In this document: positions 1 through 64,000 of the stretch, piece after piece
Layout: every line of letters starts with the position of its first letter
Position numbering within the stretch: position 1 is the stretch's first letter
Origin: Patescibacteria group bacterium
GTDB lineage: Bacteria > Patescibacteriota > Patescibacteriia > UBA2196
Assembly: GCA_028748975.1 (NCBI GenBank)
Contig: JAQTPI010000001.1
Span: 64,354-128,353, forward strand
Reading direction: 5' to 3'
Length of the DNA: 64,000 nucleotides
Made by a program: the position numbers and the translations under genes
The notes under the pieces: generated by a model
Told to the model about the DNA's origin: nothing
Database searches by the model: none
Seen by the model: the letters and a program-made list of their open reading frames with translations, nothing else

Positions 1-277
1 TTTTAAAATGTATAAAAAATTAAAATTTATCAAATTGTTTGTTCAATAAATACTACGATCGTAATATACGTTGAACAAAATTTAAACAATTTAATTTTTA
101 AAATAATGAATAAATTGAACCCCCCCAATAATTATTCATCAAATAGTAAAAAAAGAACCAAGGCATTATGTTTATAGATTTTCTAAAAACCTTCTGGGAT
201 ATTAGGACCGCTATGTGTCAACGAGGCGTTCAAGAATGTTTCGTTTCGGGCTTTTCAGCTAATTTCACTTAAAATAA

Positions 278-309
278 AGACGACCAACACATCGGTCGTC
301 TTTATTTAA
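278..309 (-). terminator. intrinsic terminator (usable in both directions)
   Basis: Hairpin agacgacc-aacacat-cggtcgtct with T/A-rich flanks on both strands. Lies downstream of miaA. Confidence 0.6.
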
Positions 310-342
310 ATCCCATACTCGTCTGCCAGTGAGGCAGGAATC

Positions 343-1353
343 TTAAATTATAAATCGTTTGATTAGTATTGTTGCTTCTTTTTTATTTTTAATCCACTTT
401 ATTTTTTTGTTGCGCTTGAACCATGTCATCTGCCGTTTGGCAAATTGGTGAGTGTGAATTTTGATTAAATTTATTGTCTCTAGGTCAATCTTTTGGCCCG
501 GTTTGTTTTTTAAAAAATCAATAATTTCTTTATAGCCAATGGTTTGCAGTGGCGCGGTATTTTTTCCGTACGTTCGCATTATTTTTTTTGTCTCTTCCGC
601 CAAACCGTTTTTTATCATTTTTTCCACTCGCGCGTCAATGCGTTTATCTAAAATATTTTTTTGGAAAGTAACACCCAATTGCAAGTAATCAAAAAGCGGC
701 TTGTTTTTCTTTCTCAATTCAGAAAATTTATAACCAGCCAAACAAACTTCCAAAACGCGGTCCAAGCGCCGTGGATTTCTGACATCAACAAATTTCAGCG
801 CCGCTGGATCCAGTTTTTTTAATAATTTTATTTTTTCTGATGTACTTAACTTTTCTAATTTTTTTCTTGTTTTTTTATCAGGCCCAACCGCCGGAAAATC
901 CAAATTATCGGTAATAGCGGAAATATAAAGTCCGGTGCCGCCAACAAGAATCGGCAATTTTCCGCGTCTAATAATATCATTAATTTCTTTCAGTGCCAGT
1001 TTTTTATGTTTAGCCACATTAAATTCGGTATTAGGATTAATGATATTTATGAGGTGATAGGGAACGAAAAAGTTGTCATCCCGGGCCGTGACCCGGGATC
1101 TAGGAATCGTTTTTCTGGATCCCCGCTGGAGTTTACCCCGCACCACGATGCGGAGCGGGAATGACATCACAGATAAACCATATTCTGATAAATCTTTACC
1201 AGTCCCAATATCCATCCCTTTATATACTTGTCGTGAGTCCGCTGAAACGATTTCCCCATTAAATTTTCGCGCCAAAGCTACCGCCAATTTGGTTTTACCG
1301 GTGGCGGTGGGGCCGAGAATGACAATTAATTTTGGCAGTTTTTTCTTTGACAT
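343..1353 (-). CDS. miaA: tRNA dimethylallyltransferase (MiaA)
   Basis: N-terminal P-loop GPTATGKT and MiaA-like sequence throughout. Carries an in-frame ~90-bp GC-rich palindromic repeat insertion at 1075-1165. Confidence 0.85.
   Translation of the reverse strand: MSKKKLPKLIVILGPTATGKTKLAVALARKFNGEIVSADSRQVYKGMDIGTGKDLSEYGLSVMSFPLRIVVRGKLQRGSRKTIPRSRVTARDDNFFVPYHLINIINPNTEFNVAKHKKLALKEINDIIRRGKLPILVGGTGLYISAITDNLDFPAVGPDKKTRKKLEKLSTSEKIKLLKKLDPAALKFVDVRNPRRLDRVLEVCLAGYKFSELRKKNKPLFDYLQLGVTFQKNILDKRIDARVEKMIKNGLAEETKKIMRTYGKNTAPLQTIGYKEIIDFLKNKPGQKIDLETINLIKIHTHQFAKRQMTWFKRNKKIKWIKNKKEATILIKRFII
1075..1165. repeat. family R1 palindromic element (GTCATCCYGAG..GGATCT type), composite copy inside the miaA CDS
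   Basis: gtcatcccgggccgtgacccgggatctagg...gggaatgac. 90 bp, in-frame. Confidence 0.7.
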
Positions 1354-1418
1354 AAAAGCGTTATTTTGCTAAGATATTACCAGGAGAATTATAGCAAATT
1401 ACCTTAAAAATTCAAGAA

Positions 1419-1991
1419 TTGGAGGGAGAAATGGATTTAGCCCATCTTTGGCAAGAAATTGTAAATTGGTTAAGTTTGGGTGCCAAATGGGAGGTTGGTG
1501 TTTATAGATTATTTCACCAAGGCCAACCCTTTTTACCGGTCCTGTGGAAAACTTTGGCCGTTGTCAATTTACCAATTTTGATTATTTTTGGTTTTTTGGA
1601 TTTATTTTTTGTGTTTTTTAAGTGGCTAAGCCGGCCACTTGTGCCTTTAATAAAAAAATATCGCAAGGAGTCGTCTGACTTAGATATAAATAACAATAAT
1701 GTGAATGATGTGATAGAAGATATTAATCGAACAAAAAATAAAATTATTAATAAGATGCGTCAAAAAGTGAAAGAATTGGTTCGGCGCTACGGTTATTGGG
1801 CCTTTTTTTTCATCGCTATTTTGCCATTTGTCCCTTGGTTGACAGAAATTGCAGCGGCATTTTGCGTTTCCATCTATGGCCGCAAAGCTATTTCCTGGTC
1901 AAACTTAAAGGGTTTTTTGGCGATAGTGATAGGAAACAGCATCAAGGTCGCCTATACCTTAGGTGGTATTTACGGATATTTCCATTTTTAA
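1419..1991 (+). CDS. hypothetical small membrane protein
   Basis: 190-aa ORF with hydrophobic segments and an N-terminal WxEI..W motif. Codon usage is typical of the window. Confidence 0.45.
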   Translation: MEGEMDLAHLWQEIVNWLSLGAKWEVGVYRLFHQGQPFLPVLWKTLAVVNLPILIIFGFLDLFFVFFKWLSRPLVPLIKKYRKESSDLDINNNNVNDVIEDINRTKNKIINKMRQKVKELVRRYGYWAFFFIAILPFVPWLTEIAAAFCVSIYGRKAISWSNLKGFLAIVIGNSIKVAYTLGGIYGYFHF

Positions 1992-2177
1992 GACCTCTTC
2001 ATTTTTTTAGCCGTGCCTGCCAGATTTTTCTGCGTTTTCAATCGCAAAAGCTGGCCGGAGAGGGTGCCGCCTTTTTTCTTTTTGAGTTTTAATTTGCGAG
2101 CCAGTTGCTCGCGCCGTTCGGCTTTGGTAGATTTAGTCATATATTAAAAATATAAAAAACAAGGAAAAGGAGGGAAC

Positions 2178-2384
2178 ATGATAGTGAAAGAGATTATCAA
2201 AAAGGCCAAAGAGTTGGGACTTACGCGTCAATCAGCCGCTGATTTCTTAGCGGAAAACATGCCACGGGACTTAGAGGAGAGAAAAAAATTGTTGCATTCT
2301 GTTTTAAATGAAGCTGATTTGGCAGCGAGAGCTCAAGATCTGAAAATTGTCGGACTTATAGTTGAAGCAGGTAAGGCCTCATAG
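2178..2384 (+). CDS. hypothetical small protein
   Basis: 68-aa ORF preceded by a strong Shine-Dalgarno site (AAGGAGGGAACATG). Confidence 0.45.
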   Translation: MIVKEIIKKAKELGLTRQSAADFLAENMPRDLEERKKLLHSVLNEADLAARAQDLKIVGLIVEAGKAS

Positions 2385-2421
2385 TATCTTTCATGCAGCT
2401 CGAATCATATTCGGGCTGTTT

Positions 2422-3789
2422 TTATTTTTCTAATTTTCCTTCCAAACTCCACGGCCCGGCCTTGATAATTTTAGTTTTAACAATTTTTCCTATCAAATTG
2501 TTGATTGTTGACTGCTTACTGTTGGCTGAAATTTTTATATCCTTAAAATTTCTCGTCTTACCAAAATATATAATATCATTGTTACTTTTATTGCTTTTAT
2601 TACTATTAATACTTTTATTCCTTTCAATTAATACTTCTATATTCTTACCAACCATCTTTTTATTATTTTCCAAAGCTGTCTTTTTCAAAATTTCATTTAA
2701 GGCCACGCGGCGCTGGGTTTTTTCTTCAGCCGAAATACTATCTTTCAGTTTGGCGGAAGCGGTGCCAGCGCGTGGAGAATATTCCGCCAAATAGGCCAGA
2801 TCAAATTTTATTGATTTCATGAGATTGGCGGTTTTTTGAAAGTCTTGCTTTGTTTCATTGGGAAAGCCCACAATAATGTCGGTACTAATGCTAATATTGC
2901 GAATAGAACGACGAATCTTGCGAATAAGATTCAAATATTTTTTGGAATCATACTTTCTATTCATCGCTTTCAAAATTTTATCCGAACCGGCCTGGAGCGG
3001 CAGGTGCAAGTAGGGGATGAGGTGCTGGCAATTTTTAAAACATTTTATCAAATCTCCCGACATATCTTTTGGGTGGGAGGTAATAAAACTTAACCAATAA
3101 TCTCCTGGAATAGAATTAACTAATTTTAATAATTGTGGAAAGTTCACTTTACTTTTTTGAAATTTGAACTTTGAAATTTTATTGGAAATTGGAAATTGGA
3201 AATTGGAAATTTGTGAAACATAACTATTCACATTCTGGCCCAATAATATAATTAACTTATATCCTTGAACAACTAATTTGTTCACCTCCGAAATTATTTC
3301 TTCGGCTGGTCGGGAAACTTCACGCCCACGCGTGAAAGGCACGACGCAGTAAGAACAGAAATTATTACAGCCAGTCATAATTGGAACATAGGCGATAAAT
3401 TTTGAATTATAGTTTGGTAAAATTGAGAAATAATTTATGTCTTTATTGTTAGTTGTTAATTGTTGGTTGTTAATTTTATTTAACCAATTATCTAAATTTT
3501 TAATATCTAAAATATAATCAGCGTGTTTTTCAAACTTATTTTTATCCGCTACCAAAACGCAGCCTGTTAAAATGATTTTAGCTTTTGGATTTTTTTTTCT
3601 GATGTCATCCAGTTTGCCCCAGACGCGGTTAACAGCTGTTTGCCGCACCGAACATAAATTTAAAATTACCAAATCCGCCGAAGCCAGATCCGCCGGTTGC
3701 AAATTATTTTTTTTAAGATAGCCGGCGATTCTTTCCGAATCCGACCAGTTCATCTGGCAGCCGTAAGTGATAATGTGATAAGTTTTCAT
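2422..3789 (-). CDS. miaB: tRNA-i6A37 methylthiotransferase, radical SAM (MiaB family)
   Basis: YGCQMN N-terminal motif plus radical-SAM and TRAM regions. Contains an in-frame low-complexity insertion derived from the ggaaatt tandem repeats at 3140-3230. Confidence 0.85.
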   Translation of the reverse strand: MKTYHIITYGCQMNWSDSERIAGYLKKNNLQPADLASADLVILNLCSVRQTAVNRVWGKLDDIRKKNPKAKIILTGCVLVADKNKFEKHADYILDIKNLDNWLNKINNQQLTTNNKDINYFSILPNYNSKFIAYVPIMTGCNNFCSYCVVPFTRGREVSRPAEEIISEVNKLVVQGYKLIILLGQNVNSYVSQISNFQFPISNKISKFKFQKSKVNFPQLLKLVNSIPGDYWLSFITSHPKDMSGDLIKCFKNCQHLIPYLHLPLQAGSDKILKAMNRKYDSKKYLNLIRKIRRSIRNISISTDIIVGFPNETKQDFQKTANLMKSIKFDLAYLAEYSPRAGTASAKLKDSISAEEKTQRRVALNEILKKTALENNKKMVGKNIEVLIERNKSINSNKSNKSNNDIIYFGKTRNFKDIKISANSKQSTINNLIGKIVKTKIIKAGPWSLEGKLEK

Positions 3790-3794
3790 AAAAA

Positions 3795-3884
3795 GCTACG
3801 AATGTACGAATTCTACGAATATACGAATGGCTACAAAACAACCTTGCAATTATTCGTACATTCTTTTTATTCGTAAATTCGTAG
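3795..3884. repeat. family R4 phased-heptamer inverted array (TACGAAT x4 ... ATTCGTA x3), upstream of the miaB start
   Basis: gctacgaatgtacgaattctacgaatatacgaat...attcgtacattctttttattcgtaaattcgtag. Heptamer spacing is 8-11 bp. Confidence 0.75.
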
Positions 3885-4303
3885 TTCAACATCAGTTTAT
3901 AGCTTAACATATTTTATCCAAAATAAAAACACCCGAGATGGCTCGCGTGTTTTTTGTTTTTATTTTTGTTTCTTTTTGAAAGAACAAACTAACTATATCA
4001 TCGCTGGCGCATGCTTGAGTGATTATTGGTTGGATTTATAAAAAATCCCTGTCTCAATTTAACGCCGTTTATTTCAATAATAAGACCGCTGAAGTCAGGA
4101 AAAGTATTATTCCTGCCGCCACAAACAATCTGGTGATTTTAACAGCTTTTTCGTCAAGAAAAAAGCCGGAATTGGCTTGCGTGTGCATAATTTTTGTTTT
4201 TATTTTTAACCCTCTACTATAAGTATAGCAAATTTTTTGGCTCTTGTCAAATCTAAAAAACCAATTTGACCTGTTTTTATTCTTTATGTTAAAATTAACT
4301 CAT

Positions 4304-6082
4304 ATGAAAAAAGACAACCACAACCAACTTTGGGCCCTGCGCCACAGCGCGGAACATGTTTTGATGGAAGCCATGCTCCGGCTTTATGGCGACAAAATAA
4401 TCATGGCCATGGGCCCGGCCACTGACGATGGTTTTTATTTTGACTTTGATGTCAAAGGTGATTTTAAAATTTCTCTGGAAAATTTTGCCGAAATTGAAGC
4501 GGAAATGAAAAAAATAATTAAAGAAGATTTGCCCATTACCAAAGAAGAACTTTCTGTTAAGGATGCTAAAAAATTGTTTAAGGATAATCCATATAAAATT
4601 GAATGGCTGGAAGAAATTGAAAAGCGCGGCGATAAACCAACCGTTTTTTGGACTGGTAAAGAATTTGTGGATCTCTGCGCCGGTCCACACGCTAAATCCA
4701 CCGGCGCCATTAAGGCCTTCAAACTTTTGAAATTGGCCGGTGCCTATTGGCATGGTGATGAAAAAAATAAAATGCTGACGAGAATTTATGGCACGGCTTT
4801 TGAATCTCAAAAAGAATTGGACGATTATTTAAAGATGATGGCCGAAGCGGAAAAAAGAGATCATCGAAAATTAGGTAAAGATTTAGATCTATTTGTTTTT
4901 GCCGACATTATTGGTAAGGGTTTGCCCATGCTGACGCCGCGCGGAACAGTTATCAGAAAAGAATTGGAAAAATTTGTTTTAGAGGAAGAAACTAGGCGTG
5001 GTTATCAGCATGTCGTCACGCCACACCTGGCCAAAGTTGATTTATATAAAAAATCAGGCCATTATCCATATTATAAAGACACCATGTACCCGGTCATGAA
5101 AGTTGATGAGGAAGAATTGATTTTACGGCCAATGACTTGCCCGCATCATTTTATGTTGTATAAATCGCGACCCCACAGTTATCGTGAGCTGCCGGTCAGA
5201 ATTGCGGAAATAGCCTCGCAGTTTCGTTATGAAAAAAGCGGTGAACTTTCCGGGCTGTCACGAGTGAGACTGTTCTGTTTGGCCGACGCCCATATTATTT
5301 GCGCCAAAGATCAGGCCAAGCAGGAAATTAAGAATGTTTTAGATTTAATCGATTACATGAATAAAATTTTAGGTTTGAAAAAAGGCCAGGATTATTGCTA
5401 TCGCTTGTCTTTGGGTGATCGAAGTGACGACAACAAAAAATATTATAAAGATGATGAAGCCTGGGAAAAAGCCGAGACAATTTTACGCGAAGTTTTAAAG
5501 GAAGCGAAAGCGCCATTTTTTGAAGCACCGGGAGAAGCAGCTTTTTATGGTCCCAAGATTGACATCCAAGTTAAAAAAGTTAACGGACAGGAAGAGACCG
5601 CTTTTACGGTGCAATATGATTTTGTAATGCCCCAGAGATTTGATTTGGCTTATATCAATAAAGAGGGGAAAGAAGAACAGCCAATAGTAATCCATCGTTC
5701 ATCCATCGGCTGTTTTGAAAGAACCATGGCGTTTTTAATTGAACACTATGCCGGCGCGTTCCCGCTCTGGTTCTCACCGGTGCAAATCGCCGTGCTTTCG
5801 GTGGCGGAAAAACACGCCAAACATTGCGAAAAATTAGCCCAAGAATTCAAAGACGCGGGACTGCGCGCCGAAGTTTGGGATGAAAACGAAACCGTGGGCA
5901 ATAAAATCCGTAAAGCCGTGGCGCAAAAGATTCCGTATTTGATTGTCATTGGCGACAAAGAACTGGCTTCGGAAAAATTGGCAGTGCGTCTGCGTGGGGA
6001 AAAGGACACAACTGAATTTGAAAAAGACAAATTTATCGCGCACGCTAAAAAACTAGTAGAGGAGAGAAGTGGGGAATTATAA
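4304..6082 (+). CDS. thrS: threonyl-tRNA synthetase lacking the N-terminal TGS domain
   Basis: LRHSAEHVLMEA editing-domain start and class II catalytic motifs. The start is set at the internal Met, which is preceded by the same ATTAACTCATATG context seen at the tsf start. The ORF-track start at 4244 is probably an over-extension. Confidence 0.88.
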   Translation: MKKDNHNQLWALRHSAEHVLMEAMLRLYGDKIIMAMGPATDDGFYFDFDVKGDFKISLENFAEIEAEMKKIIKEDLPITKEELSVKDAKKLFKDNPYKIEWLEEIEKRGDKPTVFWTGKEFVDLCAGPHAKSTGAIKAFKLLKLAGAYWHGDEKNKMLTRIYGTAFESQKELDDYLKMMAEAEKRDHRKLGKDLDLFVFADIIGKGLPMLTPRGTVIRKELEKFVLEEETRRGYQHVVTPHLAKVDLYKKSGHYPYYKDTMYPVMKVDEEELILRPMTCPHHFMLYKSRPHSYRELPVRIAEIASQFRYEKSGELSGLSRVRLFCLADAHIICAKDQAKQEIKNVLDLIDYMNKILGLKKGQDYCYRLSLGDRSDDNKKYYKDDEAWEKAETILREVLKEAKAPFFEAPGEAAFYGPKIDIQVKKVNGQEETAFTVQYDFVMPQRFDLAYINKEGKEEQPIVIHRSSIGCFERTMAFLIEHYAGAFPLWFSPVQIAVLSVAEKHAKHCEKLAQEFKDAGLRAEVWDENETVGNKIRKAVAQKIPYLIVIGDKELASEKLAVRLRGEKDTTEFEKDKFIAHAKKLVEERSGEL

Positions 6083-6126
6083 ATGACAGTAATAGAAGTA
6101 TTAAAGCAATAGAAGTAATAAAAGTA

Positions 6127-6158
6127 AAAAACCGGCGGAATGGCTGGTTTTTTTTGAT
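6127..6158 (+). terminator. intrinsic terminator after thrS
   Basis: accggc..gctggt stem followed by T8. Confidence 0.5.
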
Positions 6159-6186
6159 GTTGACAATTTTTTAATGGTTTGCTAAG

Positions 6187-6690
6187 ATGAAAGCACCAAA
6201 AACAATAATAGTAACTAAAACACAACTCACAACCCAAAAAAGGAGGTTCCTCGTGTCAGACCTGTCAAAAGAAGATGGTTTTGACGTTTATATCAAGAAA
6301 CGCTTGATTTCTGAAAATGTTTCTTTCACTGATGCCATTATGGTGTTGGCCCATCACACGGTCAATATGTTCAATTATTTTTCTACTAAAGGACGGCGTT
6401 ATCCCTTCACCTATCTTTCGCGTTGTTATCTTACAGCTGTCTTAGTATCTAATTTTCCTAAACCAGATGAACAGGGCGAAGGGGGAAAACCAGGACCGCC
6501 TTGGGATAAGAAGAAAATTACCTACAAAATTTCCTTTGCTCACCTCATCAGCTTGGTCTTTTGTTTGGGGATTATGGGAGAAACTGGTTTCGTCATCAAA
6601 AGGGAAATGACGGAAAAAGAAAATGAGAAAATTGCCACTCACTTTCTCATCCATGGCAAAAAAATAAAAGAGGAAACCATCACCACCTAA
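6187..6690 (+). CDS. hypothetical protein
   Basis: 167-aa ORF downstream of a TTGACA-17-TAAGAT promoter. Confidence 0.4.
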   Translation: MKAPKTIIVTKTQLTTQKRRFLVSDLSKEDGFDVYIKKRLISENVSFTDAIMVLAHHTVNMFNYFSTKGRRYPFTYLSRCYLTAVLVSNFPKPDEQGEGGKPGPPWDKKKITYKISFAHLISLVFCLGIMGETGFVIKREMTEKENEKIATHFLIHGKKIKEETITT

Positions 6691-6891
6691 AAATAAAGCC
6701 GCCCCGAGCAATTGGAGCGGTATTTTTTTTGTTTTATTTATTCGCCTTCGTTCCTTAGCAATCCTTTAATACTCCAGCGGATAAATTTCTAATTTTTTAT
6801 CGCCTCGCGACAGCGAGAAATTAAAGTTTATCCGCCATAGTTGCCGGCGAGCCGAGAGGCGAGACCGAAGCAGCGACGGCGGATAAACAAC

Positions 6892-8022
6892 TTATTGTTT
6901 TATTCTAATCTCCACATGATCCGCCAAGCTCGGCACGGTTTTCACCCAGAACGGCGAAAACACCACTTCCGCGTCTTTGATATTTTCATATTGGGAAAAG
7001 AAGAAACGCACGCCCTTGGCATCCAGGCCATAAAGTTTTTGTTTGTTAAATTCCGAAGGTTCGGGCAGGCCCAAAATCGCGGCCGAAAGCGTGATTTTTA
7101 CCGTGGCGGATTCTTTGGCAATGTCTACCAAAGAAACCTTAAAAGATTTTAAATCAAAATTTACCACCTCTTCTTTTTCCGCGAGCGTTTTATTATATTC
7201 GGTCTTGGCGTACTCTAGTATTTTATCTTTAGCGATTATGGCCGCCTGAACCTTTACTTTAATAGTCACAGTAAATTTTTCCACCTTGTCGCCGTCTTTG
7301 GCTGAAATTTTTTCATCTTTAATTTCTTTTTCAAATAAAACAGTTTTACTTTCATCAGCGCCGATTTCTTTAATAATTGATTCATCCAAAGAGTCAAGTA
7401 CTGTTTTTTGCGCCGTGGCAATTTCCGCGGCAGTCAAAGTGCCAATTTTTCTCACTCCGCCAGACATTACTTGGCTGGAAACGCCGTAGATTTTTTTCTG
7501 CAAATCAGTTGAAAGTCCGGGAATAGTAAAAGTTGTTGGCGCGATGTCGTATTTGGCGCCGGCTTCGTCAGCTTCAATTTCACCTATAATCTCTCCGCCC
7601 GCCGGCACTACCACGGAATTTTTCAAGCGGAATAATAAATTATTGGGTGAAAGAAATCTGGTGGTGGCGATGAGCGTCTGATTTTTGGTATTTTTATTGA
7701 TAATTTTCACCGCACCGCCGGATTTGCCTTCTTCGGTTTTGAAATTTTGCACGTCAAAAGTTTTGGTGATGTTTAAATCTTTTTCAATATAAGTTCCGGA
7801 TAATTCCGCCGTTGCTGCGGAGGCCAGTGGTACTGTCGCGGTGAAAGTCTTTTCCCGCGCCGCGTCTTTGGGAATCAAAGTGATCACGGCTTTGGATAGC
7901 GAGAAATAACTGATGACGCAAACCAAAAGTCCGGCCAAGACCAAAAAGGTAATGGCGATTTTTTTATAAGGCCGTTCGACCAAAATGAATTCCCGAGTAG
8001 CGGGTTTTTGTTTTTTAGGCAT
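6892..8022 (-). CDS. hypothetical membrane-anchored protein (paralog of 57825-59039)
   Basis: Single N-terminal transmembrane helix followed by a long beta-rich domain. Shares architecture and a C-terminal motif with the ORF at 57825. Confidence 0.5.
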   Translation of the reverse strand: MPKKQKPATREFILVERPYKKIAITFLVLAGLLVCVISYFSLSKAVITLIPKDAAREKTFTATVPLASAATAELSGTYIEKDLNITKTFDVQNFKTEEGKSGGAVKIINKNTKNQTLIATTRFLSPNNLLFRLKNSVVVPAGGEIIGEIEADEAGAKYDIAPTTFTIPGLSTDLQKKIYGVSSQVMSGGVRKIGTLTAAEIATAQKTVLDSLDESIIKEIGADESKTVLFEKEIKDEKISAKDGDKVEKFTVTIKVKVQAAIIAKDKILEYAKTEYNKTLAEKEEVVNFDLKSFKVSLVDIAKESATVKITLSAAILGLPEPSEFNKQKLYGLDAKGVRFFFSQYENIKDAEVVFSPFWVKTVPSLADHVEIRIKQ

Positions 8023-8069
8023 GGGAGTATGTTAAATTTTTAATTTTGTAATTTTTAATTTTTAAATAG

Positions 8070-8228
8070 ACGAGCGCGCCTATCGGCGAATACCTAATAA
8101 CAACCACCCCGAGCCGACTGCTGTCGGCTCACCCCTCCTTCGAAAGGAGGGGATAACCACGCTGCTATCCTCCCCTTTCGAAGGGGAGGTCTCCGACAGC
8201 AGTCGGAGGGAGGAGTTGTAATTATTCG
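8070..8228. repeat. family R3 composite GC-rich palindromic module (CCCCTCC-TTCGAA-GGAGGGG units plus a CGCCTATCGGCG box)
   Basis: cccctccttcgaaaggagggg and tcctcccctttcgaaggggagg are nested inside gagccgactgctgtcggctc ... ccgacagcagtcgg. Confidence 0.7.
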
Positions 8229-8324
8229 CAAAATTTGCCAGTAATTAGCATTAATTCGTAGCCGTTTTTCCACTAATATTAGCCAAAAAACAGCATTTTA
8301 AGGTATTTATTAAAGTTATCCACT

Positions 8325-8352
8325 TGACAAGAGATTTTAGACATGCTATAAT
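8325..8352 (+). promoter_or_regulatory. sigma70-type promoter
   Basis: TTGACA-16-TATAAT. Preceded by a conserved TTAAAGTTATCCACTT module. Confidence 0.65.
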
Positions 8353-8406
8353 TGAAATGGTACAAAATTATAGCCAATAGACAATTCATTTTAAAAAGGA
8401 GGTTGC

Positions 8407-8646
8407 ATGAGTGAAAACAACTACATTCATGGTGATGTGGAAGTAAAGAGATCTTTCGGAGGAATATTCTTCAGTATAAGATTTTTAGGGCATGACGAAG
8501 AAATCTGTCTACCTCGTGAGCTGAAAAAACTGGTGGACGTCGACGACAACATCGGAGTCGAATACGAAATACTTCCCATAGGCCAAAGACGTGCCACTAA
8601 GGTGACAAAAAACGGCAATACCATCTGGAAGGGTAAGTTGGAATAA
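8407..8646 (+). CDS. hypothetical small protein (possible OB-fold)
   Basis: 79-aa ORF with a strong AAAGGAGG site and a consensus promoter at 8325-8352. An intrinsic terminator follows. Confidence 0.45.
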   Translation: MSENNYIHGDVEVKRSFGGIFFSIRFLGHDEEICLPRELKKLVDVDDNIGVEYEILPIGQRRATKVTKNGNTIWKGKLE

Positions 8647-8676
8647 TTTATTGCCCCAGTCATCAGATCCAGACAT

Positions 8677-8712
8677 CCAGTGCTAAAAACGCTGGATGTT
8701 TTTTATTTTCTG
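8677..8712 (+). terminator. intrinsic terminator
   Basis: catccag-tgctaaaaacg-ctggatg followed by TTTTTTATTTT. Confidence 0.7.
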
Positions 8713-8784
8713 AATCTCTGTCTTCATGGAAATAACAGAACTTGTTAACTCGTTAACTCGTTAATAAAATAACTTTAAAATTTA

Positions 8785-8835
8785 CTGACGAGATCCCTCG
8801 GCTCCTAACTTCTCTAAAAGGCCGCTCGGGATAAA
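8785..8835 (-). repeat. family R2 element (TTTATCCCGAGCGGCC..GAGCCGAGGGATCTCG), directly 3' of the dnaE stop
   Basis: Reverse complement of caatttatcccgagcggccttttagagaagttaggagccgagggatctcgtcag. Confidence 0.75.
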
Positions 8836-8842
8836 TTGCGGG

Positions 8843-11800
8843 CTATTTCACCGCCACGCTGCCTTCGCCGGTGATTTCTTCAATCCGCGCTTTCAGCGCG
8901 TCGCTATACTTAATTTTATAACTTGTTTGGATTTTGCGCAACACGCCGGTTTGTTCCACTGTCAGCATCACCTGGTGATTGCCCGGGTGTTCCAAAAACA
9001 CCGCTTTGATTTGCAAATGAATTTCCGTATTAAAATATTTTGGCAATTTAATCCAGACCTGATTGGCCACTGCTGTGTAAGCCACTGGCGCGGCCGGTTT
9101 GTTGTAGCGCGGAGCGTAGAAACCATTACCGCTATTACTATTATTACTGCTATTGCTATTATTATTTTTATTACTGTATCCGTTTCCGTTCGCCAGCGCT
9201 TTCTCTGCCGTGGTCAAAATTTCCTCCGCCGTTTCTGGGAAAATTTGAAAAGCGCTGTCCACCAAAACCTTGGCCTCATCATCTTTATAAGATAATTTTC
9301 CAACTACCACCACTGGCCGTCCTTCCACCCAAAGTTCGCTGGTCTTTTTCAAAACCGAAGGGAAAACAATAATTTCCAAGCCCGAATTCAAATCTTCCAA
9401 ACCCACAAAAAGCATGGGCTCGTTGGTTTTGGTAAATATTTTTTTAATGGTGCTGATAATGCCGGCGGAAATTATTTTTTCTTCGCGATTAATAGCTTTA
9501 ATTTCATTTAAAGAACGCACGCGCCCGGTTAATAAAGTAGCAACCTCTGCAAAGGGGTGGCTGGAAACATAAAGTCCGAGTAATTCTTTTTCCCACTGCA
9601 GTTTGGTTTTGATGTCAGTTGCTGCGGTGGCTTTTAGATTTAGTGGCAGCAAACCCGGGTCTTCGCCTGCTTTTGGTGCGGTAGCGAAGAGCGAGGTTTG
9701 CCTGTCGTCCGTTTCTTTCTTGCTGTTTTTAATATACCCCAAAATCAAATCCATATTGGCCATAATGGTGCCGCGTTCGGCAAAAGAATCCAAAGCCCCG
9801 CTCATAGCGAGCGCTTCCAATGATTTTTTATTTAAAGTCCGGCCCTGCACGCGCTTCAGCAAGTCCTCAAAAGATTTAAAGGGGCCATTTTTTTCGCGCT
9901 CGGCCACGATGACGTTGATGACATCAGCTCCCAAATTCTTGATGGCCAAAAAACCAAAACGAATTTCCGCGTCGGAAATGTAAGTAAAATTCAGGCGCGA
10001 CTCGTTAATGTCCGGCGGTAAAATTTTAATGCCCATTTTTTTGGCTTCCTGCACTGCCGCCGCCACTTTTTCCGCGTCATCCGATTCCATGCTCAAAACC
10101 ATGGTCATGTATTCAGTGGGGAAATTAGCTTTTAAATAAGCTGTCAAATAGGCGACAATGCCATAAGAAGCGGCATGCGCCTTGTTGAAACCATAAGCCG
10201 CGAAGGGTTTTATTAATTCCCAAAGAGCGTCTGTTTTTTCTTGGCTAAGTCCACCCGCCACGCAGCCGGCCTTGAATTTGTCTTCCTGCGCCATCATTTC
10301 CGCTGGAATTTTTTTGCCCATGGCTTTTCTAAATTTATCCGCTTCGTCCCAGTTATAGCCGGCCAGATGAATGGCCGAAAGCATAATGTCTTCTTGATAA
10401 ATCAAAAGTCCAAGCGACATATCCAAAACATCTTTCATTCGGGGGTCGGGGTAAGTAACCAGGGTCGGATTGTGTTTGCGCCGGATGAATTCCGGAATGG
10501 ATTCCATCGGTCCTGGGCGATAAAGCGCCACCATGGCCATAATGTCAAAAATATTAGTCGGTTTTAAATCAATTAAATATTTAGTCATGCCGGAGGAAGA
10601 AAGCTGGAAAACGCCAATGGTTTCACCCTTGGCCAAAAGTTCGTATGTTTTTTTGTCATCAAAAGGAACTTTGGCCAAATCAATTTCCACGCCCTTGGTT
10701 TTTTTAATCAGTTTAATCGCTTCACCCATAATAGACAAGTTGGTGATGCCCAAAAAATCAAATTTCAAAAGCCCGGCCGCTTCGGCCGCGCCCATTTCAT
10801 ATTGCGTGATTTTTTTGCGCCCAGATGGATCGCGCTGCAGCGGCACAAATTCCGTAATTTTTCTTGGCGCGATTAAAACTCCCGCGGCGTGGATGGAAGT
10901 GTGCCGGCAGCAACCCTCAATTTTTTGCGCCAATTCAATAATGCGTTTGGCGTCCGGATTATTTTCATACTCCATTTTTAATTCCGGATTAATTCCCATG
11001 GCCGCTTCAATAGTCATGGCGAAACCCTGCGAACCAAAAGGAATCATTTTGGCCAATTTGTCGCCGTATTCATACGGGATGCCGAGCGCCCGCGTCACAT
11101 CGCGGACCGAACCCCTCGCCATCATGGTGCCAAAGGTGCAAATCTGCGCCACTTTATCCGCGCCGTATTTTTTGGTGGCGTATTCAATCATTTCATCGCG
11201 GCGGTTGTCGGCAAAATCCATGTCAATATCCGGCGGCGACGGACGGAAAGGATTTAAAAAACGTTCAAAAGGCAATTTAAAAGCAATCGGGTCAATCGTG
11301 ATAATGCCAATGGCAAAACTGACGAGTGAACCAGCGGCCGAGCCTCTCGTGGTCATGACAATGCCGTTTTCTCTGGACCAGTTGATTAAATCCGCCACTA
11401 CCAGAAAATATGGCGCGTAGCCCTTCTTAATGATAATTTCCAGTTCATATTCCAATCGTTCCAGATAATTTTGGGGAGTATTGGGAATTTTTTTAGAAAG
11501 ACCATCGCGCGCGTTTTCTCGAAGCACTTCTTCCGCGGTTTTATTTTCCGGCAATTCAATCGCTGGAAAATTCCACTTGCCCAACTCCAATTTCACTTCG
11601 CATTGGTCAGCGATTTTTGCCGTGTTTTCAATCGCGCCGGGATATTTTTTGAATTTTTCTTCCATCACTTCCGGCGAAGCAAAAGAACAGTCAAATTCCA
11701 GCATGGACAGCCGGCCGGGCGTGTCCACGGTGGAGCCGGTGTTGATGGCCAGCATCACGTCCTGGGCTTCCGCGTCAACTTTATTAATATAGTGAGAATC

Positions 11801-12415
11801 TTTAGTGGCGATTAAAGGCGCGCCTGTTTTTATTGACAGCGCCGCGATTTTTTCAAAATATTCTTCCTGGCCTTTAATATTTTCTCCCAGATAAACCATT
11901 TCCAGATAAAAATTTTCCGCGCCGAAAATTTCCTGATATTCGCGCGTTAATTTTTCCGCCAATTCCAAATTATCTTCGCGCAGCGCCCGATTAATTTCGC
12001 CGGCCCAGCAAGCGGAAGAACCGATCAGTCCTTCGGCATATTTTTTCAAAACTTCTTTATCCAAGCGCGGTTTGTAATAGAATCCATCAAGCTGCGCGAT
12101 GGTGGCCAATTCTATCAAATTATGATAACCGACATTATTTTTGGCGAGTAAAATCAAATGCGCTGCTTTCTCATCCAGTTTTGTTTTTTTATAAATCAAG
12201 CGGCGCGGGGCGACATAGGCCTCCATGCCGATAATTGGTTTCACCCCCATTTTTTTGGCGAGTTGATAAAATTCCAAAGCGCCGTACATGGCGCCGTGGT
12301 CGGTCAGCGCCATGGCCGGAATTTTGTATTCCAAACATTTCTTGAGATAATCCTCAAGTTTCGGCAGTCCGTCCAAGAGAGAATAGTGGGAGTGGTTGTG
12401 GAGGGGGATGTACAT
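8843..12415 (-). CDS. dnaE: DNA polymerase III alpha subunit
   Basis: PHP-domain start (HNHSHYSLLDG), polymerase core and an OB region. The AT-rich N-terminal extension to 12463 in the ORF track is probably not translated. An Asn/Ser-rich low-complexity insertion lies near the C-terminus. Confidence 0.9.
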   Translation of the reverse strand: MYIPLHNHSHYSLLDGLPKLEDYLKKCLEYKIPAMALTDHGAMYGALEFYQLAKKMGVKPIIGMEAYVAPRRLIYKKTKLDEKAAHLILLAKNNVGYHNLIELATIAQLDGFYYKPRLDKEVLKKYAEGLIGSSACWAGEINRALREDNLELAEKLTREYQEIFGAENFYLEMVYLGENIKGQEEYFEKIAALSIKTGAPLIATKDSHYINKVDAEAQDVMLAINTGSTVDTPGRLSMLEFDCSFASPEVMEEKFKKYPGAIENTAKIADQCEVKLELGKWNFPAIELPENKTAEEVLRENARDGLSKKIPNTPQNYLERLEYELEIIIKKGYAPYFLVVADLINWSRENGIVMTTRGSAAGSLVSFAIGIITIDPIAFKLPFERFLNPFRPSPPDIDMDFADNRRDEMIEYATKKYGADKVAQICTFGTMMARGSVRDVTRALGIPYEYGDKLAKMIPFGSQGFAMTIEAAMGINPELKMEYENNPDAKRIIELAQKIEGCCRHTSIHAAGVLIAPRKITEFVPLQRDPSGRKKITQYEMGAAEAAGLLKFDFLGITNLSIMGEAIKLIKKTKGVEIDLAKVPFDDKKTYELLAKGETIGVFQLSSSGMTKYLIDLKPTNIFDIMAMVALYRPGPMESIPEFIRRKHNPTLVTYPDPRMKDVLDMSLGLLIYQEDIMLSAIHLAGYNWDEADKFRKAMGKKIPAEMMAQEDKFKAGCVAGGLSQEKTDALWELIKPFAAYGFNKAHAASYGIVAYLTAYLKANFPTEYMTMVLSMESDDAEKVAAAVQEAKKMGIKILPPDINESRLNFTYISDAEIRFGFLAIKNLGADVINVIVAEREKNGPFKSFEDLLKRVQGRTLNKKSLEALAMSGALDSFAERGTIMANMDLILGYIKNSKKETDDRQTSLFATAPKAGEDPGLLPLNLKATAATDIKTKLQWEKELLGLYVSSHPFAEVATLLTGRVRSLNEIKAINREEKIISAGIISTIKKIFTKTNEPMLFVGLEDLNSGLEIIVFPSVLKKTSELWVEGRPVVVVGKLSYKDDEAKVLVDSAFQIFPETAEEILTTAEKALANGNGYSNKNNNSNSSNNSNSGNGFYAPRYNKPAAPVAYTAVANQVWIKLPKYFNTEIHLQIKAVFLEHPGNHQVMLTVEQTGVLRKIQTSYKIKYSDALKARIEEITGEGSVAVK

Positions 12416-12486
12416 GATAAAATAAAAAATTAAAAATAAAATATAAAAATTTTGGTTTGCCACTGCTGTGGCACGAATGATAATAA

Positions 12487-12660
12487 ACCCCTCCCAAACC
12501 CTCCCCTTAGTAAGGGGAGGAGCTTACGATGAGCTCCCCTCCTTTATAAGGAGGGGGTTGGGGGAGGTATTTGTATATTCGCCGCTAGGCGCGTCGCCAT
12601 CTCCTCCTTAAGAAGGAGGAGACCAAGAGGAGGTTAACTCGCCGATAGGCGCATATAATT
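12487..12660. repeat. family R3 composite module
   Basis: ccctccccttagtaaggggagg, cccctcctttataaggaggggg, ctcctccttaagaaggaggag and aactcgccgataggcgcatataatt. Confidence 0.7.
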
Positions 12661-12752
12661 TTCCGAAATATTTTTATCTTTTCTACCATCATTTTATCAG
12701 AACACCAGCCAGGTGGCAATCGTGGAAAAGTCAATTATTTTTTTAGTGCTGG

Positions 12753-12784
12753 TTGACAAATGTTTTAAAAAGGTATATAATGCC
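12753..12784 (+). promoter_or_regulatory. sigma70-type promoter
   Basis: TTGACA-17-TATAAT upstream of the 12868 gene. Confidence 0.6.
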
Positions 12785-12867
12785 CTTATCGGGTAAAAAC
12801 CCTAAAAATCTTTAATTTTGCTTTGCCCGAGGCAAAAATTAAGGGAACAAAAGAGGAGGATTTTAAA

Positions 12868-13758
12868 ATGGGAGTTTTACAAACAAGGACCGTGACGACG
12901 TATACGCTGGCCAATGCTTTGCTGGCGGCGGAGGAAATTTTGGGCAAGGGACGCAAGTGGCTGGCGGCCAATCGAACACAGGATGCATATTTGAAGGATT
13001 TTTTCCTGCCCAAGGAAGCGCTGGCCATTCCGGAGGTGGAGAGCAAAACGTCTTGGGATAATGAGGTTCTGAACGCTTTTCTGCGTGAAAAAGGATTCGA
13101 CATCCAATTATCACCCTTTGATTCAAGTACATTCGGCGTGGTGAGTATTCTGGATCTTTTGATCCACTGGCTGGTCAAGGGTGAAAAACGAACCTTGAAC
13201 GCGGTGGATAAGAAAAATTATCCGGCGGTTTTTTTGAAGCACGGAGTGATGGTCGGCAGGGTTTCGGGAGCGGGACACGAATATCCGATAGCAAGAATTG
13301 AAACCCAAAAACCGGATGGCAGTGAAGCCGGCAAGACCGTGGTCTATATGACACCGTGTGATAATCCGCCGGAAGATGGATTTGACCTGATTCGTTTGGT
13401 CACCAGATTTTCTAATTGTTTCACACTGGATCATGAATACGAAGGCGTGACATTCCCGATGATTGACTTGGACGTCAAACCGAATGTCAGTTGGTTGTTG
13501 CAAATGTCAACAACCGACCAAGGCGGGCAGCCCTGGGAGATATCCCAGGCAATGCAGCAGACCAAACTCCGTCTAAACGAAATCGGTGTTCATCTTAAGG
13601 ATGCGATGGCGATTGGAGTTCGGTGTATAAGTCTTCCTAAACAGCCTTTTGAAATTGATCGGCCGTTTCTGCTGTGGGTTACGCGCCAGGGGCTGAGTTT
13701 CCCTCTTTTTACGGGCTTTCTCCGCCCGGATGTCTGGAAGGAACCGGCGGCGTTATAA
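12868..13758 (+). CDS. hypothetical protein with a serpin-like C-terminal signature (possibly a truncated serpin)
   Basis: The start has an AAGAGGAGG site. The C-terminus FEIDRPFLLWVTRQGLSFPLFTGFLRPD matches the serpin pattern F-x-[IV]-D-R-P-F-[LV]-[LF]-x-[IV] ... LF-x-G, and a hinge-like NEIG lies upstream. Only ~296 aa long. Local GC (~50%) is higher than the flanks. Confidence 0.4.
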   Translation: MGVLQTRTVTTYTLANALLAAEEILGKGRKWLAANRTQDAYLKDFFLPKEALAIPEVESKTSWDNEVLNAFLREKGFDIQLSPFDSSTFGVVSILDLLIHWLVKGEKRTLNAVDKKNYPAVFLKHGVMVGRVSGAGHEYPIARIETQKPDGSEAGKTVVYMTPCDNPPEDGFDLIRLVTRFSNCFTLDHEYEGVTFPMIDLDVKPNVSWLLQMSTTDQGGQPWEISQAMQQTKLRLNEIGVHLKDAMAIGVRCISLPKQPFEIDRPFLLWVTRQGLSFPLFTGFLRPDVWKEPAAL

Positions 13759-13832
13759 AACACAGCAATACAAATCAAAACCCTCACCATTTGCTTGGTG
13801 GGGGTTTTATATTTTTTATAATTTAATTCAAC

Positions 13833-14135
13833 CTATTCCGCTTTCTTGCTTTTTTTCTCGGCTTTACCTTGTTTCTTCTCTTTCACATACCCAATAATTT
13901 TACCAATGCCAGTGGCGGCCAAATCAATGTATTCGGCGGTTTTTTCAAAACGCTCTTTGGCTTGCTTGGAAATGTCTTCCAGCGCTTTCAGTTTTTTTCT
14001 GATGCTTCTCGTGATGACATACACGTGGCGGACAATCATAATCACATAAAAAAGCCACCAGCAGACGAAAATGGTGAACCAGAGCAGACAAAAAGCAATG
14101 ACGATGTATAAAAGGTCTAAGGAATTGTTGAGCAT
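13833..14135 (-). CDS. hypothetical small membrane protein
   Basis: 100-aa ORF with an N-terminal transmembrane helix and a Lys/Glu-rich coiled tail. Confidence 0.4.
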   Translation of the reverse strand: MLNNSLDLLYIVIAFCLLWFTIFVCWWLFYVIMIVRHVYVITRSIRKKLKALEDISKQAKERFEKTAEYIDLAATGIGKIIGYVKEKKQGKAEKKSKKAE

Positions 14136-14146
14136 GGGAGTTGTCT

Positions 14147-14186
14147 CGCGAATTCCTCGCGAATTACCGGCGAATGAATCGCGAAT
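14147..14186. repeat. family R4 half-array (CGCGAAT x4 at an exact 11-bp period)
   Basis: cgcgaattcctcgcgaattaccggcgaatgaatcgcgaat, in a divergent promoter region. Confidence 0.65.
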
Positions 14187-14254
14187 ATTAATTGTGGATA
14201 AGTATAGTATAGCATTTTTTTGTTTTCAAAACAAATGTATGGTATAATAAAAAT

Positions 14255-15139
14255 ATGGATCAAATAGACTACAATAAATGGTATTATAAAATCATCTATT
14301 TTTTCATCGTTAATCAGGTGGCCCTTAAGCGCGCCTTGATTGTTGTTTTAATTGTTGTTAATATGATCTTCTGGGGATGGAGTGTGCCCAAATGGACGGA
14401 TTATTTTTTGACCTCTCAACAACATAATGCTTCCCTGGCGCAACTTAATAACATTAATTATAACGCTCTCAAAGGTTGTAATAGTTTAACCAGTGCTAAT
14501 GTTTCTTTGGTCAAAGCTTTGGTCAGTTCCGACACTTCCGACCAATATAATTTTTTAGCAAAAATTACCAATCCTAATGCCAAGTGTTTGGTAAAAAAAA
14601 TTAGATATTATTTCACCTATCAAGGTCATCAGCAAATCAATAATATTTATCACGAAGATTTTATTTTACCGGGGGAGACCAAATACCTTTTTTCTTTTAA
14701 CGAAGAAATTGATATGCCGGTGATCTCGGCAGTGGAATTAAAAATTGAAAGCGAAGAACTCCAACCCTTGCGTGACCTTAAAAACCTATCTCTTTTGAAA
14801 GATTTAAGTTATGAAAAGGCGCGGTTGGAAAATTTAGACGAGTCCACCATTGTTACTTTTAACGCCGTGAATGACACCCCCTATGATTTATGGCAGGTTG
14901 GTTATCAAGTTGTCTTGTATGCCGATAGCAATAAAACCACCCCTCTCGCCATGGGTTACACCACCGTTACTAATTTTTTAGCCGATTCCAAAGAGCCCGC
15001 GGCCGTTACTTGGTTTAAAGATTTTATTTCTCCTTCTCTGGTTGTGGAAATTATTCCGGATTTGAATGTTTTTGCGGCCAATATTTTTATGGAACGGGTT
15101 TATGAACCGGGTATTCCTCAGGGATTAGAGACAGAATAG
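14255..15139 (+). CDS. hypothetical membrane-anchored protein
   Basis: N-terminal transmembrane helix. The ATG lies 7 nt after an extended -10 (TGGTATAAT), so the transcript may be leaderless. Confidence 0.5.
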   Translation: MDQIDYNKWYYKIIYFFIVNQVALKRALIVVLIVVNMIFWGWSVPKWTDYFLTSQQHNASLAQLNNINYNALKGCNSLTSANVSLVKALVSSDTSDQYNFLAKITNPNAKCLVKKIRYYFTYQGHQQINNIYHEDFILPGETKYLFSFNEEIDMPVISAVELKIESEELQPLRDLKNLSLLKDLSYEKARLENLDESTIVTFNAVNDTPYDLWQVGYQVVLYADSNKTTPLAMGYTTVTNFLADSKEPAAVTWFKDFISPSLVVEIIPDLNVFAANIFMERVYEPGIPQGLETE

Positions 15140-15175
15140 GACCTATCAATAAGTCCTATAAGTCTTATAGGTCTT

Positions 15176-16276
15176 ATGTTAAATATTTCTCTAAAAAATT
15201 TTGATTGGTCGTTTTTTGCGGTGACGGTGCTTTTGATTTGTGTTGGGCTGACCATGATTTACAGCGTGACCTTAAGCCAAGAAGTGCCTGACTACTCGCT
15301 GCTTTGGAAGCAAGCGATTTTTTTTGCCATTGGCCTCATCTTGCTGTTTGTTTTTACCTCCTTTGACTATCGCACCCTCGGTTCTTTGAGTTGGTTGATT
15401 TATTTTTTATCACTTTTCCTGCTGTTGGCCGTTTTGTTTTTTGGCACCACCATCCATGGCACCCGCGGCTGGTTTAATTTTTTTGGTTTAAGTTTTCAGC
15501 CGGTGGAATTGGCCAAACTGACCATGATTATTTTTTTGGCCAAATTTTTTTCCAATCGGATGAGCCGCGACCGCTTGGCTCTCAAAACTATTTTTTCTTC
15601 CATATTTTTATTAATCGCGCCAATTGCTCTCATCATGCTCCAGCCGGATTTTGGCTCCGCCCTGATTATTTTTGCTGGCTGGCTCTTGATGGTTTGGTTC
15701 GCCGGCTTAAGTAGGAAGCACGCTTTAATACTTATAATTTTATTGATTATCATCGCCTCCATCAGTTGGTTGTTTGTCTTACAGGATTACCAAAAAGAAC
15801 GTTTCTTAAATTTTTTAAATTCTAATCGCGATCCCTTAAATGAGGGTTATAATGTGCGCCAATCCATTATTGCCGTTGGTTCTGGGGGTTTTTTGGGTCG
15901 TGGTTTGGGCTTTGGTCCGCAAAGCCAGTTGCGGTTTTTGCCGGAAACTTCGGCCGATTTCATTTTTGCTTCGCTTGCCGAAGAGCTTGGTTTTTGGGGC
16001 GTCCTTCTGGTCGTGGGTCTTTACGGAATTTTTTTCTGGCGTCTTTACCAAGCCGTAAAATTGGCGCGCGATAATTTCTCCACGCTTTTAATACTTGGCA
16101 TCTCCGCCATGTTTTTGTTTCAATTTTTCATCAATATTGGCATGGCTGTCGGCCTTTTGCCGGTCACCGGCCTACCCCTGCCTTTCATCAGTTCCGGCGG
16201 CACTTTCTTGATTATCAGTCTAATCACCGTCGGCATTGTGGAAAGCATGATCATGCGGAATAAGGGAGTGGTGTAA
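15176..16276 (+). CDS. FtsW/RodA/SpoVE-family (SEDS) lipid II flippase/polymerase
   Basis: Ten-TM profile and the GFGPQSQLRFLPETSADFIFASLAEELGF signature. Confidence 0.85.
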   Translation: MLNISLKNFDWSFFAVTVLLICVGLTMIYSVTLSQEVPDYSLLWKQAIFFAIGLILLFVFTSFDYRTLGSLSWLIYFLSLFLLLAVLFFGTTIHGTRGWFNFFGLSFQPVELAKLTMIIFLAKFFSNRMSRDRLALKTIFSSIFLLIAPIALIMLQPDFGSALIIFAGWLLMVWFAGLSRKHALILIILLIIIASISWLFVLQDYQKERFLNFLNSNRDPLNEGYNVRQSIIAVGSGGFLGRGLGFGPQSQLRFLPETSADFIFASLAEELGFWGVLLVVGLYGIFFWRLYQAVKLARDNFSTLLILGISAMFLFQFFINIGMAVGLLPVTGLPLPFISSGGTFLIISLITVGIVESMIMRNKGVV

Positions 16277-16289
16277 GAAAATTTTTAAT

Positions 16290-16560
16290 TTTATAATTTT
16301 TAATTTCTAATGACGCCATCGTCGCGACTGCCGCCTTAAAAAAGTTTTGGTATAAAATTGAGCTGACTGGAAGCGGTTCTCCGCCCGAGGCGGAGAAAAG
16401 TCCGCTTCTGTCTGACGCCGTTCCGCCGAAGCTCAACAGAGCGAGGCGGAACAAGGAGTTAACGGACTTAGCGACCAGGAAGCCAATTTTGTCAAAACTT
16501 TTTTACAGCGGCGCTTTTGGCGCCACCTTTATAAAAAGGTGGCAAAAGAAAGTTTGACAA
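16290..16560 (+). ncRNA. candidate structured non-coding region upstream of rplY (unclassified)
   Basis: GC-rich and stuffed with perfect hairpins (ttctccgcc-cgag-ggcggagaa, gttccgcc..gcggaac, ggcgccaccttt..aaaggtggc). Long-range complementarity between gaaaagtccgc and cggactt. No ORF. Confidence 0.25.
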
Positions 16561-16643
16561 AAAAATTATTACATATTAGAATAAAAGTAATATAAATTAA
16601 GATCCAAACTGGTTAGAAACTCGTCAAACCAGCCTTTTATTTT

Positions 16644-17372
16644 ATGAGTAAAGATACTTTTGAACTTAAAGCGAATTTAAGAGAAGAACTCGGCCGAAGC
16701 GTGGAAAAACTGCGCGCGGAAAATTTTTTACCGGCCGTGATCTATGGCCATGGTTTTAATAACCAAAACATTGTTTTAAAAAACAGTGATTTTGAACGCG
16801 TCTTTCGCGCTGCTGGCGAATCCAGCTTAATTGATCTGACTGTGGGTGAAGAAAAACCCATTAAAGTCTTGATTCATGACAAGCAAAACGATCCCATCAC
16901 CGGGGCTCCGATTCACGTTGATTTTTATAAAGTCAATATGGACGAAAAGATTAAAACCGAAGTGGAAATTGTTTTTGTGGGCGAATCAAGCGCGGTCAAA
17001 GATTTGGGCGGCGTCTTAATCAAAACTTTGGAAAAATTGCATATTGAATGTTTGCCCGGCGACTTAATCCACAGCGTGGAAGTTGATTTATCGGTGTTAA
17101 AACAAATTGGCGATGTGGTGCGCGTGGCCGATTTGAAAATCCCAGCCAATATTTTGGTTTTAAACAATCCGGAAAATCCGGTGGTTTTGGTGGAGGAAAT
17201 GAAAGTAGAGGTCTTTAAGGAAGAAACTCCGGCTGTTGCTCCTGGCGCTGAAGGTGCCACTCCTCCGCCGACTGAAGCTGAAGCTGCCGCGGCCGCCGCG
17301 GGTGAAACTGAAACGGGCGCCCAGCCAATGGCAGGAGCGGAAGATAAAAAAGATAAAAAAGATAAAAAATAA
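16644..17372 (+). CDS. rplY: 50S ribosomal protein L25 (general stress protein Ctc form)
   Basis: NFLPAVIYGHG N-terminal L25 motif. Carries a C-terminal Ala/Glu/Lys low-complexity tail. Confidence 0.85.
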   Translation: MSKDTFELKANLREELGRSVEKLRAENFLPAVIYGHGFNNQNIVLKNSDFERVFRAAGESSLIDLTVGEEKPIKVLIHDKQNDPITGAPIHVDFYKVNMDEKIKTEVEIVFVGESSAVKDLGGVLIKTLEKLHIECLPGDLIHSVEVDLSVLKQIGDVVRVADLKIPANILVLNNPENPVVLVEEMKVEVFKEETPAVAPGAEGATPPPTEAEAAAAAAGETETGAQPMAGAEDKKDKKDKK

Positions 17373-17522
17373 TCAAATCGTGTTATAATAAAAGTAATAG
17401 ATTTAATCATTGATAATTTTTATCTAAAATTTTTATCCGCGTTGATCAGCGTTCTAATCAGCGTAAATCCGTGTTAGTGTTTTTTACTTGGATTATAATG
17501 TCATAACACTAAATATTACCCC

Positions 17523-18014
17523 ATGCTTTCCATGCTAAAATTTGAGAAAAAAAATCACCAGGGCTTCACTCTCATTGAACTTTTGGTGATCATCGCCATC
17601 ATTGGCCTGCTCGCCGCCATTGGCCTGGTGGCCCTGCAAAACGCGCGCGAAAAATCTCACGATGTCAAAAGAAAAGATGATGCCAAGCAGCTTTCTGCCG
17701 CTTTAGGTTTATATTTTAATGGCGTTGGTAATGGCACCTATCCGACCCAAACCACTTTTGCCTGTCTCCCTGCCAGTTCTTTGGCTACGGATTTAATCAG
17801 CGGCGCTAAATCCATCATGAGCAATCTGCCCAGCGACCCCCTGATTGGTTGGAATACTGTCAGCACGGGTTGCTATGCCTATCGCGGCGGCGACCAGGAT
17901 TTTAAAATTATTATAGCTTTGGAAAACGATACCGCTTTAATGGCCAATGATGGCGGAGTGCTTAATAATCGTTATGAAATTTATACGCCCGGCGCGCAAA
18001 GTTGGCAACCGTAA
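17523..18014 (+). CDS. type IV pilin / pseudopilin (prepilin-type N-terminal cleavage/methylation domain)
   Basis: Leader ends ...NHQG followed by FTLIELLVIIAIIGLLAAIG. Confidence 0.8.
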   Translation: MLSMLKFEKKNHQGFTLIELLVIIAIIGLLAAIGLVALQNAREKSHDVKRKDDAKQLSAALGLYFNGVGNGTYPTQTTFACLPASSLATDLISGAKSIMSNLPSDPLIGWNTVSTGCYAYRGGDQDFKIIIALENDTALMANDGGVLNNRYEIYTPGAQSWQP

Positions 18015-18041
18015 GTTTTCTGCGGTTGTCATCTCAGAATT

Positions 18042-19109
18042 ATGGCTAAAAAAATAAAAATTAAATTTCCTAAACTTATTAAGATAGAATTAATTGCCGG
18101 CTTAATACTGGCAATTTTTTTGCTGATTTGCCATTTGGCTTACACCATACTTTATGGTGGTTCAACTGCGTCAAAAACCGAAGAAACAAAAGTTGAAGAA
18201 TGTAACAACAGGAGAATTTTGGATGGGATTTGTTTGGATAATGGCTTAGCAGAAAAATATCCCGTGGCCGTGATGATTGATAATCATCCTGATTCTTGGC
18301 CGCAGTTTGGTTTAAGCCGCGCGCAGATTGTTTATAATACTCTGGTGGAAGGCGGGCAAACCCGTCTCATGGCCGTTTATGCTGGTGGTCTAGCTGAACG
18401 GATTGGGCCGATTCGAAGTGCTCGGCCATATTATCTGGGTTGGGCCAAAGAACTGGATGCTTTTTATGGCCATTCCGGCGGGTCGCCCGAAGCCATCAAT
18501 ATTATTAAAAAAAATAATGTAAAAAATTTGGAAGAAGCCACGAGTTTCGGCCCCTTGTATTTTTGGCGCGATAAAAAATTCGCAGGGCCGCATAATCTTT
18601 TCACCTCTACCAAAAATTTGGAGCAGGCGAGTGTTGATTTTAATCTGGCCACCACCACACCAATAATTGAGTCCTGGCAGTTTAGTGAAAATAGTTTTAC
18701 TTCAGCCACAGAAACGACCACCAGAGTAGCCATCACTTATTCCACCTTAGGAATTTTTGATGTATCTTACAAATATAGTACTTCCACTAATAATTATTTA
18801 AGATTTCAAAACAGCGCGCCATTTATTGACGCTTTGGATAATAAACAAATTGAAATCAAAAACTTGATTATTCAATTTGTGCCCGCGGAAATTCATCTGG
18901 ATGCTGAAGATCGTTTGCGCCTTAACACCCTTGGCACCGGTTCGGCCTTCATTCTTTTTAATGGCCAGATTATCCGCGGCACCTGGCGCAAAATTGATTT
19001 TAATAGCCGCACCAAATTTTTTGACGCGGCCGGTGGTGAAATTATTTTTCCACCGGGAAATATCTGGGTAGAAGTGGTGCCGGGGAGTAGGGAAGTTATG
19101 GTTGAATAG
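18042..19109 (+). CDS. DUF3048-family protein (YerB-like putative lipoprotein)
   Basis: N-terminal transmembrane/signal segment followed by a conserved NHPDSWPQFGL...VEGGQTRLMAVY block. Confidence 0.65.
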   Translation: MAKKIKIKFPKLIKIELIAGLILAIFLLICHLAYTILYGGSTASKTEETKVEECNNRRILDGICLDNGLAEKYPVAVMIDNHPDSWPQFGLSRAQIVYNTLVEGGQTRLMAVYAGGLAERIGPIRSARPYYLGWAKELDAFYGHSGGSPEAINIIKKNNVKNLEEATSFGPLYFWRDKKFAGPHNLFTSTKNLEQASVDFNLATTTPIIESWQFSENSFTSATETTTRVAITYSTLGIFDVSYKYSTSTNNYLRFQNSAPFIDALDNKQIEIKNLIIQFVPAEIHLDAEDRLRLNTLGTGSAFILFNGQIIRGTWRKIDFNSRTKFFDAAGGEIIFPPGNIWVEVVPGSREVMVE

Positions 19110-19116
19110 CCAATAG

Positions 19117-19163
19117 TTTATCCCGAGCGGCCTTTTAGGGAAGTATTGAGCCGAGGGATCTCG
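19117..19163 (+). repeat. family R2 element, 8 nt after the DUF3048 gene stop
   Basis: gtttatcccgagcggccttttagggaagtattgagccgagggatctcg. Confidence 0.75.
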
Positions 19164-19173
19164 ATCATTTTTT

Positions 19174-19264
19174 CCCGAATTCTTACGAATGTTGTCAGAA
19201 TGTTTCCGAATGATGATAATCGTAATATTCGGGTAAATTCGGGGGTTATTCGTACTAATTCGGG
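19174..19264. repeat. family R4 inverted array (xCGAAT x4 ... ATTCGxx x4)
   Basis: cccgaattcttacgaatgttgtcagaatgtttccgaat...attcgggtaaattcgggggttattcgtactaattcggg. Confidence 0.7.
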
Positions 19265-19382
19265 CTATCTTATTGACTACTTGACACAAAAAATCAGGCA
19301 CGATACGATGGAATTGTTAGAAAATATCTTCTAATAATAAACCAAAAAACTGCCAATCTTGGCAGTAAAAAAGGAGGTTAAT

Positions 19383-19553
19383 ATGAATACCTTTTGGATT
19401 GTATTGTCGTGGGTGGCTTTTTTTGGATTCATTGGGCTGTTTGTCCGACGTTCCAATAAGACCACCAGCCGTCCAGCCGGCAGCGGATTTCGCGGCCGGG
19501 AAAGCGGCTGGTCGCGACCGCCAGAGCGGCGCCACCACCCATTTTTTGGGTAA
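19383..19553 (+). CDS. hypothetical small membrane peptide
   Basis: 56-aa ORF with an AAAGGAGG site and one transmembrane segment. GC-rich, and followed by a long terminator hairpin. Confidence 0.3.
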   Translation: MNTFWIVLSWVAFFGFIGLFVRRSNKTTSRPAGSGFRGRESGWSRPPERRHHPFFG

Positions 19554-19567
19554 AACACCAACAATTG

Positions 19568-19612
19568 AACCGCTAAGCGTCATGCGCTTCGCGGTTCTTT
19601 TTTATTTATTTT
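19568..19612 (+). terminator. intrinsic terminator
   Basis: 13-bp stem gaaccgctaagcg / cgcttcgcggttc followed by a T-run. Confidence 0.7.
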
Positions 19613-19618
19613 GGGAGC

Positions 19619-19647
19619 TTGACAAAAAATTCCAGATGCGCTATAAT
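19619..19647 (+). promoter_or_regulatory. sigma70-type promoter
   Basis: TTGACA-17-TATAAT upstream of the 19735 gene. Confidence 0.6.
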
Positions 19648-19734
19648 GAAATAAGTAAAAAATGGGCAAGAAAGCCCATAGCGACTCACACCGCTTAAGT
19701 GTGAAAATTCAAAACAAAAAAGAAGGAGGACAAA

Positions 19735-20184
19735 ATGTCCACGGATCAGCCAAAAACGAAATTATCAAAAGGAGATAAGTACAGCTTACTTATTGGCCTA
19801 GTAATTGTCTTATTTTTTTGTTTTTTTGGTTTTATTGATGTGTATTATGGGAACAAGAAGGTGGTGTTTGAAGACGAAAATTATAAGGTTTATGAGATAG
19901 GGTCCAATTATGTTTATGGCGGTGCTGGTATCATCGTTTTAAACAAAAAAGCCAAAAAAGATACCAGCCAGACGTGGAAAAAAGAATTCACTTCTTCCGA
20001 TCATGATCTCATTAACAAGGGTAATATCACTGATTGGGGCCGCACTTTTTACGGCGAAAGGACTTGGGCACAAAGACAAGGCGCGGTATTTATCGCTCAT
20101 GGTAATCTCGTAGCCTATTATTCTGTTGGAAACTATGGGTGCTATTATCCAACCGTAACCAATGTTGAATATGCCAAAAAATAA
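19735..20184 (+). CDS. hypothetical membrane-anchored protein
   Basis: AGGAGG site and an N-terminal transmembrane helix. Has a consensus promoter at 19619-19647 and a structured leader. Confidence 0.5.
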   Translation: MSTDQPKTKLSKGDKYSLLIGLVIVLFFCFFGFIDVYYGNKKVVFEDENYKVYEIGSNYVYGGAGIIVLNKKAKKDTSQTWKKEFTSSDHDLINKGNITDWGRTFYGERTWAQRQGAVFIAHGNLVAYYSVGNYGCYYPTVTNVEYAKK

Positions 20185-20198
20185 AAATCACGCGGACG

Positions 20199-20232
20199 CA
20201 AAAACCTTAGCCACGAGCTAAGGTTTTTTTAT
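20199..20232. terminator. bidirectional intrinsic terminator
   Basis: aaaaaccttagc-cacgag-ctaaggttttttt lies between convergent genes. Confidence 0.7.
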
Positions 20233-21293
20233 ATTTTTATCACTGCCACTCGCCACTTCTTGGCCAAATCTTTCTTAAATTTCACATTTGCTTTGGGCAG
20301 GTGTTTTTTTATTAATTTTTCCAAAAGCGGTTTTTGAAATGGTAAAATTTCTAAAAATATTGTTAATTGTTTATTGTTTATTGTTAATTGTTTAATCTGT
20401 TTCAATAGTTTTTCATATAAAAATAATCCATTATTTTTTGCCACCAGTGCCGTGCGCGGTTCAAATTTTAATCCTTGATAATTCCGGCGGTAAATTTTTT
20501 CTGGTAAGTACGGTAAGTTGGCGGTAACAATAATTTTCATGTCATTTTGAAGCCCCGAAGGGGCTGATGGAATCTCAAGATCCCATCGGTCCGATTTTAT
20601 CGGACCTCGGGATGACAAAAGAAAATTAAGCAGGTCGCTTTTAATAAATCTTATTTTTTTAGTAAGTCCGTGCAACCGCGCGTTTTTTTTCGCCACGGCG
20701 AGCGCGCGCTCTGAAATATCAGTGGCGACAGCGTCAATTAACAGCCAACAATTAGCAACTAGCAAATTTTTTAGAATTGATATAATAAGACAACCACTTC
20801 CTGTGCCGACATCAATAATGATTATTTTTTGTTTTTTTGTCCCGAGTACTCGGGATTGTTTATTGTTAATTGTTAATTGATTAATTACTTCTTCCACCAT
20901 CATCTCCGTCTCCGGCCGGGGGATTAAAACATTTTTATTCACCCAGAAATCCAGCCCAAAAAATTCTTTCTGTCCTAAAATATACGCCACCGGCTCGTTT
21001 TTACTTCGCCGGGCAATAAATTTTTTATATTTTTTTTCTTGGGATTTAGTCAATTCAAGTTCCGGGTGAGCGTAGAGAAGAGATTTACCAATCGACGACC
21101 TCTCTCTATCTCTCCCCTTATTAAGGGGAGAGGGATGAACAACCCCCCCTCCTTTACAAGGAGAGGGTCGGGGGTGAGGTCGTTGGTTTAAAATATTTAC
21201 TAATAAAATTTCCGCGTCCAAACCCGCCGACTCAATTCCGGCTTCTTGTAATTTTTTAATAGCCCAATTTAAAATTTGACAGATTTTTGGCAT
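20229..21293 (-). CDS. prmC: release factor glutamine N5-methyltransferase (PrmC/HemK)
   Basis: DVGTGSGCL and NLPY(L) motifs, immediately downstream of prfA. Contains two in-frame palindromic repeat insertions (20541-20616 and 21099-21182) plus LTINNKQ tandem repeats. Confidence 0.8.
   Translation of the reverse strand: MPKICQILNWAIKKLQEAGIESAGLDAEILLVNILNQRPHPRPSPCKGGGVVHPSPLNKGRDRERSSIGKSLLYAHPELELTKSQEKKYKKFIARRSKNEPVAYILGQKEFFGLDFWVNKNVLIPRPETEMMVEEVINQLTINNKQSRVLGTKKQKIIIIDVGTGSGCLIISILKNLLVANCWLLIDAVATDISERALAVAKKNARLHGLTKKIRFIKSDLLNFLLSSRGPIKSDRWDLEIPSAPSGLQNDMKIIVTANLPYLPEKIYRRNYQGLKFEPRTALVAKNNGLFLYEKLLKQIKQLTINNKQLTIFLEILPFQKPLLEKLIKKHLPKANVKFKKDLAKKWRVAVIKI
20541..20616. repeat. 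family R1 palindromic element inside the prmC CDS
   Basis: gtcattttgaagccccgaaggggctg...cggacctcgggatgac. In-frame. Confidence 0.7.
21099..21182. repeat. family R3 module inside the prmC CDS
   Basis: ctctccccttattaaggggagag...ccccccctcctttacaaggagagggtcgggggtgagg. In-frame. Confidence 0.7.
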
Positions 21294-21357
21294 AAGAGTA
21301 GGATAATTTTGGAGGTAAAAACAATCATTTTACAAACCAAACAGAGGGAGGAAAACC

Positions 21358-21573
21358 ATGTTTATAAAAGTAGGGCGTCCCTTTACATGTGCAGACGACT
21401 GTGAAAAGGTTTTAAGAGAAAACGGCATCACACCAAGAATGCAAAAGAAAGGAAAGGTAATCATCCTGCCGTGTTATCTTGGCGGACCAAGCGGCCAAGA
21501 TATTTTTTTGCAAATATTGGTCTGGAAAAAACAACCACCGCAAGAGCAACAAACGGTGGGTAGGCGCGCCTAA
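21358..21573 (+). CDS. hypothetical small Cys-containing protein
   Basis: 71-aa ORF with a GAGGGAGG site. Lies on the opposite strand between prfA and prmC. Confidence 0.35.
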   Translation: MFIKVGRPFTCADDCEKVLRENGITPRMQKKGKVIILPCYLGGPSGQDIFLQILVWKKQPPQEQQTVGRRA

Positions 21574-21646
21574 AAACGCGCTTTTTATTTTCGATTTTTT
21601 TGGTTTATTAGATTATTAAATTATCAGATTATTATTTTATTATTGG

Positions 21647-22684
21647 TCACACGTCCGCCTTTTTCAGCGCTTCAATAATTTCCGAAATGTTGCCATCCAT
21701 AATGCTCGCAATGTTGTGCCATGATTCTTTAATGCGGTGGTCGGTCACGCGATCCTGCGGAAAATTATAGGTGCGGATCTTTTCGCTTCTGTCGCCCGTG
21801 CCTACCTGTGATTTTCTCGTAGCCGCCAATTCTTTCTGTTTTTTTTCTTCCTCTATGGCGAGTAGCCGCGAACGCAAAACTTGCATGGCTTTTTCCTTAT
21901 TTTGCGCCTGCGAGCGTTCATCCTGGCAAGAAACAGCTAATCCGGTTGGAATATGTGTAATGCGCACCGCGGATTTGGTGGTGTTGACGCTTTGCCCGCC
22001 ATGGCCGCCGGCGCAAAAAGTGTCCACGCGCAAATCTTTCGGTTCAATTTTTAAATCAAATTCTTCCGCTTCCGGCATCACGGCCACCGTAATGGCCGAA
22101 GTGTGCACGCGCCCGGCTTTTTCCGTTTCCGGCACGCGCTGCACGCGGTGCGTGCCGCTTTCATATTTCATCCAGCCATAAACTCCGGAACCATTAATTT
22201 CAAAAATTATTTCTTTAAAACCGCCAATACCGATACTATTAGAAGAAATAATTTCTGTTTGCCAGCCCATCCGTTCGGCAAAGCGGGCATAGCAACGGAA
22301 TAATTCCGCCGAAAATAGCGCCGATTCGTCCCCGCCGGTGCCCGCCCGAATCTCTATAATGACATCTTTTTTATCCAGCGGATTTTTGGGATTGAGATAT
22401 TCTTCAATCTCTGCCGTCAGTTGTTTATTTTCTGCTTCTAAGGTAGTAATTTCTTCCGTGGCCACGCTTTTCAGTTCTTCGTCTTCGCCTTCAATAATAT
22501 TTTTATTTTCACCAATAGTAAAAGTATTTTTTTCCAGCCGTTCAATTTTTTCCAGAATTTCTTTCAGTTCGGAAAATTCTTTCATCATTTGCCCGTATTT
22601 TTTTTGGTCGTCAAAAACGCCCGGGGCTTGGAGAGCTCCGCCCAGTTCCGCGTATCGGTCTTTGAGTTTTTGGTAGTTAGACAT
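21647..22684 (-). CDS. prfA: peptide chain release factor 1
   Basis: GGQ motif (GGQSVNTT) and a PET tripeptide-anticodon region. The start is set at the internal Met (MSNYQ...) because the upstream ATG at 22702 lies inside a repeat element. The start is uncertain by 18 nt. Confidence 0.88.
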
Positions 22685-22697
22685 ATATTGTTTGATT

Positions 22698-22754
22698 GTC
22701 ATCCTGACGACCCACGATCCGCCAGCTGGCGGACGGGGGAGGAAGGATCTCGTG
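22698..22754 (+). repeat. family R1 element
   Basis: gtcatcctgacgacccacgatccgccagctggcggacgggggaggaaggatctcgtg. Confidence 0.7.
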
Positions 22755-22855
22755 ATCGAAGCGATGGGTAATAAAGATATAAGGAAATAAGGATATAAAA
22801 GGTTGGTTCTATATTTCCTTATATCTTTATATCCCTATATCTTTTCTATAAAATT

Positions 22856-22895
22856 ACGAGATTCCTCGTCCCGAGTATTTGGGACTCGGAATGAC
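22856..22895 (-). repeat. family R1 element
   Basis: acgagattcctcgtcccgagtatttgggactcggaatgac. Confidence 0.65.
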
Positions 22896-22902
22896 AACCA
22901 CT

Positions 22903-22940
22903 AAAAAATCCTCCTATAAACTTATTATAGCAGGATTTTT
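22903..22940 (-). terminator. intrinsic terminator after rpmE
   Basis: aaaaatcct...aggattttt hairpin. Confidence 0.5.
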
Positions 22941-22958
22941 AAATAAATTTAAACTCAG

Positions 22959-23285
22959 CTACTTTTTTGTGCTCTTTTTGTGCCCTGACTTTTTGGTTTT
23001 GATAATTTCAATATCCTTGGCTTTTTTGGCCTTGAGTTCTTTTCTTTTGGCGGTCTTGCCAATTTTACCTTTAGCGGCAGCTTCTTTTTTAGCCACTTTT
23101 TCCTGGAATTTTTCCACGCGGCGCGCGCTGTCTACCAATTTCTGTTTGCCCGTATAAAACGGATGGCAGGCAGAGCAAATTTCCACCTTGATTTCTTCTT
23201 CGGTGGAGCCGGTGGTAAAAGAATGCCCGCAGGCGCAAATTACTTTGGCATTTTTGTAGTATTTTGGGTGTATGTCTTTCTTCAT
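22959..23285 (-). CDS. rpmE: 50S ribosomal protein L31 with a Lys-rich C-terminal extension
   Basis: MKKDIHPKY...[12 protein letters not shown]. Confidence 0.9.
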
Positions 23286-23332
23286 AAAATCTTTTGATAA
23301 ATCGCCGGCTTTTCGCGTTATCTTCGCTTATC

Positions 23333-23370
23333 TGCGAATTAGTTGCGAATGCTGTGCAAATTTTGCGAAT
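23333..23370. repeat. family R4 half-array (TGCGAAT x3), upstream of rpmE
   Basis: tgcgaattagttgcgaatgctgtgcaaattttgcgaat. Confidence 0.6.
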
Positions 23371-23587
23371 AAATAATGATTAAAATAAGTATAGCATTTG
23401 TTTTTTTTGGTGTCAAATACGTAGAGATTTGACAAATATAACCCTAAAATGCTACGCTAAAAGAGTAAATAATTAATTCTCACGCCTGGGTGGCAAAAGC
23501 GTCCTGATTCCGTGCTTTTGGCATTTAAAGCCCTGGCGGAGGCGGATTCCAAATATTTTCATATTTGGAACCAAAGGACAAAAAACT

Positions 23588-24343
23588 ATGAGTAAAATTC
23601 CCGAGGTCAAAGACCTCCTCAAAGCGGGGTTGCATTTTGGTCACAAGTCAGCCGCTTGGAACCCAAAAATGGAGCCTTTTTTGTTTGGCGCCAAATCCGG
23701 CGTCCATGTTTTTAATTTGGAAAAAACCAGAGAGATGCTCTCGGCGGCCGTGGAGCAGGTGGAACGCACCGTGGCTTTGGGCGGGGTAGTGCTCTTTGTT
23801 GGCACCAAGCCGCAGGCCAAAGAAATTGTTAAAAAATATGCCATTGAGGCCGGTGTGCCGTTTGTCACCGAGCGCTGGCTTGGCGGTACCCTCACTAATT
23901 TTGGTGAGATTCGCCGGTTGATGCGCAAATATGAACAACTGACTAAAAATGCGGCGAGCGATGATTATGAACAAAAATATACCAAAAAAGAACGCCTGGA
24001 TTTTTCCGAAGAAATTAAAAAGCTGGAAAAAAACATCGGCGGCATCCTGACTTTAAATAAATTGCCGGATTTGGTTTTTGTGGCGAGCGCTCAAGAAAAT
24101 ATTATCGCGGTCAAGGAAGCCAAACAGTGTGAAATTCCGGTAGTTGGCGTTTGTGACAGCAATATCAATCCCGAGTTAGTGGATTATTGCATTCCAGGTA
24201 ATGATGACGCCACCAAATCAATCGAACTCATTTCTTCGCTTATGGCTGAAGCAGTCAAAACCGGCAAAAAAGAGTTGGAAAAAAATACCGTTAAAAAAGC
24301 CGAAGCCAAAAATAAAGAAGCTGAGGCTAAAGAAACTAAATAA
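23588..24343 (+). CDS. rpsB: 30S ribosomal protein S2
   Basis: LLKAGLHFGH... S2 signature throughout. Confidence 0.95.
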   Translation: MSKIPEVKDLLKAGLHFGHKSAAWNPKMEPFLFGAKSGVHVFNLEKTREMLSAAVEQVERTVALGGVVLFVGTKPQAKEIVKKYAIEAGVPFVTERWLGGTLTNFGEIRRLMRKYEQLTKNAASDDYEQKYTKKERLDFSEEIKKLEKNIGGILTLNKLPDLVFVASAQENIIAVKEAKQCEIPVVGVCDSNINPELVDYCIPGNDDATKSIELISSLMAEAVKTGKKELEKNTVKKAEAKNKEAEAKETK

Positions 24344-24363
24344 TAAAATAAAAATTAACTCAT

Positions 24364-24945
24364 ATGAATGAATTAATCAAAAAAATACGCGAGCAAACCG
24401 GCGCCGGCGTCATGGACATTAAAAAAGCGCTGATGGAAGCTGGTAATGATGAAAAAAAAGCCATTGAGATTTTAAGAAAACACGGCCAAAAAGTGGCGGC
24501 CAAGAAAAGCGCGGAGCGTGTTGCCAAAGAAGGTTTAATTGAGGCCTATGTCCACGGCAATGGCAAAGTGGCTTCTTTAATCATGCTTTCTTGCGAAACC
24601 GATTTTGTGGCGCGCAATTCTGAATTTAAAGAACTGGCGCATGACCTCGCCATGCAGGTGGCGGCCATGAACCCGCAATATCTCTCGGCTGACAAAATTC
24701 CCGCCGCGGTTTTGGAAGAAGAAAGAGAAATCATTCGGGCCAGCCTGAAAGAGGAAAAGAAACCCAAAGAAGTGGTGGAAAAAATTATTGATGGTAAATT
24801 AAATAAATTTTATAGCGAATTTTGTCTTTTGGAACAGCCTTTTATCAAAGATGATGAAAAAACTGTCAAAGAAGTGATTGCTGAAAAAATCGCCAAATTG
24901 GGCGAGAAGATTGAAGTGAAAAAAATCGCGCGGTTAAGTTTTTAA
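24364..24945 (+). CDS. tsf: elongation factor Ts (short form)
   Basis: UBA-like N-terminus and an LSCETDFVARN core, directly downstream of rpsB. Confidence 0.9.
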   Translation: MNELIKKIREQTGAGVMDIKKALMEAGNDEKKAIEILRKHGQKVAAKKSAERVAKEGLIEAYVHGNGKVASLIMLSCETDFVARNSEFKELAHDLAMQVAAMNPQYLSADKIPAAVLEEEREIIRASLKEEKKPKEVVEKIIDGKLNKFYSEFCLLEQPFIKDDEKTVKEVIAEKIAKLGEKIEVKKIARLSF

Positions 24946-24953
24946 CTTTTTTA

Positions 24954-25004
24954 GTTTATCCCGAGCGGCCTTTAAGGAAGTTAGGAGCCGAGGGATCTCG
25001 TCAG
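24954..25004 (+). repeat. family R2 element, 9 nt after the tsf stop
   Basis: gtttatcccgagcggcctttaaggaagttaggagccgagggatctcgtcag. The inverted partner cgctcgagataaac at 25090-25104 makes a MITE-like unit. Confidence 0.75.
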
Positions 25005-25117
25005 TAATCCATTAATCCGTAATTTGTTAATGAATAATAAATAATTTTGAATAACCAACGAGATCTCTCGACTCGTCCCGAGTACTCGGGACTTCGCTCG
25101 AGATAAACTGCTGTTTT

Positions 25118-25918
25118 ATGACCGTTGCTGAAGTACAATTCGCGCCTTGGGACAAGGCCTACTGGTTCGCCTATGATGGCCACGATGTCAACATTGGCGA
25201 TTATGTGATTGTCAGAACCGAGCTCGGTACGGAAATCGGCGTGGTCATTGGTTTTAAAGAAAATAATAATGATGAAAAAAAACGCGAAATAAAAAGCATC
25301 ATTCGCCTGGCCAACCTTTCTGATTTGGAACAAGTCAAAGAACGCAATAAAAGAAGGGCAGAGGCGCTCGCCACCTGTCGTCGTCTGGCCGCCGAACACG
25401 GCGTGGATTTAAAAATTGTTGATGCCCATTTTTCTTTTGACGGCGGGCGCATCACTTTTGCTTTTATTGCTAATGGCCGCCTGGATTTTCGCGAATTAGT
25501 CAAAGTTTTGACGCATACTTTTCAAAAATCAATCCGCATGCATCAACTTGGCGTGCGCGACGAAGCGCGTTACCTTGGCTCTTGCGGGCCTTGCGGCGAA
25601 AATCTTTGTTGCCAGCGTTTTTTAAAAGAGCTGGGGCAGGTGAGTTCGGAGTTGGTGGAAGCCCAGCAAATTATGCATCGCGGCAGTGAGCGCCTTTCCG
25701 GCATGTGCGGCCGTCTCAAATGCTGTTTGCGTTTTGAATATGACGGTTATTGTTCGCTCGCTAAAAATTTGCCAGCACTCGGCACGCGCGTGCGTACCGA
25801 CCACGGCCGCGGGGAAATTGTGGGGCAGAAAATTCTTAAACAAAGCGTGGTAGTGCGTCTTGACCCGGAAAAAGGCGAGTCCGGCGCTTTGGTGGAAGTA
25901 CCAATTAAGAAAAATTAA
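25118..25918 (+). CDS. PSP1 C-terminal domain protein (RicT/YaaT-like)
   Basis: Conserved PSP1 block with a cysteine cluster: CGPCGENLCC...CGRLKCCLRFE. Confidence 0.65.
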   Translation: MTVAEVQFAPWDKAYWFAYDGHDVNIGDYVIVRTELGTEIGVVIGFKENNNDEKKREIKSIIRLANLSDLEQVKERNKRRAEALATCRRLAAEHGVDLKIVDAHFSFDGGRITFAFIANGRLDFRELVKVLTHTFQKSIRMHQLGVRDEARYLGSCGPCGENLCCQRFLKELGQVSSELVEAQQIMHRGSERLSGMCGRLKCCLRFEYDGYCSLAKNLPALGTRVRTDHGRGEIVGQKILKQSVVVRLDPEKGESGALVEVPIKKN

Positions 25919-25939
25919 CAATCAAAAAAGGAGGATAAA

Positions 25940-26155
25940 ATGCGTATTTTTTCCAGGAGATTGGTAGGAGGACTTTGTTTACTTTTTGGTTCAATCTTGT
26001 TTCTTGTGTCTATCTTATCGTTTATTGGAGAGATAAAATTATTTCAAGGTTTGGCGTCTTTCATTCTCGGCGTTATTTTCACGTTTATTGGTTTTTATAA
26101 GTTAAAGGCTTTTGAGTCCGACCTTTTTTATACGGGGAAAAACGATGAAGAATAA
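25940..26155 (+). CDS. hypothetical small membrane protein
   Basis: 71-aa ORF with an AAAGGAGG site and two transmembrane segments. Confidence 0.4.
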   Translation: MRIFSRRLVGGLCLLFGSILFLVSILSFIGEIKLFQGLASFILGVIFTFIGFYKLKAFESDLFYTGKNDEE

Positions 26156-26171
26156 TTTTTTAAAACCCATT

Positions 26172-26205
26172 GAGTCGTCGTTTCACCGACGGCTTTTTTC
26201 TTTTC
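26172..26205 (+). terminator. intrinsic terminator
   Basis: gtcgtcg-tttcac-cgacggc followed by a T-run. Confidence 0.55.
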
Positions 26206-26213
26206 CGTTTTCT

Positions 26214-26242
26214 TGACATTATTTCTATAATTTGCTACAATG
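26214..26242 (+). promoter_or_regulatory. sigma70-type promoter
   Basis: TTGACA-17-TACAAT. Confidence 0.55.
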
Positions 26243-26321
26243 ACAATACAAAGATAGTTCTTTATAGAAAGCCAAGAGCACAGGCTAAAATGTGCTTAAA
26301 ACAAGAAAAGGGAGGATAAAA

Positions 26322-26834
26322 GTGAAAAGGGGATTTGTGTTGGGATTCACCTTATTTATCTGTTTCTTTTTATTGGCTGATTGTGCAAAACGGCCGGAAG
26401 GTCCGACCATAGGACACCAACTGGAAGAAATTGGGTTGATGGGTGAACACCAATTAATGAGGACCGAACACTCCAAACAAATTAAAGGTTCTTTGGCCGG
26501 ATTATTTTTTTTAGGTGTTGGCGGCATGGGTGGATCAATTGAATCAAATGATATTTTGGCGTTTTATTGGGAACCGAAACCGGGTGAAAGCATACGTTCT
26601 TCCTTGCCTTATAGTAAGTTTAGATTCATCAAAGATGAATCTAAAGATATTCCCACTATCGAATTTGTATTTGATCAGTATTGGTTAAAGAAGACCGGTA
26701 CTTATTGGTCTTTGGGTGAAGAAGAAATTTTAAACCCCAACCTAATAATTAATAGTCGATATTTATATTTGGCTAAAGTAAAAATTTCCGCCAAAACAAT
26801 GGAACAGGAAATTTATTTGCCGAAAGCCAAGTAA
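26322..26834 (+). CDS. hypothetical secreted protein / putative lipoprotein
   Basis: GTG start with an AAGGGAGG site. Signal peptide ends ...FLLADC. Consensus promoter at 26214-26242. Confidence 0.45.
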   Translation: MKRGFVLGFTLFICFFLLADCAKRPEGPTIGHQLEEIGLMGEHQLMRTEHSKQIKGSLAGLFFLGVGGMGGSIESNDILAFYWEPKPGESIRSSLPYSKFRFIKDESKDIPTIEFVFDQYWLKKTGTYWSLGEEEILNPNLIINSRYLYLAKVKISAKTMEQEIYLPKAK

Positions 26835-26975
26835 ATATTTGAAAACACTTTTTCAACAAACCACCGGTTTAACGGTGGTTTTTTCTTTCCCCGTAAATTC
26901 AGCAAGGTAAACTTGACATTTTTCTCCGCTTTTACTTGAAGGTGTGGTATAATAGAAGTATAAAAATATTAAAAC

Positions 26976-27012
26976 ATTCGCACCATTCGCACATAATTCG
27001 CACTAATTCGCA
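26976..27012. repeat. family R4 half-array (ATTCGCA x4) in the gap 5' UTR
   Basis: attcgcaccattcgcacataattcgcactaattcgca, downstream of an extended -10 TGGTATAAT. Confidence 0.65.
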
Positions 27013-27059
27013 TAAAACCGAATGACTGCGGGTGGGGCTGGCGAATAATAATAAACTCT

Positions 27060-28076
27060 ATGAAAAAGAATACACCAGCTATCCGCGTAGCCATTAATGG
27101 CTTTGGCCGAGTCGGCCGGGCGGCTTTTAAAATTATTCTGGACCGGCCGGATATGGAAGTAGTCGCCATTAATGATTTGACCGATAATCAAACCCTGGCG
27201 CATCTTTTGCGTTATGACAGTGTTTACGGCATTTATAATCGTAACGTCACGGCTGATGAAAAGAATATTTTTGTGGATGACCAGAAAATTCCCTGCCTGG
27301 CCATTAAGGAACCGAAAGAATTGCCCTGGAAAAAATATAATGTGGACGTGGTTTTGGAATGCACTGGCCGGTTTGTCAAAGACGGTGCCTCTAAAGCGCA
27401 TCTGGATGCTGGCGCCAAAAAAGTAATTCTTTCCGCGCCATCCAAAGGCAAGCCCGAAGCGCCGACTTATTTAATGGGTGTGAATCATTTAAAATATAAA
27501 GGTGAAAATATTATTTCCAATGCTTCTTGCACCACGAACTGCATCGCGCCAGTCACCAAAATTATTGATGAGATTTTTGGCATTAAACGCGCTTTTTTAA
27601 ACACCGTTCATTCTTATACCGCTGACCAAAATCTGGTTGACGGTCCGCATAAAGATTTGCGCCGCGCCCGTTCTGCCGCCGCCAATATCGTACCAACCAC
27701 CACCGGCGCCGCGATTTCCGTGACCAAAGTTCTGCCGCGCTTGCAAGATAAATTTGACGGCGTATCGCTCCGCGTGCCAACCATTTGCGGTTCCATTTCC
27801 GATTTAACATTTTTAGTCCGCCGCAAAGCCACCGTGAGAGAAATCAATAGCGCCCTAAGCAAAGCCAGCCGTTCCAAAGAATTAAAAGGAGTTTTGACAG
27901 TTTCTAATGAGCCCCTGGTTTCCACCGACATCATTGGCAACCCGGCCTCGGCCATTGTGGATTTGCCAAGCACCATGGTCATCGGCGGAGATTATGTAAA
28001 AATTTTGGCCTGGTATGATAATGAATGGGGCTATTCGGAAAGATTGGTGGATATGGTAAACGTTGTGATGAAATAA
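27060..28076 (+). CDS. gap: glyceraldehyde-3-phosphate dehydrogenase, type I
   Basis: INGFGRVGR NAD-binding motif and the active site SCTTNC. Confidence 0.95.
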   Translation: MKKNTPAIRVAINGFGRVGRAAFKIILDRPDMEVVAINDLTDNQTLAHLLRYDSVYGIYNRNVTADEKNIFVDDQKIPCLAIKEPKELPWKKYNVDVVLECTGRFVKDGASKAHLDAGAKKVILSAPSKGKPEAPTYLMGVNHLKYKGENIISNASCTTNCIAPVTKIIDEIFGIKRAFLNTVHSYTADQNLVDGPHKDLRRARSAAANIVPTTTGAAISVTKVLPRLQDKFDGVSLRVPTICGSISDLTFLVRRKATVREINSALSKASRSKELKGVLTVSNEPLVSTDIIGNPASAIVDLPSTMVIGGDYVKILAWYDNEWGYSERLVDMVNVVMK

Positions 28077-28108
28077 TGAAAAATGAAAAATAAATAATAT
28101 TTTTAATA

Positions 28109-28140
28109 TGGGCGGTTTTAAAACCCGCCCTTTTGATTTT
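28109..28140 (+). terminator. intrinsic terminator after gap
   Basis: gggcggttttaaaacccgccc followed by a T-run. Confidence 0.75.
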
Positions 28141-28154
28141 TTTAAAAATAGTAT

Positions 28155-28188
28155 ATCCACATCAATCACGATCGTGATTGATGTGGAT
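28155..28188. promoter_or_regulatory. 34-bp perfect palindrome (candidate operator)
   Basis: atccacatcaatcacgat|cgtgattgatgtggat. Shares its TCACGATCGTG core with the palindrome at 38251-38286. Confidence 0.4.
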
Positions 28189-28302
28189 GTTGGAGAAAAT
28201 AAAAAAGCCACCAGTGAGCGAGCGCTCTTGATTTTAATTTTTATTTACGCTAAGATAAAAGCGTTAGTTAAAACAAATAAAAAATCAAACAGGAGGTCAA
28301 AG

Positions 28303-28635
28303 ATGGAGGAAAAATTAAAGTCGTGCGGAATTCAAATATCGCTAATCCCAAAAAATAAACTAGCAAGAGATTATAGGTGCAGAACAGAAGGTTGTGAGAC
28401 TCAACTCTTTACTTTTAATGCCGCCGAATCTGAAGAAAAAAATGTATATCAAGATGTGGTTGGTTTTACATTTACAAAGGGAACTGATTTTTTAGGTTTT
28501 TTACCCAGCGAGGGGGTTTGGGTTTTAAGGTGTCCATATTGTAATAAATATTATTGGACGCACGCGTATGATGTAGAAATTGATATATTAAAAGAAATTC
28601 AACTGTGGGACAAGTCAACAAAGCATTTAAAATAA
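28303..28635 (+). CDS. hypothetical zinc-ribbon protein
   Basis: Start at the internal Met with a CAGGAGG site. Has a CxxC...CPYC arrangement. The ORF-track start at 28108 reads through the gap terminator and is rejected. Confidence 0.4.
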   Translation: MEEKLKSCGIQISLIPKNKLARDYRCRTEGCETQLFTFNAAESEEKNVYQDVVGFTFTKGTDFLGFLPSEGVWVLRCPYCNKYYWTHAYDVEIDILKEIQLWDKSTKHLK

Positions 28636-28667
28636 AACAATATTTTAGATGCTTTTTATTTTGTAAT

Positions 28668-28694
28668 TTAGCACTCTCTTGACGAGAGTGCTAA
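28668..28694 (+). promoter_or_regulatory. CIRCE operator (HrcA binding site)
   Basis: Perfect TTAGCACTC-N9-GAGTGCTAA immediately upstream of hrcA. Confidence 0.9.
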
Positions 28695-28786
28695 TAATAA
28701 TATATAATGAATATAGAAACCAAAAAACAGGCTATTTGAGCTTAAAAATGGCTAAATTAGCCCATAAATTTGTGTGGATAACCCCT

Positions 28787-29467
28787 ATGAACGACCGACA
28801 AAAGGAATTGCTAAAAATAATTGTGGAAGAATACATTAAGACCGCCGAGCCGGTAGGGTCAAAGTTATTGGTGGAAAAATATGGATTAAACTTTTCACCG
28901 GCGACAGTTCGAAATGACATGGCGGAATTGGAAGCGCAAAATTTAATCGCCCAGCCCCACACTTCAGCCGGCCGAGTACCGACTGAAGCTGGCTATCGCT
29001 GTTACATTAAAAATTACGTTGATTTAAAAAGCGAGTTGACGGAAAGCAAGAAAGATAAAATTTCCGCCAAAGGCGAAGTCGTTAAAGGTGAAAGCGATGA
29101 AAAAATAAAAACCCTAGCCAAAGTTTTGGCAGAAGAATCAGGACTCGCGACTTTTGTGGTTTTTGACGAGCACAATGTTTTCTATACCGGACTCACCAAT
29201 ATTTTTTCCCAGCCGGAATTTCGCGATTTGGATTTGATTTATGACATGTCGCGCGTGCTGGATCATTTGAGCGAAGTCATGGATGAAATTTATCCCGAGA
29301 TTGGCGAAGAGGTGGAAATTAAAATCGGTTTGGAAAATCATTTGGCCAAAGATTGCGCCGCGGTCATGGTTAGGTCGGGTGATATGATTTTGGGGATGGT
29401 CGGGCCGATGCGGATGAATTATAAGCAGAATATTGGTTTGATGAATTTTATTAAGAGTATAATTTAA
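28787..29467 (+). CDS. hrcA: heat-inducible transcription repressor HrcA
   Basis: The block [26 protein letters not shown]...[13 protein letters not shown]...[12 protein letters not shown] aligns to the HrcA N-terminus. A perfect CIRCE element lies at 28668-28694. Confidence 0.85.
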
Positions 29468-29469
29468 GA

Positions 29470-29560
29470 GCTACGAATGTACGAATAAAACGAATTTACA
29501 AATAAATCACAAAATTATTCTGCGGCCATTCGTATATTCGTACGATTCGTAAATTTGTAG
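29470..29560. repeat. family R4 inverted array between hrcA and grpE
   Basis: gctacgaatgtacgaataaaacgaat...attcgtatattcgtacgattcgtaaatttgtag. Same terminal sequences as 3795-3884. Confidence 0.75.
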
Positions 29561-29567
29561 ATTTTTT

Positions 29568-30083
29568 ATGCATAAACACAAAGAACAACAAAATGAAAAT
29601 CAGGCGGAGCCAAAAGATAAGTGTCCGCAATGTGATGAATACCTCAACGGCTGGAAGCGCGCTTTGGCTGATTATGAAAATTTGAAAAAACAGACGGCTA
29701 AAGAAAAAGAAGAGTTTGCCAAGTTCGCCAACACCAATTTAATCATCGGTTTGATTCCAGTTTATAACAACCTCAAAATTTCTTTTGGCCATCTACCAGC
29801 AGATTTAAAAAATAATAATTGGGTTAAAGGAATTGAACACATCAGAAAACAAATGTTGGATGTTTTGGAATTCAATGGCGTGGAAGAAATTGTGCCGAAA
29901 ATTGGCGAGAAGTTTAATCCGGAGCTGCACGAAGCGGTGAAGAGTGAAGAGCAAATAGTGAATAGTGAACAGATAACAGACGACAAACAACAAACAACAG
30001 ATCATAAAATAGTAAAAGTTTTGAGTGATGGTTACAAATTAAACGGCCGGGTGTTTATGCCGGCGAAAGTGGTTGTCGCTTAA
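29568..30083 (+). CDS. grpE: nucleotide exchange factor GrpE
   Basis: GrpE coiled-coil and C-terminal beta region, directly downstream of hrcA. Confidence 0.88.
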   Translation: MHKHKEQQNENQAEPKDKCPQCDEYLNGWKRALADYENLKKQTAKEKEEFAKFANTNLIIGLIPVYNNLKISFGHLPADLKNNNWVKGIEHIRKQMLDVLEFNGVEEIVPKIGEKFNPELHEAVKSEEQIVNSEQITDDKQQTTDHKIVKVLSDGYKLNGRVFMPAKVVVA

Positions 30084-30096
30084 ACCCAAAAAAATG

Positions 30097-30136
30097 TCAT
30101 TCCGAATCAGCCAGCAGGCGGAGAGGAATCTCGTTA
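30097..30136 (+). repeat. family R1 variant, 3' of the grpE stop
   Basis: gtcattccgaatcagccagcaggcggagaggaatctcgtt. Confidence 0.6.
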
Positions 30137-30195
30137 TCTCCCCCTTAAGAAGGGGGAGCGCGAGGGGGTCAACTCGCCGCTAGGCGCGTATAATT
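30137..30195. repeat. family R3 module
   Basis: atctcccccttaagaagggggagcgcgagggggtcaactcgccgctaggcgcgtataatt. Confidence 0.65.
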
Positions 30196-30197
30196 AA

Positions 30198-30242
30198 CGA
30201 GATCCCTCGTCGTCCCGAAGCGCCGGGACTCCTCGGGATGAC
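30198..30242 (-). repeat. family R1 element
   Basis: cgagatccctcgtcgtcccgaagcgccgggactcctcgggatgac. Confidence 0.7.
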
Positions 30243-30257
30243 AATCACCTATGAATT

Positions 30258-30548
30258 ATGGACACTCTAACTTCCCACACCCTCCATCTCATAAAAAATT
30301 GTCCTGTTTGCAAGGCCAAGTTTGGCGAGGGGCAAATTAGCGTCGTGGAAAAAGATGAGGAAGGCAAAGCCACGGTTTTGTTAAGTTGTCAGAATTGTCA
30401 AAGCGCGCTTTTGGCGCGGGTGGTGGAAATGCCGTTTGGAATTTTAGGCACGGCCTCTTTGACTGACATTCAGGCGAGTGAAGTTAAAAAATTCGCGGCC
30501 GGTGGCAAAGTGACGTTTGATGATGTGCTGGATTTGTATGGAAAATAA
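30258..30548 (+). CDS. hypothetical zinc-ribbon protein
   Basis: CPVC...CQNC arrangement. Lies between grpE and dnaK. Confidence 0.4.
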   Translation: MDTLTSHTLHLIKNCPVCKAKFGEGQISVVEKDEEGKATVLLSCQNCQSALLARVVEMPFGILGTASLTDIQASEVKKFAAGGKVTFDDVLDLYGK

Positions 30549-30559
30549 TTTTTTTGGTT

Positions 30560-30596
30560 GTCATCCTGAGCGAAGCGAAGGATCCTGTGGCCGAAG
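30560..30596 (+). repeat. family R1 element
   Basis: gtcatcctgagcgaagcgaaggatcctgtggccgaag, followed by the taataaagatataaggatataaa module. Confidence 0.65.
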
Positions 30597-30696
30597 AGAA
30601 AAAGTAATAAAGATATAAGGATATAAAGAAATAAAAGGAAAAGGTTCTTTAAAAACAAAAAAACCACCGAGGTGTGATTCGGTGGCGAGATGAAAA

Positions 30697-30870
30697 TCAT
30701 TTTATAAAAACGATTTCCAGTTTTTTTGTTTGTCTACAATTCTGACAAGTTGGAACTGGTTTCCCTGTCTTGGAGTTCATAGTCATATTGAAATACGGAT
30801 TGCTTTCGGTAAATTTTTCGCTGCATTGTCCGCAGTGGGTTGGTCTTTTTTCTTCTCCAACTGGAATCAT
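30697..30870 (-). CDS. hypothetical small zinc-ribbon protein (downstream gene of an overlapping pair)
   Basis: 57-aa ORF not in the ORF track (too short). Has CGQC...CQNC. Its ATG overlaps the stop of the upstream gene (ATGA), with an AAGGAGG site inside the upstream gene. Confidence 0.4.
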   Translation of the reverse strand: MIPVGEEKRPTHCGQCSEKFTESNPYFNMTMNSKTGKPVPTCQNCRQTKKLEIVFIK

Positions 30871-31067
30871 GGTTTCCTCCTTAATTCCCCGATGATTTGG
30901 GCGTTGAGTCTGGTGCAGATTCGATCAGCCTTTTCAAAAGGAAGATTTCTATATTTCTCAACAATTTTCCACCTTTTTCTCACAACACCTCCTTCTTTTT
31001 TAACCTGATAGAGCTCTGTCTCTCCGCCGAAATGCATCATATAATACCGGTGAATGCAGAATAGCAT
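30867..31067 (-). CDS. hypothetical small protein (upstream gene of an overlapping pair)
   Basis: 66-aa ORF with a TAAGGAGG site. Translationally coupled to the 30697-30870 ORF. Confidence 0.4.
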   Translation of the reverse strand: MLFCIHRYYMMHFGGETELYQVKKEGGVVRKRWKIVEKYRNLPFEKADRICTRLNAQIIGELRRKP

Positions 31068-31149
31068 AGCACTTCCTCCTTAATGTTTGATTGTTTAGGT
31101 TCTGTGGTCTAATTACATCTTAGACCCCGGAAGTTAAAAAGTCAAATTT

Positions 31150-31250
31150 AGAAAAGTAACAAGGTAACAGAGTAACAGGGTAACAAAGGAGACCAGAACC
31201 TTTATTACTTTGTTACTTTATTACTCTGTTACCAAAAATTATAATTAATT
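31150..31250. repeat. inverted phased array of GTAACA / TGTTAC units upstream of dnaK (R7)
   Basis: agtaacaaggtaacagagtaacagggtaacaaagg...cctttattactttgttactttattactctgttacc. Confidence 0.65.
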
Positions 31251-31308
31251 TTCTCTTTGGGCTTAAAGGCAGAAACCTTCCCTAAAGGGAGTAAGAATAG
31301 AAAAATAT

Positions 31309-33198
31309 ATGCCAAAAATTATCGGAATCGATCTTGGTACAACCAATTCCTGCGTTGCCATCATGGAAGGTGGCGCGCCAAAAATTTTGGAAAACAAAGA
31401 AGGCAACCGCACCACGCCCTCCATTGTCGCCATGAGCAAATCCGGCGAACGATTGGTCGGTCTTTTGGCCAAGCGCCAAGCCGTCACCAACCCCACCAAT
31501 ACTTTGTTTTCCATCAAGCGCTTAATCGGCCGCCATTTTGACGATGCCGAAGTTCAGCGCGACATCAAGACCATGCCGTTTAAAATCAAGCAGGCCGGCG
31601 CCGGCGTGAAAGTGGAAATGAGCGGTAAAGATTACACTCCGCAGGAAATTTCCGCCATGGTTTTGCAAAAAATCAAAGCTGATGTGGAGGAAAAACTTGG
31701 TGAAAAGATTGAAGAAGCGGTCATCACTGTGCCGGCATATTTTGATGATTCGCAAAGACAAGCGACCAAAGAAGCTGGAGAAATCGCTGGGCTAAAAGTG
31801 CGCCGAATTATTAATGAACCGACCGCGGCTGCTTTGGCTTATGGTTTTGATAAAAAGAAAGGCCAGCAAATTGCCGTCTACGATTTGGGCGGCGGAACTT
31901 TTGATATTTCCATTTTGGATATTTCGGCCGATACGGTGGAAGTAAAATCCACCAATGGCGACACGCATCTTGGCGGCGACGATTTTGACCAAAAAATTAT
32001 GAACTGGATTTTGGATGAATTCAAAAAACAGGAAGGCATTGATTTAAGCAAAGACCCGATGGCTCTCCAGCGCGTCAAAGAAGCGGCGGAAAAAGCTAAA
32101 ATTGAACTTTCCACCGCGCAGGAAACGGAAATTAATCAGCCCTTTATCACTTCCGGCGCCGAAGGCCCCAAACATTTGCTTTTGAAAATGAGCCGCGCCA
32201 AATTGGAAGAATTGGTGGGTGAATTTGTAGAAAAAACTTTGGAGCCAGTCAAAAAAGCCTTGTCTGATGCTGGTATGAAAACTGGCGATATTGAAGAAGT
32301 AATTATGGTAGGTGGCATGACCCGAATGCCACTTGTCCAACAAACAGTAGAAAAGTTTTTTGGTAAAAAAGTAAATATGTCGGTTAATCCGGATGAAGTG
32401 GTGGCGGCCGGCGCCGCGGTGCAAGCCGGCGTGCTGCAGGGCGATGTCAAAGATGTTTTGCTTTTGGATGTGACACCCTTAACACTTGGTATTGAAACAC
32501 TGGGTAGCGTGGCCACTCCTTTGATTGAAAGAAACACCACCATCCCGACTTCCAAGTCGCAGGTGTTTTCCACCGCGGCGGACAATCAGCCGAGCGTGGA
32601 AATTCATATCGTTCAAGGCGAACGCTCCATGGCGCATGACAATAAAACTTTGGGCCGGTTTATTTTGGATGGCATCATGCCTTCTCCGCGCGGCATTCCG
32701 CAAATTGAAGTCACTTTTGACATTGATGCTAATGGCATTTTAAACGTCAAAGCCAAAGACAAAGGCACTGGCAAAGAACAGCACATCACCATTACCGCCT
32801 CCACCGGTTTAAACAAAGATGAAATTGAAAAGATGAAAAAAGACGCCGAAGCGCACGCGGAAGAAGACAAAAAAAAGAAAGAGGGGATTGAAATTAAAAA
32901 TCTGGCCGAGACTTTGATTTATTCCACGGAGAAAGCCATGAAAGACGCTGGCGATAAAATTGGCGCTGACATCAAAAAGCCGGTGCAAGAAAAAATTGAG
33001 GCCTTGAAGAAAATTAAAGATGGGGAAGATTTTGAAGCAATTAAAAAAGCCACAGAAGAACTGGCCGGGGCCGCGCAGAAAATTGGGGAAGCGATTTATA
33101 AAACTCAGCAAGCAACTAACAACAAGCAACAGACAACGGAAGAAAAACCGGCTGAAGAAAAAAAGCCGGAAGAGGCGGAGTTTACGGAGAAGAAGTAA
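31309..33198 (+). CDS. dnaK: chaperone DnaK (Hsp70)
   Basis: [18 protein letters not shown] and the rest of the Hsp70 signatures. Confidence 0.95.
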
Positions 33199-33207
33199 CA
33201 CCGCAGT

Positions 33208-33249
33208 GTCATCCTGAGTCCCGAGCACTCGGGGCGAAGGATCTCGTTG
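33208..33249 (+). repeat. family R1 element, 10 nt after the dnaK stop
   Basis: gtcatcctgagtcccgagcactcggggcgaaggatctcgttg. Confidence 0.75.
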
Positions 33250-33348
33250 TAGAATTATGAATTAAGAATTAAGGACGGCGGGCCGACATTCGTCGGCCCG
33301 CCGCAGCTCACGTTTGTCATTCCGGGCTTGACCTGGAATCCAGAAAAA

Positions 33349-33696
33349 ATGAACAAATTTAAATTATTGGCGGATGTTTGTGTAGTGTTCCATTTTTTAT
33401 GGATTGTTTTGATTTTGCTAAGCTTACCGTTAATGTTTGTTTTTGATTTTTTTAAATACATAGCGATACTTCTTATATTTGGCAATATTTTGGCTTGGAT
33501 TGTTTGGAAGGTTTGCCCTTTATTTATTTGGGAGAAAAAATTAAGAGCTAAATATGATAAATCAAAAGTTTATGATGAGGCATTTATCACGCATTATGCT
33601 AAAAAATATTTAGGTATTTATATTTCCACAACAGTAATAAGAATTTTTCTCTATAGCTACGGATTATTAGTTTTAATTATTGCTTTAAATAAATAA
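33349..33696 (+). CDS. hypothetical membrane protein
   Basis: Three or four transmembrane segments. The start is taken at the internal Met downstream of a repeat element. Confidence 0.4.
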   Translation: MNKFKLLADVCVVFHFLWIVLILLSLPLMFVFDFFKYIAILLIFGNILAWIVWKVCPLFIWEKKLRAKYDKSKVYDEAFITHYAKKYLGIYISTTVIRIFLYSYGLLVLIIALNK

Positions 33697-33702
33697 AAAA
33701 GC

Positions 33703-33735
33703 CGTCGGTAGCGACGGCTGTGGGTGCTGCGATGA
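33703..33735 (-). terminator. intrinsic terminator for the 33741 gene
   Basis: agccgtcg-gtag-cgacggct followed by a T-run on the minus strand. Confidence 0.6.
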
Positions 33736-33740
33736 ACTAT

Positions 33741-34307
33741 TTATTTCTTTTGACGCATTTTTTGGCAGACCATTTCCGCCAGCTGAAATGTTAATTCCAG
33801 TTTTTTGCGGTGCATTTCGCGCCGCCATTTAGGAAAGATTAATTGTTCAATGTGATATTTCCGATAAGCCGGCCAGTTTCCATGCGCGGTGGGCAAATCT
33901 TCTGGGTAAAGGAAAAAAGCCAAAAGGTAATCATGTTGTCGAAAACCAGGATAGAGAACAGTGTAATGCTCAGCCGCGCCCATTCCTCCGCCGCCGGCAC
34001 CGGGTTCCGAATTCCACGCGCCGTCAATCTCATAAAACTTTTCCCATTGTTTTTCCACCTTTTTCCGCCACTCTTCCCACGCTTCTTCTATTAGTCTTTG
34101 AAAATCATACTTTTCAATTTTCGCGATTTCATTCAAATCCGGCTGCCGACTGATATAATAGAGCACCAAATCCATTACATCGCTAAACTCAATATTTTTT
34201 AGAAAATGGTCGCCCGTATAAACCCTACCCTTGTTTTGCAGAGTCGCGTCCGTGCTCTTTTCAATCAGCTCTAAAACGATTTCTTTTGGTGTTTTGACTG
34301 TCATCAA
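33741..34307 (-). CDS. hypothetical protein
   Basis: 188-aa ORF with a GAGGGGGA site. A terminator hairpin follows at 33703-33735. Confidence 0.5.
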   Translation of the reverse strand: MMTVKTPKEIVLELIEKSTDATLQNKGRVYTGDHFLKNIEFSDVMDLVLYYISRQPDLNEIAKIEKYDFQRLIEEAWEEWRKKVEKQWEKFYEIDGAWNSEPGAGGGGMGAAEHYTVLYPGFRQHDYLLAFFLYPEDLPTAHGNWPAYRKYHIEQLIFPKWRREMHRKKLELTFQLAEMVCQKMRQKK

Positions 34308-34342
34308 ATCCCCCTCGTTTGTTGTTTTTCCTCTGATGTGAA

Positions 34343-34513
34343 TTAGATAATAAAAACAACCTCTGCGCCGACGAAATTCGCCGCTTCAACCAAAAAATTT
34401 TCATCATCCTTTTTTTGATTGAATTTTTCAGTGTTGATTGAAATTCCATTACTTCTGTTGGCCCTGTCCAGAATATTTTGAATGGTTTGGGGTTTGTTGA
34501 TTTGTTTGGCCAT
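34343..34513 (-). CDS. hypothetical small protein
   Basis: 56-aa ORF with a strong AAAGGAGG site. The overlapping ORF in the track (34261-34545) is in another frame and is disfavoured. Confidence 0.35.
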   Translation of the reverse strand: MAKQINKPQTIQNILDRANRSNGISINTEKFNQKKDDENFLVEAANFVGAEVVFII

Positions 34514-34694
34514 AAAAACCTCCTTTTGTTTGTTTTTCCTCCCAATATAAATTGTGCTTTTATCTTATCATTAATAATTAAATCCTGTCAAGCGGCAGAA
34601 AATAATATTTGTCATTCCGGCCCGAGAGCCGGAATCCAGAAATTGTTTCTCTGGATTCCCGCTTTCGCGGGAATGACAAAGAAAGAAAATTTTT

Positions 34695-34973
34695 ATGGAC
34701 AATCAAAATCAAATCCAAATTAAAGATCCTTTTGCTGGTGCCGAATATGCTAATGTGATGAACATTAATTCCAGTAAAGAAGAGTTTTTGTTGAACTTTT
34801 TTAATATTGCCGGTGCGAATGGCAGGGTAGTTGGTAAAATAATCGTCAGCCCCAGGCACTTAAAAAGAATGTCTGGCGTGTTAACTAAAGTATTAAAAGA
34901 TTATGAAGAAAAGTTTGGTAAACTTGAAGAAGCCAATGAACCAAATACGGAAATAGGTTTTAAAGCCGAATAA
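34695..34973 (+). CDS. hypothetical small protein
   Basis: 92-aa ORF between two repeat elements, upstream of dnaJ. Confidence 0.45.
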
Positions 34974-34976
34974 AAC

Positions 34977-35022
34977 TGACGAGATCCCACCACCCCACAA
35001 ATGTGGGGTTCGGGATGACAAC
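34977..35022 (-). repeat. family R1 element
   Basis: ctgacgagatcccaccaccccacaaatgtggggttcgggatgacaa. Confidence 0.7.
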
Positions 35023-35025
35023 CAT

Positions 35026-36168
35026 ATGAGTAATAAAAATTATTACGACACTCTCGGCGTTTCCAAAACCGCCACATCAGACGAAATAAAGAAGGCCTTC
35101 AGAAAGCTTGCTCACGAACACCACCCCGACAAAAAAGGCGGCAACGAGGCCAAGTTTAAAGAAATTAACGAGGCCTATCAGGTTTTGGGCAATGAGGAAA
35201 AAAGAAAACAATACGACCAGTTTGGCCAAACTTTTAGTAATGGCGCTGGTGGATTTAATGCAGGCGGATTTAACGGCCAAGGATTTAATTGGCAGGATTT
35301 TGCGCGTCAAGCTGGCGGACAAGGAAATTTTGGCGGGCAAAATTTTGATTTTGATTTGGGCGATATTTTTGGCGATTTTTTTTCCGCCCGAGGCGGATCC
35401 GCCTTTGGCGGAGGTGGGAGACATAAACGTGGCCAACAAAGAAGCGGAGAAGACATTGAAGTCCAAATAAACATTGGTTTTCGTGAAGCGGTTTTTGGCG
35501 CGGAAAAAATTATTTCTTTAGAGCGCCAAGATGTTTGTGAAAAGTGTAATGGTAAAGGACACGAAGCTGGCGTGAAAATTATTACTTGTCCCGAGTGTAA
35601 AGGTGTGGGCCAAGTTCGCCAGGAACAGCGCACAATTTTTGGCGTGTTTGCTTCCGTGGGCGTCTGCCCAACTTGCGCGGGCGTTGGCAAAAAGCCGGAA
35701 AAGTTTTGTTCTAAATGTCATGGCGCTGGCCGAACCAAAAATAAAAAAGAAATTAAAATTGAAATTCCAGCCGGGATTGATGAAGGCCAAAGCATTAAAA
35801 TTTCCAACGCTGGCAACGCGGGCGAAAAGGGGAGCGCTGCCGGTGATTTATATATTTCTTTTCAAATTCGCCCTGATAAAATTTTCACGCGCGAAGGCGA
35901 GAATATTTTGACTAAAATTGAAATAAATATCGCGCAGGCGGCGCTTGGTGATAAAATAGAAGTGGAAACTCTGGACGGAATTGTCGAAATGAAAATTCCC
36001 GAGGGCACGCAATCAGGCAAAATTTTTATTTTGAAAGACAGAGGCGTGCCGATTTTAAACAGCCATGGCAGGGGGGACCAGTTAGTGGAAGTAGTGGTAA
36101 AAATTCCAACAAAATTATCGCGCAAAGAAAAGCAGTTGCTGGAAGAATTGAAAAATGAGTGGCGGTAG
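35026..36168 (+). CDS. dnaJ: chaperone DnaJ
   Basis: J-domain with HPD, a G/F-rich linker and four CxxCxGxG zinc-finger repeats. Confidence 0.9.
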
Positions 36169-36174
36169 TTTGTA

Positions 36175-36220
36175 GTTTATCCCGAGCGACCTCGTAGGGA
36201 AGTATTGAGCCGAGGGATCT
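36175..36220 (+). repeat. family R2 element, 7 nt after the dnaJ stop
   Basis: gtttatcccgagcgacctcgtagggaagtattgagccgagggatct. Confidence 0.75.
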
Positions 36221-36349
36221 GGTTTGAGGGTAGAAGGGTAATAAGTAATTTAGTATATAGAAGTAACCGTTTTTGATGGCGTTTGACAGGCCGATAATTA
36301 TATGCTAAGTTTTAATTGGTACATTTAAACCCAAAAACAAAAGGAGGTT

Positions 36350-37189
36350 TTGATGGGCAGGATCAGGGTAAAATTTTTGGTAGGTGCCATTATTTTAATT
36401 GCTCTTGCATATTTCACCGTTGGTTTTTTTGTCCGGCGTTATTGTGCGGAGTTGGATAGAAAAACCCAACTGCGAGAAAAAGCCAGAACTGAACAAATTG
36501 CTAAAGAGTGGCCAAAAATTTTGGCTGTTGCTAAAAGCAGGGGATTGGTTTGGCACGGCTCGCTGCGTTCAGACAGTAGTCTTTACGACGGTCGCCTTTG
36601 GGAAAGGTTTATTTTTCTGGATACCACTGCGGCGCTTAAACCAATTTGTGGTTTTCCGCGTGGAGCAAAAATTGCCAATAATAATCTAAGATTGATAGTT
36701 GTTGGCTTTGATCCCACCAAACCCGATTCAATTTTGGTAAAAGATGACTACCGCGGAGCAAAAGAGAATTTTTTACCAAAAAATTTTTTACAGGCCGAAG
36801 GTCTTCGCACCATGGCCGAAGCAGGATTTATCGCCAGTAATTTTCGCAAAAGAGTTATTAATCGGCACCCGCGGTTTGGCGGTTGGCCCCTGGACGATAA
36901 TCCATTTTCTCCACTGACTTGCCATTATCCCGAAATTACTGGATATATTAGCCCGGGTGATACAGTGAATGTTTGGTATCGTGTTGATAGTAAAAAATGG
37001 AAGTTCGTGAGTAAGGGCGTGGTGGTAGGGTATTGCCCGTATTTTTATTCCGATTTAAGGTATATTACCGAGTTTTTTATTTTGACTTACGTTTTTAAGA
37101 GTAAAGAACTGGAGATAACGCGCCCGCGTAACCTTCCTCCAGAATCACTTTTCCCCGCTAATCTTTATATTTCTTCTTTATATCACTAA
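36350..37189 (+). CDS. hypothetical membrane-anchored protein
   Basis: AAAGGAGG site and an N-terminal transmembrane helix. Confidence 0.5.
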   Translation: MMGRIRVKFLVGAIILIALAYFTVGFFVRRYCAELDRKTQLREKARTEQIAKEWPKILAVAKSRGLVWHGSLRSDSSLYDGRLWERFIFLDTTAALKPICGFPRGAKIANNNLRLIVVGFDPTKPDSILVKDDYRGAKENFLPKNFLQAEGLRTMAEAGFIASNFRKRVINRHPRFGGWPLDDNPFSPLTCHYPEITGYISPGDTVNVWYRVDSKKWKFVSKGVVVGYCPYFYSDLRYITEFFILTYVFKSKELEITRPRNLPPESLFPANLYISSLYH

Positions 37190-37259
37190 ATAAATTTAGT
37201 TTTCAATCCCGGTTTAGCGTCATCGCCAACCGGGTTTTATTTTTGGCTTAAATAAGCGT

Positions 37260-37291
37260 ACTTGACAGGATTTTTTAGGCATGCTATAATG
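37260..37291 (+). promoter_or_regulatory. sigma70-type promoter
   Basis: TTGACA-17-TATAAT. Confidence 0.6.
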
Positions 37292-37457
37292 GGGGTATTG
37301 AATAAAATCAATTCAATCCGCATCCCCAGAAAGAACTTGATGTAATGTAAGCTAATAGTAATATCAATAATTGAGCTTGAACTAACGAAAGTACTTTTTG
37401 GAGATGTGAGTTGGAATGATTTCTTTGAAAAAACAAAAAACACAAAGGAGGCCGGAG

Positions 37458-37916
37458 ATGGCCAAAATTACGAAGGAACAGATTGGGTTATTAAAAAAAT
37501 TTGGTTTACCGTCAAACCCCGATCTGATTAAAGGAAGAGGATTTTATCTTTATTGCCGTCATTTTATTTCTTTGGATAATCGTTGTTTTGATGACCATGG
37601 GCATGAGTTTTACGGAACAATTACAGGAATTGAATTTCGCCAGCCCGAACTTGGGCGTCACAACAGCATGATGGTTGTGTTGAATACGTCTTGTCATTTG
37701 CATTGTTATGCCACCCCCTCGGAGCCGTTAAGGGTTTTTTGTAGAGGTAGAAATGATTCCGTTGAATGGGGTTTAACTCCAGGATTGTTTATGTCGAACG
37801 CCGAGGAGTCAACGGAAGTGAGTATGAAAAAGGCGGAAGAATATGAAAAAAATATTGTTTTTAAATTTTTTCCTTGGCGTTTTGATTTTTTGAGAAAAGT
37901 TTTAAAAATTTATTAA
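37458..37916 (+). CDS. hypothetical protein
   Basis: AAAGGAGG site. Consensus promoter at 37260-37291 with a ~160-nt structured leader. Confidence 0.45.
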   Translation: MAKITKEQIGLLKKFGLPSNPDLIKGRGFYLYCRHFISLDNRCFDDHGHEFYGTITGIEFRQPELGRHNSMMVVLNTSCHLHCYATPSEPLRVFCRGRNDSVEWGLTPGLFMSNAEESTEVSMKKAEEYEKNIVFKFFPWRFDFLRKVLKIY

Positions 37917-37928
37917 CCAAACAAGGGG

Positions 37929-38186
37929 GTGTTCATGCTTTTAAAAAAAGGGATTCAGACAGGTAAAACCGAGCCGGAAAAACCGTCGAAGGAAATTCGG
38001 GAAGCCATCAATATGGGCGTTCCGAGGAATCACGTTTCTTCGGCCATCAAGCCCCTACTTCACTCTAGGCCGTTGAGTTTTGCGGACAGAGTGGAACAAT
38101 GGGCCCATCGTCGGCGACAGAGAAGACTGGAACGGCGCGCGGCCAAAGAGGCACGCAAAAAGGCACGGTGCATCGCCACCGCCTGA
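37929..38186 (+). CDS. hypothetical small basic protein
   Basis: 85-aa ORF with an Arg-rich C-terminus. A terminator follows. Confidence 0.35.
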   Translation: MFMLLKKGIQTGKTEPEKPSKEIREAINMGVPRNHVSSAIKPLLHSRPLSFADRVEQWAHRRRQRRLERRAAKEARKKARCIATA

Positions 38187-38203
38187 CATTTTCATTCTGT
38201 ATC

Positions 38204-38235
38204 CACCAGCGGGGCAACCTGCTGGTTTTTTTATT
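38204..38235 (+). terminator. intrinsic terminator
   Basis: ccagc-ggggcaacct-gctgg followed by T7. Confidence 0.65.
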
Positions 38236-38250
38236 TTCTAATAATGAGGA

Positions 38251-38286
38251 TGTGTAATTATCTCACGATCGTGGGATAATTACACA
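38251..38286. promoter_or_regulatory. 36-bp near-perfect palindrome (candidate operator)
   Basis: gtgtaattatctcacgatcgtgggataattacacac. Confidence 0.4.
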
Positions 38287-38315
38287 CTTTTATTTTAAAT
38301 TAAAAATTAAAAAAG

Positions 38316-38350
38316 GCGGTCCGATATTTCATCGGACCGCCCTTACAAAA
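38316..38350 (-). terminator. intrinsic terminator after the corA-like gene
   Basis: Perfect hairpin ggcggtccgat-atttc-atcggaccgcc with a T-run on the minus strand. Confidence 0.65.
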
Positions 38351-38401
38351 ATTTGTGTATCTGTGAAAATCTGTAATAAATCTGTGTCTATCTGTTTTTT
38401 A

Positions 38402-39346
38402 TTATAGCCACCTCTTCTTCTTAAAATAAAACACCATACAGAGCATGGCCACAAGCATAATTCCAATTATAACCCAAAAATTATACGGGTGGTTAAGGAA
38501 AGGCATGGCATTGGTGGTGTTCATACTGAAGATGGTGGCAAACAGCGTCAGCGGAAAAACAATTACGGAAAAAATCGTCAGTGTTTTAATAATCTGGTTT
38601 AAACGGTGAGAAACCAAGGATTCATGCGTCTCGTACAAAGCATCAATCGTATCTTTGTAATTGGAAAGAAAATCCCAAATGTCTTTGGTGTGGTTGACCA
38701 AATTTTGATAATAACTTTGCAGGCGGTGGGCGGCGAACAGTTTTTGCGAACGATCAATCAGTTTTTGTATCACGCTTTTATGAGCTTGCATGATTTTTCG
38801 AAAAGCAACAATGTTTCTTTTAATGCGCATGATTTCTTTGATAATATCAATTCGGTTGTGGTTGAAGTTGAAAATATTTTTTTCCACTGCGTCAATGTCT
38901 TGGCTTAAATGTGTCAGCATGGGGAAGCAATAATGGAGCAGAGTGTTGAGAATTTCATACATTAAAACCGCCGGATTTTTTTCCTGATAAATTTTTGTCA
39001 GCTTGGAATTTTTTTGATATTTAGCTGCCAGCTCCGCGAGCGGTACTAAATTTTCATTAAAAACCGTCACCACATAATCATGGCCAATGAAAAAATTAAC
39101 CTCGGAAGGATCAACGCAGCCGGTGGCGCGGTTATAAATTGGAAATTGCAGAATCATGAAAAGATAAGAACCGCGGTCGGTCAGTTTTGGCCGCTGGCAG
39201 GGCGGCAGGCAATCAGTCAGGTCTTGTTCCGCAAAATGAAATTCTTTTCCCAATGTTTCCAATTCTTTTTTCGCCGGCAAATCCACCACCACCCATTTTA
39301 ATCCGGTGGGGAAGAAAATTGTTTTGATGTGTTTGGCGTTTAACAT
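38402..39346 (-). CDS. CorA-family divalent cation transporter (atypical SMN motif)
   Basis: Two C-terminal transmembrane segments and FSMNTTNAMPF where CorA normally has YGMNFxxMPEL. Confidence 0.7.
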   Translation of the reverse strand: MLNAKHIKTIFFPTGLKWVVVDLPAKKELETLGKEFHFAEQDLTDCLPPCQRPKLTDRGSYLFMILQFPIYNRATGCVDPSEVNFFIGHDYVVTVFNENLVPLAELAAKYQKNSKLTKIYQEKNPAVLMYEILNTLLHYCFPMLTHLSQDIDAVEKNIFNFNHNRIDIIKEIMRIKRNIVAFRKIMQAHKSVIQKLIDRSQKLFAAHRLQSYYQNLVNHTKDIWDFLSNYKDTIDALYETHESLVSHRLNQIIKTLTIFSVIVFPLTLFATIFSMNTTNAMPFLNHPYNFWVIIGIMLVAMLCMVFYFKKKRWL

Positions 39347-39359
39347 AAAGGTTTAGTAA

Positions 39360-39500
39360 ATTCCAAGCTCCAAGCACCAATTTCCAAACAGATCTCAAAT
39401 TTCAATGATCAAAATTCAAAACCGTCGCGTCTAGAATTTGGAATTTGATATTTTGAATTTGTTTGTTATTTGGAATTTGGAGCTTGGTGCTTAACCGTAT
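39360..39500. repeat. inverted-array element (TTCCAAA / TTTGGAA units with AAGCACCAA termini) (R6)
   Basis: ttccaagctccaagcaccaatttccaaa ... tttggaatttggagcttggtgctt. Confidence 0.6.
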
Positions 39501-39557
39501 GTGGACAATTATATTATACCATTTTTATTAAACATGGTATAATGTTAAAAGAAGGTT

Positions 39558-40022
39558 ATGTCTATTGATGAAATGGAACTGATTAAAAAAGTAGAATATG
39601 AGGCGCCACCGGAGGCGGCGCCGGATTTTGGCGTAGAAAGCGAAACGGGGAAGGGACTGGAAAATAAGCCAGAGGTAATGCCGGAACAAGAAGCGCCGGG
39701 CGCGTTTGCTGGCATTCCGGTACCACTAAGCGCGCCACAGCCAACAGCCAAAGACCCTGTTGTTGCGAGCGTGGAAAACATTTTGGAAGAAAATTTGGCC
39801 GATCTTTACATAAATTTATCGCCCCAAGAGCAAGCGCGATTCAAAGCCAAGGGCGAAGAAACCACCAAAAAAATTGTGGAGCTTTTGCGCTCTGCCAAAG
39901 CCACTTTCAAAAAAATATTCAATCTGATTTTCGGCTGGCTGAAAATCATTCCCGGCATTAATAAATTTTTCATGGAACAGGAAGCCAAAATCAAGGCAGA
40001 TAAAATAATCAAGCTACATTAA
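39558..40022 (+). CDS. hypothetical acidic protein
   Basis: 154-aa ORF downstream of an extended -10 TGGTATAAT. Confidence 0.45.
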   Translation: MSIDEMELIKKVEYEAPPEAAPDFGVESETGKGLENKPEVMPEQEAPGAFAGIPVPLSAPQPTAKDPVVASVENILEENLADLYINLSPQEQARFKAKGEETTKKIVELLRSAKATFKKIFNLIFGWLKIIPGINKFFMEQEAKIKADKIIKLH

Positions 40023-40045
40023 TTGTTAGATTGTTGAATTGTTAA

Positions 40046-40170
40046 ACAACCACCCCGGCTCGGTCTGTTGACCTCGCCAACCCCTCCTTCGAAAGGAGGG
40101 GATATTGGTCGCTATCCTCCCCTTTCGAAGGGGAGGTGTTCCGCCGCAGCGGAACGGAGGGGTTGTAATA
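40046..40170. repeat. family R3 composite module
   Basis: Same architecture as 8070-8228: cccctccttcgaaaggagggg...cctcccctttcgaaggggagg flanked by ccgc..gcgg arms. Confidence 0.7.
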
Positions 40171-40202
40171 ATTGAACAATTTAGCAATTTAGCAATTAAA
40201 TA

Positions 40203-42743
40203 ATGCCAAATTATTTACCCTCATCTCCCTTGGAACCAAACCTATTAAGCAACCCATCCTTTGCCGTCTTTTTATTTTTACTCGGCATTCTCGTCCTAAT
40301 TTTTGTGGCGCTTTTAATTTACCGCAATTATTTGCGGCGGCACTATAAAATCCCGGCCAAATATCAGCCGGCGGTGCTTTTAATTACCGTGCCGAAAGAA
40401 GCGGCTGGCGATAAGAATCAGTCTGGTAATCTGACCGAAACCATGCGTTCGCAAATCGCCTGGGCCGAAGGATTTTTAACTCAGCTCGGTTCCATCAAGC
40501 CGCAAAAAGGCTTTAAGGCCTGGCTCTATGGCCGTCATGATAATTTGGCTCTGGAAATTGTGGCGCATCAAAAATTAATTTCTTTTTACGTGGTGGTGCC
40601 AGAGTATCTTAAGCAATTTCTGGAACAGCAGCTGCTGGCCCAGTACCCGAGCGCCCAAGTGGAAGAAGCAGAGGATTATAATATCTTCACTCCCAAATCT
40701 TTTGTCGCCTCGGCCAATCTGCAATTGGGTAAAAATTCCATGTTCCCGATTAAAACTTATCGTGAATTTGATAATGACCCCCTGAACGCCATCACCAATG
40801 TCTTAAGCAAACTGGAAGACACCGCTGGCGCCGTGGTCCAAATTTTAATTCGTCCGGCGCCGAGAAATTGGCACGATTATGGCTTGAAAGTTGTCACTGC
40901 TATGCAGCAGGGCAAACCTCTGAAAAAAGTTTTGAAAGCGCAGGAAGCGGACATTTTTAGCGCGCTCAGTAAAACTTACAATTTTTTTGCCGGTCCTGCG
41001 GCTAAAAAGGAAGACAATCAAATGGCGCCGGGGGTTTACCGCCTTTCGCCCATGGAAGAAGAAATGATTAAAAAAATTCAGGCCAAAAGTTCCAAAGCTG
41101 GTTTGCAATCCAACATTCGCGTGGTGGTTTCCTCGGAAAATTATCAGGCGCCGGATATCTACCTTCATAATATTTTAAATTCTTTTGGGCAGTACAACAT
41201 CACTGAATATGGCAATAATTTCAAAATCAGTAAAGCCAAAAGCAATGACCGCATTGTTTCGGAATCCATCCACCGTATTTTTGATAATAACCGTTCTTTC
41301 ATCTTGAACACGGAAGAGTTGGCATCGCTCTATCATTTTCCTCTGCCCACTTGCGAAACTCCCAATATTCGCTGGCTTTTGGCGCGTAAAGCCGCTCCGC
41401 CAATTAATATTCCGCCCACAGGAATTGTTTTAGGAAAAAATAATTTTCGCGGGGTGGAAACTTTAATCAGAATGAAAGAAGAAGATCGCATGCGCCATTT
41501 CTATATTATTGGTATGACTGGTACTGGTAAATCCGTTTTGATGGAAGAAATGGCCAAACAAGACATTGCTGAAGGCCGCGGTGTTTGTTTTCTTGACCCG
41601 CATGGCACGGCCATTGACCAAATTTTGCCTTGCATCCCAGAAAATCGTCAAAAAGATGTGGTCTATTTTGACCCCTCCGACGTGGAAATGCCAATTGGTT
41701 TAAATATGCTGGAAGCCAAGACCCAGCAGGAAATGGATTTTGCCGCTTCGGAAATGATTACGATTTTTTATAAACTTCTGCCCGACCCGTCCATGGGCGG
41801 TCCCATGTTTGAACACTACATGAGAAATGCTTTGCTTCTTTTGATGGCCGACCAGGCTGACCCGGGTACTTTGGTGGAATTGGGCCGCGTTTTTACTGAT
41901 GATGAATATCGCGCGGAAAAATTAAAACACACTCGTGATTTGTTGGTGCGTGACTTTTGGGAAAGAGAATATCCGGCCTCCCAGCGGGGGAGCATGGCTT
42001 CCGATATGCTGTCCTATGTTGTTTCCAAAACTGGCCGTTTTGTGGAAAATGAAATGATGAGAAACATCATTGGCCAGTCACGTTCCGGCTTCAATTTCCG
42101 CCAAGTCATGGATGAGGGCAAAATTCTTCTAGTCAATTTGTCCAAAGGAAAAATCGGCGAAATGAATAGTAACTTACTGGGTTTAATTATTGTTTCCAAA
42201 TTGCAAATGGCCGCCATGGGCCGTGCTGATTTGCCGGAAAATCAAAGAAAAGATTTTCTACTCTACATTGATGAGTTCCAAAATTATACCACCGATTCCA
42301 TGTCCACCATTTTGGCTGAAGCCAGAAAATATCGCCTCGGTCTAATTATGGCGCATCAATACATCGGCCAGTTGGTGAAGGGCCAGGACACTTCCATCCG
42401 TGACGCGGTTTTCGGCAACGTCGGCACGCTCGCTGTTTTCCGCATTGGCGCCGAAGACGCGGAATTTTTGGCCAAACAATACGCCCCGGTCTTTAATGAG
42501 TATGATTTAATCAATATTGAAAAATTTAACGCTTATGTTAGGCTATTAATAGATAACCAGGCCAGCCGGCCGTTTAATATGGCCACCCTGCCGCCCAGTT
42601 TTGGTAATCCGCAAACAGCAACTTCTATTATTAATAATTCCCGCCAAACCTATGGCCACTCCAAAGCGGAAGTGGAAGCGGAAATTGTGAGAAGGTCAAA
42701 GATAGGAGAGCTTGGCAAGGAAATGGAAGAAGAAGAAAAATAG
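40203..42743 (+). CDS. membrane-anchored P-loop ATPase of the FtsK/HerA superfamily (TraG/VirD4/DUF87-like)
   Basis: N-terminal transmembrane helix, a ~400-aa unknown domain, then Walker A GMTGTGKS and Walker B LLYIDEFQ followed by AHQ. Confidence 0.65.
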   Translation: MPNYLPSSPLEPNLLSNPSFAVFLFLLGILVLIFVALLIYRNYLRRHYKIPAKYQPAVLLITVPKEAAGDKNQSGNLTETMRSQIAWAEGFLTQLGSIKPQKGFKAWLYGRHDNLALEIVAHQKLISFYVVVPEYLKQFLEQQLLAQYPSAQVEEAEDYNIFTPKSFVASANLQLGKNSMFPIKTYREFDNDPLNAITNVLSKLEDTAGAVVQILIRPAPRNWHDYGLKVVTAMQQGKPLKKVLKAQEADIFSALSKTYNFFAGPAAKKEDNQMAPGVYRLSPMEEEMIKKIQAKSSKAGLQSNIRVVVSSENYQAPDIYLHNILNSFGQYNITEYGNNFKISKAKSNDRIVSESIHRIFDNNRSFILNTEELASLYHFPLPTCETPNIRWLLARKAAPPINIPPTGIVLGKNNFRGVETLIRMKEEDRMRHFYIIGMTGTGKSVLMEEMAKQDIAEGRGVCFLDPHGTAIDQILPCIPENRQKDVVYFDPSDVEMPIGLNMLEAKTQQEMDFAASEMITIFYKLLPDPSMGGPMFEHYMRNALLLLMADQADPGTLVELGRVFTDDEYRAEKLKHTRDLLVRDFWEREYPASQRGSMASDMLSYVVSKTGRFVENEMMRNIIGQSRSGFNFRQVMDEGKILLVNLSKGKIGEMNSNLLGLIIVSKLQMAAMGRADLPENQRKDFLLYIDEFQNYTTDSMSTILAEARKYRLGLIMAHQYIGQLVKGQDTSIRDAVFGNVGTLAVFRIGAEDAEFLAKQYAPVFNEYDLINIEKFNAYVRLLIDNQASRPFNMATLPPSFGNPQTATSIINNSRQTYGHSKAEVEAEIVRRSKIGELGKEMEEEEK

Positions 42744-42796
42744 AACAGATTGACACAGATATAAAACAGATAGTACACAGATACACAGATTTTTTC

Positions 42797-42838
42797 GTCT
42801 CCCTCTCCTTAATAAGGAGAGGGTCGGGGGAGAGGTCG
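42797..42838. repeat. family R3 module
   Basis: ctccctctccttaataaggagagggtcgggggagaggtcg. Confidence 0.65.
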
Positions 42839-42895
42839 CAAATATCTGTGCATCTGTGAAAATCCGTGCTCTATCTGTGAAAATTTGTTTATTAT

Positions 42896-43477
42896 ATGCT
42901 TGAAAACCTTTTCGGCTCGCGCACGCGCGTCAAATTATTGAAACTTTTCCTTTTGTCCGAAGGCCGTTTTTTTGTGCGCGAAATCGCGCGCCTGACCGGC
43001 GAGGAACTGAATTCTGTCCGGCGCGAACTGAAAAATTTGGTGGAGTTCGGCTTGGTCAAAGAAGTCAGCGCCGAAGTCGGCCGCGCCGCCAAAGATGAAA
43101 GCAAAAAATTTTATGAGGCCGATGTTAATTTCGTGCTCTATGATGAATTGAAAAATTTATTTTTGAAAACCCGTCTCTTGGTGGAGCGCCTCTTTATTAA
43201 AAACGCCAAGCGCCTTGGCCATGTCAAACTTTTGGTGCTCTCTGGTTTTTTTGTTAATGATTTGGATGCCAAAACCGACCTCCTCATCGCCGGCCAAATC
43301 AATAAGCGCGCCCTGGCCGGTTTCATCAATAAAATCAGCCACGAATTCAATCAGCCCATCCGCTACACCACCATGACTTCCACGGAATTCAATTATCGCC
43401 ACAAAATCACCGACAAATTTTTATTTGAAGTTCTGGAAGGCAGAAAAATCGTGGTAATTGATAATTTGGAGAAATAA
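42896..43477 (+). CDS. winged-helix (ArsR-like) DNA-binding protein with a C-terminal domain of unknown function
   Basis: N-terminal RTRVKLLKLF...REIARLTG...VRRELKNLVEFGLV helix-turn-helix. Confidence 0.5.
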   Translation: MLENLFGSRTRVKLLKLFLLSEGRFFVREIARLTGEELNSVRRELKNLVEFGLVKEVSAEVGRAAKDESKKFYEADVNFVLYDELKNLFLKTRLLVERLFIKNAKRLGHVKLLVLSGFFVNDLDAKTDLLIAGQINKRALAGFINKISHEFNQPIRYTTMTSTEFNYRHKITDKFLFEVLEGRKIVVIDNLEK

Positions 43478-43535
43478 ATAAATGAAAATAAAAAATCGGC
43501 CGCGTGCTCATGGCCGATTTTGATTTTGAAAATAT

Positions 43536-44432
43536 TTACGGGCTTAAGAGGTTTTTGGCCTTTTTTGCCACGTATTTTTGCGTTTTTTCATTCAGACTGT
43601 AAAATGAAAGATTTTGGAGAACTTGATTTTTTTCTATTGGATAATTTGGGCTAAGTTGCCTAAGGATGATGACTCCTGGCGGACTTTTATAAGCCAAATT
43701 TCGTTCACGCTTTTCATTGGTTTTCCAATTATAGCAATAGTAGGTGGTATCATTTTTTTTATTAACCCTGTTCCACCAGAGATAGTAATAGATATTGATT
43801 CCATTCCACTCGGCACGCGCTTGTTTTAAGAATTGAGCCCCGTTAACCGGTAGCAGAGGAATGTAATTTTTAATATCAAAATTACTGTCAAGCATGAAAG
43901 CCTTTTGACCATATTGCGACAAATCCAGTGGCACGCATTCTTTTTTTACTTTTGTCCGATAACTTTTTAGCAAATTAAGAACCGTCTTTCTGATTTGTCT
44001 CTGCTCGGCTTTGTTTATTTTTTTCCAGTCTGAGAATGATTTGTTGTACCACAGATCAGCTACATTAGGGATGCCATACCATTCTTTTGCTGAAAAGAAT
44101 TCATTTGTTATGTTTTTTTTCTTGCCAGAGGTTTCAATCTTTTGTCTCAAACATTTGTAAGAATCAGGATATTTTGATGGACCTTCCACCCACCAGAACC
44201 AATAGGTCATTACCGAATCTTGATTGTCCGGCGGAACGCGTTTAATCTGCCTGACAAACAAGGATTTATCAACGATTGGCACAAACGTTTCCCAATTCAA
44301 ATCCGCTGTTTCCAGTTGCGGACTGTTTTCATATTTTGCCAGATTGGGCGGTTGGGTGCGCCGGATATTCCAGGCAATTGCACAAAGAATTGCAGTCGCC
44401 ACCACCGCCACCACCGCTACTTTTACCCGCAT
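43536..44432 (-). CDS. hypothetical membrane-anchored protein
   Basis: GAAGGAGG site and an N-terminal transmembrane helix. Rich in Trp/Tyr. Confidence 0.5.
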   Translation of the reverse strand: MRVKVAVVAVVATAILCAIAWNIRRTQPPNLAKYENSPQLETADLNWETFVPIVDKSLFVRQIKRVPPDNQDSVMTYWFWWVEGPSKYPDSYKCLRQKIETSGKKKNITNEFFSAKEWYGIPNVADLWYNKSFSDWKKINKAEQRQIRKTVLNLLKSYRTKVKKECVPLDLSQYGQKAFMLDSNFDIKNYIPLLPVNGAQFLKQARAEWNGINIYYYLWWNRVNKKNDTTYYCYNWKTNEKRERNLAYKSPPGVIILRQLSPNYPIEKNQVLQNLSFYSLNEKTQKYVAKKAKNLLSP

Positions 44433-44492
44433 AAATTACCTCCTTCGGGTTTGGTTTTGAAAGGATATTTGATCATTTTAATCTTAGCAAAT

Positions 44493-44522
44493 TTTGAAAA
44501 ATAGGTCAAGAAGGTGTATAAT
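44493..44522 (+). promoter_or_regulatory. sigma70-type promoter
   Basis: TTGAAA-18-TATAAT upstream of the PAP2 gene. Confidence 0.5.
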
Positions 44523-44552
44523 AAAATTAGGTTGACAGTAATCCACAAATTA

Positions 44553-45107
44553 ATGTTAAATCTTGATTACCAAATCTTCAAATTAATCAACGACCTGGCT
44601 GGCAAAAGCCAGCTACTTGATTTTGTCGGAATTTTTTGCGCCAAATATTTGATTTTTGTCATCGCTGGCGTGGTTTTGGGCTGGTGGCTGGGGCTGCATA
44701 AAACCAAGCCCACCTTGGCCTGGCCAATCATTGGTCGGCGCAAGTGGCTGATTTTCGGCAATGTTTCGCTTTCCATTCTTTTAACCATGCTTTTGAATTA
44801 TGTTTTAGGTTTTTTAAAATTTCGCAGCCGGCCCTTTGTCAGTTTGCATACCGGCCGCCTCGTTAATCCTTTTTCCGAAAAATCTTTTCCCTCTGACCAC
44901 GCCGCCGTGGCTTTTGCCATTGCCCTGGCGGTTTTTCTTTATGATAAAAAGTTGGGAATTGTTTTAATGTTTCTTTCAGTGTTGGTGGGCCTGGGCCGGA
45001 TTTACGCCGGCGTGCATTATCCTTTAGATGTTGTTGGCGGAATTATCGTCGGCATTTTATCGGCCGTGTTTATGAAGTTGGTGGTGTTTAGGGGGGTTAG
45101 AGAATAG
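44553..45107 (+). CDS. PAP2-family phosphatase (undecaprenyl-diphosphatase-like)
   Basis: PAP2 motifs KFRSRP, PSDH and GRIYAGVHYPLDV. The start is set after the promoter, because the GTG start at 44514 in the ORF track lies inside the -10 element. Confidence 0.75.
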   Translation: MLNLDYQIFKLINDLAGKSQLLDFVGIFCAKYLIFVIAGVVLGWWLGLHKTKPTLAWPIIGRRKWLIFGNVSLSILLTMLLNYVLGFLKFRSRPFVSLHTGRLVNPFSEKSFPSDHAAVAFAIALAVFLYDKKLGIVLMFLSVLVGLGRIYAGVHYPLDVVGGIIVGILSAVFMKLVVFRGVRE

Positions 45108-45238
45108 AGAAGAGTGAAAAGAGAACAGTGAATAGTGTGAGCGGGCTTCCAACTCGTCTTTTTATTTGACACATTTTTTGTCGTTTGCTAAGCTGTTAAT
45201 ACATAAATTACCTTACCAATTCATAAAAGGGAGGAAAG

Positions 45239-45604
45239 ATGCCAGAACCAGTAGCCAAAACAAAACCGAGATTTCGGGGTCATTTTTCAATGGCGGGATG
45301 TATGACATTGCCAGCGGGTAAAGTCAGAGAATCTTTACTAAACGAAAAAGGATATGATTTATTGATCTCAATGTTTTGTCACTCGGGTGCTCATAGTGGT
45401 GGTTATAGTTTAGAATTTACTACTTGGAGTAGGGAAATTGTTGCCATTTTGGAGCAAGAAATAATTCCAGGCTATAGTGAAGGGATACCAGAAAAAAAAG
45501 AAGAAGAAAACGGCCTGATTATATTAAGAGTCGCCAGTTTTTACAGGCACATAGGGGCCGTAGTTCAATATTTCCGTAAAATCGGTTTTGAATTTGATTT
45601 TTAA
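45239..45604 (+). CDS. hypothetical protein
   Basis: 121-aa ORF with an AAGGGAGG site. A terminator follows at 45633-45665. Confidence 0.45.
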   Translation: MPEPVAKTKPRFRGHFSMAGCMTLPAGKVRESLLNEKGYDLLISMFCHSGAHSGGYSLEFTTWSREIVAILEQEIIPGYSEGIPEKKEEENGLIILRVASFYRHIGAVVQYFRKIGFEFDF

Positions 45605-45632
45605 AGTTTGTTCGGGTTGGTAATTTCATAAC

Positions 45633-45668
45633 ATCAAACCTCGCCCAAAACGAGGTTTTTTTTATTTC
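45633..45668 (+). terminator. intrinsic terminator
   Basis: aaacctcg-cccaaaa-cgaggttt followed by T8. Confidence 0.75.
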
Positions 45669-45699
45669 CACTCTTTTAGAAGGAAAAGAAGTTATCCAC

Positions 45700-45790
45700 T
45701 TTTATTGGTTATTGTCAGATGTTAAAAAGTGGTGTATAATTAATGTAGAGTGGTAAAAAGTGGAAAAAAGTGGATAACTAGTGTAAAACA
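45700..45790 (+). promoter_or_regulatory. dcw promoter with MraZ operator repeats
   Basis: TTGTCA (45712-17) -17- TATAAT (45735-40). AAGTGG boxes recur at a 10-bp period downstream (45727, 45751, 45758, 45768). They are flanked by the inverted pair GTTATCCACTT (45704) / AAGTGGATAAC (45767). Confidence 0.7.
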
Positions 45791-45838
45791 ATTTGGTTTT
45801 AAGCTAAGTTTTGAACTAACCACGCTAAAAATAACACA

Positions 45839-45882
45839 ACGGGATCCCTCGGCCGATGAAATATCGGCCTCGGGATGACAAA
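45839..45882 (-). repeat. family R1 element in the mraZ 5' UTR
   Basis: acgggatccctcggccgatgaaatatcggcctcgggatgacaaa. Confidence 0.7.
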
Positions 45883-45891
45883 CACAGTAAC

Positions 45892-46323
45892 ATGTTCATC
45901 GGCGAATATCTTCATGGTTTAGACGCTAAAAACAGATTGGCTATTCCAGCCAAATTTCGGGCTGAACTGAAAAGCGGGGCAGTCTTGACGCGTGGTTTGG
46001 ATTCCTGCCTTTTTCTTCTAACCAAAAAAGATTGGGAGAAATTTATGGAAAAAATCTCCGGCTCGCCTTTGGGCAAAGCCGATGCCCGCGGGTTTTCCCG
46101 TTTTATGCTGGCTGGCGCCATGGAAGTGAAATTAGATGGGCTTGGCCGCATTCTCTTGCCCGATTATCTTAAAAAATATGCCGCTTTGGCCAAAAAAGCC
46201 GCCATCATCGGCGTCAACAACCGTTTGGAAATTTGGGACGAAGCCAAATGGGCGTTGTATAAAAAAGGCATTGAAAAACAGGCTGACGAGCTGGCGGAAA
46301 GAATGGGAGAGTTGGGCGTGTAA
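45892..46323 (+). CDS. mraZ: transcriptional regulator MraZ
   Basis: Duplicated DXXXR-type MraZ domains (LDAKNRLAIP and LDGLGRILLP). The upstream ORF-track extension reads through a repeat element. Confidence 0.85.
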   Translation: MFIGEYLHGLDAKNRLAIPAKFRAELKSGAVLTRGLDSCLFLLTKKDWEKFMEKISGSPLGKADARGFSRFMLAGAMEVKLDGLGRILLPDYLKKYAALAKKAAIIGVNNRLEIWDEAKWALYKKGIEKQADELAERMGELGV

Positions 46324-46408
46324 GCATGAAAACATAAAAGCATTAAAGCATGAAAACAATTCCTTATTGATTTGTTTTAATGCTCTAGTGTTTTAATGTT
46401 TTAATGTT

Positions 46409-47287
46409 ATGGCTATCCATAAATCAGTTTTATTGAAAGAGGTTTTAGAATATTTAAATCCGGAACCAAACCATAATTTTATTGATTGTACTTTCGGCGG
46501 TGGGGGACACAGCCGGGAAATCTTGAAAAGAATCGCGCCAGCTGGTAAACTTTTGGCCATTGATGCGGATGCTGAAACCAGAAATCAGAAACCAGAAATC
46601 AGGGATGACAAAAATTTTATCTTTGTCAACGCTAACTTCCGCGATTTGGAAAACATTGTCAAAGAAAATTTTCCTTACCCTGTTAATGGAATTCTGATGG
46701 ACTTGGGGCTTTCTTCGGATCAATTGGAATCTTCCGGCCGCGGTTTCACTTTTCAAAAAGATGAGCCCCTGGACATGCGCTTTGATACTCGCAAAGAAAC
46801 CAAAGCGGCTGACATCCTTAATTTTGGTTCTCTAGATTATTTAAAAAATATATTTGAAAATTACGGCGAAATTCGCCCAGCGGAAAAATTGGCCAGAAAA
46901 ATTATTGATTTAAGAAAACAAAAGAAATTTCAGACCACCTTTGATCTGGTGGCGGCGGTGGACGAAGCGGGCATTAAATCTCGCAGTCCCAAAATTAATT
47001 CGGCCACGCTGGCTTTTCAGGCGCTGCGCCTCGCGGTCAATGATGAACTGGGCGCCCTGAAAAATGTTTTGCCCGCGGCTCTAAATGTTTTAGCGCCCGG
47101 CGGCCGGTTGGCTGTAATTTCTTTTCACGCCCTGGAAGATAAAATTGTCAAAAATGTTTTTCGTGATTGGTACAAAGCCGGGGCGGTCAGACTTTTAACC
47201 AAAAAACCAGTCGCGCCGAGTTGGGAAGAAGTGAAAACGAATAATAGAAGTCGTAGTGCTAAATTAAGGGTGATTGAAAAAATATAA
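46409..47287 (+). CDS. rsmH: 16S rRNA m4C1402 methyltransferase RsmH (MraW)
   Basis: FIDCTFGGGGHS SAM motif, directly downstream of mraZ. Contains an in-frame tandem repeat (gaaaccagaaatca x2) at 46570-46600. Confidence 0.9.
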   Translation: MAIHKSVLLKEVLEYLNPEPNHNFIDCTFGGGGHSREILKRIAPAGKLLAIDADAETRNQKPEIRDDKNFIFVNANFRDLENIVKENFPYPVNGILMDLGLSSDQLESSGRGFTFQKDEPLDMRFDTRKETKAADILNFGSLDYLKNIFENYGEIRPAEKLARKIIDLRKQKKFQTTFDLVAAVDEAGIKSRSPKINSATLAFQALRLAVNDELGALKNVLPAALNVLAPGGRLAVISFHALEDKIVKNVFRDWYKAGAVRLLTKKPVAPSWEEVKTNNRSRSAKLRVIEKI

Positions 47288-47289
47288 AA

Positions 47290-47380
47290 TGCGAATTATT
47301 ACAAATTTTGTGCGAATTTTACGAACAGATTATTTGATGTTTATTCGCACAATTCGCAGGTAATTCGCCATTAATTCGCA
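47290..47380. repeat. family R4 inverted array after rsmH
   Basis: tgcgaattattacaaattttgtgcgaattttacgaac...attcgcacaattcgcaggtaattcgccattaattcgca. Confidence 0.75.
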
Positions 47381-47549
47381 TAAGACACGGTAAAAAACAA
47401 CGAGCGGGTGAAAAATGAATAAATTTAATAAATAGTAGGGTTAATAGAAATATATAGGGAAAGCGTAAGCCGTCGAACTGACGGTAAAAACAAAAATAAA
47501 AATGTCCAAGTATTTTTCATTTTGCAATGATAAGCAGAAAAGGTTAAAT

Positions 47550-47864
47550 ATGGGCAAAAAAACACGCCGCGCCAAATGTTTAAACTTGAATTTAACTTCG
47601 CGCCTTTTTCTTTTGGGCTTGGTTTGTTTTGGTGTTTTTGCCTATGTTTTAACCGTCAACAACGGTTCGGTCAAGGGTTTTGAAATTTCCCGTTTGGAGA
47701 GCCAGCTTAATGAGCTGCAACTTCAAAATCAAAAATTAACTGACCAAGTGCAGGCCACCAAATCCCTTTCCACTCTGGAAGATAAAGTTAAAACACTCCA
47801 AATGGTGGCGGTTTCCAACATAGAATATCTGGATGTTAGTGGACCAGTGGCGATGGCAAAATAA
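47550..47864 (+). CDS. ftsL: cell division protein FtsL-like
   Basis: Small single-transmembrane protein with a coiled coil, at the canonical dcw position between rsmH and ftsI. The start is set at the internal Met. Confidence 0.55.
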   Translation: MGKKTRRAKCLNLNLTSRLFLLGLVCFGVFAYVLTVNNGSVKGFEISRLESQLNELQLQNQKLTDQVQATKSLSTLEDKVKTLQMVAVSNIEYLDVSGPVAMAK

Positions 47865-47865
47865 A

Positions 47866-47950
47866 AACTCAAAACTCAAGGAAAGGAAAACAGAAATTAG
47901 AAATCAGAAAACAGGGAAATCCTGATTACTAATTTCTGATTTCTGATTAC
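47866..47950. repeat. inverted array of GAAATCAG units preceded by AAAACTCAAAACTCA (R8)
   Basis: cagaaattagaaatcagaaaacagggaaatcctgattactaatttctgatttctgattac. The AAAACTCAAAACTCA unit recurs at 60900. Confidence 0.55.
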
Positions 47951-47969
47951 AATCTATGGCCCTTGCTTC

Positions 47970-49751
47970 TTGCTTTTTGTTTATTGTGTTTTGTGTTTTG
48001 AAATATCTATGTTTCACCGTCACGGCATCATCAAAAATAGCCATAAGGAAAATTCGGCGGCGCGGATAACAATTGTTGCCGCGCTGTTTTTCTTTTTGGC
48101 GGTTTTAATTGGACTCCGCCTTTTTTATTTGCAGGTCTGGCGCCATGGCTCTTTTCAAAATCAAAGCGATGAACAGCGTGGGTCTTTAAAAAAAATCATA
48201 CCTAGCCGTGGTTTAATTTATGCCGCCGATCAAGCTGGTGATAATCCATTGGTGGCCGATAATAAAGAATTATATCTGCTTTTCGCCGTGCCGCCGCAAA
48301 TTAAAAACGCCACCGCCACCGTGGATGCGCTCAATAAAATTTGGCCCCTGACGCAAACCGAACGGGAAAAAATTTGGCGCCAACTCCAAAAAGTAAATGA
48401 CCCCTACGAGCCCCTGCGGCATTATTTGACTGTGGAAGAAAAAAATAAAATTTTCGACTTGCAAATAGCTGGTTTGAATTTTTCTCCGGAAACCAAGAGA
48501 TATTATCCGGAAAAAAATATTTTTTCGCACCTGACCGGTTTTGTGGGTTTTGTCGGCGACAGCCAGGTGGGCAGTTATGGTTTGGAAGAATTTTTTGAAA
48601 GTGAATTAAAAGGCCAGAGTGGGGAAGTGAAACTGGAAAAAGACCCAGCCGGCCGTTTAATCGGCGTGGGTGACTTTGAAATCACTCCGGCTGTTAATGG
48701 CGCGGATTTATATTTAACCATTGACCGCCAAGTGCAATTCAAAACTTGTTCGGTTTTGGCGGAGACAATCAAAAAATTTGAAGCCGAGGGCGGTTCGGCT
48801 TTGGTGCAAGATCCCAACACTGGCGCGATTTTGGCGCTCTGCAATAACCCCGATTTTGATCCCAATAATTATAATCAAGTTGCCAGCGCCAGCGTCTATA
48901 CTAATCAGGCCATTGCTTCCCAATTTGAACCCGGTTCAATTTTTAAAGCTTTTACCATGGCCGTCGCGCTTGATGTTGGCGCGGTTACGCCGGAAACCAC
49001 CTATGAAGACAAGGGTGTTTTGGTTTTTGGCAAAGAAACTGTCCGCAATGCCGCTGATAAAGTCTATGGTCTCTCCAGCATGACCAAAGTCTTGGAATAT
49101 TCCATCAACACTGGCGCAGTTTTCGCTGCCGAGAGCGCCGGCCGCGAAAATATGAAAAAATATCTGGAGAATTTTGGTTTTGGCGTCAAGACCGGAATTG
49201 AATTTAAAAGCGAAGCCAAAGGCGATATTTCTTCTCTTAAAAATAAAAGTGCCATTTATTTGGCTACTTCTTCTTTTGGCCAAGGCATTGCGGTCACGCC
49301 CATTCAAATTTTAAATGCTTTTTCTGCCATCGCGAATGGCGGCAATCTCTATCAGCCTTTTGTTGTCAAAAAAATTATTTCCGCGGATGGCCGCAACAAA
49401 GAGATCGAGCCAAAAATAGTCCGCCGGGTAATTTCCGAACGCACCGCCAATGTTTTGAAGGCCATGTTGGTGTCGGTGATTGAAAATGGGCACGGCAAAC
49501 CCGCCGCGGTCAAAGGTTATTATGTCGGCGGCAAAACCGGTACTGCCGAAATTCCTTCGCCTGCCGGCGGCTATCTTAACGCTTTCAATCATTCTTTTGT
49601 TGGTTTTGCGCCGGCTGGGAGTCCGCGTTTCACTGTTTTTGTCAAAATAACCAATCCTAAAATGCGTTTTGCCGAAAGTACGGCCGCGCCCGCATTTGCG
49701 GAAATCATGAAATTTCTGCTAAACTATTACCAGGTTCCGACGGAACGGTAA
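47970..49751 (+). CDS. ftsI: class B penicillin-binding protein (FtsI/PBP2-like transpeptidase)
   Basis: N-terminal transmembrane helix, dimerisation domain and the SxxK (SIFK), SxN (SIN) and KTG (KTGTA) motifs. The exact start is uncertain. Confidence 0.85.
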   Translation: MLFVYCVLCFEISMFHRHGIIKNSHKENSAARITIVAALFFFLAVLIGLRLFYLQVWRHGSFQNQSDEQRGSLKKIIPSRGLIYAADQAGDNPLVADNKELYLLFAVPPQIKNATATVDALNKIWPLTQTEREKIWRQLQKVNDPYEPLRHYLTVEEKNKIFDLQIAGLNFSPETKRYYPEKNIFSHLTGFVGFVGDSQVGSYGLEEFFESELKGQSGEVKLEKDPAGRLIGVGDFEITPAVNGADLYLTIDRQVQFKTCSVLAETIKKFEAEGGSALVQDPNTGAILALCNNPDFDPNNYNQVASASVYTNQAIASQFEPGSIFKAFTMAVALDVGAVTPETTYEDKGVLVFGKETVRNAADKVYGLSSMTKVLEYSINTGAVFAAESAGRENMKKYLENFGFGVKTGIEFKSEAKGDISSLKNKSAIYLATSSFGQGIAVTPIQILNAFSAIANGGNLYQPFVVKKIISADGRNKEIEPKIVRRVISERTANVLKAMLVSVIENGHGKPAAVKGYYVGGKTGTAEIPSPAGGYLNAFNHSFVGFAPAGSPRFTVFVKITNPKMRFAESTAAPAFAEIMKFLLNYYQVPTER

Positions 49752-49881
49752 TAATTTTTTTATAGCCTGCCCTGAGCGCTAGCGAAGGGCACCAGCCGAA
49801 TTTTGGGGAGGCAATATTAAAATCGCTAGAACCATCAAAAAATCCCTTTGTTACTCCGTTACTTTGTTACTTTATTATTCA

Positions 49882-49939
49882 CCGCTTCGGCCACGGGATC
49901 CTTCGCCTCGCCCATGCTTGGGCGATGGCTCAGGATAGA
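49882..49939 (-). repeat. family R1 element with an internal insertion, just upstream of murF
   Basis: ccgcttcggccacgggatccttcgcctcgcccatgcttgggcgatggctcaggatag. Confidence 0.6.
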
Positions 49940-49952
49940 CTTAGTAAAACCT

Positions 49953-51230
49953 ATGAAAAAACTTCTTGATAAAACTTTAGCCGTTTTAGCTAAAGCCATA
50001 CTAAAGAAATACCGCCCCAAAATAATCGGCATCACTGGTTCCATGGGCAAGACCTCGGCTAAGGAGGCGGTTTTCACTGTTTTGAAAGACAAATTTAATG
50101 TCCGCCAAAATATCAAAAACTATAATACTGAAATTGGCCTGCCCTTAACCATCATCGGCGCCAAATCCGGCGGCAAGAACTTTTTTAAATGGCTGTCTGT
50201 TTTTGGACGCGCCTTGTTTTTATTAATCATTAAAGATCAGAAATATCCGTCAGTTTTAATTTTGGAAATGGGCGCTGACCATCCAGGCGACATTCAGCAT
50301 CTGGTCAAAATTGCTCCTTGCGATTTGGCCATCGTCACTTCCATCGGCCCCACCCATCTGGAATTTTTTGGCTCGGTGGAAAACGTAAAAAAAGAAAAAG
50401 AAAACATTGTGGCCCACCAAAAACCCACCGCCGTTGCCATTTTGAATTTTGACGATGAATTGGTCATGGCCATGAAAAAGAAAACCCTGGCCAAAGTTAT
50501 CACCGTGGGTTTTGGCGACGGAGCTGACATTCGCGTCACCGACACCAGTTTTGGTTTGGATGAAAAGACCAAAAAACCCTATCTCACTTTCAAGCTCCAT
50601 CATGCTGGCTCCCTTGTGCCGGTCAAACTTACCAAATGTTTGGCCGCCACTCACGTTTATTCTTTTCTTTTTGCCGTCGCCATCGGCACGGAGATGGGTT
50701 TTAGCACCTTGGCCATGATTGAATTATTGAAAGATTTTCAACCGCCGCGTGGCCGCATGAATCTTTTATCCGGCATCAAACACACCGAGCTGATTGACGA
50801 TACTTATAATTCTTCCCCGAGCGCCGCGCTGGCTGCTTTGGCTGTTTTATCAAAAATGACTGCCAAAAGAAAAATCGCCGTCCTCGGCGACATGCTGGAA
50901 TTGGGCGCGGAAACGGAAACGGAACACCAAACAGTCGGTAGAAAAGTTGCGGAATTAAATTTGGATTTACTTTTGGCCGTGGGCGAACGCGCGCGCAATT
51001 TTATTGTGGGCGCTCTAGCTCTCGGCTTTGATAAAAATAAAATTTTTCATTTTGACAATGTTTCCGCCGCCGGCCAATTTTTGCAGGATAAAATGGAACC
51101 GGGTGATTTGGTTTTAATTAAAGGCTCGCAGGGCGCGCGCATGGAAAAAATTGTTAAAGAAGTCATGGCTGAGCCGGAACGCGCCAAAGAACTTTTGGTG
51201 CGTCAAGACGAGGAGTGGATGAGAAAGTGA
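49953..51230 (+). CDS. murF: UDP-MurNAc-tripeptide--D-Ala-D-Ala ligase MurF
   Basis: GITGSMGKTS P-loop and Mur ligase middle and C-terminal domains. The upstream ORF-track extension is a translated repeat element. Confidence 0.85.
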   Translation: MKKLLDKTLAVLAKAILKKYRPKIIGITGSMGKTSAKEAVFTVLKDKFNVRQNIKNYNTEIGLPLTIIGAKSGGKNFFKWLSVFGRALFLLIIKDQKYPSVLILEMGADHPGDIQHLVKIAPCDLAIVTSIGPTHLEFFGSVENVKKEKENIVAHQKPTAVAILNFDDELVMAMKKKTLAKVITVGFGDGADIRVTDTSFGLDEKTKKPYLTFKLHHAGSLVPVKLTKCLAATHVYSFLFAVAIGTEMGFSTLAMIELLKDFQPPRGRMNLLSGIKHTELIDDTYNSSPSAALAALAVLSKMTAKRKIAVLGDMLELGAETETEHQTVGRKVAELNLDLLLAVGERARNFIVGALALGFDKNKIFHFDNVSAAGQFLQDKMEPGDLVLIKGSQGARMEKIVKEVMAEPERAKELLVRQDEEWMRK

Positions 51231-51240
51231 CACGACAGTG

Positions 51241-51280
51241 TCATCCTGAGCCCCGCAAATGCGGGGCGAAGGATCTCGTT
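51241..51280 (+). repeat. family R1 element, 11 nt after the murF stop
   Basis: gtcatcctgagccccgcaaatgcggggcgaaggatctcgt. Confidence 0.75.
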
Positions 51281-51386
51281 GTTGTTTAACGGCGTCGCGG
51301 CCCGTTTCGTCAGTCGTTAAAGGTTTTACGTTTAATTAAATCGTAAAACGATACGGGTGGCGACGTCGTATAACCACAACCCGTAT

Positions 51387-51424
51387 ATTCGCAAAATTCG
51401 CCGGTAATTCGCACTAATTCGAAT
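51387..51424. repeat. family R4 half-array abutting a promoter
   Basis: attcgcaaaattcgccggtaattcgcactaattcgaat, ending 12 nt before the TTGACA at 51436. Confidence 0.6.
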
Positions 51425-51435
51425 AATTACAAAAT

Positions 51436-51464
51436 TTGACACCTTTTTTAATTTGTCTATAATA
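51436..51464 (+). promoter_or_regulatory. sigma70-type promoter
   Basis: TTGACA-17-TATAAT upstream of the zinc-ribbon peptide. Confidence 0.6.
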
Positions 51465-51537
51465 GAATATATATAAAATAAAAATAAAAACCAGCCGTGT
51501 CTTAAAAGGCCTAAGCTGGATTTTAAAGAATAAAGTT

Positions 51538-51705
51538 ATGAAAGAATGTTCTTTTTGCGGCATGCCTCTTAAAAGCGATGCCGAAGCTGACCTTTGTGAT
51601 TTTTGCCTCAATGATGACGGCAAAGAAATGCTGGCCGCTCCCGCAGCGGAAGAGCTTGATTTGGAAAACCCGACTTCCACCGGCTGGACCGAGACAGTGG
51701 AGTAG
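51538..51705 (+). CDS. hypothetical small zinc-ribbon peptide
   Basis: 55-aa ORF with CxxC...CxxC. Consensus promoter at 51436-51464. Not in the ORF track (too short). Confidence 0.35.
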   Translation: MKECSFCGMPLKSDAEADLCDFCLNDDGKEMLAAPAAEELDLENPTSTGWTETVE

Positions 51706-51725
51706 TGTTTTTTGTTTTTTTAGCA

Positions 51726-51773
51726 GTTTATCCCGAGCGGCCTCCTAGGGAATTTAGGAGTCGAGGGATCTCG
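51726..51773 (+). repeat. family R2 element, 21 nt after the small ORF stop
   Basis: gtttatcccgagcggcctcctagggaatttaggagtcgagggatctcg. Confidence 0.7.
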
Positions 51774-51800
51774 TGAAAATTTATTGTGATTTACAGTAGG

Positions 51801-51832
51801 AGCGAGTTTTTAACTTGCTCTTTTTTTATTCG
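51801..51832 (+). terminator. intrinsic terminator
   Basis: gagcgagtt-tttaa-cttgctc followed by T7. Confidence 0.5.
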
Positions 51833-51966
51833 CAAAATTCGCCCGCCTCAACTCGCGGTCGCTCATCGACGCGAGGCGGGCTCTAAATTCGCATTTATTA
51901 GCAGTTAATTTTTGGCTAAGATTAGCCAAAAAAATGAATTATTTTAAAGTTATCCACTTTTTGCTC

Positions 51967-51995
51967 TTGACAAGTTTCCCAAAGTGCGCTATAAT
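51967..51995 (+). promoter_or_regulatory. sigma70-type promoter
   Basis: TTGACA-17-TATAAT. The same upstream module as the 8325 promoter. Confidence 0.65.
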
Positions 51996-52041
51996 AGAGA
52001 TAGGTAAAATAAAAATAAAAGCACCTAAATAAGAGGGAAAA

Positions 52042-52179
52042 ATGACTAAAAGTAGCTGCGTAGGATTATTTGTGGTGGTTATGGTCGCCATGGCCATGTC
52101 CATCAGCTCGCTTTTCTCCGCCAGTAAGGAGAAAACCGAGCACTCCACGACGATTGAAGTCGTCGTGACGGCCGAGTAG
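52042..52179 (+). CDS. hypothetical 45-aa hydrophobic peptide
   Basis: AAGAGGGAAAAATG site and a consensus promoter at 51967-51995. The N-terminus is signal-peptide or transmembrane-like. Confidence 0.35.
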   Translation: MTKSSCVGLFVVVMVAMAMSISSLFSASKEKTEHSTTIEVVVTAE

Positions 52180-52299
52180 TTTTAAGAGAATTCTAATCAA
52201 AAAGACAAACCACTTCTGTTGGGCAGGAAAAGATTTAATTTTTCTGACCCGCACCAAAATTCATCATCCGGCCGCGGAGCATTCAACATTTGCTCCGCA

Positions 52300-52392
52300 C
52301 CATTTTCCTAATCGGTAGTGATAAACTAGTGGTTAGAAAAATGGGCAAACGACCCAGAAGTTTCAGAATTTAAAACGCACCTGGCGTGTCCA
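52300..52392 (+). repeat. island direct repeat, copy 1 (R5)
   Basis: ccattttcctaatcggtagtgataaactagtggttagaaaaatgggcaaacgacccagaagtttcagaatttaaaacgcacctggcgtgtccagg. The 47-nt imperfect hairpin is cccattttcctaatc / ggttagaaaaatggg. Confidence 0.8.
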
Positions 52393-52418
52393 GGCAAAAT
52401 TAAATAAGGAGGTGATGT

Positions 52419-52730
52419 ATGAATACGGGAATAAGCGCAGGAACTTTGTTCACAATTTATTTCTTCTCTCTGATGGGGCTTCTGATTTTGATGAATCCCC
52501 GTGGAGGAAAAAAAATTGTGGCCACGGTTGGTTTCGTTCTTTTCATTTTTGGAACGACCAGCGCCTTACCCAGACTTCTTTTGCTTTTGGGCGTCAATGT
52601 GACCATAGGGGATGTTGGTCACATATTTCGGTTACAGCCAATATTCATCTGGCTGGGTTTGATTATTTATCTTGCGGGATTGTCGGTCAATACGCTTCCC
52701 AAGAAAAAAATGAAACTCGTCCGAAACTGA
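52419..52730 (+). CDS. hypothetical small membrane protein (island gene 1)
   Basis: AAGGAGG site, two to three transmembrane segments. Preceded by island repeat copy 1. Confidence 0.45.
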   Translation: MNTGISAGTLFTIYFFSLMGLLILMNPRGGKKIVATVGFVLFIFGTTSALPRLLLLLGVNVTIGDVGHIFRLQPIFIWLGLIIYLAGLSVNTLPKKKMKLVRN

Positions 52731-52756
52731 TTCGCCCCAACATCAACCTGGCGGCG

Positions 52757-52852
52757 CGTCTGCGAAACATCGTAGACGCCCGCCAGCCCATTTTCCTAAT
52801 CGGTAGTGATAAACTAGTGGTTAGAAAAATGGGCAAACGACCCAGAAGTTTC
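52757..52852 (+). repeat. island direct repeat, copy 2 (R5)
   Basis: 96 bp with 3 mismatches to copy 1. Preceded by a GC-rich hairpin. Confidence 0.8.
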
Positions 52853-52901
52853 AAAATCTAAAACGCGCCTGGCGTGTCCAGGAAATATCAAGGAGGAAGA
52901 A

Positions 52902-53603
52902 ATGAAGAAGTTGTTTGTGGTTTTAATGGCGGTCGTTATTTTGACCCCCGTGATTTGTCTTGCCGGTAGCAGTGAAAAATTCGAGCAAATTGGTGAGCCG
53001 TTTTTGATTATTGTTCCTGCGGATTACCATCACGACACCTACATGGAGTCGTTTGGTAAAAAATATAGTTCAGAATTTCCCAACTACCGTAGCTCTGGCG
53101 TGACTGCTGACAAATTCAGTCAGGTCACAACCAAGCTTTTGCCGAATCAAAAACTCGCGGTTACGGTCTACTTGGTGAAGTCCTGGACAATTTCAAGACA
53201 AGAAATCATAACATTTCTGAAAGCCAATAATGCCTTTCTCGTTGGAGCTCAGGGCTTGGCCTTGACCTTTGAACAAAAGCGTGATCAACTTCCCATAGGG
53301 TGTATCACTTCTTTTGATCAGAAAGAACACCTCTGGCGAGACATCGAAGGACACACAATGGAATTGAAGCTGTTTAAATTTGGACCCCCTAATGAATACC
53401 ATCCCGCTTTCGATTCTTGGCTTGGCCCTTCAGATGCATTAAACATCGGAGATATTTTTTTTCTTTGTTTTCGTGATGGTTTTACCGCGGTTGAAAAGAA
53501 ACAAAACGAAATCGCGGTTGAAAAGAAACAAAACGAAATCAAAGATCTGGAGGAAAAACTCGCTAAGGCAAAAGAAGAATTAGAAAGACTGAGTGGAAAG
53601 TAA
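52902..53603 (+). CDS. hypothetical secreted coiled-coil protein (island gene 2)
   Basis: AAGGAGGAAGAAATG site and a signal peptide. The C-terminus carries a duplicated AVEKKQNEI unit from a 27-bp tandem repeat. Preceded by island repeat copy 2. Confidence 0.5.
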   Translation: MKKLFVVLMAVVILTPVICLAGSSEKFEQIGEPFLIIVPADYHHDTYMESFGKKYSSEFPNYRSSGVTADKFSQVTTKLLPNQKLAVTVYLVKSWTISRQEIITFLKANNAFLVGAQGLALTFEQKRDQLPIGCITSFDQKEHLWRDIEGHTMELKLFKFGPPNEYHPAFDSWLGPSDALNIGDIFFLCFRDGFTAVEKKQNEIAVEKKQNEIKDLEEKLAKAKEELERLSGK

Positions 53604-53661
53604 AAATTTCGTTAACAATCAATACTGGCGCGCCTATTCTTAACAGAATAGTCCGCGCCAG

Positions 53662-53718
53662 CCCATTTTCCTAATCGGTAGTGATAAACTAGTGGTTAGA
53701 AAAATGGGCAAACGACCC
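53662..53718 (+). repeat. island direct repeat, copy 3 (R5, 57-bp core only)
   Basis: Identical hairpin core cccattttcctaatcggtagtgataaactagtggttagaaaaatgggcaaacgaccc, then it diverges. Confidence 0.8.
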
Positions 53719-53782
53719 ATTTTCCTCCTGGCCTTAGGGGGAATGTAAAAAATTACATTACAAATTTTTAGGAGGAAGATCA

Positions 53783-54022
53783 ATGATAGCTTTTGGAATC
53801 ATCGTGATGCTAATTGGAATTCTTTTTGCCCTCCTTCATTTTTTTGCCGGGGGCAACAAGAAATGTCTGTCCGTGACCGGTCTCTGTTGCGCCATCTTTT
53901 CATTGACGCCGTCATTGAAGACATGGCTCCACAATGACCCGAACGCGCTGGTATTTCAGGTCATATCTTTTCTTATCGGCGTGATTCTTTTTTTCATCGG
54001 ACTGACAGGCAAAAAAAACTGA
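53783..54022 (+). CDS. hypothetical small membrane protein (island gene 3)
   Basis: TAGGAGGAAG site, two transmembrane segments, and a GG(N/K)KK loop resembling gene 1. Preceded by island repeat copy 3. Confidence 0.45.
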   Translation: MIAFGIIVMLIGILFALLHFFAGGNKKCLSVTGLCCAIFSLTPSLKTWLHNDPNALVFQVISFLIGVILFFIGLTGKKN

Positions 54023-54198
54023 AAACTGATCAGCCGAAATTTTCCCGAAGGAAAATTTCGGCTGATCCTTCCACTTTTGTCCCTCACATCTGGTGGGGAA
54101 TAAATAGGAAGAAAATAAAATTTTTTCCAATATAAAAAAACTTTCATAATTCATAGACCGTCTTCTGCCAAAAGCAGAGACAAGAGGAGGAAATAGTC

Positions 54199-54687
54199 AT
54201 GGAAAAGCACCTGAACAAATTATTTTGGATTTTTGTAATCATGGCGGCCTTTGCCCTTGTCTGCCGTTCCAAGCCGGCGCGGTCGCAATCCGCTTCCAAC
54301 TCCGCCGCCGCTTTGGAAAAAACCCGTCAGGCCATCGCCGTTTTGGCAACGCTTGACCGCGACAAGTCAATCACCGGCCTTTCGGAGAAATATTTTCTCT
54401 GGGAAGCCAGGGTGCGGCTGGAATTGATCAATGTTTCCGCCGGTGATCTGCGGGAACTGGTATCCGACATTGGCGCCGTCGCCAGTTGGACCAAAAGTCC
54501 CCATGGTGGAAAGATCGCCGACCTCGTCTTAGCCGAGATGGCCAAACGGGCGAAAAAAATGTCCAAAAACGAAGTATATCAATACTTCGTTAAAGACAAC
54601 AACGTCGCCTGGAAACTGGCCTATACTGGCGCCGGAAACCTGATGGAGGTCTGGGACAAGGCGGGCGTCACCGAGTATCCCGTGTAA
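54199..54687 (+). CDS. hypothetical secreted protein
   Basis: GAGGAGG site and a signal peptide. GC-rich (~55%) relative to the flanks. Confidence 0.5.
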   Translation: MEKHLNKLFWIFVIMAAFALVCRSKPARSQSASNSAAALEKTRQAIAVLATLDRDKSITGLSEKYFLWEARVRLELINVSAGDLRELVSDIGAVASWTKSPHGGKIADLVLAEMAKRAKKMSKNEVYQYFVKDNNVAWKLAYTGAGNLMEVWDKAGVTEYPV

Positions 54688-54796
54688 ATTTTGACAGTTT
54701 GTCTGTCAGGCCGTTGCATCATATGCAGCGGCCTTTTTTATTTGTTTTTAATTTTATCCCTAATTACTGATTACTAATTACTTATTACTCCTCAGT

Positions 54797-54823
54797 TTGA
54801 CACCAATCTTTTTTCATGATAAA
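54797..54823 (+). promoter_or_regulatory. sigma70-type promoter
   Basis: TTGACA-17-TAAAAT. Confidence 0.5.
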
Positions 54824-54904
54824 ATGGAATTATCAAACCAAAAGAAAATTCAAAACCTAAAAAAGCCCGTCTCTACCAAACAGAGTCAAGGCAAGGAGGA
54901 AAAA

Positions 54905-55450
54905 ATGAAAAAAAGTAGCTGGCTGGTACTGTTGATGATTTTTATAGCCATTTTTCAGACAAAATTGGCGTTATCACAGAGTAGCTCTGTTTCTACATCT
55001 CAAAACATTCCGATTTTTTTGGACATTCCCGACAGCGTCGTGATAAATTTTGCCAAATCTTTGACGCCTGGTGCTCTACCACCCACTAATCCGCCGCAGC
55101 CCTGGAAAAAATGGGATATCTGGCCTGGTTATGAAAAATCATATTTCTTAAACTTTGATTATCGGCGATCAAATAACCGAATGCCGTTTATATCTTTTAT
55201 GACTAATTATGATACGGTATATTCTTATTTTATTATTTTTAGGGTTCCTAAAAATCAGATCCAACCAAAGTTTGACCCAATCCTTAATGATCGGAAAGTC
55301 CGAAGAAAAATAATCTTTCACAAAATCGGATATTGGCGTTATTGCTGCCTTTGTGGTGGCCAGGCGATGAATATCACCCCCAATCACATCGCCCGCTCCT
55401 TGGCCGATCTGGAAGGAAATTTTGAACAAGACTATTTGGCTAAACCTTAA
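54905..55450 (+). CDS. hypothetical secreted protein
   Basis: AAGGAGG site and signal peptide MKKSSWLVLLMIFIAIF. The TTG start at 54797 in the ORF track coincides with the -35 of its promoter and is rejected. Confidence 0.45.
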   Translation: MKKSSWLVLLMIFIAIFQTKLALSQSSSVSTSQNIPIFLDIPDSVVINFAKSLTPGALPPTNPPQPWKKWDIWPGYEKSYFLNFDYRRSNNRMPFISFMTNYDTVYSYFIIFRVPKNQIQPKFDPILNDRKVRRKIIFHKIGYWRYCCLCGGQAMNITPNHIARSLADLEGNFEQDYLAKP

Positions 55451-55511
55451 TAGGTTTAGCCAACCCGAAGTCTCATGACTCCGGGTTTTTTTATTTGGCC
55501 TAATGGCCTCC

Positions 55512-55553
55512 TACGAATTACGAATCCCGAGTACTCGGGACGAATATACGAAT
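55512..55553. repeat. family R4 inverted half-sites flanking the TCCCGAGTACTCGGGA palindrome
   Basis: tacgaattacgaatcccgagtactcgggacgaatatacgaat. Confidence 0.6.
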
Positions 55554-55558
55554 GACGG

Positions 55559-55620
55559 TTATCCCCTCCTTAATAAGGAGGGGAAAGGGGAGGTAAACTC
55601 GCCGATAGGCGCGTATTATT
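55559..55620. repeat. family R3 module
   Basis: ttatcccctccttaataaggaggggaaaggggaggtaaactcgccgataggcgcgtattatt. Confidence 0.65.
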
Positions 55621-55691
55621 TCCGTTTGCTTTTTTGGTATATTTTTGGTACCATTATTTATGTTAATATGTTAAAAAGTTAAAATGCTTTT

Positions 55692-57593
55692 ATGAAGTCA
55701 AAAGATTTGCGTCGCAAATACATTGAATTTTTTAAAGCCAAAGGTCACGTCGAAATTCCTTCGGCTTCTTTACTTCCGGAAAATGATCCTTCCGTGCTTT
55801 TTACCACTGCCGGCATGAGCCCCTTGGTGCCGTTTTTGCTTGGTGAAAAACACCCGGCTGGCGCGCGTTTGGTCAATTCCCAAAAATGCATCCGCACCGG
55901 CGACATTGACGAAGTCGGCGATGGTTTTCACCACACCTTTTTTGAAATGCTCGGCCACTGGTCATTTGATGATTATTGGAAAGATGAAGCGCTGAAAATG
56001 AGTTTTGAATTTGTGACCAAAGAACTTGGCCTGGATAAAAAATATCTGGCCGTTTCTGTTTTTGAAGGCGACAAAAACGCGCCGCGCGACGATGAATCCA
56101 TTGAGGTTTGGAAAAAGTTGGGTATTGATGAAAAAAGAATAAAACCGCTACCCAAAGACAGTAATTGGTGGGAGCCAACAGGCGATAATGGCCCCTGCGG
56201 CCCCTGTACTGAAATGTTCTATTGGACCGGCGACAAAAAATTCGTGCCCGATGTTTTTGACCCGGCCGATAAAAATTGGGTAGAAATCGGCAATGATGTT
56301 TTGATGCAGTATGAAAAAGTGGGGGAGAATAAATATAAAATTGCCAAGCAAAAAAATATTGATAACGGCACCGGCTTGGAGCGTTTGCTGGCCGTGATGA
56401 ATGGTTTGGATGACGACTACCGCACTGATTTATTTTGGCCGATAATACAGAAAATTGAAGAGCTTTCTGGTAAAACCTACGACCTCACCCCCGACCCTCT
56501 CCTTGTAAAGGAGAGGGGGACCAGCGACACTGTGCGTTCTATGCGCATCATCGCCGACCACCTGCGTGCCGCTACATTTATTATGGGCGATAATCTTGGT
56601 GTGGCGTCATCTAACTTGGATCAGGGTTATGTCGTGCGCAAACTCATTCGCCGCGCTATTAGACACGGTAAATTAATTGGAATTGATAAAAACTTCTGCT
56701 CCGAAATCGCGGAAATAATTATCAATTTAATGAAAGGTGTCTATTCGGAGTTAGAAAAGAATAAAGAATTTGTGATTTCTAATATGAAAGAGGAGGAAGA
56801 AAAATTTAGAAAAACGTTAGAAAAAGGATTGAAGGTTTTGACCACTCATATGAGAGCAAGAGATAAGGGAGATATAATAAATCAAGAAAATATTCCAAAT
56901 TGTTCACCGGTAGACGGAGTCAAGGGATATGTTCCACCGGTAATAACGGGGGATTGGTTATTTGATATTTATCAGAAACTTGGTTTTCCTCTGGAATTAT
57001 CATTAGAGGAAATACAAAAGGAACAAAAAATTAATAAATTTGATTTAGAGAGAATTAAAAATGAGTTTGAAGAAGAGATGAAAAAACACCAAGATCTTTC
57101 CCGCACTGCTTCGGCCGGGAAATTCAAAGGTGGCCTTGCCAATCAAAGCGAAATGGCGATAAAATATCACACTGCCACGCACCTGACTCTGGCGGCATTA
57201 CGAAAAGTTTTAGGCGAACATGTTTTCCAGCGCGGATCAAATATCACCGACGAAAGAATGCGCCTGGATTTTTCTCATGGCGAAAAAATGACTCCGGAAC
57301 AAATCAAGCAAGTGGAAAACATTGTTAATGAACAAATCCAAAAAAACCTGCCCGTGGAATGCGAAGAAATGAATGTGGACGAGGCAAAAAATTCCGGCGC
57401 CATGGGAATTTTTGAAAACAAATATGGTGAAAGAGTAAAAGTTTATTCTGTCGGCGCGGGCGATGTTTGTTTTTCCAAAGAAATCTGCGGCGGGCCGCAC
57501 GTGGAAAATACCAGCGAGCTTGGCCACTTTAAAATTTTGAAAGAAGAAGCGAGTTCCGCTGGTGTACGTAGAATAAAAGCAGTTCTCTCCTAG
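55692..57593 (+). CDS. alaS: alanyl-tRNA synthetase, truncated form lacking the C-terminal C-Ala domain
   Basis: Class II catalytic core plus the editing domain (HTATHLTLAAL...CGGPH). Only 633 aa. Contains an in-frame palindromic repeat at 56487-56523 and a Lys/Glu-rich insertion. Confidence 0.88.
   Translation: MKSKDLRRKYIEFFKAKGHVEIPSASLLPENDPSVLFTTAGMSPLVPFLLGEKHPAGARLVNSQKCIRTGDIDEVGDGFHHTFFEMLGHWSFDDYWKDEALKMSFEFVTKELGLDKKYLAVSVFEGDKNAPRDDESIEVWKKLGIDEKRIKPLPKDSNWWEPTGDNGPCGPCTEMFYWTGDKKFVPDVFDPADKNWVEIGNDVLMQYEKVGENKYKIAKQKNIDNGTGLERLLAVMNGLDDDYRTDLFWPIIQKIEELSGKTYDLTPDPLLVKERGTSDTVRSMRIIADHLRAATFIMGDNLGVASSNLDQGYVVRKLIRRAIRHGKLIGIDKNFCSEIAEIIINLMKGVYSELEKNKEFVISNMKEEEEKFRKTLEKGLKVLTTHMRARDKGDIINQENIPNCSPVDGVKGYVPPVITGDWLFDIYQKLGFPLELSLEEIQKEQKINKFDLERIKNEFEEEMKKHQDLSRTASAGKFKGGLANQSEMAIKYHTATHLTLAALRKVLGEHVFQRGSNITDERMRLDFSHGEKMTPEQIKQVENIVNEQIQKNLPVECEEMNVDEAKNSGAMGIFENKYGERVKVYSVGAGDVCFSKEICGGPHVENTSELGHFKILKEEASSAGVRRIKAVLS
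56487..56523. repeat. family R3 module inside the alaS CDS
   Basis: cccccgaccctctccttgtaaaggagagggggacc. Near-identical to 21147-21178 in the opposite orientation. Confidence 0.7.
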
Positions 57594-57594
57594 T

Positions 57595-57638
57595 GTCATC
57601 CTGACGACCCCGAGGCCTCGGGGGAGGAAGGATCTCGT
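57595..57638 (+). repeat. family R1 element, 2 nt after the alaS stop
   Basis: gtcatcctgacgaccccgaggcctcgggggaggaaggatctcgt. Confidence 0.75.
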
Positions 57639-57639
57639 A

Positions 57640-57765
57640 AATATCCCCTCCTTTCGAAGGAGGGGTGCGAGCGAGAGCGAGCGGGGTGGTTGTGGTAGAA
57701 TATTTTTACAACCCCTCCGTTCCGCTGCGGCGGAACACCTCCCCTTCGAAAGGGGAGGATAACGA
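57640..57765. repeat. family R3 composite module
   Basis: atcccctcctttcgaaggaggggtg...cctccccttcgaaaggggagg with ccgttccgctgcggcggaac. Confidence 0.7.
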
Positions 57766-57808
57766 CGAGATCCCTCGTCGTCCCGCGCCCGTGACTCCTC
57801 GGGATGAC
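57765..57808 (-). repeat. family R1 element
   Basis: acgagatccctcgtcgtcccgcgcccgtgactcctcgggatgac. Confidence 0.7.
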
Positions 57809-57824
57809 ACCCCACTAAAACTTT

Positions 57825-59039
57825 ATGGACCCCAAAACCTACCAACCAACCCATAATTACCAACCTCCGGAAAAAGCCAAAAAAAGCAAAAAGGCCAAAT
57901 GGCTTGGCCGGTTGTTTTTTCTGGTTCTGATTGCCGCGGTCATCGTGGTGCTTTTTGGTTTTGTTTTGCCGACCGCGGAAGTGACTGTCTATTTTTCTTC
58001 CACGGATTTGAGCAAGGACTATGAAGTTGTTTTGGACCAAAATTTAAACAGTCCTGATTCCGCGCGGCTGTCACTCCCGGCGCGGGTCTATGAAGAAACA
58101 GGGGAGGAACAGAAAAAATTTCAAACCACCGGCAAAAAAGATATGGGCGACAAGGCCTCCGGCTCGGCCACTTTTTTCAACTATACCGGCCGGCCCTATC
58201 CTTTGACTCCGACCGTGGAATTAAATCATTCATCCGGAAAGATTTATATTTTAAAAAGCGAATTAACCATTCCCGCTGCCACCGTTTCCGATACTGGTGA
58301 AATTGTGCCCGGAAAAATTCAAGGCGATGTGGAAGGCAAGGATGCCGGCGATTCTTTCAACCAAGCCGCCGGCCGTCTTAATCTTTCCATTTTAACACCG
58401 GAACTGCAAAGCAAAGTTTACGCCGATGTTGGGGCAATCAGCGGCGGCACCAGTAAATTAGTGTCCGTAATTTCGCAGGAAGATTTGGACAATGCTCAAA
58501 ATGAATTAAGCAATACCCTGACTTTGAAATTGAAAACAAAAATTAGGGATCGCCTAAAAAAGAATGAAGAAATGATGCGCGATGAACTCACCAATTTTGA
58601 AATTTTGAGCTCGGAAAAAAGCGTGGAGCTGGACAAAGAAGCCAAGGACTTTGATATGAAAATTACGGGCAAACTCAAAACCCTCGCCTTTAATGAAACC
58701 GAATTGAAGAATTTTCTCAAAACCCGCAGTCTAACCGATTTGCCTTCGGACAAAATGATCGCGGAAGATGATTTGGGTGAACTGCAAATCGCGGTTGATC
58801 AGGCCGATTTCAGTTTGGGCGTGGCTAAATTGAAAGTCAAAGCGACCTATAAAACTTTCCCCAAAACCGATTTGAGTTCGCTCCGCGATAAAATCAAAGG
58901 CCTCTCGGAAGTGGACGCCCGCCGCCTAATTTTAGGCACGGAAAACATCCGCGATGTTCATTTCAGTTTTTCTTTCAATCTTTGGAACAAACTGCCGACC
59001 AATGTCAATAAAATAAAAATCAAGGTGGGGAACAAATAG
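57825..59039 (+). CDS. hypothetical membrane-anchored protein (paralog of 6892-8022)
   Basis: N-terminal transmembrane helix and a long extracytoplasmic domain with a shared C-terminal motif. Confidence 0.5.
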   Translation: MDPKTYQPTHNYQPPEKAKKSKKAKWLGRLFFLVLIAAVIVVLFGFVLPTAEVTVYFSSTDLSKDYEVVLDQNLNSPDSARLSLPARVYEETGEEQKKFQTTGKKDMGDKASGSATFFNYTGRPYPLTPTVELNHSSGKIYILKSELTIPAATVSDTGEIVPGKIQGDVEGKDAGDSFNQAAGRLNLSILTPELQSKVYADVGAISGGTSKLVSVISQEDLDNAQNELSNTLTLKLKTKIRDRLKKNEEMMRDELTNFEILSSEKSVELDKEAKDFDMKITGKLKTLAFNETELKNFLKTRSLTDLPSDKMIAEDDLGELQIAVDQADFSLGVAKLKVKATYKTFPKTDLSSLRDKIKGLSEVDARRLILGTENIRDVHFSFSFNLWNKLPTNVNKIKIKVGNK

Positions 59040-59092
59040 TGCGTTTTTTTACACAAGGAATAATAAAAACTCAAAAAACATGGAGGATTGTT

Positions 59093-59539
59093 ATGAAAAT
59101 TAGAATAGCTGTTGTGGTCATGGTCTTTTTTGAAGGCCGGATACTTATTGGTAAAAAACGTTCTGATTCTTCAAAATCGTTTGCTGGTAAATGGCATATT
59201 CCTGGTGGAGATTTAAAATCAGGAGAAAAACTTTTAACAGGCGCATGCAGAGAAATATCTGAGGAAACCGGCCTTAAAATTGATTCAAAAAAAATACGGC
59301 AGATTGATGTGATTGGTTTTCTTAAACCCGACCAAGATGAATTCGTAAATATTCTTTGGTTGTATACAAAATTAGAAGCGAAAACAGAAAAAGAACGAGC
59401 TGCAATTTTGAATGCCAAGCCCAATGGAGATTTAGAAGCAATTAAATGGATTTTACCAAAAGATATTTTTTGTGAGCTGGATATATTATCTTTAAGTAGA
59501 ATGCCAACTTCCGCTAAAGTACTCTTAGAGAAGATCTAA
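59093..59539 (+). CDS. NUDIX hydrolase
   Basis: Nudix box GGDLKSGEKLLTGACREISEETGL. GGAGG site. Confidence 0.8.
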   Translation: MKIRIAVVVMVFFEGRILIGKKRSDSSKSFAGKWHIPGGDLKSGEKLLTGACREISEETGLKIDSKKIRQIDVIGFLKPDQDEFVNILWLYTKLEAKTEKERAAILNAKPNGDLEAIKWILPKDIFCELDILSLSRMPTSAKVLLEKI

Positions 59540-59562
59540 TTTTTATAGAGTAAAAATAACAA

Positions 59563-59598
59563 AAGCCAGTTGTTCCGACTGGCTTTTTATTTTCATTT
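59563..59598 (+). terminator. intrinsic terminator after the NUDIX gene
   Basis: agccagt-tgttccg-actggct followed by TTTTTATTTT. Confidence 0.75.
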
Positions 59599-59606
59599 GA
59601 CAAACT

Positions 59607-59635
59607 TTTTTATCGGCGTTAAGATAGAAATATAT
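59607..59635 (+). promoter_or_regulatory. sigma70-type promoter
   Basis: TTGACA-17-TAAGAT. Shares the 19-mer TTATTTTCATTTGACAAAC with the 60305 promoter. Confidence 0.5.
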
Positions 59636-59666
59636 TCACAAATTATCAAACAAAAAGGAGGTAAAA

Positions 59667-60242
59667 ATGGGAGTGCCACAACAAGGCGACTGGAAGACCG
59701 TTGCCAAACCAGGATGGTTTGGTGAAGCAAAAAATGATATGTTGGCTCATTTTGACCAAGACTACGGCGCGGGAAACTGGCGCATTCGGCATCGCTTGGG
59801 ACCGCGTCTACTGAATCTACCAGAAGCATTGCGGCTGTATGAACTTTGTTATGAACTACACTTCCTTAATCCTAACACCAGATTTCTGTGGACAAAATTA
59901 TTTGAGCAGGCTTGTGAAGTTTGGACAGAATATGAATCAGACGTTGAATCGGGATTAGACTATAGTATCCAAAAAGCCAAAGCGCCCCACTACGAGGATG
60001 TTTCAATTCGTATCATTATGAAACAATATGGACACCAATTCGGGGGCGAACGATTAATCCGCGTCCGTGCTGACAGTAATGACGTAATTGGCATCGCCCT
60101 CAGTTCCATTCATATTCCGTTTGTTTTTCCGGAATTTATTGAAAGTGACGCGCACGGAGTTCAATGGTGGAATAGACACCGGGGGTCGCTGGAACACTTC
60201 TGGCACGCCAATAAAGAGCTTCAAGTTGCTTTCAAAAAATAA
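59667..60242 (+). CDS. hypothetical protein
   Basis: Strong AAAGGAGG site and a promoter at 59607-59635. Higher GC than the flanks. Confidence 0.5.
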   Translation: MGVPQQGDWKTVAKPGWFGEAKNDMLAHFDQDYGAGNWRIRHRLGPRLLNLPEALRLYELCYELHFLNPNTRFLWTKLFEQACEVWTEYESDVESGLDYSIQKAKAPHYEDVSIRIIMKQYGHQFGGERLIRVRADSNDVIGIALSSIHIPFVFPEFIESDAHGVQWWNRHRGSLEHFWHANKELQVAFKK

Positions 60243-60304
60243 GGTATGTAAGACATCGCGGAGCCATCATCGGTTCCGCCTTTTTATTTGAAAGTTATTT
60301 TCAT

Positions 60305-60333
60305 TTGACAAACCTTTCCCCATGCTCTATAAT
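60305..60333 (+). promoter_or_regulatory. sigma70-type promoter of the infA/alpha-operon region
   Basis: TTGACA-17-TATAAT. Confidence 0.65.
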
Positions 60334-60337
60334 TACC

Positions 60338-60567
60338 CTAGACCCTAATGTTTGGGGCTTATATTCTTACAATGGAATACTTCCTAAACCCGAAAGTTTT
60401 GGCTAACCTTAGCCAAAAATATGACTTTTGGGTGGTAGGTTTTGTAAGAAATATGAGCTATCCACAAAAGAAAGCTCGTATTTTTTTAGTGCTTTTTGTC
60501 ATTCCGAACTTGTTTCGGAATCTCAAAAGTAGATGCTGAAATAAATTCAGCATGACAAACAAAATAA
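60338..60567 (+). ncRNA. candidate structured leader or sRNA between the 60305 promoter and infA
   Basis: Hairpins ttggctaa-cc-ttagccaa, attccgaa-cttgtt-tcggaat, atgctgaa-ataaa-ttcagcat and a terminator-like gagct..agctc-T7 at 60456-60490. The ORF-track product at 60348 is low-complexity. Confidence 0.25.
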
Positions 60568-60897
60568 ATGACTGAACCAATCAAAAAAGAAGAAGAAATA
60601 ATCACGCCCGCTCCTGTAACTCCGGTTAGTTCAACGGCGCCTGTTTCTGGTGATAATAATGAAGATTTTTCCCGTTTCAAAATCAATAAAAAGGGTTTTA
60701 TGGAAATTGACGGCGAAGTGGTGGAAACTCTGCCCAGCATCACTTTTAAGGTGCGCTTGGAAAACGACCACGAAGTTTTGGCCCGTCTTTCCGGCCGCAT
60801 GCGCCTGAATAAAATTATGCTTTTGCCTGGCGACCGGGTGCGCGTGGAAATGACACCTTATGATTTGAATAAAGGGAGGATTACGTATAGGTACTAA
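60568..60897 (+). CDS. infA: translation initiation factor IF-1 with an N-terminal extension
   Basis: C-terminal ~70 aa match the IF-1 S1-like fold ([24 protein letters not shown]...[17 protein letters not shown]). Confidence 0.8.
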
Positions 60898-60992
60898 AAT
60901 AAAAACTCAAAACTCAGACAACAAAACCCAGAATATGATAACAATTCCATTTTTTGAGTTTTGCTAATTGGGTTTTGAGTTTTGAAATAATT

Positions 60993-61109
60993 ATGAAAGT
61001 CCAATCTTCGGTAAAAAAAATTTGCAAAGACTGTCAAACCCTGCGGCGCAAAAACCGCGTATTTGTGATTTGCAAAAAAAACCCGAAGCATAAGCAGAGA
61101 CAAGGCTAA
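60993..61109 (+). CDS. rpmJ: 50S ribosomal protein L36
   Basis: 38-aa [15 protein letters not shown]...[21 protein letters not shown]. Not in the ORF track (too short). Confidence 0.8.
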
Positions 61110-61129
61110 ACTTAATAAATTAAGTAAGC

Positions 61130-61200
61130 ACCAAATCCCAAATTCCAAAATACAAACAATTGGCGCTCCGCGCCAACCGTTTGGAACTTGGTGCTTGTAA
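61130..61200. repeat. inverted-array element (R6 family), upstream of rpsM
   Basis: gcaccaaatcccaaattccaaaatacaaac...gtttggaacttggtgcttg. Confidence 0.6.
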
Positions 61201-61219
61201 TTTGTAATTTAAATATTTT

Positions 61220-61609
61220 ATGGCTCGTATCGCTGGTGTCAACCTACCCAATGATAAAAAAATTGATGTCGCTTTGACCTACCTTTATGGCATTGGTCTG
61301 ACTTTGGCGCTCAAAATTTTGGCCGACATGAAAGTTGACAGAAATAAGCGCGTCAAGGAATTAACCGATGACGAAGTTAATGGTTTGCGCAATGAAATTG
61401 AAAAAAAATACCGCGTGGAAGGTGAATTGCGCCGTGAAATTTTGGGCAACATCAAACGCTTGAAAGAAATTAGTTGCTATCGCGGCAGCCGCCATTCCAA
61501 AAATTTACCAGTCAGGGGCCAGCGCACCAAAACCAATTCCCGTACCGTGCGCGGCAACAAGCGTCACACCATGGGCTCGGGCCGCAAACCAGCCGGACAA
61601 AAAACCTAA
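61220..61609 (+). CDS. rpsM: 30S ribosomal protein S13
   Basis: [10 protein letters not shown]....GIG S13 signature. Confidence 0.95.
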
Positions 61610-61641
61610 AGTTAATTTTTAATTTTCAATAAAATAAAAGT

Positions 61642-62205
61642 ATGTCAGACGAGGTGAAAAAAAATCAAGAAGAAACAGCTCCGGAAACAGCCGGTGTGGT
61701 TGCTAATGAAGAAAAAAAAGAAGGCAGCGAAGTAGTTGTTGAAAACTTGCCAGTGGAAGAAATGAAATTGGTTGAAAACAGTGAAGAAGGAAAATCTGGT
61801 AAAGAAAAAACAGTCACCGTTAAAGGCAAGAAGAAAAAGAAAAAGGAACCGTTTTTGCGCGGTGGCCGGGGACAGGTGCACATCAAATCTTCCTACAATA
61901 ACACCATAATTTCTGTCACCGATTTGAATGGCGCGCTTTTAGTTTGGGCTTCGGCTGGCAAATGCGGCTTTAAAGGGCCTAAAAAAGCCACGCCTTATGC
62001 CGCTGGCGTGATTGTTAAATCTTTAATTGATAATATTAAATCTTTTGGTATTAAAGAAGCGGAAGTTTTTGTTAAGGGCCTCGGCATGGGTCGTGAAGCC
62101 GCGGTTAGAGCTTTGGGAGTTAATGGCATCCAGGTTATTTCCATCAAAGATGTTACTCCAGTTGCCCATGGTGGAGTTCGAGCTAAAAAAGCGCGAAGAA
62201 TTTAA
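61642..62205 (+). CDS. rpsK: 30S ribosomal protein S11 with an acidic/Lys-rich N-terminal extension
   Basis: C-terminal ~120 aa are canonical S11. Confidence 0.9.
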   Translation: MSDEVKKNQEETAPETAGVVANEEKKEGSEVVVENLPVEEMKLVENSEEGKSGKEKTVTVKGKKKKKKEPFLRGGRGQVHIKSSYNNTIISVTDLNGALLVWASAGKCGFKGPKKATPYAAGVIVKSLIDNIKSFGIKEAEVFVKGLGMGREAAVRALGVNGIQVISIKDVTPVAHGGVRAKKARRI

Positions 62206-62209
62206 TAAA

Positions 62210-62300
62210 TGCGAATTATTGGCGAATTACTTGCGAATTGTGCAAATAGCTACCAAATAATCTGTTCGCAAAATTCGCACAAAATTCGTAAGAATTCGTA
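62210..62300. repeat. family R4 inverted array between rpsK and rpsD
   Basis: tgcgaattattggcgaattacttgcgaatt...ttcgcaaaattcgcacaaaattcgtaagaattcgta, ending 11 nt before the rpsD ATG. Confidence 0.75.
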
Positions 62301-62310
62301 TAAAGTTTTT

Positions 62311-62943
62311 ATGTCAAAAGTTCTTGGACCAAAATGCAGATTATGCCGTCGTCTTGGAGTAAAACTTTGCTCCAAAGGCGAGCGGGGCATGGGCGCTAAA
62401 TGCGCCTTGGTTCGCCGCGCCTATCCGCCGGGCGTGCATGGTCAAAAAGGCTATGGCCGTCTGACCGATTATGGTTTGCATCTGAAAGAAAAACAGAAAT
62501 TGAAAGTGCTTTATGGCATCATGGAGCGCCAGTTGCGCAAATATTTTGAAGAAGCCAAAAGATTCAAATCCAATACCAGCTTTAAATTGATTGAAACCTT
62601 GGAGCGTCGTTTTGATAATGTTGTTTTCCGCCTGGGGCTCGCCAGTTCCCGCCGTCAGGCGCGCCAGTTTGTCAATCATGGTCATTTCTTAATCAATGGC
62701 AAAAAAATGGATATCCCTTCCTATTTGGTGAAAAAGGGCGACGCCATCACTATTAAAAAAGCCAAAATGATGGAAAAAGGCCCCATGAGTGAAAATTTAA
62801 AAATGATTGCTAAAAAAGAAACGCCGGCTTGGTTAATTTGGAATGATGTTGAAAAGAAAGGCCAGATTATTGAAATGCCTTCGGGCAAAGATTTGGACGT
62901 CGGCGTGGACACCAAGTTGATTGTGGAACACTATTCTCGTTAA
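62311..62943 (+). CDS. rpsD: 30S ribosomal protein S4
   Basis: Zn-ribbon-like N-terminus (CRLCRR...C) and an S4 domain. The start is set at MSKVLGPK, because the ORF-track start translates the upstream repeat array. Confidence 0.9.
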   Translation: MSKVLGPKCRLCRRLGVKLCSKGERGMGAKCALVRRAYPPGVHGQKGYGRLTDYGLHLKEKQKLKVLYGIMERQLRKYFEEAKRFKSNTSFKLIETLERRFDNVVFRLGLASSRRQARQFVNHGHFLINGKKMDIPSYLVKKGDAITIKKAKMMEKGPMSENLKMIAKKETPAWLIWNDVEKKGQIIEMPSGKDLDVGVDTKLIVEHYSR

Positions 62944-63006
62944 TTTTTAATTTATAAAAATTTATATAGATTTATTTTCAAATTTATGTAAATTTATTAA
63001 AAATAT

Positions 63007-63207
63007 ATGGAAAAAAACTTTGAAAACGACAAAAATCCAGAGCAGACCACTTATGTGGTCAGTGATAAATTAAGAGAAATTAACATGAAGAATCCCAAGG
63101 GAATTGAGATAGTTCATTCCGATGGAAAAAGGGAAATTTTAGATAATAGTATTAAAACTTTAAAAATGAAAGATGAAAACGGAAATGTAATATCGATCAT
63201 GAATTAA
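63007..63207 (+). CDS. hypothetical small protein
   Basis: 66-aa ORF in the rpsD-rpoA spacer with a weak ribosome-binding site. Confidence 0.2.
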   Translation: MEKNFENDKNPEQTTYVVSDKLREINMKNPKGIEIVHSDGKREILDNSIKTLKMKDENGNVISIMN

Positions 63208-63251
63208 TTTAATAATTTTAATTGGCATTTAAAAATGCCGAAAATAAAAAT

Positions 63252-64000
63252 ATGGAAATAATCCCCATTGCCAAAAAAGTCGAATACCACGAAGTGGAAA
63301 AAAGCAAAGGACAAAAAGGTTCTTTCATCATTGAGCCCCTTTACCCGGGCTATGGTTTAACCGTGGGCAACGCCTTGCGCCGCGTGCTTTTATCGTCTCT
63401 CTCCGGCGCCGCCATTGTGGCCATCAAAATCAAAGGCGTGGATCATGAATTTTCCACCCTGGAATACGTCAAAGAAGATGTGGTTGATATTATCTTAAAT
63501 TTAAAACAAGTGCGGATTAAATTAGCGGACATTCCGACTGAGCCAATTAAAATAGTTTTGAATGCCAAGGGCGAAAAAGAAGTGACGGCCGGTGATTTTA
63601 GCAAAATGGCCGGCGTGGAAATTTTAAATCCGGATTTAAAAATTGTCACTTTAACCGACAAGGCCGCCAGTTTTGAACTGGAAGCTTATGTGGAATTTGG
63701 CCGCGGTTATGATCCGGTGGAAACCAGAGAGAAAAAAGATTATGAAGTGGGCGTGATGGCCATTGACGCGCTTTATAGTCCGGTTAAACGCGTTGGCTAT
63801 GAAATTGAAAATATGCGCGTGGGCGAAATGACCAACTGGGACAGAGTCACTTTAAATATTGAAACCGACGGTACCTCCGACTGCGAAGAGGTTTTTGCCA
63901 AAGCCGTCAGCATTTTGGTTGACCAGTTTTCCGCTTTAATGCCAGCGATGGAAGAAAAACCAGCAAAAGTAAAAAAAGGAAAAAAGGAAAAAGAGGAAAT
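63252..64000 (+). CDS. rpoA: DNA-directed RNA polymerase alpha subunit (partial, continues past the window end)
   Basis: Alpha-subunit N-terminal domain motifs. No stop codon before position 64000. Confidence 0.9.
   Translation, partial: MEIIPIAKKVEYHEVEKSKGQKGSFIIEPLYPGYGLTVGNALRRVLLSSLSGAAIVAIKIKGVDHEFSTLEYVKEDVVDIILNLKQVRIKLADIPTEPIKIVLNAKGEKEVTAGDFSKMAGVEILNPDLKIVTLTDKAASFELEAYVEFGRGYDPVETREKKDYEVGVMAIDALYSPVKRVGYEIENMRVGEMTNWDRVTLNIETDGTSDCEEVFAKAVSILVDQFSALMPAMEEKPAKVKKGKKEKEE

Follow-up and report, generated by a model that had tools for sequence, protein, structure and literature searches.

Hairpin repeats of two kinds, R1 and R2, occur at gene borders across the 64-kb stretch of Patescibacteria DNA that we analyzed in full (hereafter the window), and we consider it likely that both belong to the CGTC/TGTC-tagged REP (NTS/SRM) repeats, that is, strand-specific DNA hairpins served by an Ssn-type nuclease. 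Judged by their sequences, they represent a putative and previously undescribed structural variant of this known repeat/nuclease system, here in a Patescibacteria metagenome-assembled genome (MAG). A preliminary description of the window had treated R1 and R2 as two separate families. The same base (ATCCCGAG...CGAGGGATCTCG) was found in both, with only the tag (TGTCAT versus AGTTTAT) and the insert differing, and R1 and R2 are thus one structural design rather than two independent families.

The repeats first noticed by eye are real and far above chance, at 23 to 27 copies per 64 kb versus ~0.4 expected. Allowing up to one mismatch, the GTCATCCYGAG 5′ box occurred 13 times in the window (0.63 expected), and the 3′ box GGATCTCG occurred 11 times (0.92 expected). 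A detector combining tag, stem, and tail returned 23 copies in 64 kb against 0.44 in shuffled sequences, while counting by eye gave 27 window copies, and repeat density was ~1 per 2.4 kb. A wider census covered the window plus 100 loci of related organisms (598 kb), with genes taken from crude open reading frame (ORF) calls.

The copy that follows dnaK (33208..33248, plus strand; GTCATCCTGAGTCCCGAGCACTCGGGGCGAAGGATCTCGTT) illustrates the anatomy. It starts after 9 nt of spacer beyond the dnaK stop codon and consists of a TGTC tag, a stem (ATCCT/AGGAT), a tandem G·A, a distal hairpin (TCCCGAG-CA-CTCGGGG), and a CTCGT tail. The design common to R1 and R2 runs from a (T/C)GTC-AT or AGTTT-AT tag through a 5-bp proximal stem and a tandem G·A pair into a variable distal hairpin, and ends in AT-C-TCG. 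Across 147 copies, the base preceding GTCAT was T in 86% and C in 12%. The stem opened with AT...AT, followed by C, in every copy, whereas the tail was CCAG in simple copies and CTCG in R1/R2, and the R2 tag was AGTTTAT in place of (T/C)GTC. Either one or two tandem G·A modules sit on the 5-bp proximal stem of R1/R2, below a hypervariable distal hairpin of a few nt to ~40 nt. Comparison between copies, proposed earlier as a check for a conserved stem and a variable loop, revealed a constant base carrying 116 distinct distal hairpins among 134 copies.

Thermodynamic folding of single copies gave modest z-scores (-0.9 to -4.4) and failed for R2. The latter had been described as palindromic and is weakly so, the copy at 19117 folding no better than its shuffles. 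RNAalifold applied to 95 distinct R2-type copies recovered just the proximal stem of 5 bp, as the inserts could not be aligned. Given that the nearest-neighbor model gives no credit to sheared G·A pairs, folding energy alone is weak evidence, and we drew instead on two other signals, the covarying closing pair and the many different distal hairpins. The pair closing the tandem G·A covaries (GAG/CGA in 104 cases, GAC/GGA in 14, and GAA/TGA in 6), and G·T wobbles on the tagged strand numbered 53 versus 6 A·C mismatches. The conserved structure always belongs to the DNA strand with the tag, regardless of which way transcription runs.

Many copies do lie where they were first reported, in the sense orientation shortly after stop codons. 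Sense R1 copies begin 1–12 nt past the stops of alaS (57595..57639, plus strand, with two tandem G·A modules; +1 nt), dnaK (see above), murF (51240..51280, plus; +9 nt), grpE (30096..30135, plus, an R1-like copy with GTCATTCCGAA...; +12 nt), and orf96 (30560..30589, plus, a minimal R1 of the form GTCATCCTGA-GCGAAGC-GAAGGATCC; +11 nt). An R1-like copy on the minus strand (22855..22895; GTCATTCCGAG...) is sense to rpmE and 63 nt past its stop. All five of the R2 copies reported to follow stop codons do so in the sense orientation and at 7–21 nt, namely those after dnaE (8787..8835, minus; AATTTATCCCGAGCGGCC...GAGCCGAGGGATCTCG; +7 nt), the DUF3048 gene (19117..19165, plus; +7 nt), tsf (24955..25002, plus; +9 nt), dnaJ (36176..36224, plus; +7 nt), and a 55-aa ORF at 51538–51705 (51727..51775, plus; +21 nt). 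Exact protein matches to Tsf came only from Logan contigs of ~1 kb, which break off at the R2 copy.

This placement is what would be expected of dedicated 3′-UTR RNA elements, in which a sense hairpin would hold off 3′-5′ exonucleases or serve as a U-less site of processing or termination. Ten or eleven window copies, including all five R2, are sense and 1–21 nt past stops (63 nt in one case), as RNA, the hairpins fold stably (-12 to -30 kcal/mol), and repetitive extragenic palindromes (REPs) of E. coli are established to stabilize upstream mRNA (discussed in PMC3733652). The preliminary description noted that most copies lack a U-tract, and U-tracts are in fact absent after all of the R1/R2 copies. 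Our terminator scan flagged no copy as an intact hairpin, overlapping the repeats only in two short fragments within the 22855–22895 copy, and the same scan flagged ordinary hairpin-plus-U sites at 20200, 26172, 26858, and 33700–33719, among others, so that the repeats would be a distinct class of 3′ element.

Other copies are arranged in ways that make an RNA role of this kind unlikely. Nine copies in the window directly precede start codons in the antisense orientation, and four are in frame within coding sequences (CDSs). Inverted R1 copies 5′ of mraZ and of the gene at 57825 had already been recognized, and both are present: the former (45838..45879, minus) has its head 13 nt 5′ of the mraZ ATG (45893), and the latter (57764..57808, minus, two G·A modules) has its head 16 nt 5′ of the gene start and forms the right half of a tags-out pair with the alaS copy. 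Further antisense copies have their heads 15 nt 5′ of the orf96 start (30196..30242, minus, two G·A modules), ~11 nt 5′ of the murF ATG at 49954 (49892..49942, minus, an R1 with a GTCTAT head), and 10 nt 5′ of the PSP1 gene start (25057..25107, minus, a copy that combines an R2 tag, GTTTATCTCGAG, with a distal hairpin of the R1 type). An R1 with two G·A modules (22698..22754, plus) is antisense to prfA, a minus-strand gene whose ORF start is overlapped by the repeat head, and is paired with the copy that follows rpmE. The claim that R1 copies past stop codons share one orientation in every case failed at the ORF ending at 34973. The R1 there (34978..35019, minus) runs opposite to the ORF before it and fills the 52-nt spacer between the DUF3467 gene and dnaJ; 6 nt separate its GTCAT head from the dnaJ ATG.

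In numbers, the sense bias attributed to R1 was absent from the window (6 sense versus 7 antisense copies), and the orientation census of the window and the 100 related loci, based on crude ORFs, gave 38 sense versus 53 antisense copies between co-directional genes (p = 0.14). R2-type (TTTAT) heads in the wider census were within 25 nt of stops in 38 cases and within 25 nt of starts in 34. Transcripts of antisense copies, moreover, would have C·U/U·C mismatches where the G·A pairs stand, yet the G·A motif is equally conserved in those copies. No part of the window matched an Rfam 15 family at the gathering threshold, which likewise speaks against an RNA element, and as set out below, a nuclease gene in related genomes is framed by the elements in the manner of terminal inverted repeats. 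A resemblance to hammerhead ribozymes or K-turns (CUGA...GAA around the hairpin) was considered and rejected: the CUGAnGA core is missing, there is no 3-nt bulge, Rfam gave no match, and half of the copies are antisense. Of the original interpretation, the analogy with REP/BIME therefore stands, and literally so, in that these are CGTC/TGTC-tagged REPs; the more specific reading as dedicated sense 3′-UTR RNA elements is unsupported, with about half of the copies antisense 5′ of starts and some in frame within CDSs.

What emerged instead was a positional rule: at stop and start codons alike, copies turn their tagged end toward the nearest CDS. Across the window and related loci, the head was closer than the tail to the nearest CDS in 112 cases versus 22 (p = 1e-15), with a median distance to the CDS of 15 nt for the head and 132 nt for the tail, and heads adjoin starts as often as stops in the present compact genome. 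Because the tagged end faces the nearest gene at either codon, the repeats are not dedicated mRNA 3′-end elements. Neighboring copies formed 60 convergent (tags-out), 10 divergent (tags-in), and 49 tandem pairs. Of the 299 copies in the wider census, 120 were placed "inside" ORFs, in many cases probably as an artifact of the crude ORF calls. The grpE and tsf copies are each the left half of a tags-out pair, and the position of the tsf pair is kept in a relative (locus L188).

Such placement at CDS borders, strikingly exact at a median of 15 nt, together with positions kept between relatives, might also suggest protein-binding sites in duplex DNA (operators, or sites for nucleoid organization or supercoiling) or U-less terminators at gene borders, with neither a nuclease nor mobility involved. 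We regard this as very unlikely. Duplex sites would need neither self-complementarity of a single strand, kept up across 116 distal hairpins, nor a restriction of G·A and G·T pairs to one strand, and copies occur in frame inside CDSs. Strict R1 boxes were also found at 120 or more loci in GTDB genomes of many phyla, a distribution that fits a mobile element over a lineage-specific regulator.

Several observations point to mobility and turnover of the repeats. A 41-nt R1 identical to that after murF (51240..51280) adjoins a different gene in a metagenome locus (L229), and pair positions are kept between relatives while the distal hairpins are replaced. Tags-out pairs are inserted in frame in two genes whose ORFs remain unbroken. 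In miaA, a simple copy (1075..1105, plus; GTCATCCCGGGCCGTGACCCGGGATCTAG) and its imperfect tagged partner (1112..1165, minus; GTCATTCCCGCTCCGC...GGGGATCCAG) together make up aa 63–93. In prmC, an R1 within the CDS (20574..20616, minus) is half of a tags-out pair and, with an R1-like copy (20541..20579, plus; GTCATTTTGAAGCCCC...), encodes aa 226–251. The prmC insertion site is common to a relative, in which the element differs (R1-type versus NTS-type).

We compared these features with those of known repeats. The CGTC-tagged REP superfamily includes dRS3/NTS of Neisseria and RPE-4/RPE-6 of Rickettsia; its tags-out dimers predominate, its copies lie <20 nt from ORF ends, and its CGTC-1 to CGTC-4 families have perfect 8–9 bp stems, loops of 4–5 nt, and a CCA tail (Di Nocera, De Gregorio & Rocco 2013, BMC Genomics 14:522; PMC3733652). 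R1 shares with CGTC/TGTC-tagged REPs the unpaired CGTC/TGTC tag, the A-T and T-A pairs that open the stem, and a short unpaired tail. Also shared with CGTC-tagged REPs are the dominance of tags-out dimers, the abutment of copies on CDS ends, and the presence of some copies in frame within genes. Unlike CGTC-1 to CGTC-4, R1/R2 have a 5-bp stem, G·A modules, a variable distal hairpin, and a CTCG tail, and the AGTTTAT tag of R2 also sets it apart from CGTC-tagged REPs. An 8–9 bp stem with a 4–5 nt loop was found only in the simple copies at 1075, 33316, 34611, 34649, 60498, and 60527. Besides the miaA copy, these comprise one in the interval between dnaK and the DUF2784 gene (33316..33345, plus; GTCATTCCGGGCTTGACCTGGAATCCAG), a copy with a perfect stem (34611..34641, plus; GTCATTCCGGCCCGAGAGCCGGAATCCAG) that is the tags-out partner of a canonical NTS-type copy (34649..34677, minus; GTCATTCCCGCGAAAGCGGGAATCCAG), and a tight tags-out pair 5′ of infA, of which the left half is at 60498..60527 (plus; GTCATTCCGAACTTGTTTCGGAATCTC) and the other copy at 60527..60556 (minus; GTCATGCTGAATTTATTTCAGCATCTAC), with its head 11 nt 5′ of the infA ORF start. 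In-frame insertion in genes is also a feature of Rickettsia palindromic elements (RPE), albeit in a different host phylum. The host here is a Patescibacteria MAG, and the phyla listed in the 2013 survey of CGTC repeats do not include Patescibacteria.

The NTS is the target of Ssn, a GIY-YIG single-stranded DNA (ssDNA) nuclease, for which GTC 5′ of the palindrome is critical for cleavage and C 3′ of the palindrome for binding, while the loop can be replaced or extended with cleavage retained (Chenal et al. 2025, Nat Commun 16:2388; PMC11893778). This loop tolerance agrees with the R1/R2 anatomy, in which a conserved base carries a variable distal hairpin. The 34649..34677 copy equals the NTS consensus CGTCATTCCCGCGMAVGCGGGAATCYRG except at the first base, and R1 resembles NTS/SRM in having GTC directly 5′ and C directly 3′ of the palindrome. 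R2 keeps the C, but differs from NTS in that TTT replaces the GTC needed by the Neisseria enzyme for cleavage. The published search motif for Ssn-related motifs (SRM), HGTCWYN(0-2)YYVSBRHN(0-5)WNVSBRGN(0-2)RNCYNB, matched the window only at 1074–1103 (plus) and 34651–34678 (minus), against 0.14 expected, and accordingly the miaA simple copy and the canonical NTS-type copy fit it. No R1 or R2 copy in the window fits the motif, because they are too long for it. The text of Chenal et al. (2025) makes no mention of Patescibacteria, a full-text literature search with R1 core sequences returned no paper, and a search combining Patescibacteria with REP terms returned none describing R1/R2.

The repeats also recall E. 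coli REP/BIME and the REPIN-RAYT systems of Pseudomonas, in which short hairpins with a tag likewise often form inverted pairs, take part in intergenic mosaics with other repeats, and lie after genes. This likeness in outline would also take in a single-strand nuclease partner, domesticated or selfish, and possible protection of mRNA 3′ ends. Could the repeats then be classical REPs or REPINs of the E. coli and Pseudomonas kind, mobilized by a RAYT (a tyrosine transposase of the IS200/IS605 type)? This seems hardly credible, since those systems combine a GTAG tag with a tyrosine (HUH/Y1) transposase, neither of which is found here: the tag is (T/C)GTC, and no window ORF scanned against Pfam carries a Y1-transposase domain. 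The gene found within tags-out pairs, moreover, is a GIY-YIG gene rather than a RAYT, and the 2013 survey likewise reported no RAYT with flanking CGTC repeats (PMC3733652).

That GIY-YIG gene provides the link to the Ssn nucleases. At the Patescibacteria loci L233, L234, L235, and L236/L238, a single-domain GIY-YIG gene is located exactly inside a tags-out R1 pair, with a sense R1 upstream, whose tail lies 7–58 nt before the ATG, and, downstream, an inverted R1 at 0–39 nt past the stop. The gene and its R1 pair are inserted in iscU|nifU, recJ|rnhA, and parA|parB contexts, and L233/L167 has an additional R2-type copy. A gene of this kind likewise lies within a tags-out R1 pair in a Terriglobia MAG (L101). 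As with NTS and Ssn, therefore, repeats stand on both sides of a ~100-aa single-domain GIY-YIG gene, in relatives of the organism studied. Proteins from the bracketed loci are ~100 aa with PF01541 as their only domain, the catalytic residues of GIY-YIG (Y, Y/G, R, H, E, N) are kept in the protein family, and homologs 35–52% identical are flanked by canonical NTS. All 12 further homolog loci (L242–L253) have GTCAT-tagged hairpins at a distance of ≤200 nt, which are canonical NTS in L248 and, upstream of the gene, in L245. Based on these flanking NTS-type repeats, the Patescibacteria GIY-YIG proteins are putative members of the Ssn family. A search of NCBIfam with the proteins matched no named family, and a sequence search of the PDB returned no solved Ssn structure, the nearest being the UPF0213 GIY-YIG proteins 1zg2 and 1ywl.

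Within the 64-kb window, no ssn (GIY-YIG) gene was found by a Pfam scan of ORFs or by a GIY-YIG regular expression in all six frames; a cognate nuclease would be encoded elsewhere in this organism's genome. Small ORFs beside the elements were considered as partner nucleases and rejected: 30258–30548 matched no family, 22879–23157 and 1073–1372 gave nothing, 34695–34973 is DUF3467, and 60568–60897 is IF-1, none of them being GIY-YIG. The 8-kb surroundings of the 120 R1 matches listed from GTDB genomes contained one GIY-YIG gene, that of the Terriglobia locus, in a scan that is not a measure of enrichment.

If R1 and R2 are indeed CGTC/TGTC-tagged REPs with an Ssn-type partner, the tagged strand would fold whenever it becomes single-stranded, in replication, in transcription bubbles, or during DNA uptake. 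The nuclease, encoded elsewhere in the genome, would bind the proximal stem and the C that follows it, and would nick the strand a few nt 5′ of the tag. The spreading unit would be the tags-out pair, with or without ssn as cargo, and empty pairs and solo copies would be its non-autonomous derivatives, surviving only in the few nt of spacer beside CDS ends. Any protection of mRNA 3′ ends by sense copies would then be a by-product, and such an effect is possible as a secondary one. A weaker reading would have sense copies double as the main U-less 3′-end structures of Patescibacteria mRNAs. More speculatively, with the tag, the predicted cleavage side of the hairpin, facing the gene at many gene borders in the window of this streamlined genome, an Ssn-type nuclease would cut exactly between CDS and hairpin, and on both strands. 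This would amount to gene-by-gene processing of ssDNA, with the hypervariable distal hairpin, on its constant G·A-stabilized base, as the "address" of the locus, and incoming or displaced strands would be trimmed, for example, to exact gene-length recombination modules. We consider this idea quite unlikely to be correct.

The finding has practical consequences for sequence analysis. The repeats give rise to spurious ORFs, cause start and stop codons to be misplaced (ATGAC/GTCAT), and break short-read assemblies. A large subfamily with tandem G·A pairs and extended distal hairpins (≥120 loci, many phyla) escapes the published SRM search motif, so that published censuses may undercount the system. 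With a constant base and a variable arm, the repeats may also provide natural substrates for the engineering of Ssn enzymes. For Patescibacteria, two apparently orphan families of "3′-UTR hairpins" would thereby take their place among the CGTC/TGTC-tagged REPs and the recently discovered Ssn nucleases, and a known repeat/nuclease system would extend to this group, in which its copies are dense, lie in housekeeping operons, and are inserted in frame in miaA and prmC.

The R1 and R2 hairpin repeats were strongly over-represented in the window. The 5' box GTCATCCYGAG (one mismatch or fewer) matched 13 times versus 0.63 expected, and the 3' box GGATCTCG 11 times versus 0.92. A detector with just three requirements, namely the tag, a 5-bp stem that starts with AT, and a C following the final AT, recovered 23 copies (0.44 in shuffled sequence), and inspecting all candidates in context gave 27 copies per 64 kb, or about one per 2.4 kb. 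Copies took three forms built on one plan. The simple form is a perfect hairpin (e.g., 34649-34677, minus strand, GTCATTCCCGCGAAAGCGGGAATCCAG). In the R1 form, for example the plus-strand copy at 33208-33248 (GTCATCCTGAGTCCCGAGCACTCGGGGCGAAGGATCTCGTT) starting 9 nt past the dnaK stop, a 5-bp proximal stem (ATCCY/RGGAT) is followed by 5'-GA-3' facing 5'-GA-3' (tandem G·A) and then by a closing pair that leads into the distal hairpin, which is different in each window copy. Several R1 copies carry two G·A modules (22698, 30242, 57595, and 57808), and the distal hairpin of the minimal R1 at 30560 is GCGAAGC, a well-known DNA mini-hairpin of exceptional stability. The R2 form shares the base of R1 (ATCCCGAG...CGAGGGATCTCG), with the tag AGTTTAT and a conserved insert that pairs poorly. 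Directly before GTCAT, 86% of copies have T and 12% have C. No part of the window matched Rfam. The same G·A module occurs in a hairpin that lacks the tag (GCCCTGA-GCGCTAGC-GAAGGGC, 49773-49794), 21 nt past the ftsI stop, so G·A-stabilised hairpins also exist without GTCAT/ATC boxes.

The preliminary description placed a listed set of copies from both families directly after stop codons, always in the sense of the upstream gene, and other R1 copies inverted in 5' UTRs and inside CDSs. With window genes mapped by Pfam (and two starts corrected, to ATG 45893 for mraZ and ATG 49954 for murF), this held for the R1 copies behind alaS, dnaK, murF, grpE, and orf96 (the ORF ending at 30548), and for all five R2 copies, each in sense and within 1-21 nt of a stop. 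It failed for the R1 copy behind the ORF ending at 34973, which is on the minus strand and reads GACGAGATCC...GGGATGAC, with its head (the tagged end) 6 nt from the dnaJ ATG. Overall, 6 of the 13 R1-type window copies were sense and 7 antisense to surrounding genes; the repeats are real, but their positional rule had been over-generalised. In 19 of 23 intergenic window copies, a CDS boundary (10 stops and 9 starts) lay no more than 21 nt from the tagged (GTCAT/TTTAT) end, and the untagged end, or tail, was usually separated from the next gene by 80-760 nt. Convergent couples with their tags outside (tags-out) occupied eight intergenic or intragenic spots. Ordinary hairpin-plus-U terminators occur at other gene ends (20200, 26172, 26858, and 33700-33719), and in a terminator scan of the window none of the R1 or R2 hairpins was flagged intact; the sole overlap was with two short pieces of the 22855-22895 copy.

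Scanning metagenomes with the R2 boxes added 100 loci (534 kb), some of which match parts of the window at 76-88% identity; together with the window, and using heuristic, crude ORF calls, this census comprised 299 copies in 598 kb. The flanking CDS was nearer the head than the tail in 112 cases versus 22 (p = 1e-15), as it was among singletons alone (39 versus 11), and median distances to the CDS were 15 nt for heads and 132 nt for tails. An R2-type head had a stop no more than 25 nt away in 38 cases and a start in 34. Neighbouring copies were arranged tags-out (60), tags-in (10), or in tandem (49). Between co-directional genes, 38 copies were sense and 53 antisense (p = 0.14). With respect to gene borders, both where copies lie and which way they point were strongly non-random; judged by the refuting test that the preliminary description had set, orientation relative to transcription came out random. 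Of the 299 census copies, 120 were 'inside' ORFs, many of these placements probably being artefacts of ORFs called too long.

Across all retrieved sequence, 242 GTCAT-tagged copies were compared: the triplets beside the proximal stem were GAG/CGA in 104, GAC/GGA in 14, and GAA/TGA in 6, the rest being fully Watson-Crick there. The closing pair thus covaries around constant G·A pairs. Only the minority classes are unbiased in this respect, as GAG was fixed in the pattern that retrieved some of the copies. Distal hairpins comprised 116 distinct sequences in 134 copies and folded better than shuffles (median z = -1.8, DNA parameters), and on the tagged strand G·T wobbles outnumbered A·C mismatches (53 versus 6). 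Together, these features indicate that the hairpin is selected on one DNA strand. Since no more than about half of the copies have their tagged strand in sense, what is conserved cannot be mainly a fold of the mRNA; the REP-like nature first ascribed to the repeats stands, but not their role as a dedicated sense-oriented 3'-UTR RNA element.

SsnA, a single-domain GIY-YIG nuclease of ~100 aa, binds and cuts the Neisseria NTS (CGTCATTCCCGCGMAVGCGGGAATCYRG), an extension of the dRS3 repeat, only in ssDNA form (Chenal et al. 2025, PMC11893778). Cleavage, a few nucleotides upstream of the hairpin, is governed by the trinucleotide GTC on the 5' side of the palindrome, and binding by the C immediately 3' of it; cleavage is retained when the loop is replaced or extended, and 'Ssn-related motifs' (SRM) typically flank ssn genes (PMC11893778). 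Window copy 34649-34677 equals the NTS consensus except at its first base. The published SRM search motif matched two window copies (0.14 expected) and no R1 or R2 copies, which are too long for it. In the CGTC-tagged REP superfamily (Di Nocera et al. 2013, PMC3733652), TGTC is a frequent form of the tag, the stem opens A-T, T-A, tags-outside dimers predominate, some copies lie within genes (Rickettsia RPE-4/6), and no dedicated transposase was known at that time. The window repeats fit all of these traits, differing in stem and loop size.

No ssn gene was found within the 64-kb window. Strict R1 boxes retrieved at least 120 loci from GTDB genomes; those listed, often several per genome, included Chloroflexota, Acidobacteriota, Planctomycetota, Nitrospirota, Proteobacteria, Bacteroidota, Bacillota, Omnitrophota, several Patescibacteria lineages, and others. 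A GIY-YIG gene has R1 copies on both sides in a Terriglobia locus (L101), and a homologue is encoded in an R2-bearing metagenome locus (L167) whose sample also contains contigs that share 84-88% identity with the window. Four Patescibacteria loci encoding homologues of this L167 protein (L233-L236) all have a common layout: an R1 copy running from TGTCAT to ATCYCGT, 7-58 nt, the gene from ATG to stop, 0-39 nt, and an inverted R1 ending in ATGACA. The R1 head, putative ssn gene, and inverted R1 head are at 691+, 747-1058, and 1106- in L233 (between iscU and nifU); 2052+, 2115-2429, and 2508- in L234 (between recJ and rnhA); 2701+, 2751-3065, and 3114- in L235 (between parA and parB); and 9916+, 10001-10327, and 10328- in L236 (between recJ and rnhA). 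L236 is syntenic with the window block hrcA-grpE-dnaK-DUF3467-dnaJ and has a tags-out pair beginning 13 nt past its own dnaK stop. Its DUF3467-dnaJ spacer holds a 23S_rRNA_IVP-family gene (PF05635, 17110-17472), compared with only an inverted R1 (34978-35019) in the window. All 12 further homologue loci (35-52% identity) had GTCAT-tagged hairpins within 200 nt, which were canonical NTS in L248 and upstream in L245. The putative Ssn family keeps the GIY-YIG catalytic residues in alignment, has PF01541 as its sole domain match and no name in an NCBIfam search, and has its nearest matches among solved structures in the UPF0213 GIY-YIG proteins 1zg2 and 1ywl. Tags face ordinary genes, and the putative ssn gene alone occupies the interior of a tags-out pair, much as cargo is enclosed by terminal inverted repeats. 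Another, distinct small GIY-YIG subfamily (MYYCYILQSLLNNRYYAGSTDNIQARLECHNKG...; L134 4099-4416, L198 5648-5965) lies between direct repeats resembling a tRNA 5' half, with tRNA genes adjoining, and may be a tRNA-targeting homing element.

Among named relatives, Kuenenbacteria are nearest (85-86% identity in DnaK). In the tsf-PSP1 spacer, a tags-out pair is equally placed in relative L188, with 84% identical coding flanks and unrelated distal hairpins and spacer. An in-frame tags-out pair in prmC (20541-20616) adds ~26 aa (aa 226-251) immediately ahead of the NPPY-like motif, and relative L137 has an NTS-type pair of different element sequences at the same site. These conserved sites with replaced arms imply that positions are old and that the variable arm turns over; re-insertion, gene conversion, and hairpin-templated correction are all candidate routes. 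Another in-frame tags-out pair, in miaA (1075-1165), adds ~31 aa (aa 63-93), and the 41-nt R1 behind murF recurs identically behind another gene in L229. Two short-read Logan contigs of the same organism, which carry the exact window Tsf (L254 and L255), end directly after tsf, at the R2 copy; assemblies of such genomes are evidently broken up by the repeats. Codons that the repeats create at gene ends also lead to wrongly annotated starts and stops and to spurious 'hypothetical proteins'. Acidobacterial ssn ORFs (L101 4619-4978, alignment A1) run into the inverted R1, ending ...DPSLRSG with a TGA stop from the R1 ATGAC, and at 22698-22702 the reverse complement of GTCAT supplies an ATG that extends the prfA ORF.

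Further palindromic families are also present in the window. A second one (CCCCTCCTT-NNNN-AAGGAGGGG, ~35-60 nt) has copies starting at 8125, 8164, 12535, 12598, 21145, 30133, 40074, 40111, 42801, 55556, 56489, 57644, and 57731, often inside tags-out R1 pairs (e.g., 30133-30195 and 57644-57767); the 21145-21182 copy is in-frame in the PrmC N-terminal domain. ATTCGCA/ATTCGTA units at ~10-nt spacing form short runs (8224-8263, 26976-27015, 29536-29575, 47343-47382, 51387-51426, and 62264-62303), several immediately 5' of gene starts (gap and grpE), and could be an operator or promoter-associated repeat. A 104-nt direct repeat occurs three times (52300-52403, 52788-52891, and 53663-53766; the latter two 94% and 63% identical to the first) in a region of small unannotated ORFs.

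No description of this repeat/nuclease system in Patescibacteria was found among searchable papers. We propose that an Ssn-type nuclease encoded elsewhere in the source genome would recognise the folded tagged strand, probably via the proximal stem and the C that follows, and would nick 5' of the tag, the spreading unit being a tags-out pair with or without ssn. By analogy with the Neisseria mutagenesis, R2, with TTT for GTC, may, speculatively, be bound but poorly cut, or suited to a different enzyme specificity. E. coli REPs affect mRNA 3' ends, and a comparable by-product effect of sense copies is plausible. R1 and R2 are a new structural variant of the known system, distinguished by the tandem G·A with its hypervariable arm and by the AGTTTAT tag, and their copies would survive where they are least harmful, in the few spacer nucleotides that a compact genome leaves beside CDS ends or in protein loops that tolerate them.

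What the first reader, a model, noticed from the sequence alone, without database searches (positions are those of the whole stretch)
45700..45790. MraZ operator at the dcw promoter; the same GTTATCCACTT motif also sits in front of two other consensus promoters that drive tiny ORFs
Downstream of TTGTCA-17-TATAAT there are AAGTGG repeats at an exact 10-bp period. This is the known MraZ operator arrangement of direct GTG-containing repeats downstream of the dcw promoter. The repeats are bracketed by GTTATCCACTT (45704-45714) and its inverse AAGTGGATAAC (45767-45777). The exact 11-mer also occurs at 8310 and 51950. Each of those copies is embedded in a ~50-bp conserved module (ATTAGCCAAAAAA-N10-20-TTAAAGTTATCCACTT) immediately upstream of a TTGACA-TATAAT promoter. 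Those promoters drive a 79-aa ORF (8407) and a 45-aa hydrophobic peptide (52042). Four exact copies of an 11-mer in 64 kb is far above chance. The motif is also a one-mismatch DnaA box (TTATCCACA). So either MraZ or another regulator co-controls these tiny genes with cell division, or this is a reused promoter-upstream cassette.
Basis: partly seen in the sequence, partly recalled or inferred. Interest (0 to 1): 0.6.

Follow-up and report, generated by a model that had tools for sequence, protein, structure and literature searches.

The report
MraZ operator plus reused DnaA-like box
The cell-division (dcw) promoter of this uncultured Patescibacteria genome carries an ordinary MraZ repressor-binding array, and one extended box from it, which also resembles a DnaA box, has been copied into a duplicated promoter module that drives two orphan mini-genes inserted only in this lineage.

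Summary

The 457xx site is a canonical MraZ operator. GTGG boxes sit at 45729, 45750, 45760 and 45770, and the first is fused to the -10. They lie directly upstream of an mraZ gene that keeps D11, K13, R15, D82 and R86. Most of 84 Patescibacteria/Bacillota mraZ loci show the same layout.

The 11-mer is the lineage's extended box, GTGGATAAC. It is about 200-fold enriched upstream of mraZ across the phylum. In the four closest relatives a copy is kept upstream of the -35 and another as the last array box.

The other two copies are not independent. They lie in paralogous ~130-nt promoter modules (E = 1e-8) that head insertions absent from close relatives. One insertion holds a 79-aa strict orphan; the other begins with a 45-aa hydrophobic ORF. 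Each module has a single box and no phased array.

Which protein reads the box is unresolved:
- MraZ docking on one box: favoured, about 0.4.
- DnaA: about 0.3. The box is a DnaA-box consensus, and such boxes are six-fold enriched in this clade's intergenic DNA.

This is a known kind of operator with a new variant.

The parts
45636..45658 (+). Intrinsic terminator of the upstream gene. It isolates the dcw promoter as its own transcription unit.
   Evidence: 8-bp stem followed by a T-run.
45691..45701 (+). Distal box GTTATCCACTT, which reads AAGTGGATAAC on the minus strand. It ends 10 nt upstream of the -35.
   Evidence: Exact match. (A)AGTTATCCACTTTT is kept at the same place in L084, L081 and L208 while the flanks diverge.
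45712..45740 (+). dcw/mraZ promoter: TTGTCA, 17 nt, TATAAT.
   Evidence: 11 of 12 consensus positions. No transcription start site has been mapped.
45725..45778 (+). MraZ operator array. A-rich GTGG boxes start at 45729 (fused to the -10 as GTGGTGTATAAT), 45750, 45760 and 45770.
   Evidence: Spacing is 21/10/10. The same architecture is seen in most of 84 mraZ loci. Published MraZ boxes are GTG(G/T) plus a 6-nt spacer (PMC12957436).
45768..45778 (-). Terminal array box AAGTGGATAAC, the second copy of the 11-mer. It forms a 14-nt inverted repeat with the distal box.
   Evidence: Kept as AAGTGGATAAC or AAGTGGATAAA in L084, L081 and L208.
45892..46323 (+). mraZ (143 aa), first gene of the dcw cluster.
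   Evidence: Pfam MraZ, E = 4e-35. D11, K13, R15, D82 and R86 are present.
8215..8352 (+). Promoter module, copy A. It holds an ATTCGCA array, TTAGCCAAAAAA, TTAAAGTTATCCACTT (box at 8315-8325, overlapping the -35 by 2 nt) and TTGACA-17-TATAAT at 8324-8352.
8407..8646 (+). 79-aa ORF with an AAGGAGG Shine-Dalgarno sequence. It is followed by the terminator at 8671-8701 and is a strict orphan.
   Evidence: The only database hit is itself, both in the 5.8-billion-cluster protein collection and among 1.84e9 representatives.
8023..8842 (.). Lineage-specific 820-nt insertion between dnaE and the 376-aa gene. It holds module A, the 79-aa ORF and terminator hairpins.
   Evidence: In relatives L205, L206 and L207 the two genes are 22-117 nt apart.
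51820..51995 (+). Promoter module, copy B. It has the same blocks as copy A plus a 39-nt hairpin insertion. The box is at 51949-51959, ending 7 nt upstream of the -35. TTGACA-17-TATAAT lies at 51967-51995, with AAAGTGCGC just before the -10.
52042..52179 (+). 45-aa hydrophobic ORF, first gene of a ~3.9-kb island (51830-55690) of small membrane or secreted ORFs.
   Evidence: No tblastn hit in about 1.3 Mb of related loci. The island is absent from L081-L083, where the Mur ligase is followed by a 53-aa ORF and then alaS.

Best explanation
**Step 1, dcw operator (shown by sequence and comparison, about 0.9).** Region 45691-45778 is the autoregulated dcw promoter. An MraZ ring binds four phased A-rich GTGG boxes. 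One box is fused to the -10 and three cover the start and early leader, so bound MraZ would occlude RNA polymerase.

**Step 2, what the 11-mer is (shown).** AAGTGGATAAC is the extended form of the box, typical of Patescibacteria. It is used twice at this promoter. One copy is the last array box. The other is inverted, 10 nt upstream of the -35, a position that carries such a box across the phylum.

**Step 3, the other two copies (shown, about 0.85).** They belong to one duplicated ~130-150-nt promoter module. The module is built from this genome's stock intergenic parts: ATTCGCA arrays, a TTAGCCAAAA half-palindrome, the box and a consensus promoter. It heads two insertions found only in this lineage and drives orphan small ORFs. 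The box and its flanks match the mraZ distal box over 15 nt, so it was probably copied from there.

**Step 4, function of the extra copies (inferred, about 0.4).** The single box next to or overlapping the -35 docks an MraZ oligomer in the one-box mode seen by cryo-EM. This would give weak MraZ-dependent repression that ties these mini-genes to dcw expression.
For: **Operator**
- MraZ keeps its DNA-reading residues.
- Consecutive GTGG spacings in 80 loci peak at 10 (113 cases) and 21 (54 cases).
- The -10-fused GTGGTGTAnAAT box recurs in other loci.
- Literature: GTG(G/T) boxes with 6-nt spacers, 3-4 cooperative boxes, the start site inside box 1, and an octamer that can bind one box specifically (PMC12957436). 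B. subtilis uses GTGG[A/T]G x3. Mollicutes use AAAGTG[T/G].

**The 11-mer as a MraZ-type box**
- GTGGATAAC occurs 23 times forward and 0 reverse within 200 nt upstream of mraZ, against 9 elsewhere in 1.2 Mb. GGATAAC occurs 42 times forward and 0 reverse.
- It sits 10 or 21-22 nt from the next GTGG and lies inside 10-bp arrays in L006, L011, L017, L024, L027, L209 and L210.
- One third of distal boxes read TGGGGATAAC. That keeps a TGGG/GTGG core but breaks the CACA part of a DnaA box.
- In this clade the box flank (AAAAGTGG) equals the array-box flank.
- E. coli MraZ binds a site overlapping the mioC DnaA box (PMC4446571).

**Module and insertions**
- (E = 1.4e-8).
-.
-.
- The mraZ promoter's best non-self match in the window is the 51947 promoter (E = 0.019).
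Against: **The extra sites have one box each, not a phased array.**
- Published MraZ binding is cooperative and weakens stepwise as boxes are lost.
- The M. genitalium mraZ mutant shows no changes outside the dcw cluster.

**MraZ reads only about 3-4 bp, yet the element is conserved over 10-11 bp.**
- The T before GTGG correlates with ATAA after it (odds ratio 12.9, p = 2e-16).
- That correlation points to a reader with a longer footprint.

**The distal box changes orientation between close clades at a constant position.**
- It is inverted in the window, L081, L084, L208 and L210.
- It is forward in L209 and Paceibacteria.
- That is awkward for a polar ring of subunits.

**Most non-mraZ boxes in this clade read TTATCCACA, the exact DnaA consensus.**

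**Nothing here measures binding or expression.**
Confidence: 0.42

Rival explanations
1. The GTTATCCAC[A/T] element is a DnaA box. DnaA would bind it beside the -35 of the dcw promoter and of the two module promoters. MraZ would read only the plain GTGG boxes. Because every DnaA box contains GTGG, the terminal array box could be contested by both proteins, coupling replication initiation to division-gene and mini-gene expression.
For: - The 11-mer matches TTATCCACA at 8 of 9 positions (sequence; established DnaA-box consensus).
- 34 of 84 mraZ upstream regions carry a perfect TGTGGATAA/TTATCCACA, and 54 of 84 carry TGKGGATAA.
- The distal-box consensus is TG[T/G]GGATAAC, and the T(-1)/ATAA coupling (p = 2e-16) implies a 9-10-bp reader.
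- Orientation flips at a fixed position, as expected for a monomeric reader of an asymmetric site.
- In this clade single TATCCAC[AT] boxes are enriched in non-mraZ intergenic DNA: 10 observed against 1.67 +/- 1.29 expected. Most read TTATCCACA and lie next to promoters: window 14193, L207 11057, L208 3473/3546, L209 1578 and L210 4074.
- The very 14-mer AAAGTTATCCACTT sits in box clusters directly upstream of dnaA ORFs in five unrelated metagenome contigs.
Against: - All four copies in the window, and the mraZ copies in L081, L084 and L208, have T rather than A at box position 9.
- One third of distal boxes in the phylum read TTATCCCCA, which alters the CACA core.
- Across 80 other genomes the element is almost exclusive to mraZ. 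It is always co-oriented and phase-locked (10 or 21-22 nt) with the GTGG boxes, which fits one protein array better than two proteins.
- No dnaA gene or oriC of this phylum was available to define its own DnaA box.
Confidence: 0.3
2. The two extra copies have no regulatory role. They are passengers in a promoter module that this repeat-rich genome duplicated, and the module simply captured part of the mraZ upstream region.
For: - The window is full of reused intergenic modules: terminator hairpin families, ATTCGCA arrays and a 104-nt leader repeated three times.
- The two copies share 15 nt with the mraZ distal box, including flanks that need not be functional.
- Both lie in recent, lineage-specific insertions with orphan ORFs.
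- The box position relative to the -10 differs between them: -32 against -41.
Against: - The 16-mer TTAAAGTTATCCACTT is the longest exact block in modules that are otherwise 65-75% identical with indels on both sides of it. That suggests selection on the block.
- Boxes of the same family flank other small-ORF or small-transcript promoters in relatives (L208, L207).
- Such boxes are six-fold enriched in this clade's intergenic DNA.
Confidence: 0.15
3. An unidentified lineage-specific transcription factor with a 10-11-bp site (AGTTATCCACW) reads the box, and the resemblance to MraZ and DnaA boxes is coincidental.
For: The clade consensus extends to 11 bp: AGTTATCCAC[A/T] in 5 of 10 non-mraZ intergenic boxes plus the mraZ copies. 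In L208 the boxes occur as an inverted pair bracketing a promoter.
Against: - No candidate regulator gene is linked to the sites.
- Patescibacteria encode few regulators.
- The motif coincides at every position with two known readers' sites.
Confidence: 0.1

Closest known systems
MraZ operators (MraZ-binding repeats) of Mycoplasma genitalium / M. gallisepticum, Bacillus subtilis and E. coli
   Same: - Sits directly upstream of mraZ at the head of the dcw cluster.
- Has 3-4 direct GTG(G/T) boxes at a 10-bp period overlapping the core promoter and start.
- The cognate MraZ carries the DXXXR motifs (K13, R15, R86).
   Different: - One box is fused to the -10, with a 21-nt skip to the next three.
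- The boxes are extended to GTGGATAAC.
- An extra distal box lies upstream of the -35, inverted in this clade.
- Copies of the extended box occur at two non-dcw promoters.
E. coli mioC promoter, where the MraZ site overlaps a DnaA box (Eraso et al. 2014, as cited in PMC4446571)
   Same: A non-dcw promoter whose MraZ-type site coincides with a DnaA-box sequence. It is a precedent for shared or competing sites.
   Different: That case has repeated TGGGN units and experimental binding. Here each extra promoter has one box and no binding data.
DnaA-box-regulated promoters (DnaA acting as a transcription factor)
   Same: A 9-mer of the TTATCCACA family close to the -35 or -10 of promoters, working in either orientation.
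   Different: - Position 9 is T in all four window copies.
- No clustering of boxes.
- The phylum's own DnaA box is not known.
- At mraZ the box is phase-locked to the GTGG array.
Duplicated or 'mobile' promoter modules: homologous upstream regions in front of unrelated genes (concept recalled from the literature, not checked here)
   Same: Two homologous ~130-nt promoter-bearing segments lie in front of unrelated orphan ORFs within lineage-specific insertions.
   Different: - Only two full copies are seen in 64 kb.
- No transposase or terminal repeats.
- The module is a mosaic of several separately dispersed sub-modules.

Membership tests
MraZ operator (dcw promoter, 45691-45778) | Lies immediately upstream of mraZ at the 5' end of a dcw cluster. 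| tested here: met
   mraZ, rsmH, an ftsL-like gene, ftsI and a Mur ligase follow in order (Pfam).
MraZ operator (dcw promoter, 45691-45778) | Three or more direct GTG(G/T) boxes at a ~10-bp period. | tested here: met
   GTGG starts at 45729, 45750, 45760 and 45770. Shuffles give 0.14 such chains. The definition comes from PMC12957436 and bioRxiv 10.1101/2022.02.09.479790.
MraZ operator (dcw promoter, 45691-45778) | Boxes overlap the core promoter or transcription start. | tested here: inconclusive
   Box 1 abuts the consensus -10 and boxes 2-4 lie 10-38 nt downstream. The start site is predicted, not mapped.
MraZ operator (dcw promoter, 45691-45778) | The cognate MraZ has the conserved DNA-reading residues. 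| tested here: met
   D11, K13, R15, D82 and R86 are present, compared with PMC12957436.
MraZ operator (dcw promoter, 45691-45778) | The architecture is conserved in related genomes. | tested here: met
   Four close relatives and most of 80 Patescibacteria/Bacillota loci.
MraZ operator (dcw promoter, 45691-45778) | MraZ binds the site and represses transcription. | not testable with these tools
   Needs EMSA or a reporter assay.
MraZ operator (extra sites 8315 and 51949) | Three or more phased GTG(G/T) boxes. | tested here: not met
   Each site has a single box. At 51982 there is only a degenerate AAAGTGC. These are therefore not filed as MraZ operators, only as possible one-box docking sites.
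DnaA box | Match to the 9-mer TTATCCACA. | tested here: inconclusive
   All four window copies match at 8 of 9 positions, with T at position 9. Relatives and other phylum members often match perfectly.
DnaA box | The same motif is clustered at oriC or the dnaA promoter of the same organism. | not tested
   No dnaA gene is present in the window or in any fetched Patescibacteria locus.
DnaA box | Bound by DnaA domain IV. | not testable with these tools
   Needs EMSA or DAP-seq.
Duplicated promoter module | Significant sequence homology between upstream regions of unrelated genes. | tested here: met
   blastn E = 1.4e-8 over 127 nt. nhmmer E = 4e-36 and 4e-32 for the two members. The downstream ORFs are unrelated.
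Duplicated promoter module | Presence or absence varies between close relatives. | tested here: met
   Both copies lie in insertions missing from L205-L207 and L081-L083.
Duplicated promoter module | Many copies genome-wide. | not tested
   Only 64 kb of the 128-kb contig is available. The source MAG is not in the contig index.

The most novel reading that the evidence does not exclude
Across Patescibacteria the dcw promoter carries, at a fixed position just upstream of the -35, a consensus DnaA box (TGTGGATAAC). Because that box contains GTGG, it is also a MraZ box. DnaA and MraZ would then compete or cooperate on shared sites, coupling replication initiation directly to division-gene transcription in these minimal genomes. 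In this lineage the dual box has also been co-opted into a spreading promoter module that places newly acquired mini-genes under the same cell-cycle control.
Probability: 0.25. Interest if true: 0.7.

Novelty: new variant of a known kind. Interest (0 to 1): 0.4.

Why it matters
MraZ is among the most conserved bacterial regulators, yet its targets outside the dcw cluster are disputed. How replication and division are coupled in ultra-small, regulator-poor Patescibacteria is unknown.

This work yields three things:
- A phylum-wide operator layout: a distal TG[T/G]GGATAAC box, a -10-fused box and phased GTGG pairs.
- A concrete, testable question: does MraZ, DnaA or both read the extended box?
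- A natural test case in which the same box stands alone in front of two consensus promoters.

If only MraZ reads it, the finding is a modest extension of known biology. If DnaA reads it, it would reveal a direct link between replication and division.

Tried and rejected
- **Source genome.** Neither the window's MraZ nor the 79-aa protein is in the contig index, so the rest of the 128-kb MAG contig could not be read.
- **Metagenome scan.** It was useful only to show the 14-mer inside dnaA-upstream box clusters.
- **Patescibacteria dnaA/oriC.** A regex search over the 84 Patescibacteria/Bacillota loci and the window found none. The later scan of all loci found dnaA only in unrelated metagenome contigs. 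The phylum's own DnaA box could not be defined.
- **Whole-promoter descent.** I tested whether the 51967 promoter descends as a whole from the mraZ promoter. Global alignment scores among 16 strong promoters are unremarkable. Only a local 52-nt match is seen (E = 0.019).
- **RNA explanation.** Rfam gives no hit in the window. The upstream arm of the inverted 11-mer pair lies upstream of the promoter, so an RNA hairpin is excluded.
- **GGCTAA-NN-TTAGCC palindrome.** It does not co-occur consistently with the box: only 2 perfect copies, and its spacing to the box varies.
- **79-aa protein.** Pfam gives nothing. The single-sequence AlphaFold model has pLDDT 58 and is all-beta, too poor for a fold search. 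An AbrB-like guess made from the sequence is unsupported.
- **Mobile-element origin of the insertions.** No blastn match for the 820-nt insertion in phages or for the 3.9-kb island in plasmids.
- **Missing DNA.** Two relatives (P0007, P0025) returned gene tables but no DNA.

Full report
**Organism and context.** The window is about 41% G+C. Its proteins match uncultured Patescibacteria (Parcubacteria-type) MAGs. The 79-aa ORF and DnaE are identical to proteins of an NCBI MAG contig of 128,430 bp, but that contig is not in the searchable contig index. ORFs at 45892-51230 are mraZ, rsmH, a DivIC/FtsL-like gene, ftsI and a Mur ligase. The site therefore sits at the head of a dcw cluster. A terminator at 45636-45658 separates it from the upstream gene.

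**Checking the observation.** GTTATCCACTT occurs exactly at 8315(+), 45691(+), 45768(-) and 51949(+). Shuffles give 0.84 matches at up to one mismatch, and none of 100 shuffles reaches the observed five.
- The dcw promoter is TTGTCA (45712) - 17 nt - TATAAT (45735).
- GTGG starts at 45729, 45750, 45760 and 45770, a spacing of 21/10/10.
- This is the only such phased A-rich array in the window.
- The two 11-mers at this promoter form a 14-nt inverted repeat, AGTTATCCACTTTT.
- The module blocks ATTAGCCAAAAAA and TTAAAGTTATCCACTT, the consensus promoters at 8324 and 51967, and the 79-aa and 45-aa ORFs are all present as described.

**The dcw site is a canonical MraZ operator.** Published operators have three or four direct GTG(G/T) boxes with 6-nt spacers that overlap the promoter and start. 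They are bound cooperatively by an MraZ ring through K13, R15 and R86 (PMC12957436). B. subtilis uses GTGG[A/T]G x3 (bioRxiv 10.1101/2022.02.09.479790). Mollicutes use AAAGTG[T/G] (PMC8475190). The window's MraZ has D11, K13, R15, D82 and R86. I fetched 80 mraZ loci from species-representative genomes and read their upstream regions.
- Nearly all carry GTGG boxes whose consecutive spacings peak at 10 (113 cases) and 21 (54 cases).
- In many loci one box is fused to the -10 as GTGGTGTAnAAT, exactly as here.

**What the 11-mer is.** GTGGATAAC and GGGGATAAC are about 200-fold enriched within 200 nt upstream of mraZ. GGATAAC occurs 42 times forward and 0 reverse there. GTGGATAAC occurs only 9 times in the other ~1.18 Mb. 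The box appears in two settings.
- As a distal box. The consensus is TG[T/G]GGATAAC, at a nearly fixed position: GGATAA starts 35-36 nt before the -10 in about 25 Paceibacteria-type loci, and 21-22 nt before the next GTGG.
- Inside 10-bp arrays downstream of the -10. There the consensus is A-GTGG-ATAA.

In the window's own clade both uses are kept while the flanks diverge.
- L084 (MraZ 94% identical), L081 (87%) and L208 (75%) all have (A)AGTTATCCACTTTT inverted at -43 from the -10, and AAGTGGATAAC or AAGTGGATAAA as the last array box.
- L210 (70%) has an inverted TTATCCACA at the same place.
- L209 (72%) has a forward TGTGGATAAC.

**The other two copies are paralogous and recent.** Regions 8215-8352 and 51820-51995 align over about 130-150 nt (blastn E = 1.4e-8, 65% identity with indels; nhmmer). 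Their shared blocks are TTATTCGCAAAATT, ATTAGCA, ATTAGCCAAAAAA, TTAAAGTTATCCACTT, CTTGACAAG and GCTATAAT. The 16-mer holding the box is the longest exact block.

Synteny shows that both copies head insertions.
- In L205, L206 and L207 (DnaE 74-82% identical) dnaE is followed after 22-117 nt by the 377-aa gene. In the window, 820 nt intervene. They hold the module, the antisense 79-aa ORF and its terminator at 8671-8701.
- In L081-L083 the Mur ligase is followed by a 53-aa CxxC ORF and then alaS. In the window a ~3.9-kb island lies between the orthologous 55-aa ORF and alaS. It starts with the module and the 45-aa ORF and holds small membrane or secreted ORFs.

The 79-aa protein is a strict orphan. 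Its only hit is itself, both in the 5.8-billion-cluster collection and among 1.84 billion representatives. Neither insertion matched the collection it was searched against: phages for the 820-nt one, plasmids for the 3.9-kb island. The window is rich in other reused intergenic parts, so module reuse is a habit of this genome.

**Is the box in the modules functional, and who reads it?** Each module has one box. In module A it overlaps the -35 by 2 nt. In module B it ends 7 nt upstream of the -35, much as at mraZ, where the gap is 10 nt. Module B also has AAAGTGCGC-TATAAT where mraZ has AAAGTGGTG-TATAAT. The box plus flanks matches the mraZ distal box over 15 nt (AAGTTATCCACTTTT). The mraZ promoter's best non-self match in the window is the 51947 promoter (E = 0.019). 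This suggests the box was copied from the dcw promoter.

Evidence for a real site family:
- In nine loci of this clade (174 kb), after masking the mraZ upstream regions, TATCCAC[AT] occurs 10 times in 24 kb of intergenic DNA. The shuffle expectation is 1.67 +/- 1.29, with a maximum of 7 in 500 shuffles.
- Several boxes sit at promoters of tiny genes or transcripts. In L208 an inverted pair TGTGGATAAC / GTTATCCACA brackets TTGACA-17-TATAAT in front of a 56-aa two-helix peptide. In L207 a box lies 8 nt upstream of a promoter for a ~60-nt hairpin transcript.

**MraZ versus DnaA.**

For MraZ:
- The GTGG core.
- Near-exclusive association with mraZ across 80 genomes.
- Strict co-orientation and 10 or 21-22-nt phasing with the plain boxes.
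- The T/G polymorphism (TGTGG/TGGGG), which keeps a MraZ-type core but breaks the DnaA CACA.
- The A-rich flank shared with the array boxes in this clade.
- The cryo-EM one-box binding mode.
- The E. coli precedent of MraZ binding over the mioC DnaA box (PMC4446571).

For DnaA, or another reader of 10 bp or more:
- MraZ reads only TG(T/G), yet T before GTGG and ATAA after it are tightly coupled (odds ratio 12.9, p = 2e-16).
- 34 of 84 mraZ upstream regions hold a perfect DnaA 9-mer.
- The distal box flips orientation at a constant position.
- Most non-mraZ boxes in the clade read TTATCCACA.
- The 14-mer itself lies in dnaA-upstream box clusters in five unrelated contigs.

I could not obtain an oriC or dnaA locus from this phylum, so its own DnaA box is unknown.

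| Reading | Weight |
|---|---|
| MraZ | ~0.4 |
| DnaA | ~0.3 |
| No function (hitchhiking) | ~0.15 |
| Another factor | ~0.1 |

**Verdict.** The dcw element is an already-known kind of operator. Three things are new:
- The phylum-typical extended, DnaA-like box.
- Its fixed distal position.
- Its reuse, in this one lineage, in a duplicated promoter module driving orphan mini-genes.

Interest is moderate. It would rise considerably if DnaA proved to read the box.

Noticed in passing
window 8224-8263, 14150-14190, 23330-23375, 26976-27015, 29470-29575, 47289-47381, 51387-51426, 62209-62301: ATTCG[CT]A heptamers are arranged in ~10-11-bp phased arrays, often as inverted half-arrays. 35 of 47 copies lie in the 19% of the window that is intergenic. 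A 93-nt array between rsmH and ftsL has an 88% inverted twin between rpsK and rpsD. Similar arrays occur upstream of mraZ in other Patescibacteria (L009, L025). They may be binding arrays for a nucleoid-associated protein or a global regulator.
   Followed up: partly
window 8125-8226, 12535, 21145, 40074-40173, 42801, 55556-55620, 56489, 57644-57767; and 8788-8839, 19114, 24951, 36173, 51724: Two families of shared G+C-rich hairpin modules lie after many genes. One is of the CCCCTCCTTCGAAAGGAGGGG type, the other of the TTTATCCCGAGCGGCC...GAGCCGAGGGATCT type. They look like REP-like 'standard part' terminators.
   Followed up: no
window 52300-52403, 52788-52891, 53663-53766: A 104-nt direct repeat occurs three times (94% and 63% identity to the first copy). 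Each copy lies just upstream of a small membrane or secreted ORF in the lineage-specific island. It could be a shared leader or promoter module.
   Followed up: no
window 28667-28782: The hrcA promoter has a perfect CIRCE element (TTAGCACTC-N9-GAGTGCTAA) overlapping its -35. A perfect TGTGGATAAC lies in the leader, just before the likely ATG at 28787.
   Followed up: partly
window 14193-14201 (minus strand); L205 9254: A perfect TTATCCACA lies directly after a TATACT -10 in a divergent promoter region, upstream of a 100-aa ORF (13833-14135, minus strand). It is conserved in the relative L205.
   Followed up: partly
window 51910-51931 and 60397-60418: A perfect 22-bp palindrome, TTTTGGCTAA-NN-TTAGCCAAAA, occurs twice. 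One copy is in module B. The other is inside a ~230-nt structured leader between a consensus promoter (60305-60333) and infA (60568). A degenerate half occurs at 8268-8289 and another in L209 at 1596. It could be an operator or an RNA hairpin.
   Followed up: partly
window 51538-51705; L082 15814-15975: A conserved 53-55-aa protein with two CxxC pairs (zinc-ribbon-like) is encoded right after the Mur ligase in both genomes. In L082 it is preceded by TGTGGATAAAT.
   Followed up: partly
L208 3473-3797: A consensus TTGACA-17-TATAAT promoter is bracketed by an inverted pair, TGTGGATAAC and GTTATCCACA, 73 nt apart. It drives a 56-aa peptide with two hydrophobic helices. The bracket mirrors the one at the window's mraZ promoter but with opposite arm orientation.
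   Followed up: partly
L207 11050-11175: cTATCCACA lies 8 nt upstream of TTGACA-17-TATACT. The promoter is followed by a ~60-nt segment ending in a hairpin plus a U-run, a possible small RNA.
   Followed up: no
window 45780-45891: The mraZ leader holds a block conserved in L081 and L084 (TTTTAAGCTAAGTT) and a GGGATCCCTCGGCC...GGCCTCGGGAT hairpin related to the dispersed terminator-hairpin family. L208 lacks this leader.
   Followed up: no

Follow-up and report, generated by a model that had tools for sequence, protein, structure and literature searches.

In the early mRNA of phage T7, RNase III processing hairpins lie between the genes, as long imperfect intergenic duplexes in a polycistronic transcript; in the sib/tI retroregulation of phage lambda, a duplex is completed only in RNA that has read through the terminator. 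The REP/BIME sequences of enterobacteria are imperfect palindromes found after stop codons in operons, where they act as stabilisers of mRNA 3′ ends or as weak terminators; REP sequences are species-specific, dispersed in hundreds of copies and linked to RAYT transposases. Structured RNA elements can also be repeated within one operon, as in the Bacillus pyr operon, whose three PyrR sites are repeated attenuators in the leader and between cistrons; an attenuator has its conserved binding or antiterminator structure ahead of the terminator and overlapping with it. Streptococcal blp loci and phage “morons” carry strain-variable genes for small membrane proteins, with repeated non-coding segments that permit shuffling by homologous recombination; these repeats are regulator-bound promoters.

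We describe here a locus that has traits in common with each of these systems and with integron arrays. It lies in a 64-kb stretch of DNA, analysed as a whole and called “the window” hereafter, from a member of a small clade of Patescibacteria (CPR bacteria), and forms a variable island between the murF/CxxC-peptide genes and alaS.

Organization of the Locus

The features of the locus are, in order:

51436–51463, + strand: perfect sigma-70 promoter of the CxxC peptide gene
51538–51705, + strand: gene of a 55-aa CxxC...CxxC peptide, a core gene; left border of the variable locus, outside the array
51909–51934, strand not assigned: conserved palindrome TTTTTGGCTAAGATTAGCCAAAAA, located some 30 nt ahead of the array promoter
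51967–51995, + strand: array promoter TTGACA-17-TATAAT (12/12), the sole sigma-70-like promoter ahead of the three junctions
52042–52179, + strand: first array gene, 45-aa hydrophobic peptide
52273–52298, + strand: junction 1, gene-specific GC-rich hairpin GCGGAGC...GCTCCGC
52300–52346, + strand: junction 1, main hairpin, type 1, with the U-tract CCAUUUUCC pairing with GAAAAAUGG
52343–52355, + strand: junction 1, mini hairpin GGGCAAACGACCC, sharing a G-run with the main-hairpin base
52380–52394, + strand: leader-A hairpin CCTGG-CGTGT-CCAGG, with an AAAT..CAA stretch and a Shine-Dalgarno (SD) site after it
52419–52730, + strand: cargo gene, 103-aa protein with hydrophobic (predicted membrane-spanning) segments
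52748–52786, + strand: junction 2, gene-specific GC-rich hairpin
52786–52834, + strand: junction 2, main hairpin, type 1, 20 bp
52831–52843, + strand: junction 2, mini hairpin
52868–52882, + strand: leader-A hairpin, copy 2
52902–53603, + strand: cargo gene, 233-aa predicted exported protein
53625–53661, + strand: junction 3, gene-specific GC-rich hairpin
53661–53709, + strand: junction 3, main hairpin, type 1
53706–53718, + strand: junction 3, mini hairpin
53719–53780, + strand: leader B, predicted anti-SD UUUUCCUCCU pairing with the SD region AGGAGGAAGA; z-score −6.5
53783–54022, + strand: last junction-linked cargo gene, 79-aa protein with hydrophobic (predicted membrane-spanning) segments
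54028–54067, strand not assigned: perfect 18-bp hairpin closing the junction-linked part of the array
54199–55450, + strand: genes of a 162-aa and a 181-aa protein with N-terminal hydrophobic (signal-like) segments, in the island, with no junction element

Homologous junction elements were found at the murF/CxxC-peptide-to-alaS locus of two related Patescibacteria, L003 (n = 7) and L027 (n = 3), and one more was found in L150, after a single gene and at a different locus; with the three of the window, this makes 14 junctions of three sequence types. The genes between the junctions have no homology across species (window, L003 and L027). In more distant relatives, the island is missing and alaS directly follows the CxxC peptide gene (tblastn), and a pair of strains with 98.8% identity differs at the murF–alaS locus. 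The array is a lineage-specific, strain-variable set of unrelated genes for small membrane and surface proteins. The cassette-like behaviour suggested in the original prediction is, thus, real, and with its junctions conserved, its cargo unrelated and the locus variable between strains, it is stronger than could be seen from the window. The CxxC peptide had been counted among the island genes; it is in fact encoded by a core gene, located 3′ of murF by tblastn in all relatives (L003–L010), with or without an island. Junction copies are identical within a genome and different between genomes, and the L003 array mixes types 1, 2 and 3, resembling a chimera of window-like and L027-like cassettes. 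Other dispersed intergenic repeats also abound in these genomes.

Only three near-consensus sigma-70 promoters are present in the island, at 51436, 51967 and 54797 (12, 12 and 11 of 12 positions, respectively). The second stands ahead of the 45-aa peptide gene, as had been predicted, and equivalent perfect promoters are found at the array heads of L003 (3115–3143) and L027 (1774–1802). The palindrome TTTTTGGCTAAGATTAGCCAAAAA, a candidate operator or insulator, is conserved with the promoter in L003 (3061–3143) and L027 (1711–1761) and is also present in the L150 unit (3010–3033). Canonical terminators, with 6–7 U, occur at array ends only; in the junctions, the U-tracts have 4–6 U and are separated from the strong GC stem by a C-rich spacer of 1–4 nt, and a terminator scan flags two junctions (L003 r2 and r6) and none in the window. 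Such short, spaced U-tracts, with only two junctions flagged, fit leaky termination.

Small hydrophobic peptides also open the other arrays (33 aa in L003 and 27 aa in L027). Regarding the cargo, it had been stated that nothing in the island has a recognisable function, which calls for some qualification. The 103-aa protein has no family match and no homologue in the L003 and L027 arrays; the 233-aa protein has 565 homologues and is a member of a lectin-like family that elsewhere is a DGR variable protein. In the latter, a hydrophobic helix at the N terminus is followed by a C-type-lectin-like domain (about residues 25–190) and a coiled coil at the C terminus. In a DGR, the variable protein has a C-type-lectin-like fold, its C-terminal variable repeat matches a template repeat close by, and an RT and Avd are encoded alongside. 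The 79-aa protein is possibly orthologous to an 89-aa protein of L003, as suggested by their global alignment (z = 3.5) and by the leader B common to both. Beyond the junction-linked genes, the 181-aa protein gene has its own promoter (54797), and its product is 27% identical to a 205-aa protein adjoining alaS in L003. The sequence CTTCCACTTTTGTCC, which follows the hairpin at 54028–54067, may be a decayed junction; neither covariance model detects this region as a junction.

Structure and Conservation of the Junctions

The three-copy repeat of the original prediction was recovered as a 56-nt core, CCATTTTCCTAATCGGTAGTGATAAACTAGTGGTTAGAAAAATGGGCAAACGACCC, present in three exact copies (52300–52355, 52788–52843 and 53663–53718), all on the + strand of the 64-kb window; 100 shuffles gave 0 matches. 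All three are confined to the array; neither covariance model detects a further copy in the 64 kb. Copies 1 and 2 share 104 nt with 94% identity (52300–52403 and 52788–52891), and copy 3 has only the core in common with them; the start previously assigned to copy 2, 52757, takes in the unrelated GC hairpin 52748–52786 and was discarded. The core is exactly identical and the adjacent leader 13% divergent, a pattern that gene conversion or recent spread fits as well as selection does.

Each copy does lie directly behind a GC-rich hairpin, different in all three cases. This layout, i.e., a strong gene-specific hairpin, 0–2 nt and the conserved hairpin on the gene strand, is constant in 13/13 array junctions and in L150, and all junctions are located 20–120 nt past a stop codon. 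The main hairpin of junction 1 contains a C×A mismatch (formerly described as a C/A bulge), a G×G mismatch and two G·U pairs; that of junction 2 folds at −25.4 kcal/mol in the sense strand vs. −19.6 kcal/mol in the antisense strand. The mini hairpin gggcaaacgaccc and the base of the main hairpin use one G-run, so that the two compete; mini-hairpin equivalents in the relatives are GGGAAGAGCCC, GGGGAAACGCCCC and GAGCAGACGCTC.

Main hairpins are 37–58 nt long, with one copy of 77 nt (L003 3455–3531) due to a variable apical insertion. The helix is kept by types 1, 2 and 3 despite different upper-stem sequences; pairing in type 1 covers 90% of cells vs. 38–59% with the partner slid by 1–3 columns, slide controls that are suggestive only. 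The search for compensatory changes proposed earlier found them at three pairs of the main hairpin across the three species, with both sides altered (AU to UA, AU to CG and UA to GC); with no more than three species and three sequence types to draw on, these counts are small, and the copies share a common descent. When run unfiltered over the window, the type-2 model scores the type-1 copies as its two best matches; types 1 and 2 are, therefore, related. The right arm TAG..TTAGAAAA.GGG is conserved beyond pairing needs. Sense RNA is the more stable in 12/13 hairpins (summed −259 vs. −194 kcal/mol for the antisense), with 2–4 G·U pairs in the sense vs. 0–1 in the antisense, the single exception being the insertion-bearing r0 (2 vs. 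4); G·T pairs would also favour the + strand folding as single-stranded DNA. The junction element matches no described RNA family of Rfam 15, whose covariance models gave no match at gathering thresholds in the window and, when relaxed, only chance-level matches (in the island with E ≤ 10, in L003 and L027 with E ≤ 1); no phage or plasmid match was found for it either.

Downstream of the junctions, strong SD sites before the three genes were confirmed. Of the two mutually exclusive leader hairpins proposed for copies 1 and 2, the comparative data back the CCTGG/CCAGG one: the leader-A stem covaries (CCTGG/CCAGG in the window, CCTGC/GCAGG in L027, TCTGC/GCAGA and CCTGCC/GGCAGG in L003, CCACCA/TGGTGG in L150). 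Leader B is 83% identical over 70 nt to L003 8717–8785, where the SD pairing is preserved. With a covarying structure, on the sense strand and upstream of a start codon, these leaders qualify as cis-regulatory mRNA leaders, which the main hairpin does not.

The junctions had also been viewed as an attC-like array with a conserved GTTAG/CTAAT core. One attC-like trait is indeed present, as the element stands 3′ of each co-oriented promoterless ORF and, in L150, at the 3′ end of the unit. Membership was rejected on the lack of a core, the wrong strand being favoured and no integrase being found in the ORFs and Pfam hits searched. RYYYAAC/GTTRRRY is absent from the stem base, which reads CCCAUUUU/AAAAUGGG, and GTTAG is found mid-stem in the window only (GTAAG in L003 type 1, TTTAG in type 2). 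It is the coding-sense strand, carrying the G·U pairs, that folds better in 12/13 hairpins, and not the bottom strand, the complement of the coding strand, which is the one folded and recombined in attC; the irregularities are C×A and G×G mismatches rather than bulged extrahelical bases; and the main hairpin (37–58 nt, one of 77 nt), in an element put at 44–50 nt, compares with about 57–141 nt for attC with its variable terminal structure. The recombinase search suggested with the original prediction returned neither a Phage_integrase nor any other recombinase domain in 20 of the larger window ORFs that were scanned (343–28076, 35026–45107 and 57825–60242), no recombinase among the precomputed Pfam hits of called genes on L003 and L150, and no Phage_integrase on L027.

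Proposed Explanation and Alternatives

Our tentative reading, to which we would give slightly less than an even chance, is that the repeat is an intercistronic or 3′-end RNA module of one operon, in which the U-tract of a leaky terminator is taken up again by a long duplex and which probably serves for processing and stabilisation. The whole array would be transcribed as a single long operon from the one perfect sigma-70 promoter bearing the conserved palindrome. At each junction, the gene-specific GC-rich stem and its short U-tract would amount to no more than a leaky intrinsic terminator or else act as a 3′ stabiliser; in read-through RNA only, the U-tract would pair with the downstream A-tract to form the conserved AU-rich hairpin of about 20 bp, with the mini hairpin competing for the G-run at its base, followed by the leader (type A, or anti-SD type B) and the SD site of the next gene. 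Stacked on the GC stem, this long duplex would mark the junction for RNase III-type endonucleolytic processing, in the manner of the T7 intergenic sites or the lambda sib/tI region; each cistron would then yield a separately stabilised mRNA, with translation set by the leaders. What we observe is the anatomy of the junctions with its conservation and covariation, the bias to the sense strand, one promoter for each array and a cargo that turns over; read-through, cleavage and stabilisation are what we infer. Secondarily, cassettes may be exchanged by ordinary recombination, as the near-identical cores of 45–56 nt have sufficient length to act as portable homology.

A different origin of the turnover would be that a non-integron cassette system uses the junctions as its DNA recombination sites, an unlinked tyrosine or HUH recombinase acting on the hairpin in single-stranded DNA; the array would then be a sink for mobile small genes. 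Conserved junctions with unrelated cargo in three species, the island-less distant relatives and the divergence of 98.8%-identical strains would all agree with this, as would copies identical within and different between genomes, the mixture of types in L003, the module 3′ of a solitary unit at another locus (L150) and the variable apical insertion in L003 3455–3531, which recalls the attC terminal structure. We nevertheless regard it as unlikely: no recombinase domain was found in the 20 window ORFs scanned or in the L003 and L150 Pfam hits, an attC core is lacking, the strand favoured is that of the mRNA, the adjoining leaders are clearly RNA elements, the homology boundaries bear no sign of a fixed crossover point within the hairpin, and homologous recombination at the identical 45–56-nt cores would explain the shuffling without a dedicated enzyme. 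The hairpin could also be a selfish palindromic repeat (MITE- or REP-like) that spread among local terminators, with no function of its own or incidental effects on mRNA, in line with its exact copies within a genome, its inverted ends CCCATTTTCC / GGAAAAATGGG and the other dispersed repeats in which these genomes are rich. It is, however, not dispersed (3/3 copies in 64 kb lie within the array, with no others found by both covariance models), its strand and its position relative to the GC hairpin are constant in 14/14 junctions of three species, no target-site duplication is seen, and conservation at orthologous arrays together with the compensatory changes argues for constraint, which makes this origin quite improbable.

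The junctions might, lastly, each consist of a terminator and a dedicated promoter/operator, the palindrome binding a regulator or an alternative sigma factor in a tandem regulon; the terminator-like GC hairpin just ahead of every element, the right arm more conserved than pairing requires and the L150 module upstream of a gene with no other visible promoter speak for it. We hold it to be very doubtful. Taking TTAGAA as a −35, the hexamers 17 nt downstream vary from GATTAT to CCTGCC over the 14 junctions, and a consensus scan, within whose reach sites of an unknown sigma factor or activator do not fall, finds no consistent −35/−10 pair among them; the sigma-54 GG-N10-GC spacing is absent, perfect TTGACA-17-TATAAT promoters are used elsewhere in the same genomes, and compensatory changes and G·U asymmetry are unexpected for a protein-binding DNA palindrome. 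The original prediction had seen no convincing sigma-70 or sigma-54 promoter inside the repeat, in agreement with this; its suggestion of a recently amplified promoter-plus-leader module is not supported as far as the promoter goes. Among its candidates, a cis-acting structured RNA is the best supported, given the conserved hairpin, the compensatory changes, the sense-strand preference and the covarying leaders. The accompanying notion of a leader of paralogous small membrane genes does not stand: the flanked genes are unrelated and, in L150, a single gene with its own promoter carries the hairpin at its 3′ end, so that the module belongs to the 3′ side of its unit and is a junction or 3′-end module, not a leader.

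Comparison with Known Systems

Integron arrays and CALINs resemble this locus in their co-oriented, mostly promoterless and unrelated small ORFs with one promoter at one end, in imperfect palindromes 3′ of each ORF that barely differ within a genome but have diverged from one species to the next, and in a cargo that varies between close relatives. They differ in that the element described here is without an RYYYAAC/GTTRRRY core, has a C×A mismatch in place of extrahelical bases and folds better in the mRNA-sense strand, no IntI being found in the ORFs and Pfam hits searched (CALINs lack IntI by definition); moreover, each junction adds a gene-specific GC hairpin and conserved RNA leaders. In blp loci and morons, variable small membrane-protein genes likewise lie between repeated conserved non-coding segments, but the repeat of the present locus is a conserved hairpin with no evident promoter. 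PyrR attenuators share with our junctions the recurrence of one structured RNA element within an operon, whereas here the conserved hairpin is 3′ of the terminator-like stem and does not overlap it. REP/BIME elements are also intercistronic imperfect palindromes after stop codons with a species-specific sequence, and membership was considered and rejected: there are 3 copies in 64 kb, in the array only, and the REP-type GTAG end, present in the window stem, is absent from the L003 and L027 versions. Unlike REP/BIME, the element forms one array in 64 kb, with a constant orientation, and always abuts a separate GC hairpin. With the T7 hairpins and lambda sib, the likeness is that pairing of the U-tract with the A-tract requires read-through; there is no sequence similarity, cleavage is here a proposal, and the element stands at every junction of a chromosomal variable-gene array.

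Conserved Junctions in the murF-alaS Interval

Between murF, the last gene of the dcw cluster, and alaS, a 56-nt core occurs three times with no mismatch and always on the same strand, a repetition that none of 100 shuffles matched:

49848-51230: murF
52300-52355 (+): core, copy 1
52788-52843 (+): core, copy 2
52902-53603: gene of the 233-aa protein
53663-53718 (+): core, copy 3
55692: start of alaS

Copies 1 and 2 are similar in register over 104 nt (94% identity), the core being all that copy 3 has in common with them. The core folds into a 47-49-nt hairpin, in which a basal stem of 9 bp (GCCCAUUUU/AAAAUGGGC) is followed by a C x A mismatch and, above it, by 7 bp (two G.U pairs included), a G x G mismatch, 4 bp and a GAUAA loop; a strong GC-rich hairpin, different for each copy, directly abuts every one of these main hairpins. 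The repeat and hairpin described in the original prediction were, thus, borne out by search and folding, with minor corrections to coordinates and wording.

Neither of our covariance models (R1 and R2) found copies beyond these three in the 64 kb, and both missed a putative fourth, decayed junction 3' of the 79-aa gene (54068-54110), which we rejected. The copies matched no Rfam family: at gathering thresholds and at permissive E-values, the window, the island and the related contigs L003 and L027 gave chance-level matches at most. A tRNA/tmRNA scan returned none. Pattern ATTTTCCTAATC-N13-21-GGTTAGAAAAAT had no match in the genome and metagenome contigs, nor did the stricter core pattern TTTTCCTAATCGGTAGT-N5-ACTAGTGGTTAGAAAA in viral contigs, and relatives were, therefore, sought via their proteins. 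Pattern TAGTGGTNAGAAAAATGGG was absent from viral contigs and hit 16 loci in metagenome contigs, only one of them real (L019, from the same organism as L003), the others being coding coincidences. In viral contigs, the left arm of the type-2 junction described below, TTTTCCAAGTTTTCTA, gave more than 120 random AT-rich matches, none with the right arm. A junction searched by blastn against phage and plasmid collections remained unmatched, and nothing relevant was found in the literature on attC sites or integrons in Patescibacteria or on CPR intergenic hairpins. The junction element is real, conserved and structured, with no match in Rfam or in the literature searched, and the variable array that houses it is cassette-like and belongs to a narrow clade of Patescibacteria.

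Related Loci and the Island as an Insertion

One relative, an 11.6-kb contig (L003), encodes a MurF homologue of 73% identity and is laid out as follows:

Start: murF, then a CxxC peptide gene with a perfect promoter, then a second perfect TTGACA-17-TATAAT promoter
Continuation: a tiny hydrophobic peptide gene, then 7 genes, each after a gene-specific GC hairpin and the homologous hairpin
End: a canonical terminator, one gene, then alaS

In a third species (L027), the CxxC peptide is 84% identical and the array begins alike, with 3 junctions up to the contig end. Where MurF identity in relatives drops to 57-58%, alaS comes straight after murF and the CxxC peptide gene; the array is, thus, a lineage-specific insertion, and the CxxC peptide, assigned at first to the island, is a core gene. 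This gene (window 51538-51705), which encodes a zinc-ribbon-like CxxC...CxxC peptide of 41-57 aa without family annotation, has its own perfect promoter and lies 3' of murF in all relatives examined. The locus varies even among strains, since L027 and a second contig, L028, are 98.8% identical over 504 nt and then diverge completely just 3' of the CxxC gene. A MurF-based locus search of GTDB representatives returned distant relatives only (36% identity). The metagenomes behind L003, L027 and L150 are ERZ27247363, SRR8542065 and JGI 3300029288, 3300069939 and 3300069203; that of the window's organism is SRR22315508.

The last of these loci, L150, comes from the sample of L027 and lies elsewhere, 3' of adk and map. 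It encodes a homologue (P0126) with 42% identity to the 233-aa protein, in a solitary unit followed by an unrelated gene:

5' part: own TTGACA...TACAAT promoter; TTTTTGGCTAA..TTAGCCAAAAA palindrome; leader-A hairpin
3' part: gene, then GC hairpin, type-2 main hairpin and mini hairpin

This layout indicates that the main hairpin goes along with a unit's 3' side and that leader A can work without it. The main hairpin belongs to junctions or 3' ends and is no 5' leader, and the idea of a leader shared by paralogous genes has to be abandoned, as the L150 hairpin lies 3' of its unit and the cargo genes are unrelated.

Three Junction Types with One Architecture

The 13 array junctions and the one in L150 fall into three sequence types.

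Junction types, their occurrence and the two sides of the main hairpin
Type 1; window x3, L003 x4; CCAUUUUCC ... GUGGU(U/A)AGAAAAAUGGG
Type 2; L003 x2, L027 x3, L150 x1; CUUUUCCAAGUUUUCUA ... UAGAA(A/G)(A/G)UUU(A/G)GAAAAGGGG
Type 3; L003 x1; UUUUUUCUGAAUAUUA ... UAGUAUUUAGGAAAAAG

All types share a GC stem 5' of the element and an AU-rich upper stem; on the 5' side, a C-run leads to U4-6 and then to CC, and on the 3' side, a G leads to A4-5 and then to a G-run. An unpaired position beside the U:A helix is found throughout, as a C x A mismatch in most copies and as a bulged U in one, and a mini hairpin (G-run/C-run) follows the main hairpin in every type (GGGCAAACGACCC, GGGAAGAGCCC, GGGGAAACGCCCC, GAGCAGACGCTC). 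Types 1 and 2 are related, since a covariance model built from type 2 only and run with filters off over the whole window returned two type-1 copies as its best matches. In the first junction of the L003 array (3455-3531), the tip carries a 28-nt apical insertion with its own small hairpin (UCAUUCCCAU-GUAG-AUGGGAAUC), so that the main hairpin appears to tolerate added structure there.

Pairing is well preserved within type 1, where 90% of the alignment cells are paired; shifting the 3' partners by 1-3 columns lowers this to 38-59%. Three type-1 pairs have changed on both sides (AU/UA, AU/CG, UA/GC), which are the compensatory changes that had been looked for, and only 3 of 500 shuffles equalled the covariation score; with few sequences and related copies, this lends support without settling the matter. 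Between types, the upper stem differs wholesale with pairing kept. As MAFFT misregistered some members when all three types, or the leader-A hairpins, were aligned together, cross-type and leader covariation was read directly from the sequences and not by pair counter.

The folding is also strand-biased: in 12 of the 13 hairpins, the RNA is more stable on the gene-sense strand (sums of -259 vs -194 kcal/mol), and G.U pairs number 2-4 on that strand vs 0-1 on the complement. The sole hairpin folding better antisense is the insertion-bearing L003 copy, r0, which is also the exception for G.U pairs (2 vs 4). Such a bias is what one would expect of a structure transcribed in the sense orientation; single-stranded DNA of the + strand would give an equal one.

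Two Leaders

Copies 1 and 2 are followed by leader A (..AAAACGC(A/G)CCUGG-CGUGU-CCAGG.AAAU..CAA..GGAGG), which is also found 5' of unrelated genes at four other places, its stem altered yet paired each time.

Leader-A stems
Window, copies 1 and 2: CCUGG / CCAGG
L027: CCUGC / GCAGG
L003: UCUGC / GCAGA
L003 (another): CCUGCC / GGCAGG
L150 5' UTR: CCACCA / UGGUGG

Of the two mutually exclusive hairpins proposed for this leader, cctgg/ccagg is, thus, retained, its stem covarying across loci, and the alternative acgc/gcgt is not. Copy 3 has a different leader, B, in which UUUUCCUCCU pairs with the Shine-Dalgarno region (z = -6.5); leader B is 83% identical over 70 nt to the leader of an 89-aa gene in L003, where pairing with the GGGGGA Shine-Dalgarno of that gene is retained. 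The leaders, too, behave as RNA elements. Main hairpins and leaders combine freely (type 1 + A, type 2 + A, type 1 + B, type 3 + B), which indicates that the modules are reshuffled.

Cargo of the Arrays

The array proteins of the three species, compared by tblastn and all-against-all blastp, have no significant similarity with one exception, the last gene before alaS (181 aa in the window vs 205 aa in L003, 27% identity); the 79-aa and 89-aa proteins that share leader B give a weak hint (z = 3.5). DNA similarity between islands is limited to the promoter-plus-palindrome region, the junctions and leader B; the non-coding joints are, thus, better conserved than the genes they join. Most cargo proteins are either small and, judging from the sequences, hydrophobic, or have a signal-like hydrophobic stretch at the N terminus. 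Seven island proteins gave nothing above noise against Pfam, PHROGs, PADLOC and NCBIfam.

The 233-aa protein departs from the initial view that nothing in the island has a recognisable function, a view that holds for the others as far as family matches go. Its family, large (565 representatives) and uncharacterised, has a C-type-lectin-like fold; the family profile found nothing in Pfam and PDB sequences, nor did Foldseek against the PDB. A homologue from a Patescibacteria MAG, P0128, lies beside bAvd and a reverse transcriptase (L152 8001-11337), and its C-terminal 133 nt are repeated with 89% identity, the differences being at adenines of the second copy. That locus is a textbook diversity-generating retroelement (DGR), with a 133-nt VR/TR pair, bAvd, RT and a second target gene. 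The window protein is a lectin-fold binder of this DGR-target family, probably exposed on the surface; it is not visibly diversified, as there is no template repeat within 64 kb and no RT among the window ORFs scanned. In its coiled-coil tail, a perfect 27-nt tandem duplication (53486-53539, AVEKKQNEI x2) looks like a recent in-frame slippage event.

Neighbouring Repeats and Genes

Other repeats were observed in and around the island. A dispersed intergenic family of about 60 nt (..CCCGAGCGGCCTCCTAGGGAATTTAGGAGTCGAGGGATCTCG..), separate from the junction hairpin, has copies about 85% identical:

51723-51782
8778-8839 (-)
24938-25001
19115-19163
36174-36223

An ATTCGC-rich motif (TATTCGCAAAATTCGCC) occurs 5' of promoters at several sites (51383-51426, 51827-51843, 47339-47383, 8223-8258, 26976-27015), and four ACGAAT units at 55525-55556 are related to it. 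Another repeat combines a CCCCTCCTT..AAGGAGGGG hairpin with a TCGCCGATAGGCG hairpin (55559-55616, 12599-12661, 30134-30195; L027 1540-1707); in the window it lies where the island ends on the right, and in L027 an inverted pair of it lies at the left border. It also adjoins the L027/L028 strain breakpoint and may be a recombination hotspot. TTACT/ATTAC pentamer runs (e.g., CCCTAATTACTGATTACTAATTACTTATTACTCC) follow terminators (window 54755-54790, L150 3932-3960, L028 975-1010), and REP-like hairpins of the GTCATCC..GGATGAC type (e.g., GTCATCCTGAGCCCCGCAAATGCGGGGCGAAGGATCTCG) lie directly 3' of murF (51240-51280) and in L028 (900-965), in relatives within or beside genes. About 9 kb upstream of the island, an 846-aa ORF (40203-42743) has TrwB/TraG/VirD4-type coupling-protein domains and adjoins a gene for a small HTH protein of 193 aa (42896-43477).

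Transcription of the Arrays

In the three arrays, the sole strong sigma-70 promoter is at the head (12/12 match), with a conserved palindrome upstream, and canonical terminators (6-7 U) are found at array ends only. At the junctions, 1-4 nt of C-rich spacer separate the GC stem from a run of just 4-6 U; two L003 junctions (r2 and r6) passed a terminator scan, and none in the window did. Most simply, each array would be a single operon whose junction stems are leaky or do not terminate.

The perfect palindrome TTTTTGGCTAA-N-TTAGCCAAAAA always accompanies an array or unit promoter (window 51909-51934, L003 3061-3084, L027 1711-1738, L150 3010-3033); three loci have it upstream of the -35, and L150 has it in the 5' UTR. 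An operator is one possible function, a bidirectional insulator another.

Several candidates were rejected: an uORF from the right-arm AUG (MGKRPRSF..; no Shine-Dalgarno, AUG missing in type 2, frame unconserved in L003), a sigma-54 promoter (wrong GG-N10-GC spacing), a SigH-like/ECF promoter (spacing differing among species), an RfaH ops site (window CGGTAG match unconserved in L003), an antisense small RNA ending at the minus-strand mini hairpin (stem of just 3-5 bp) and, for the GC hairpins, a DGR cruciform (present after every gene, not just the lectin-fold one).

Possible Roles of the Junction

The U-tract that follows the GC stem is also the 5' arm of the main hairpin, which, thus, exists only in RNA extending past the stem; lambda sib/tI follows the same logic. 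The junction, with its duplex stacked on a second helix, is also like the T7 intergenic RNase III sites in having a mismatch inside a duplex of about 20 bp. From these two likenesses, we propose, tentatively and at a little under even confidence, that the junction serves as a module for processing and stabilising the RNA, with every step that leads from the structure to cleavage being inferred. RNA polymerase would read past the GC stem, letting the U-tract join the main hairpin, and the polycistronic RNA would be cut into units ending with a GC stem and starting with the mini hairpin and a leader, the leaders tuning translation.

That the junction is instead a recombination site, served by a dedicated recombinase elsewhere in the genome, seems unlikely to us. 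The arrays keep integron-like behaviour, with joints that are conserved, promoterless cargo that is unrelated, a single promoter and variability down to the strain level, yet the sites themselves do not belong with attC: the stem base is not RYYYAAC/GTTRRRY, the coding-sense strand is favoured, the element tends to be shorter than known attC sites, and the GTTAG/CTAAT core first pointed out is unconserved in other species. The integrase that had been called for appeared neither in the 20 window ORFs scanned nor among the Pfam matches recorded on related contigs. Identical cores of 45-56 nt are long enough for homologous recombination, which would suffice for cassette swaps in bacteria taking up DNA. 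A selfish repeat is a less likely explanation again, and a promoter or operator is the most doubtful: no -35/-10 pair of constant spacing could be placed in the junctions, so that the amplified promoter-plus-leader module is likewise unsupported as a promoter.

A bolder version of cassette exchange, speculative and in our opinion improbable, would make the junctions docking sites of an integron-independent system: at fixed chromosomal hotspots, unrelated small membrane/surface genes, DGR-type lectin-fold binders included, would be swapped via the conserved folded site, by an unlinked recombinase or by transformation and recombination at the 45-56-nt cores, the site doubling as an RNA signal for expressing newcomers from the resident promoter.

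CPR/Patescibacteria are reduced and mostly episymbiotic, and attachment to the host is believed to hinge on their surface repertoire; to our knowledge, almost nothing is known of how they regulate or exchange surface genes. Here, a hotspot beside essential genes holds different small membrane/surface proteins in each species, and even in each strain, with a single conserved, structured junction and a handful of conserved leaders linking their genes. Should the junction prove to be an RNA processing/terminator module, it would add a new RNA motif family and offer an uncommon look at CPR operon architecture; should it also serve cassette exchange, it would be a gene-capture system outside the integron paradigm. 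The R1 and R2 models, or the patterns CCATTTTCC...GAAAAATGGG and TTTTCCAAGTTTTCTA...TTTAGAAAAGGGG, offer a direct handle for a metagenome survey. With a modest chance of something more unusual, the element is akin to intercistronic processing/terminator hairpins and to cassette arrays.
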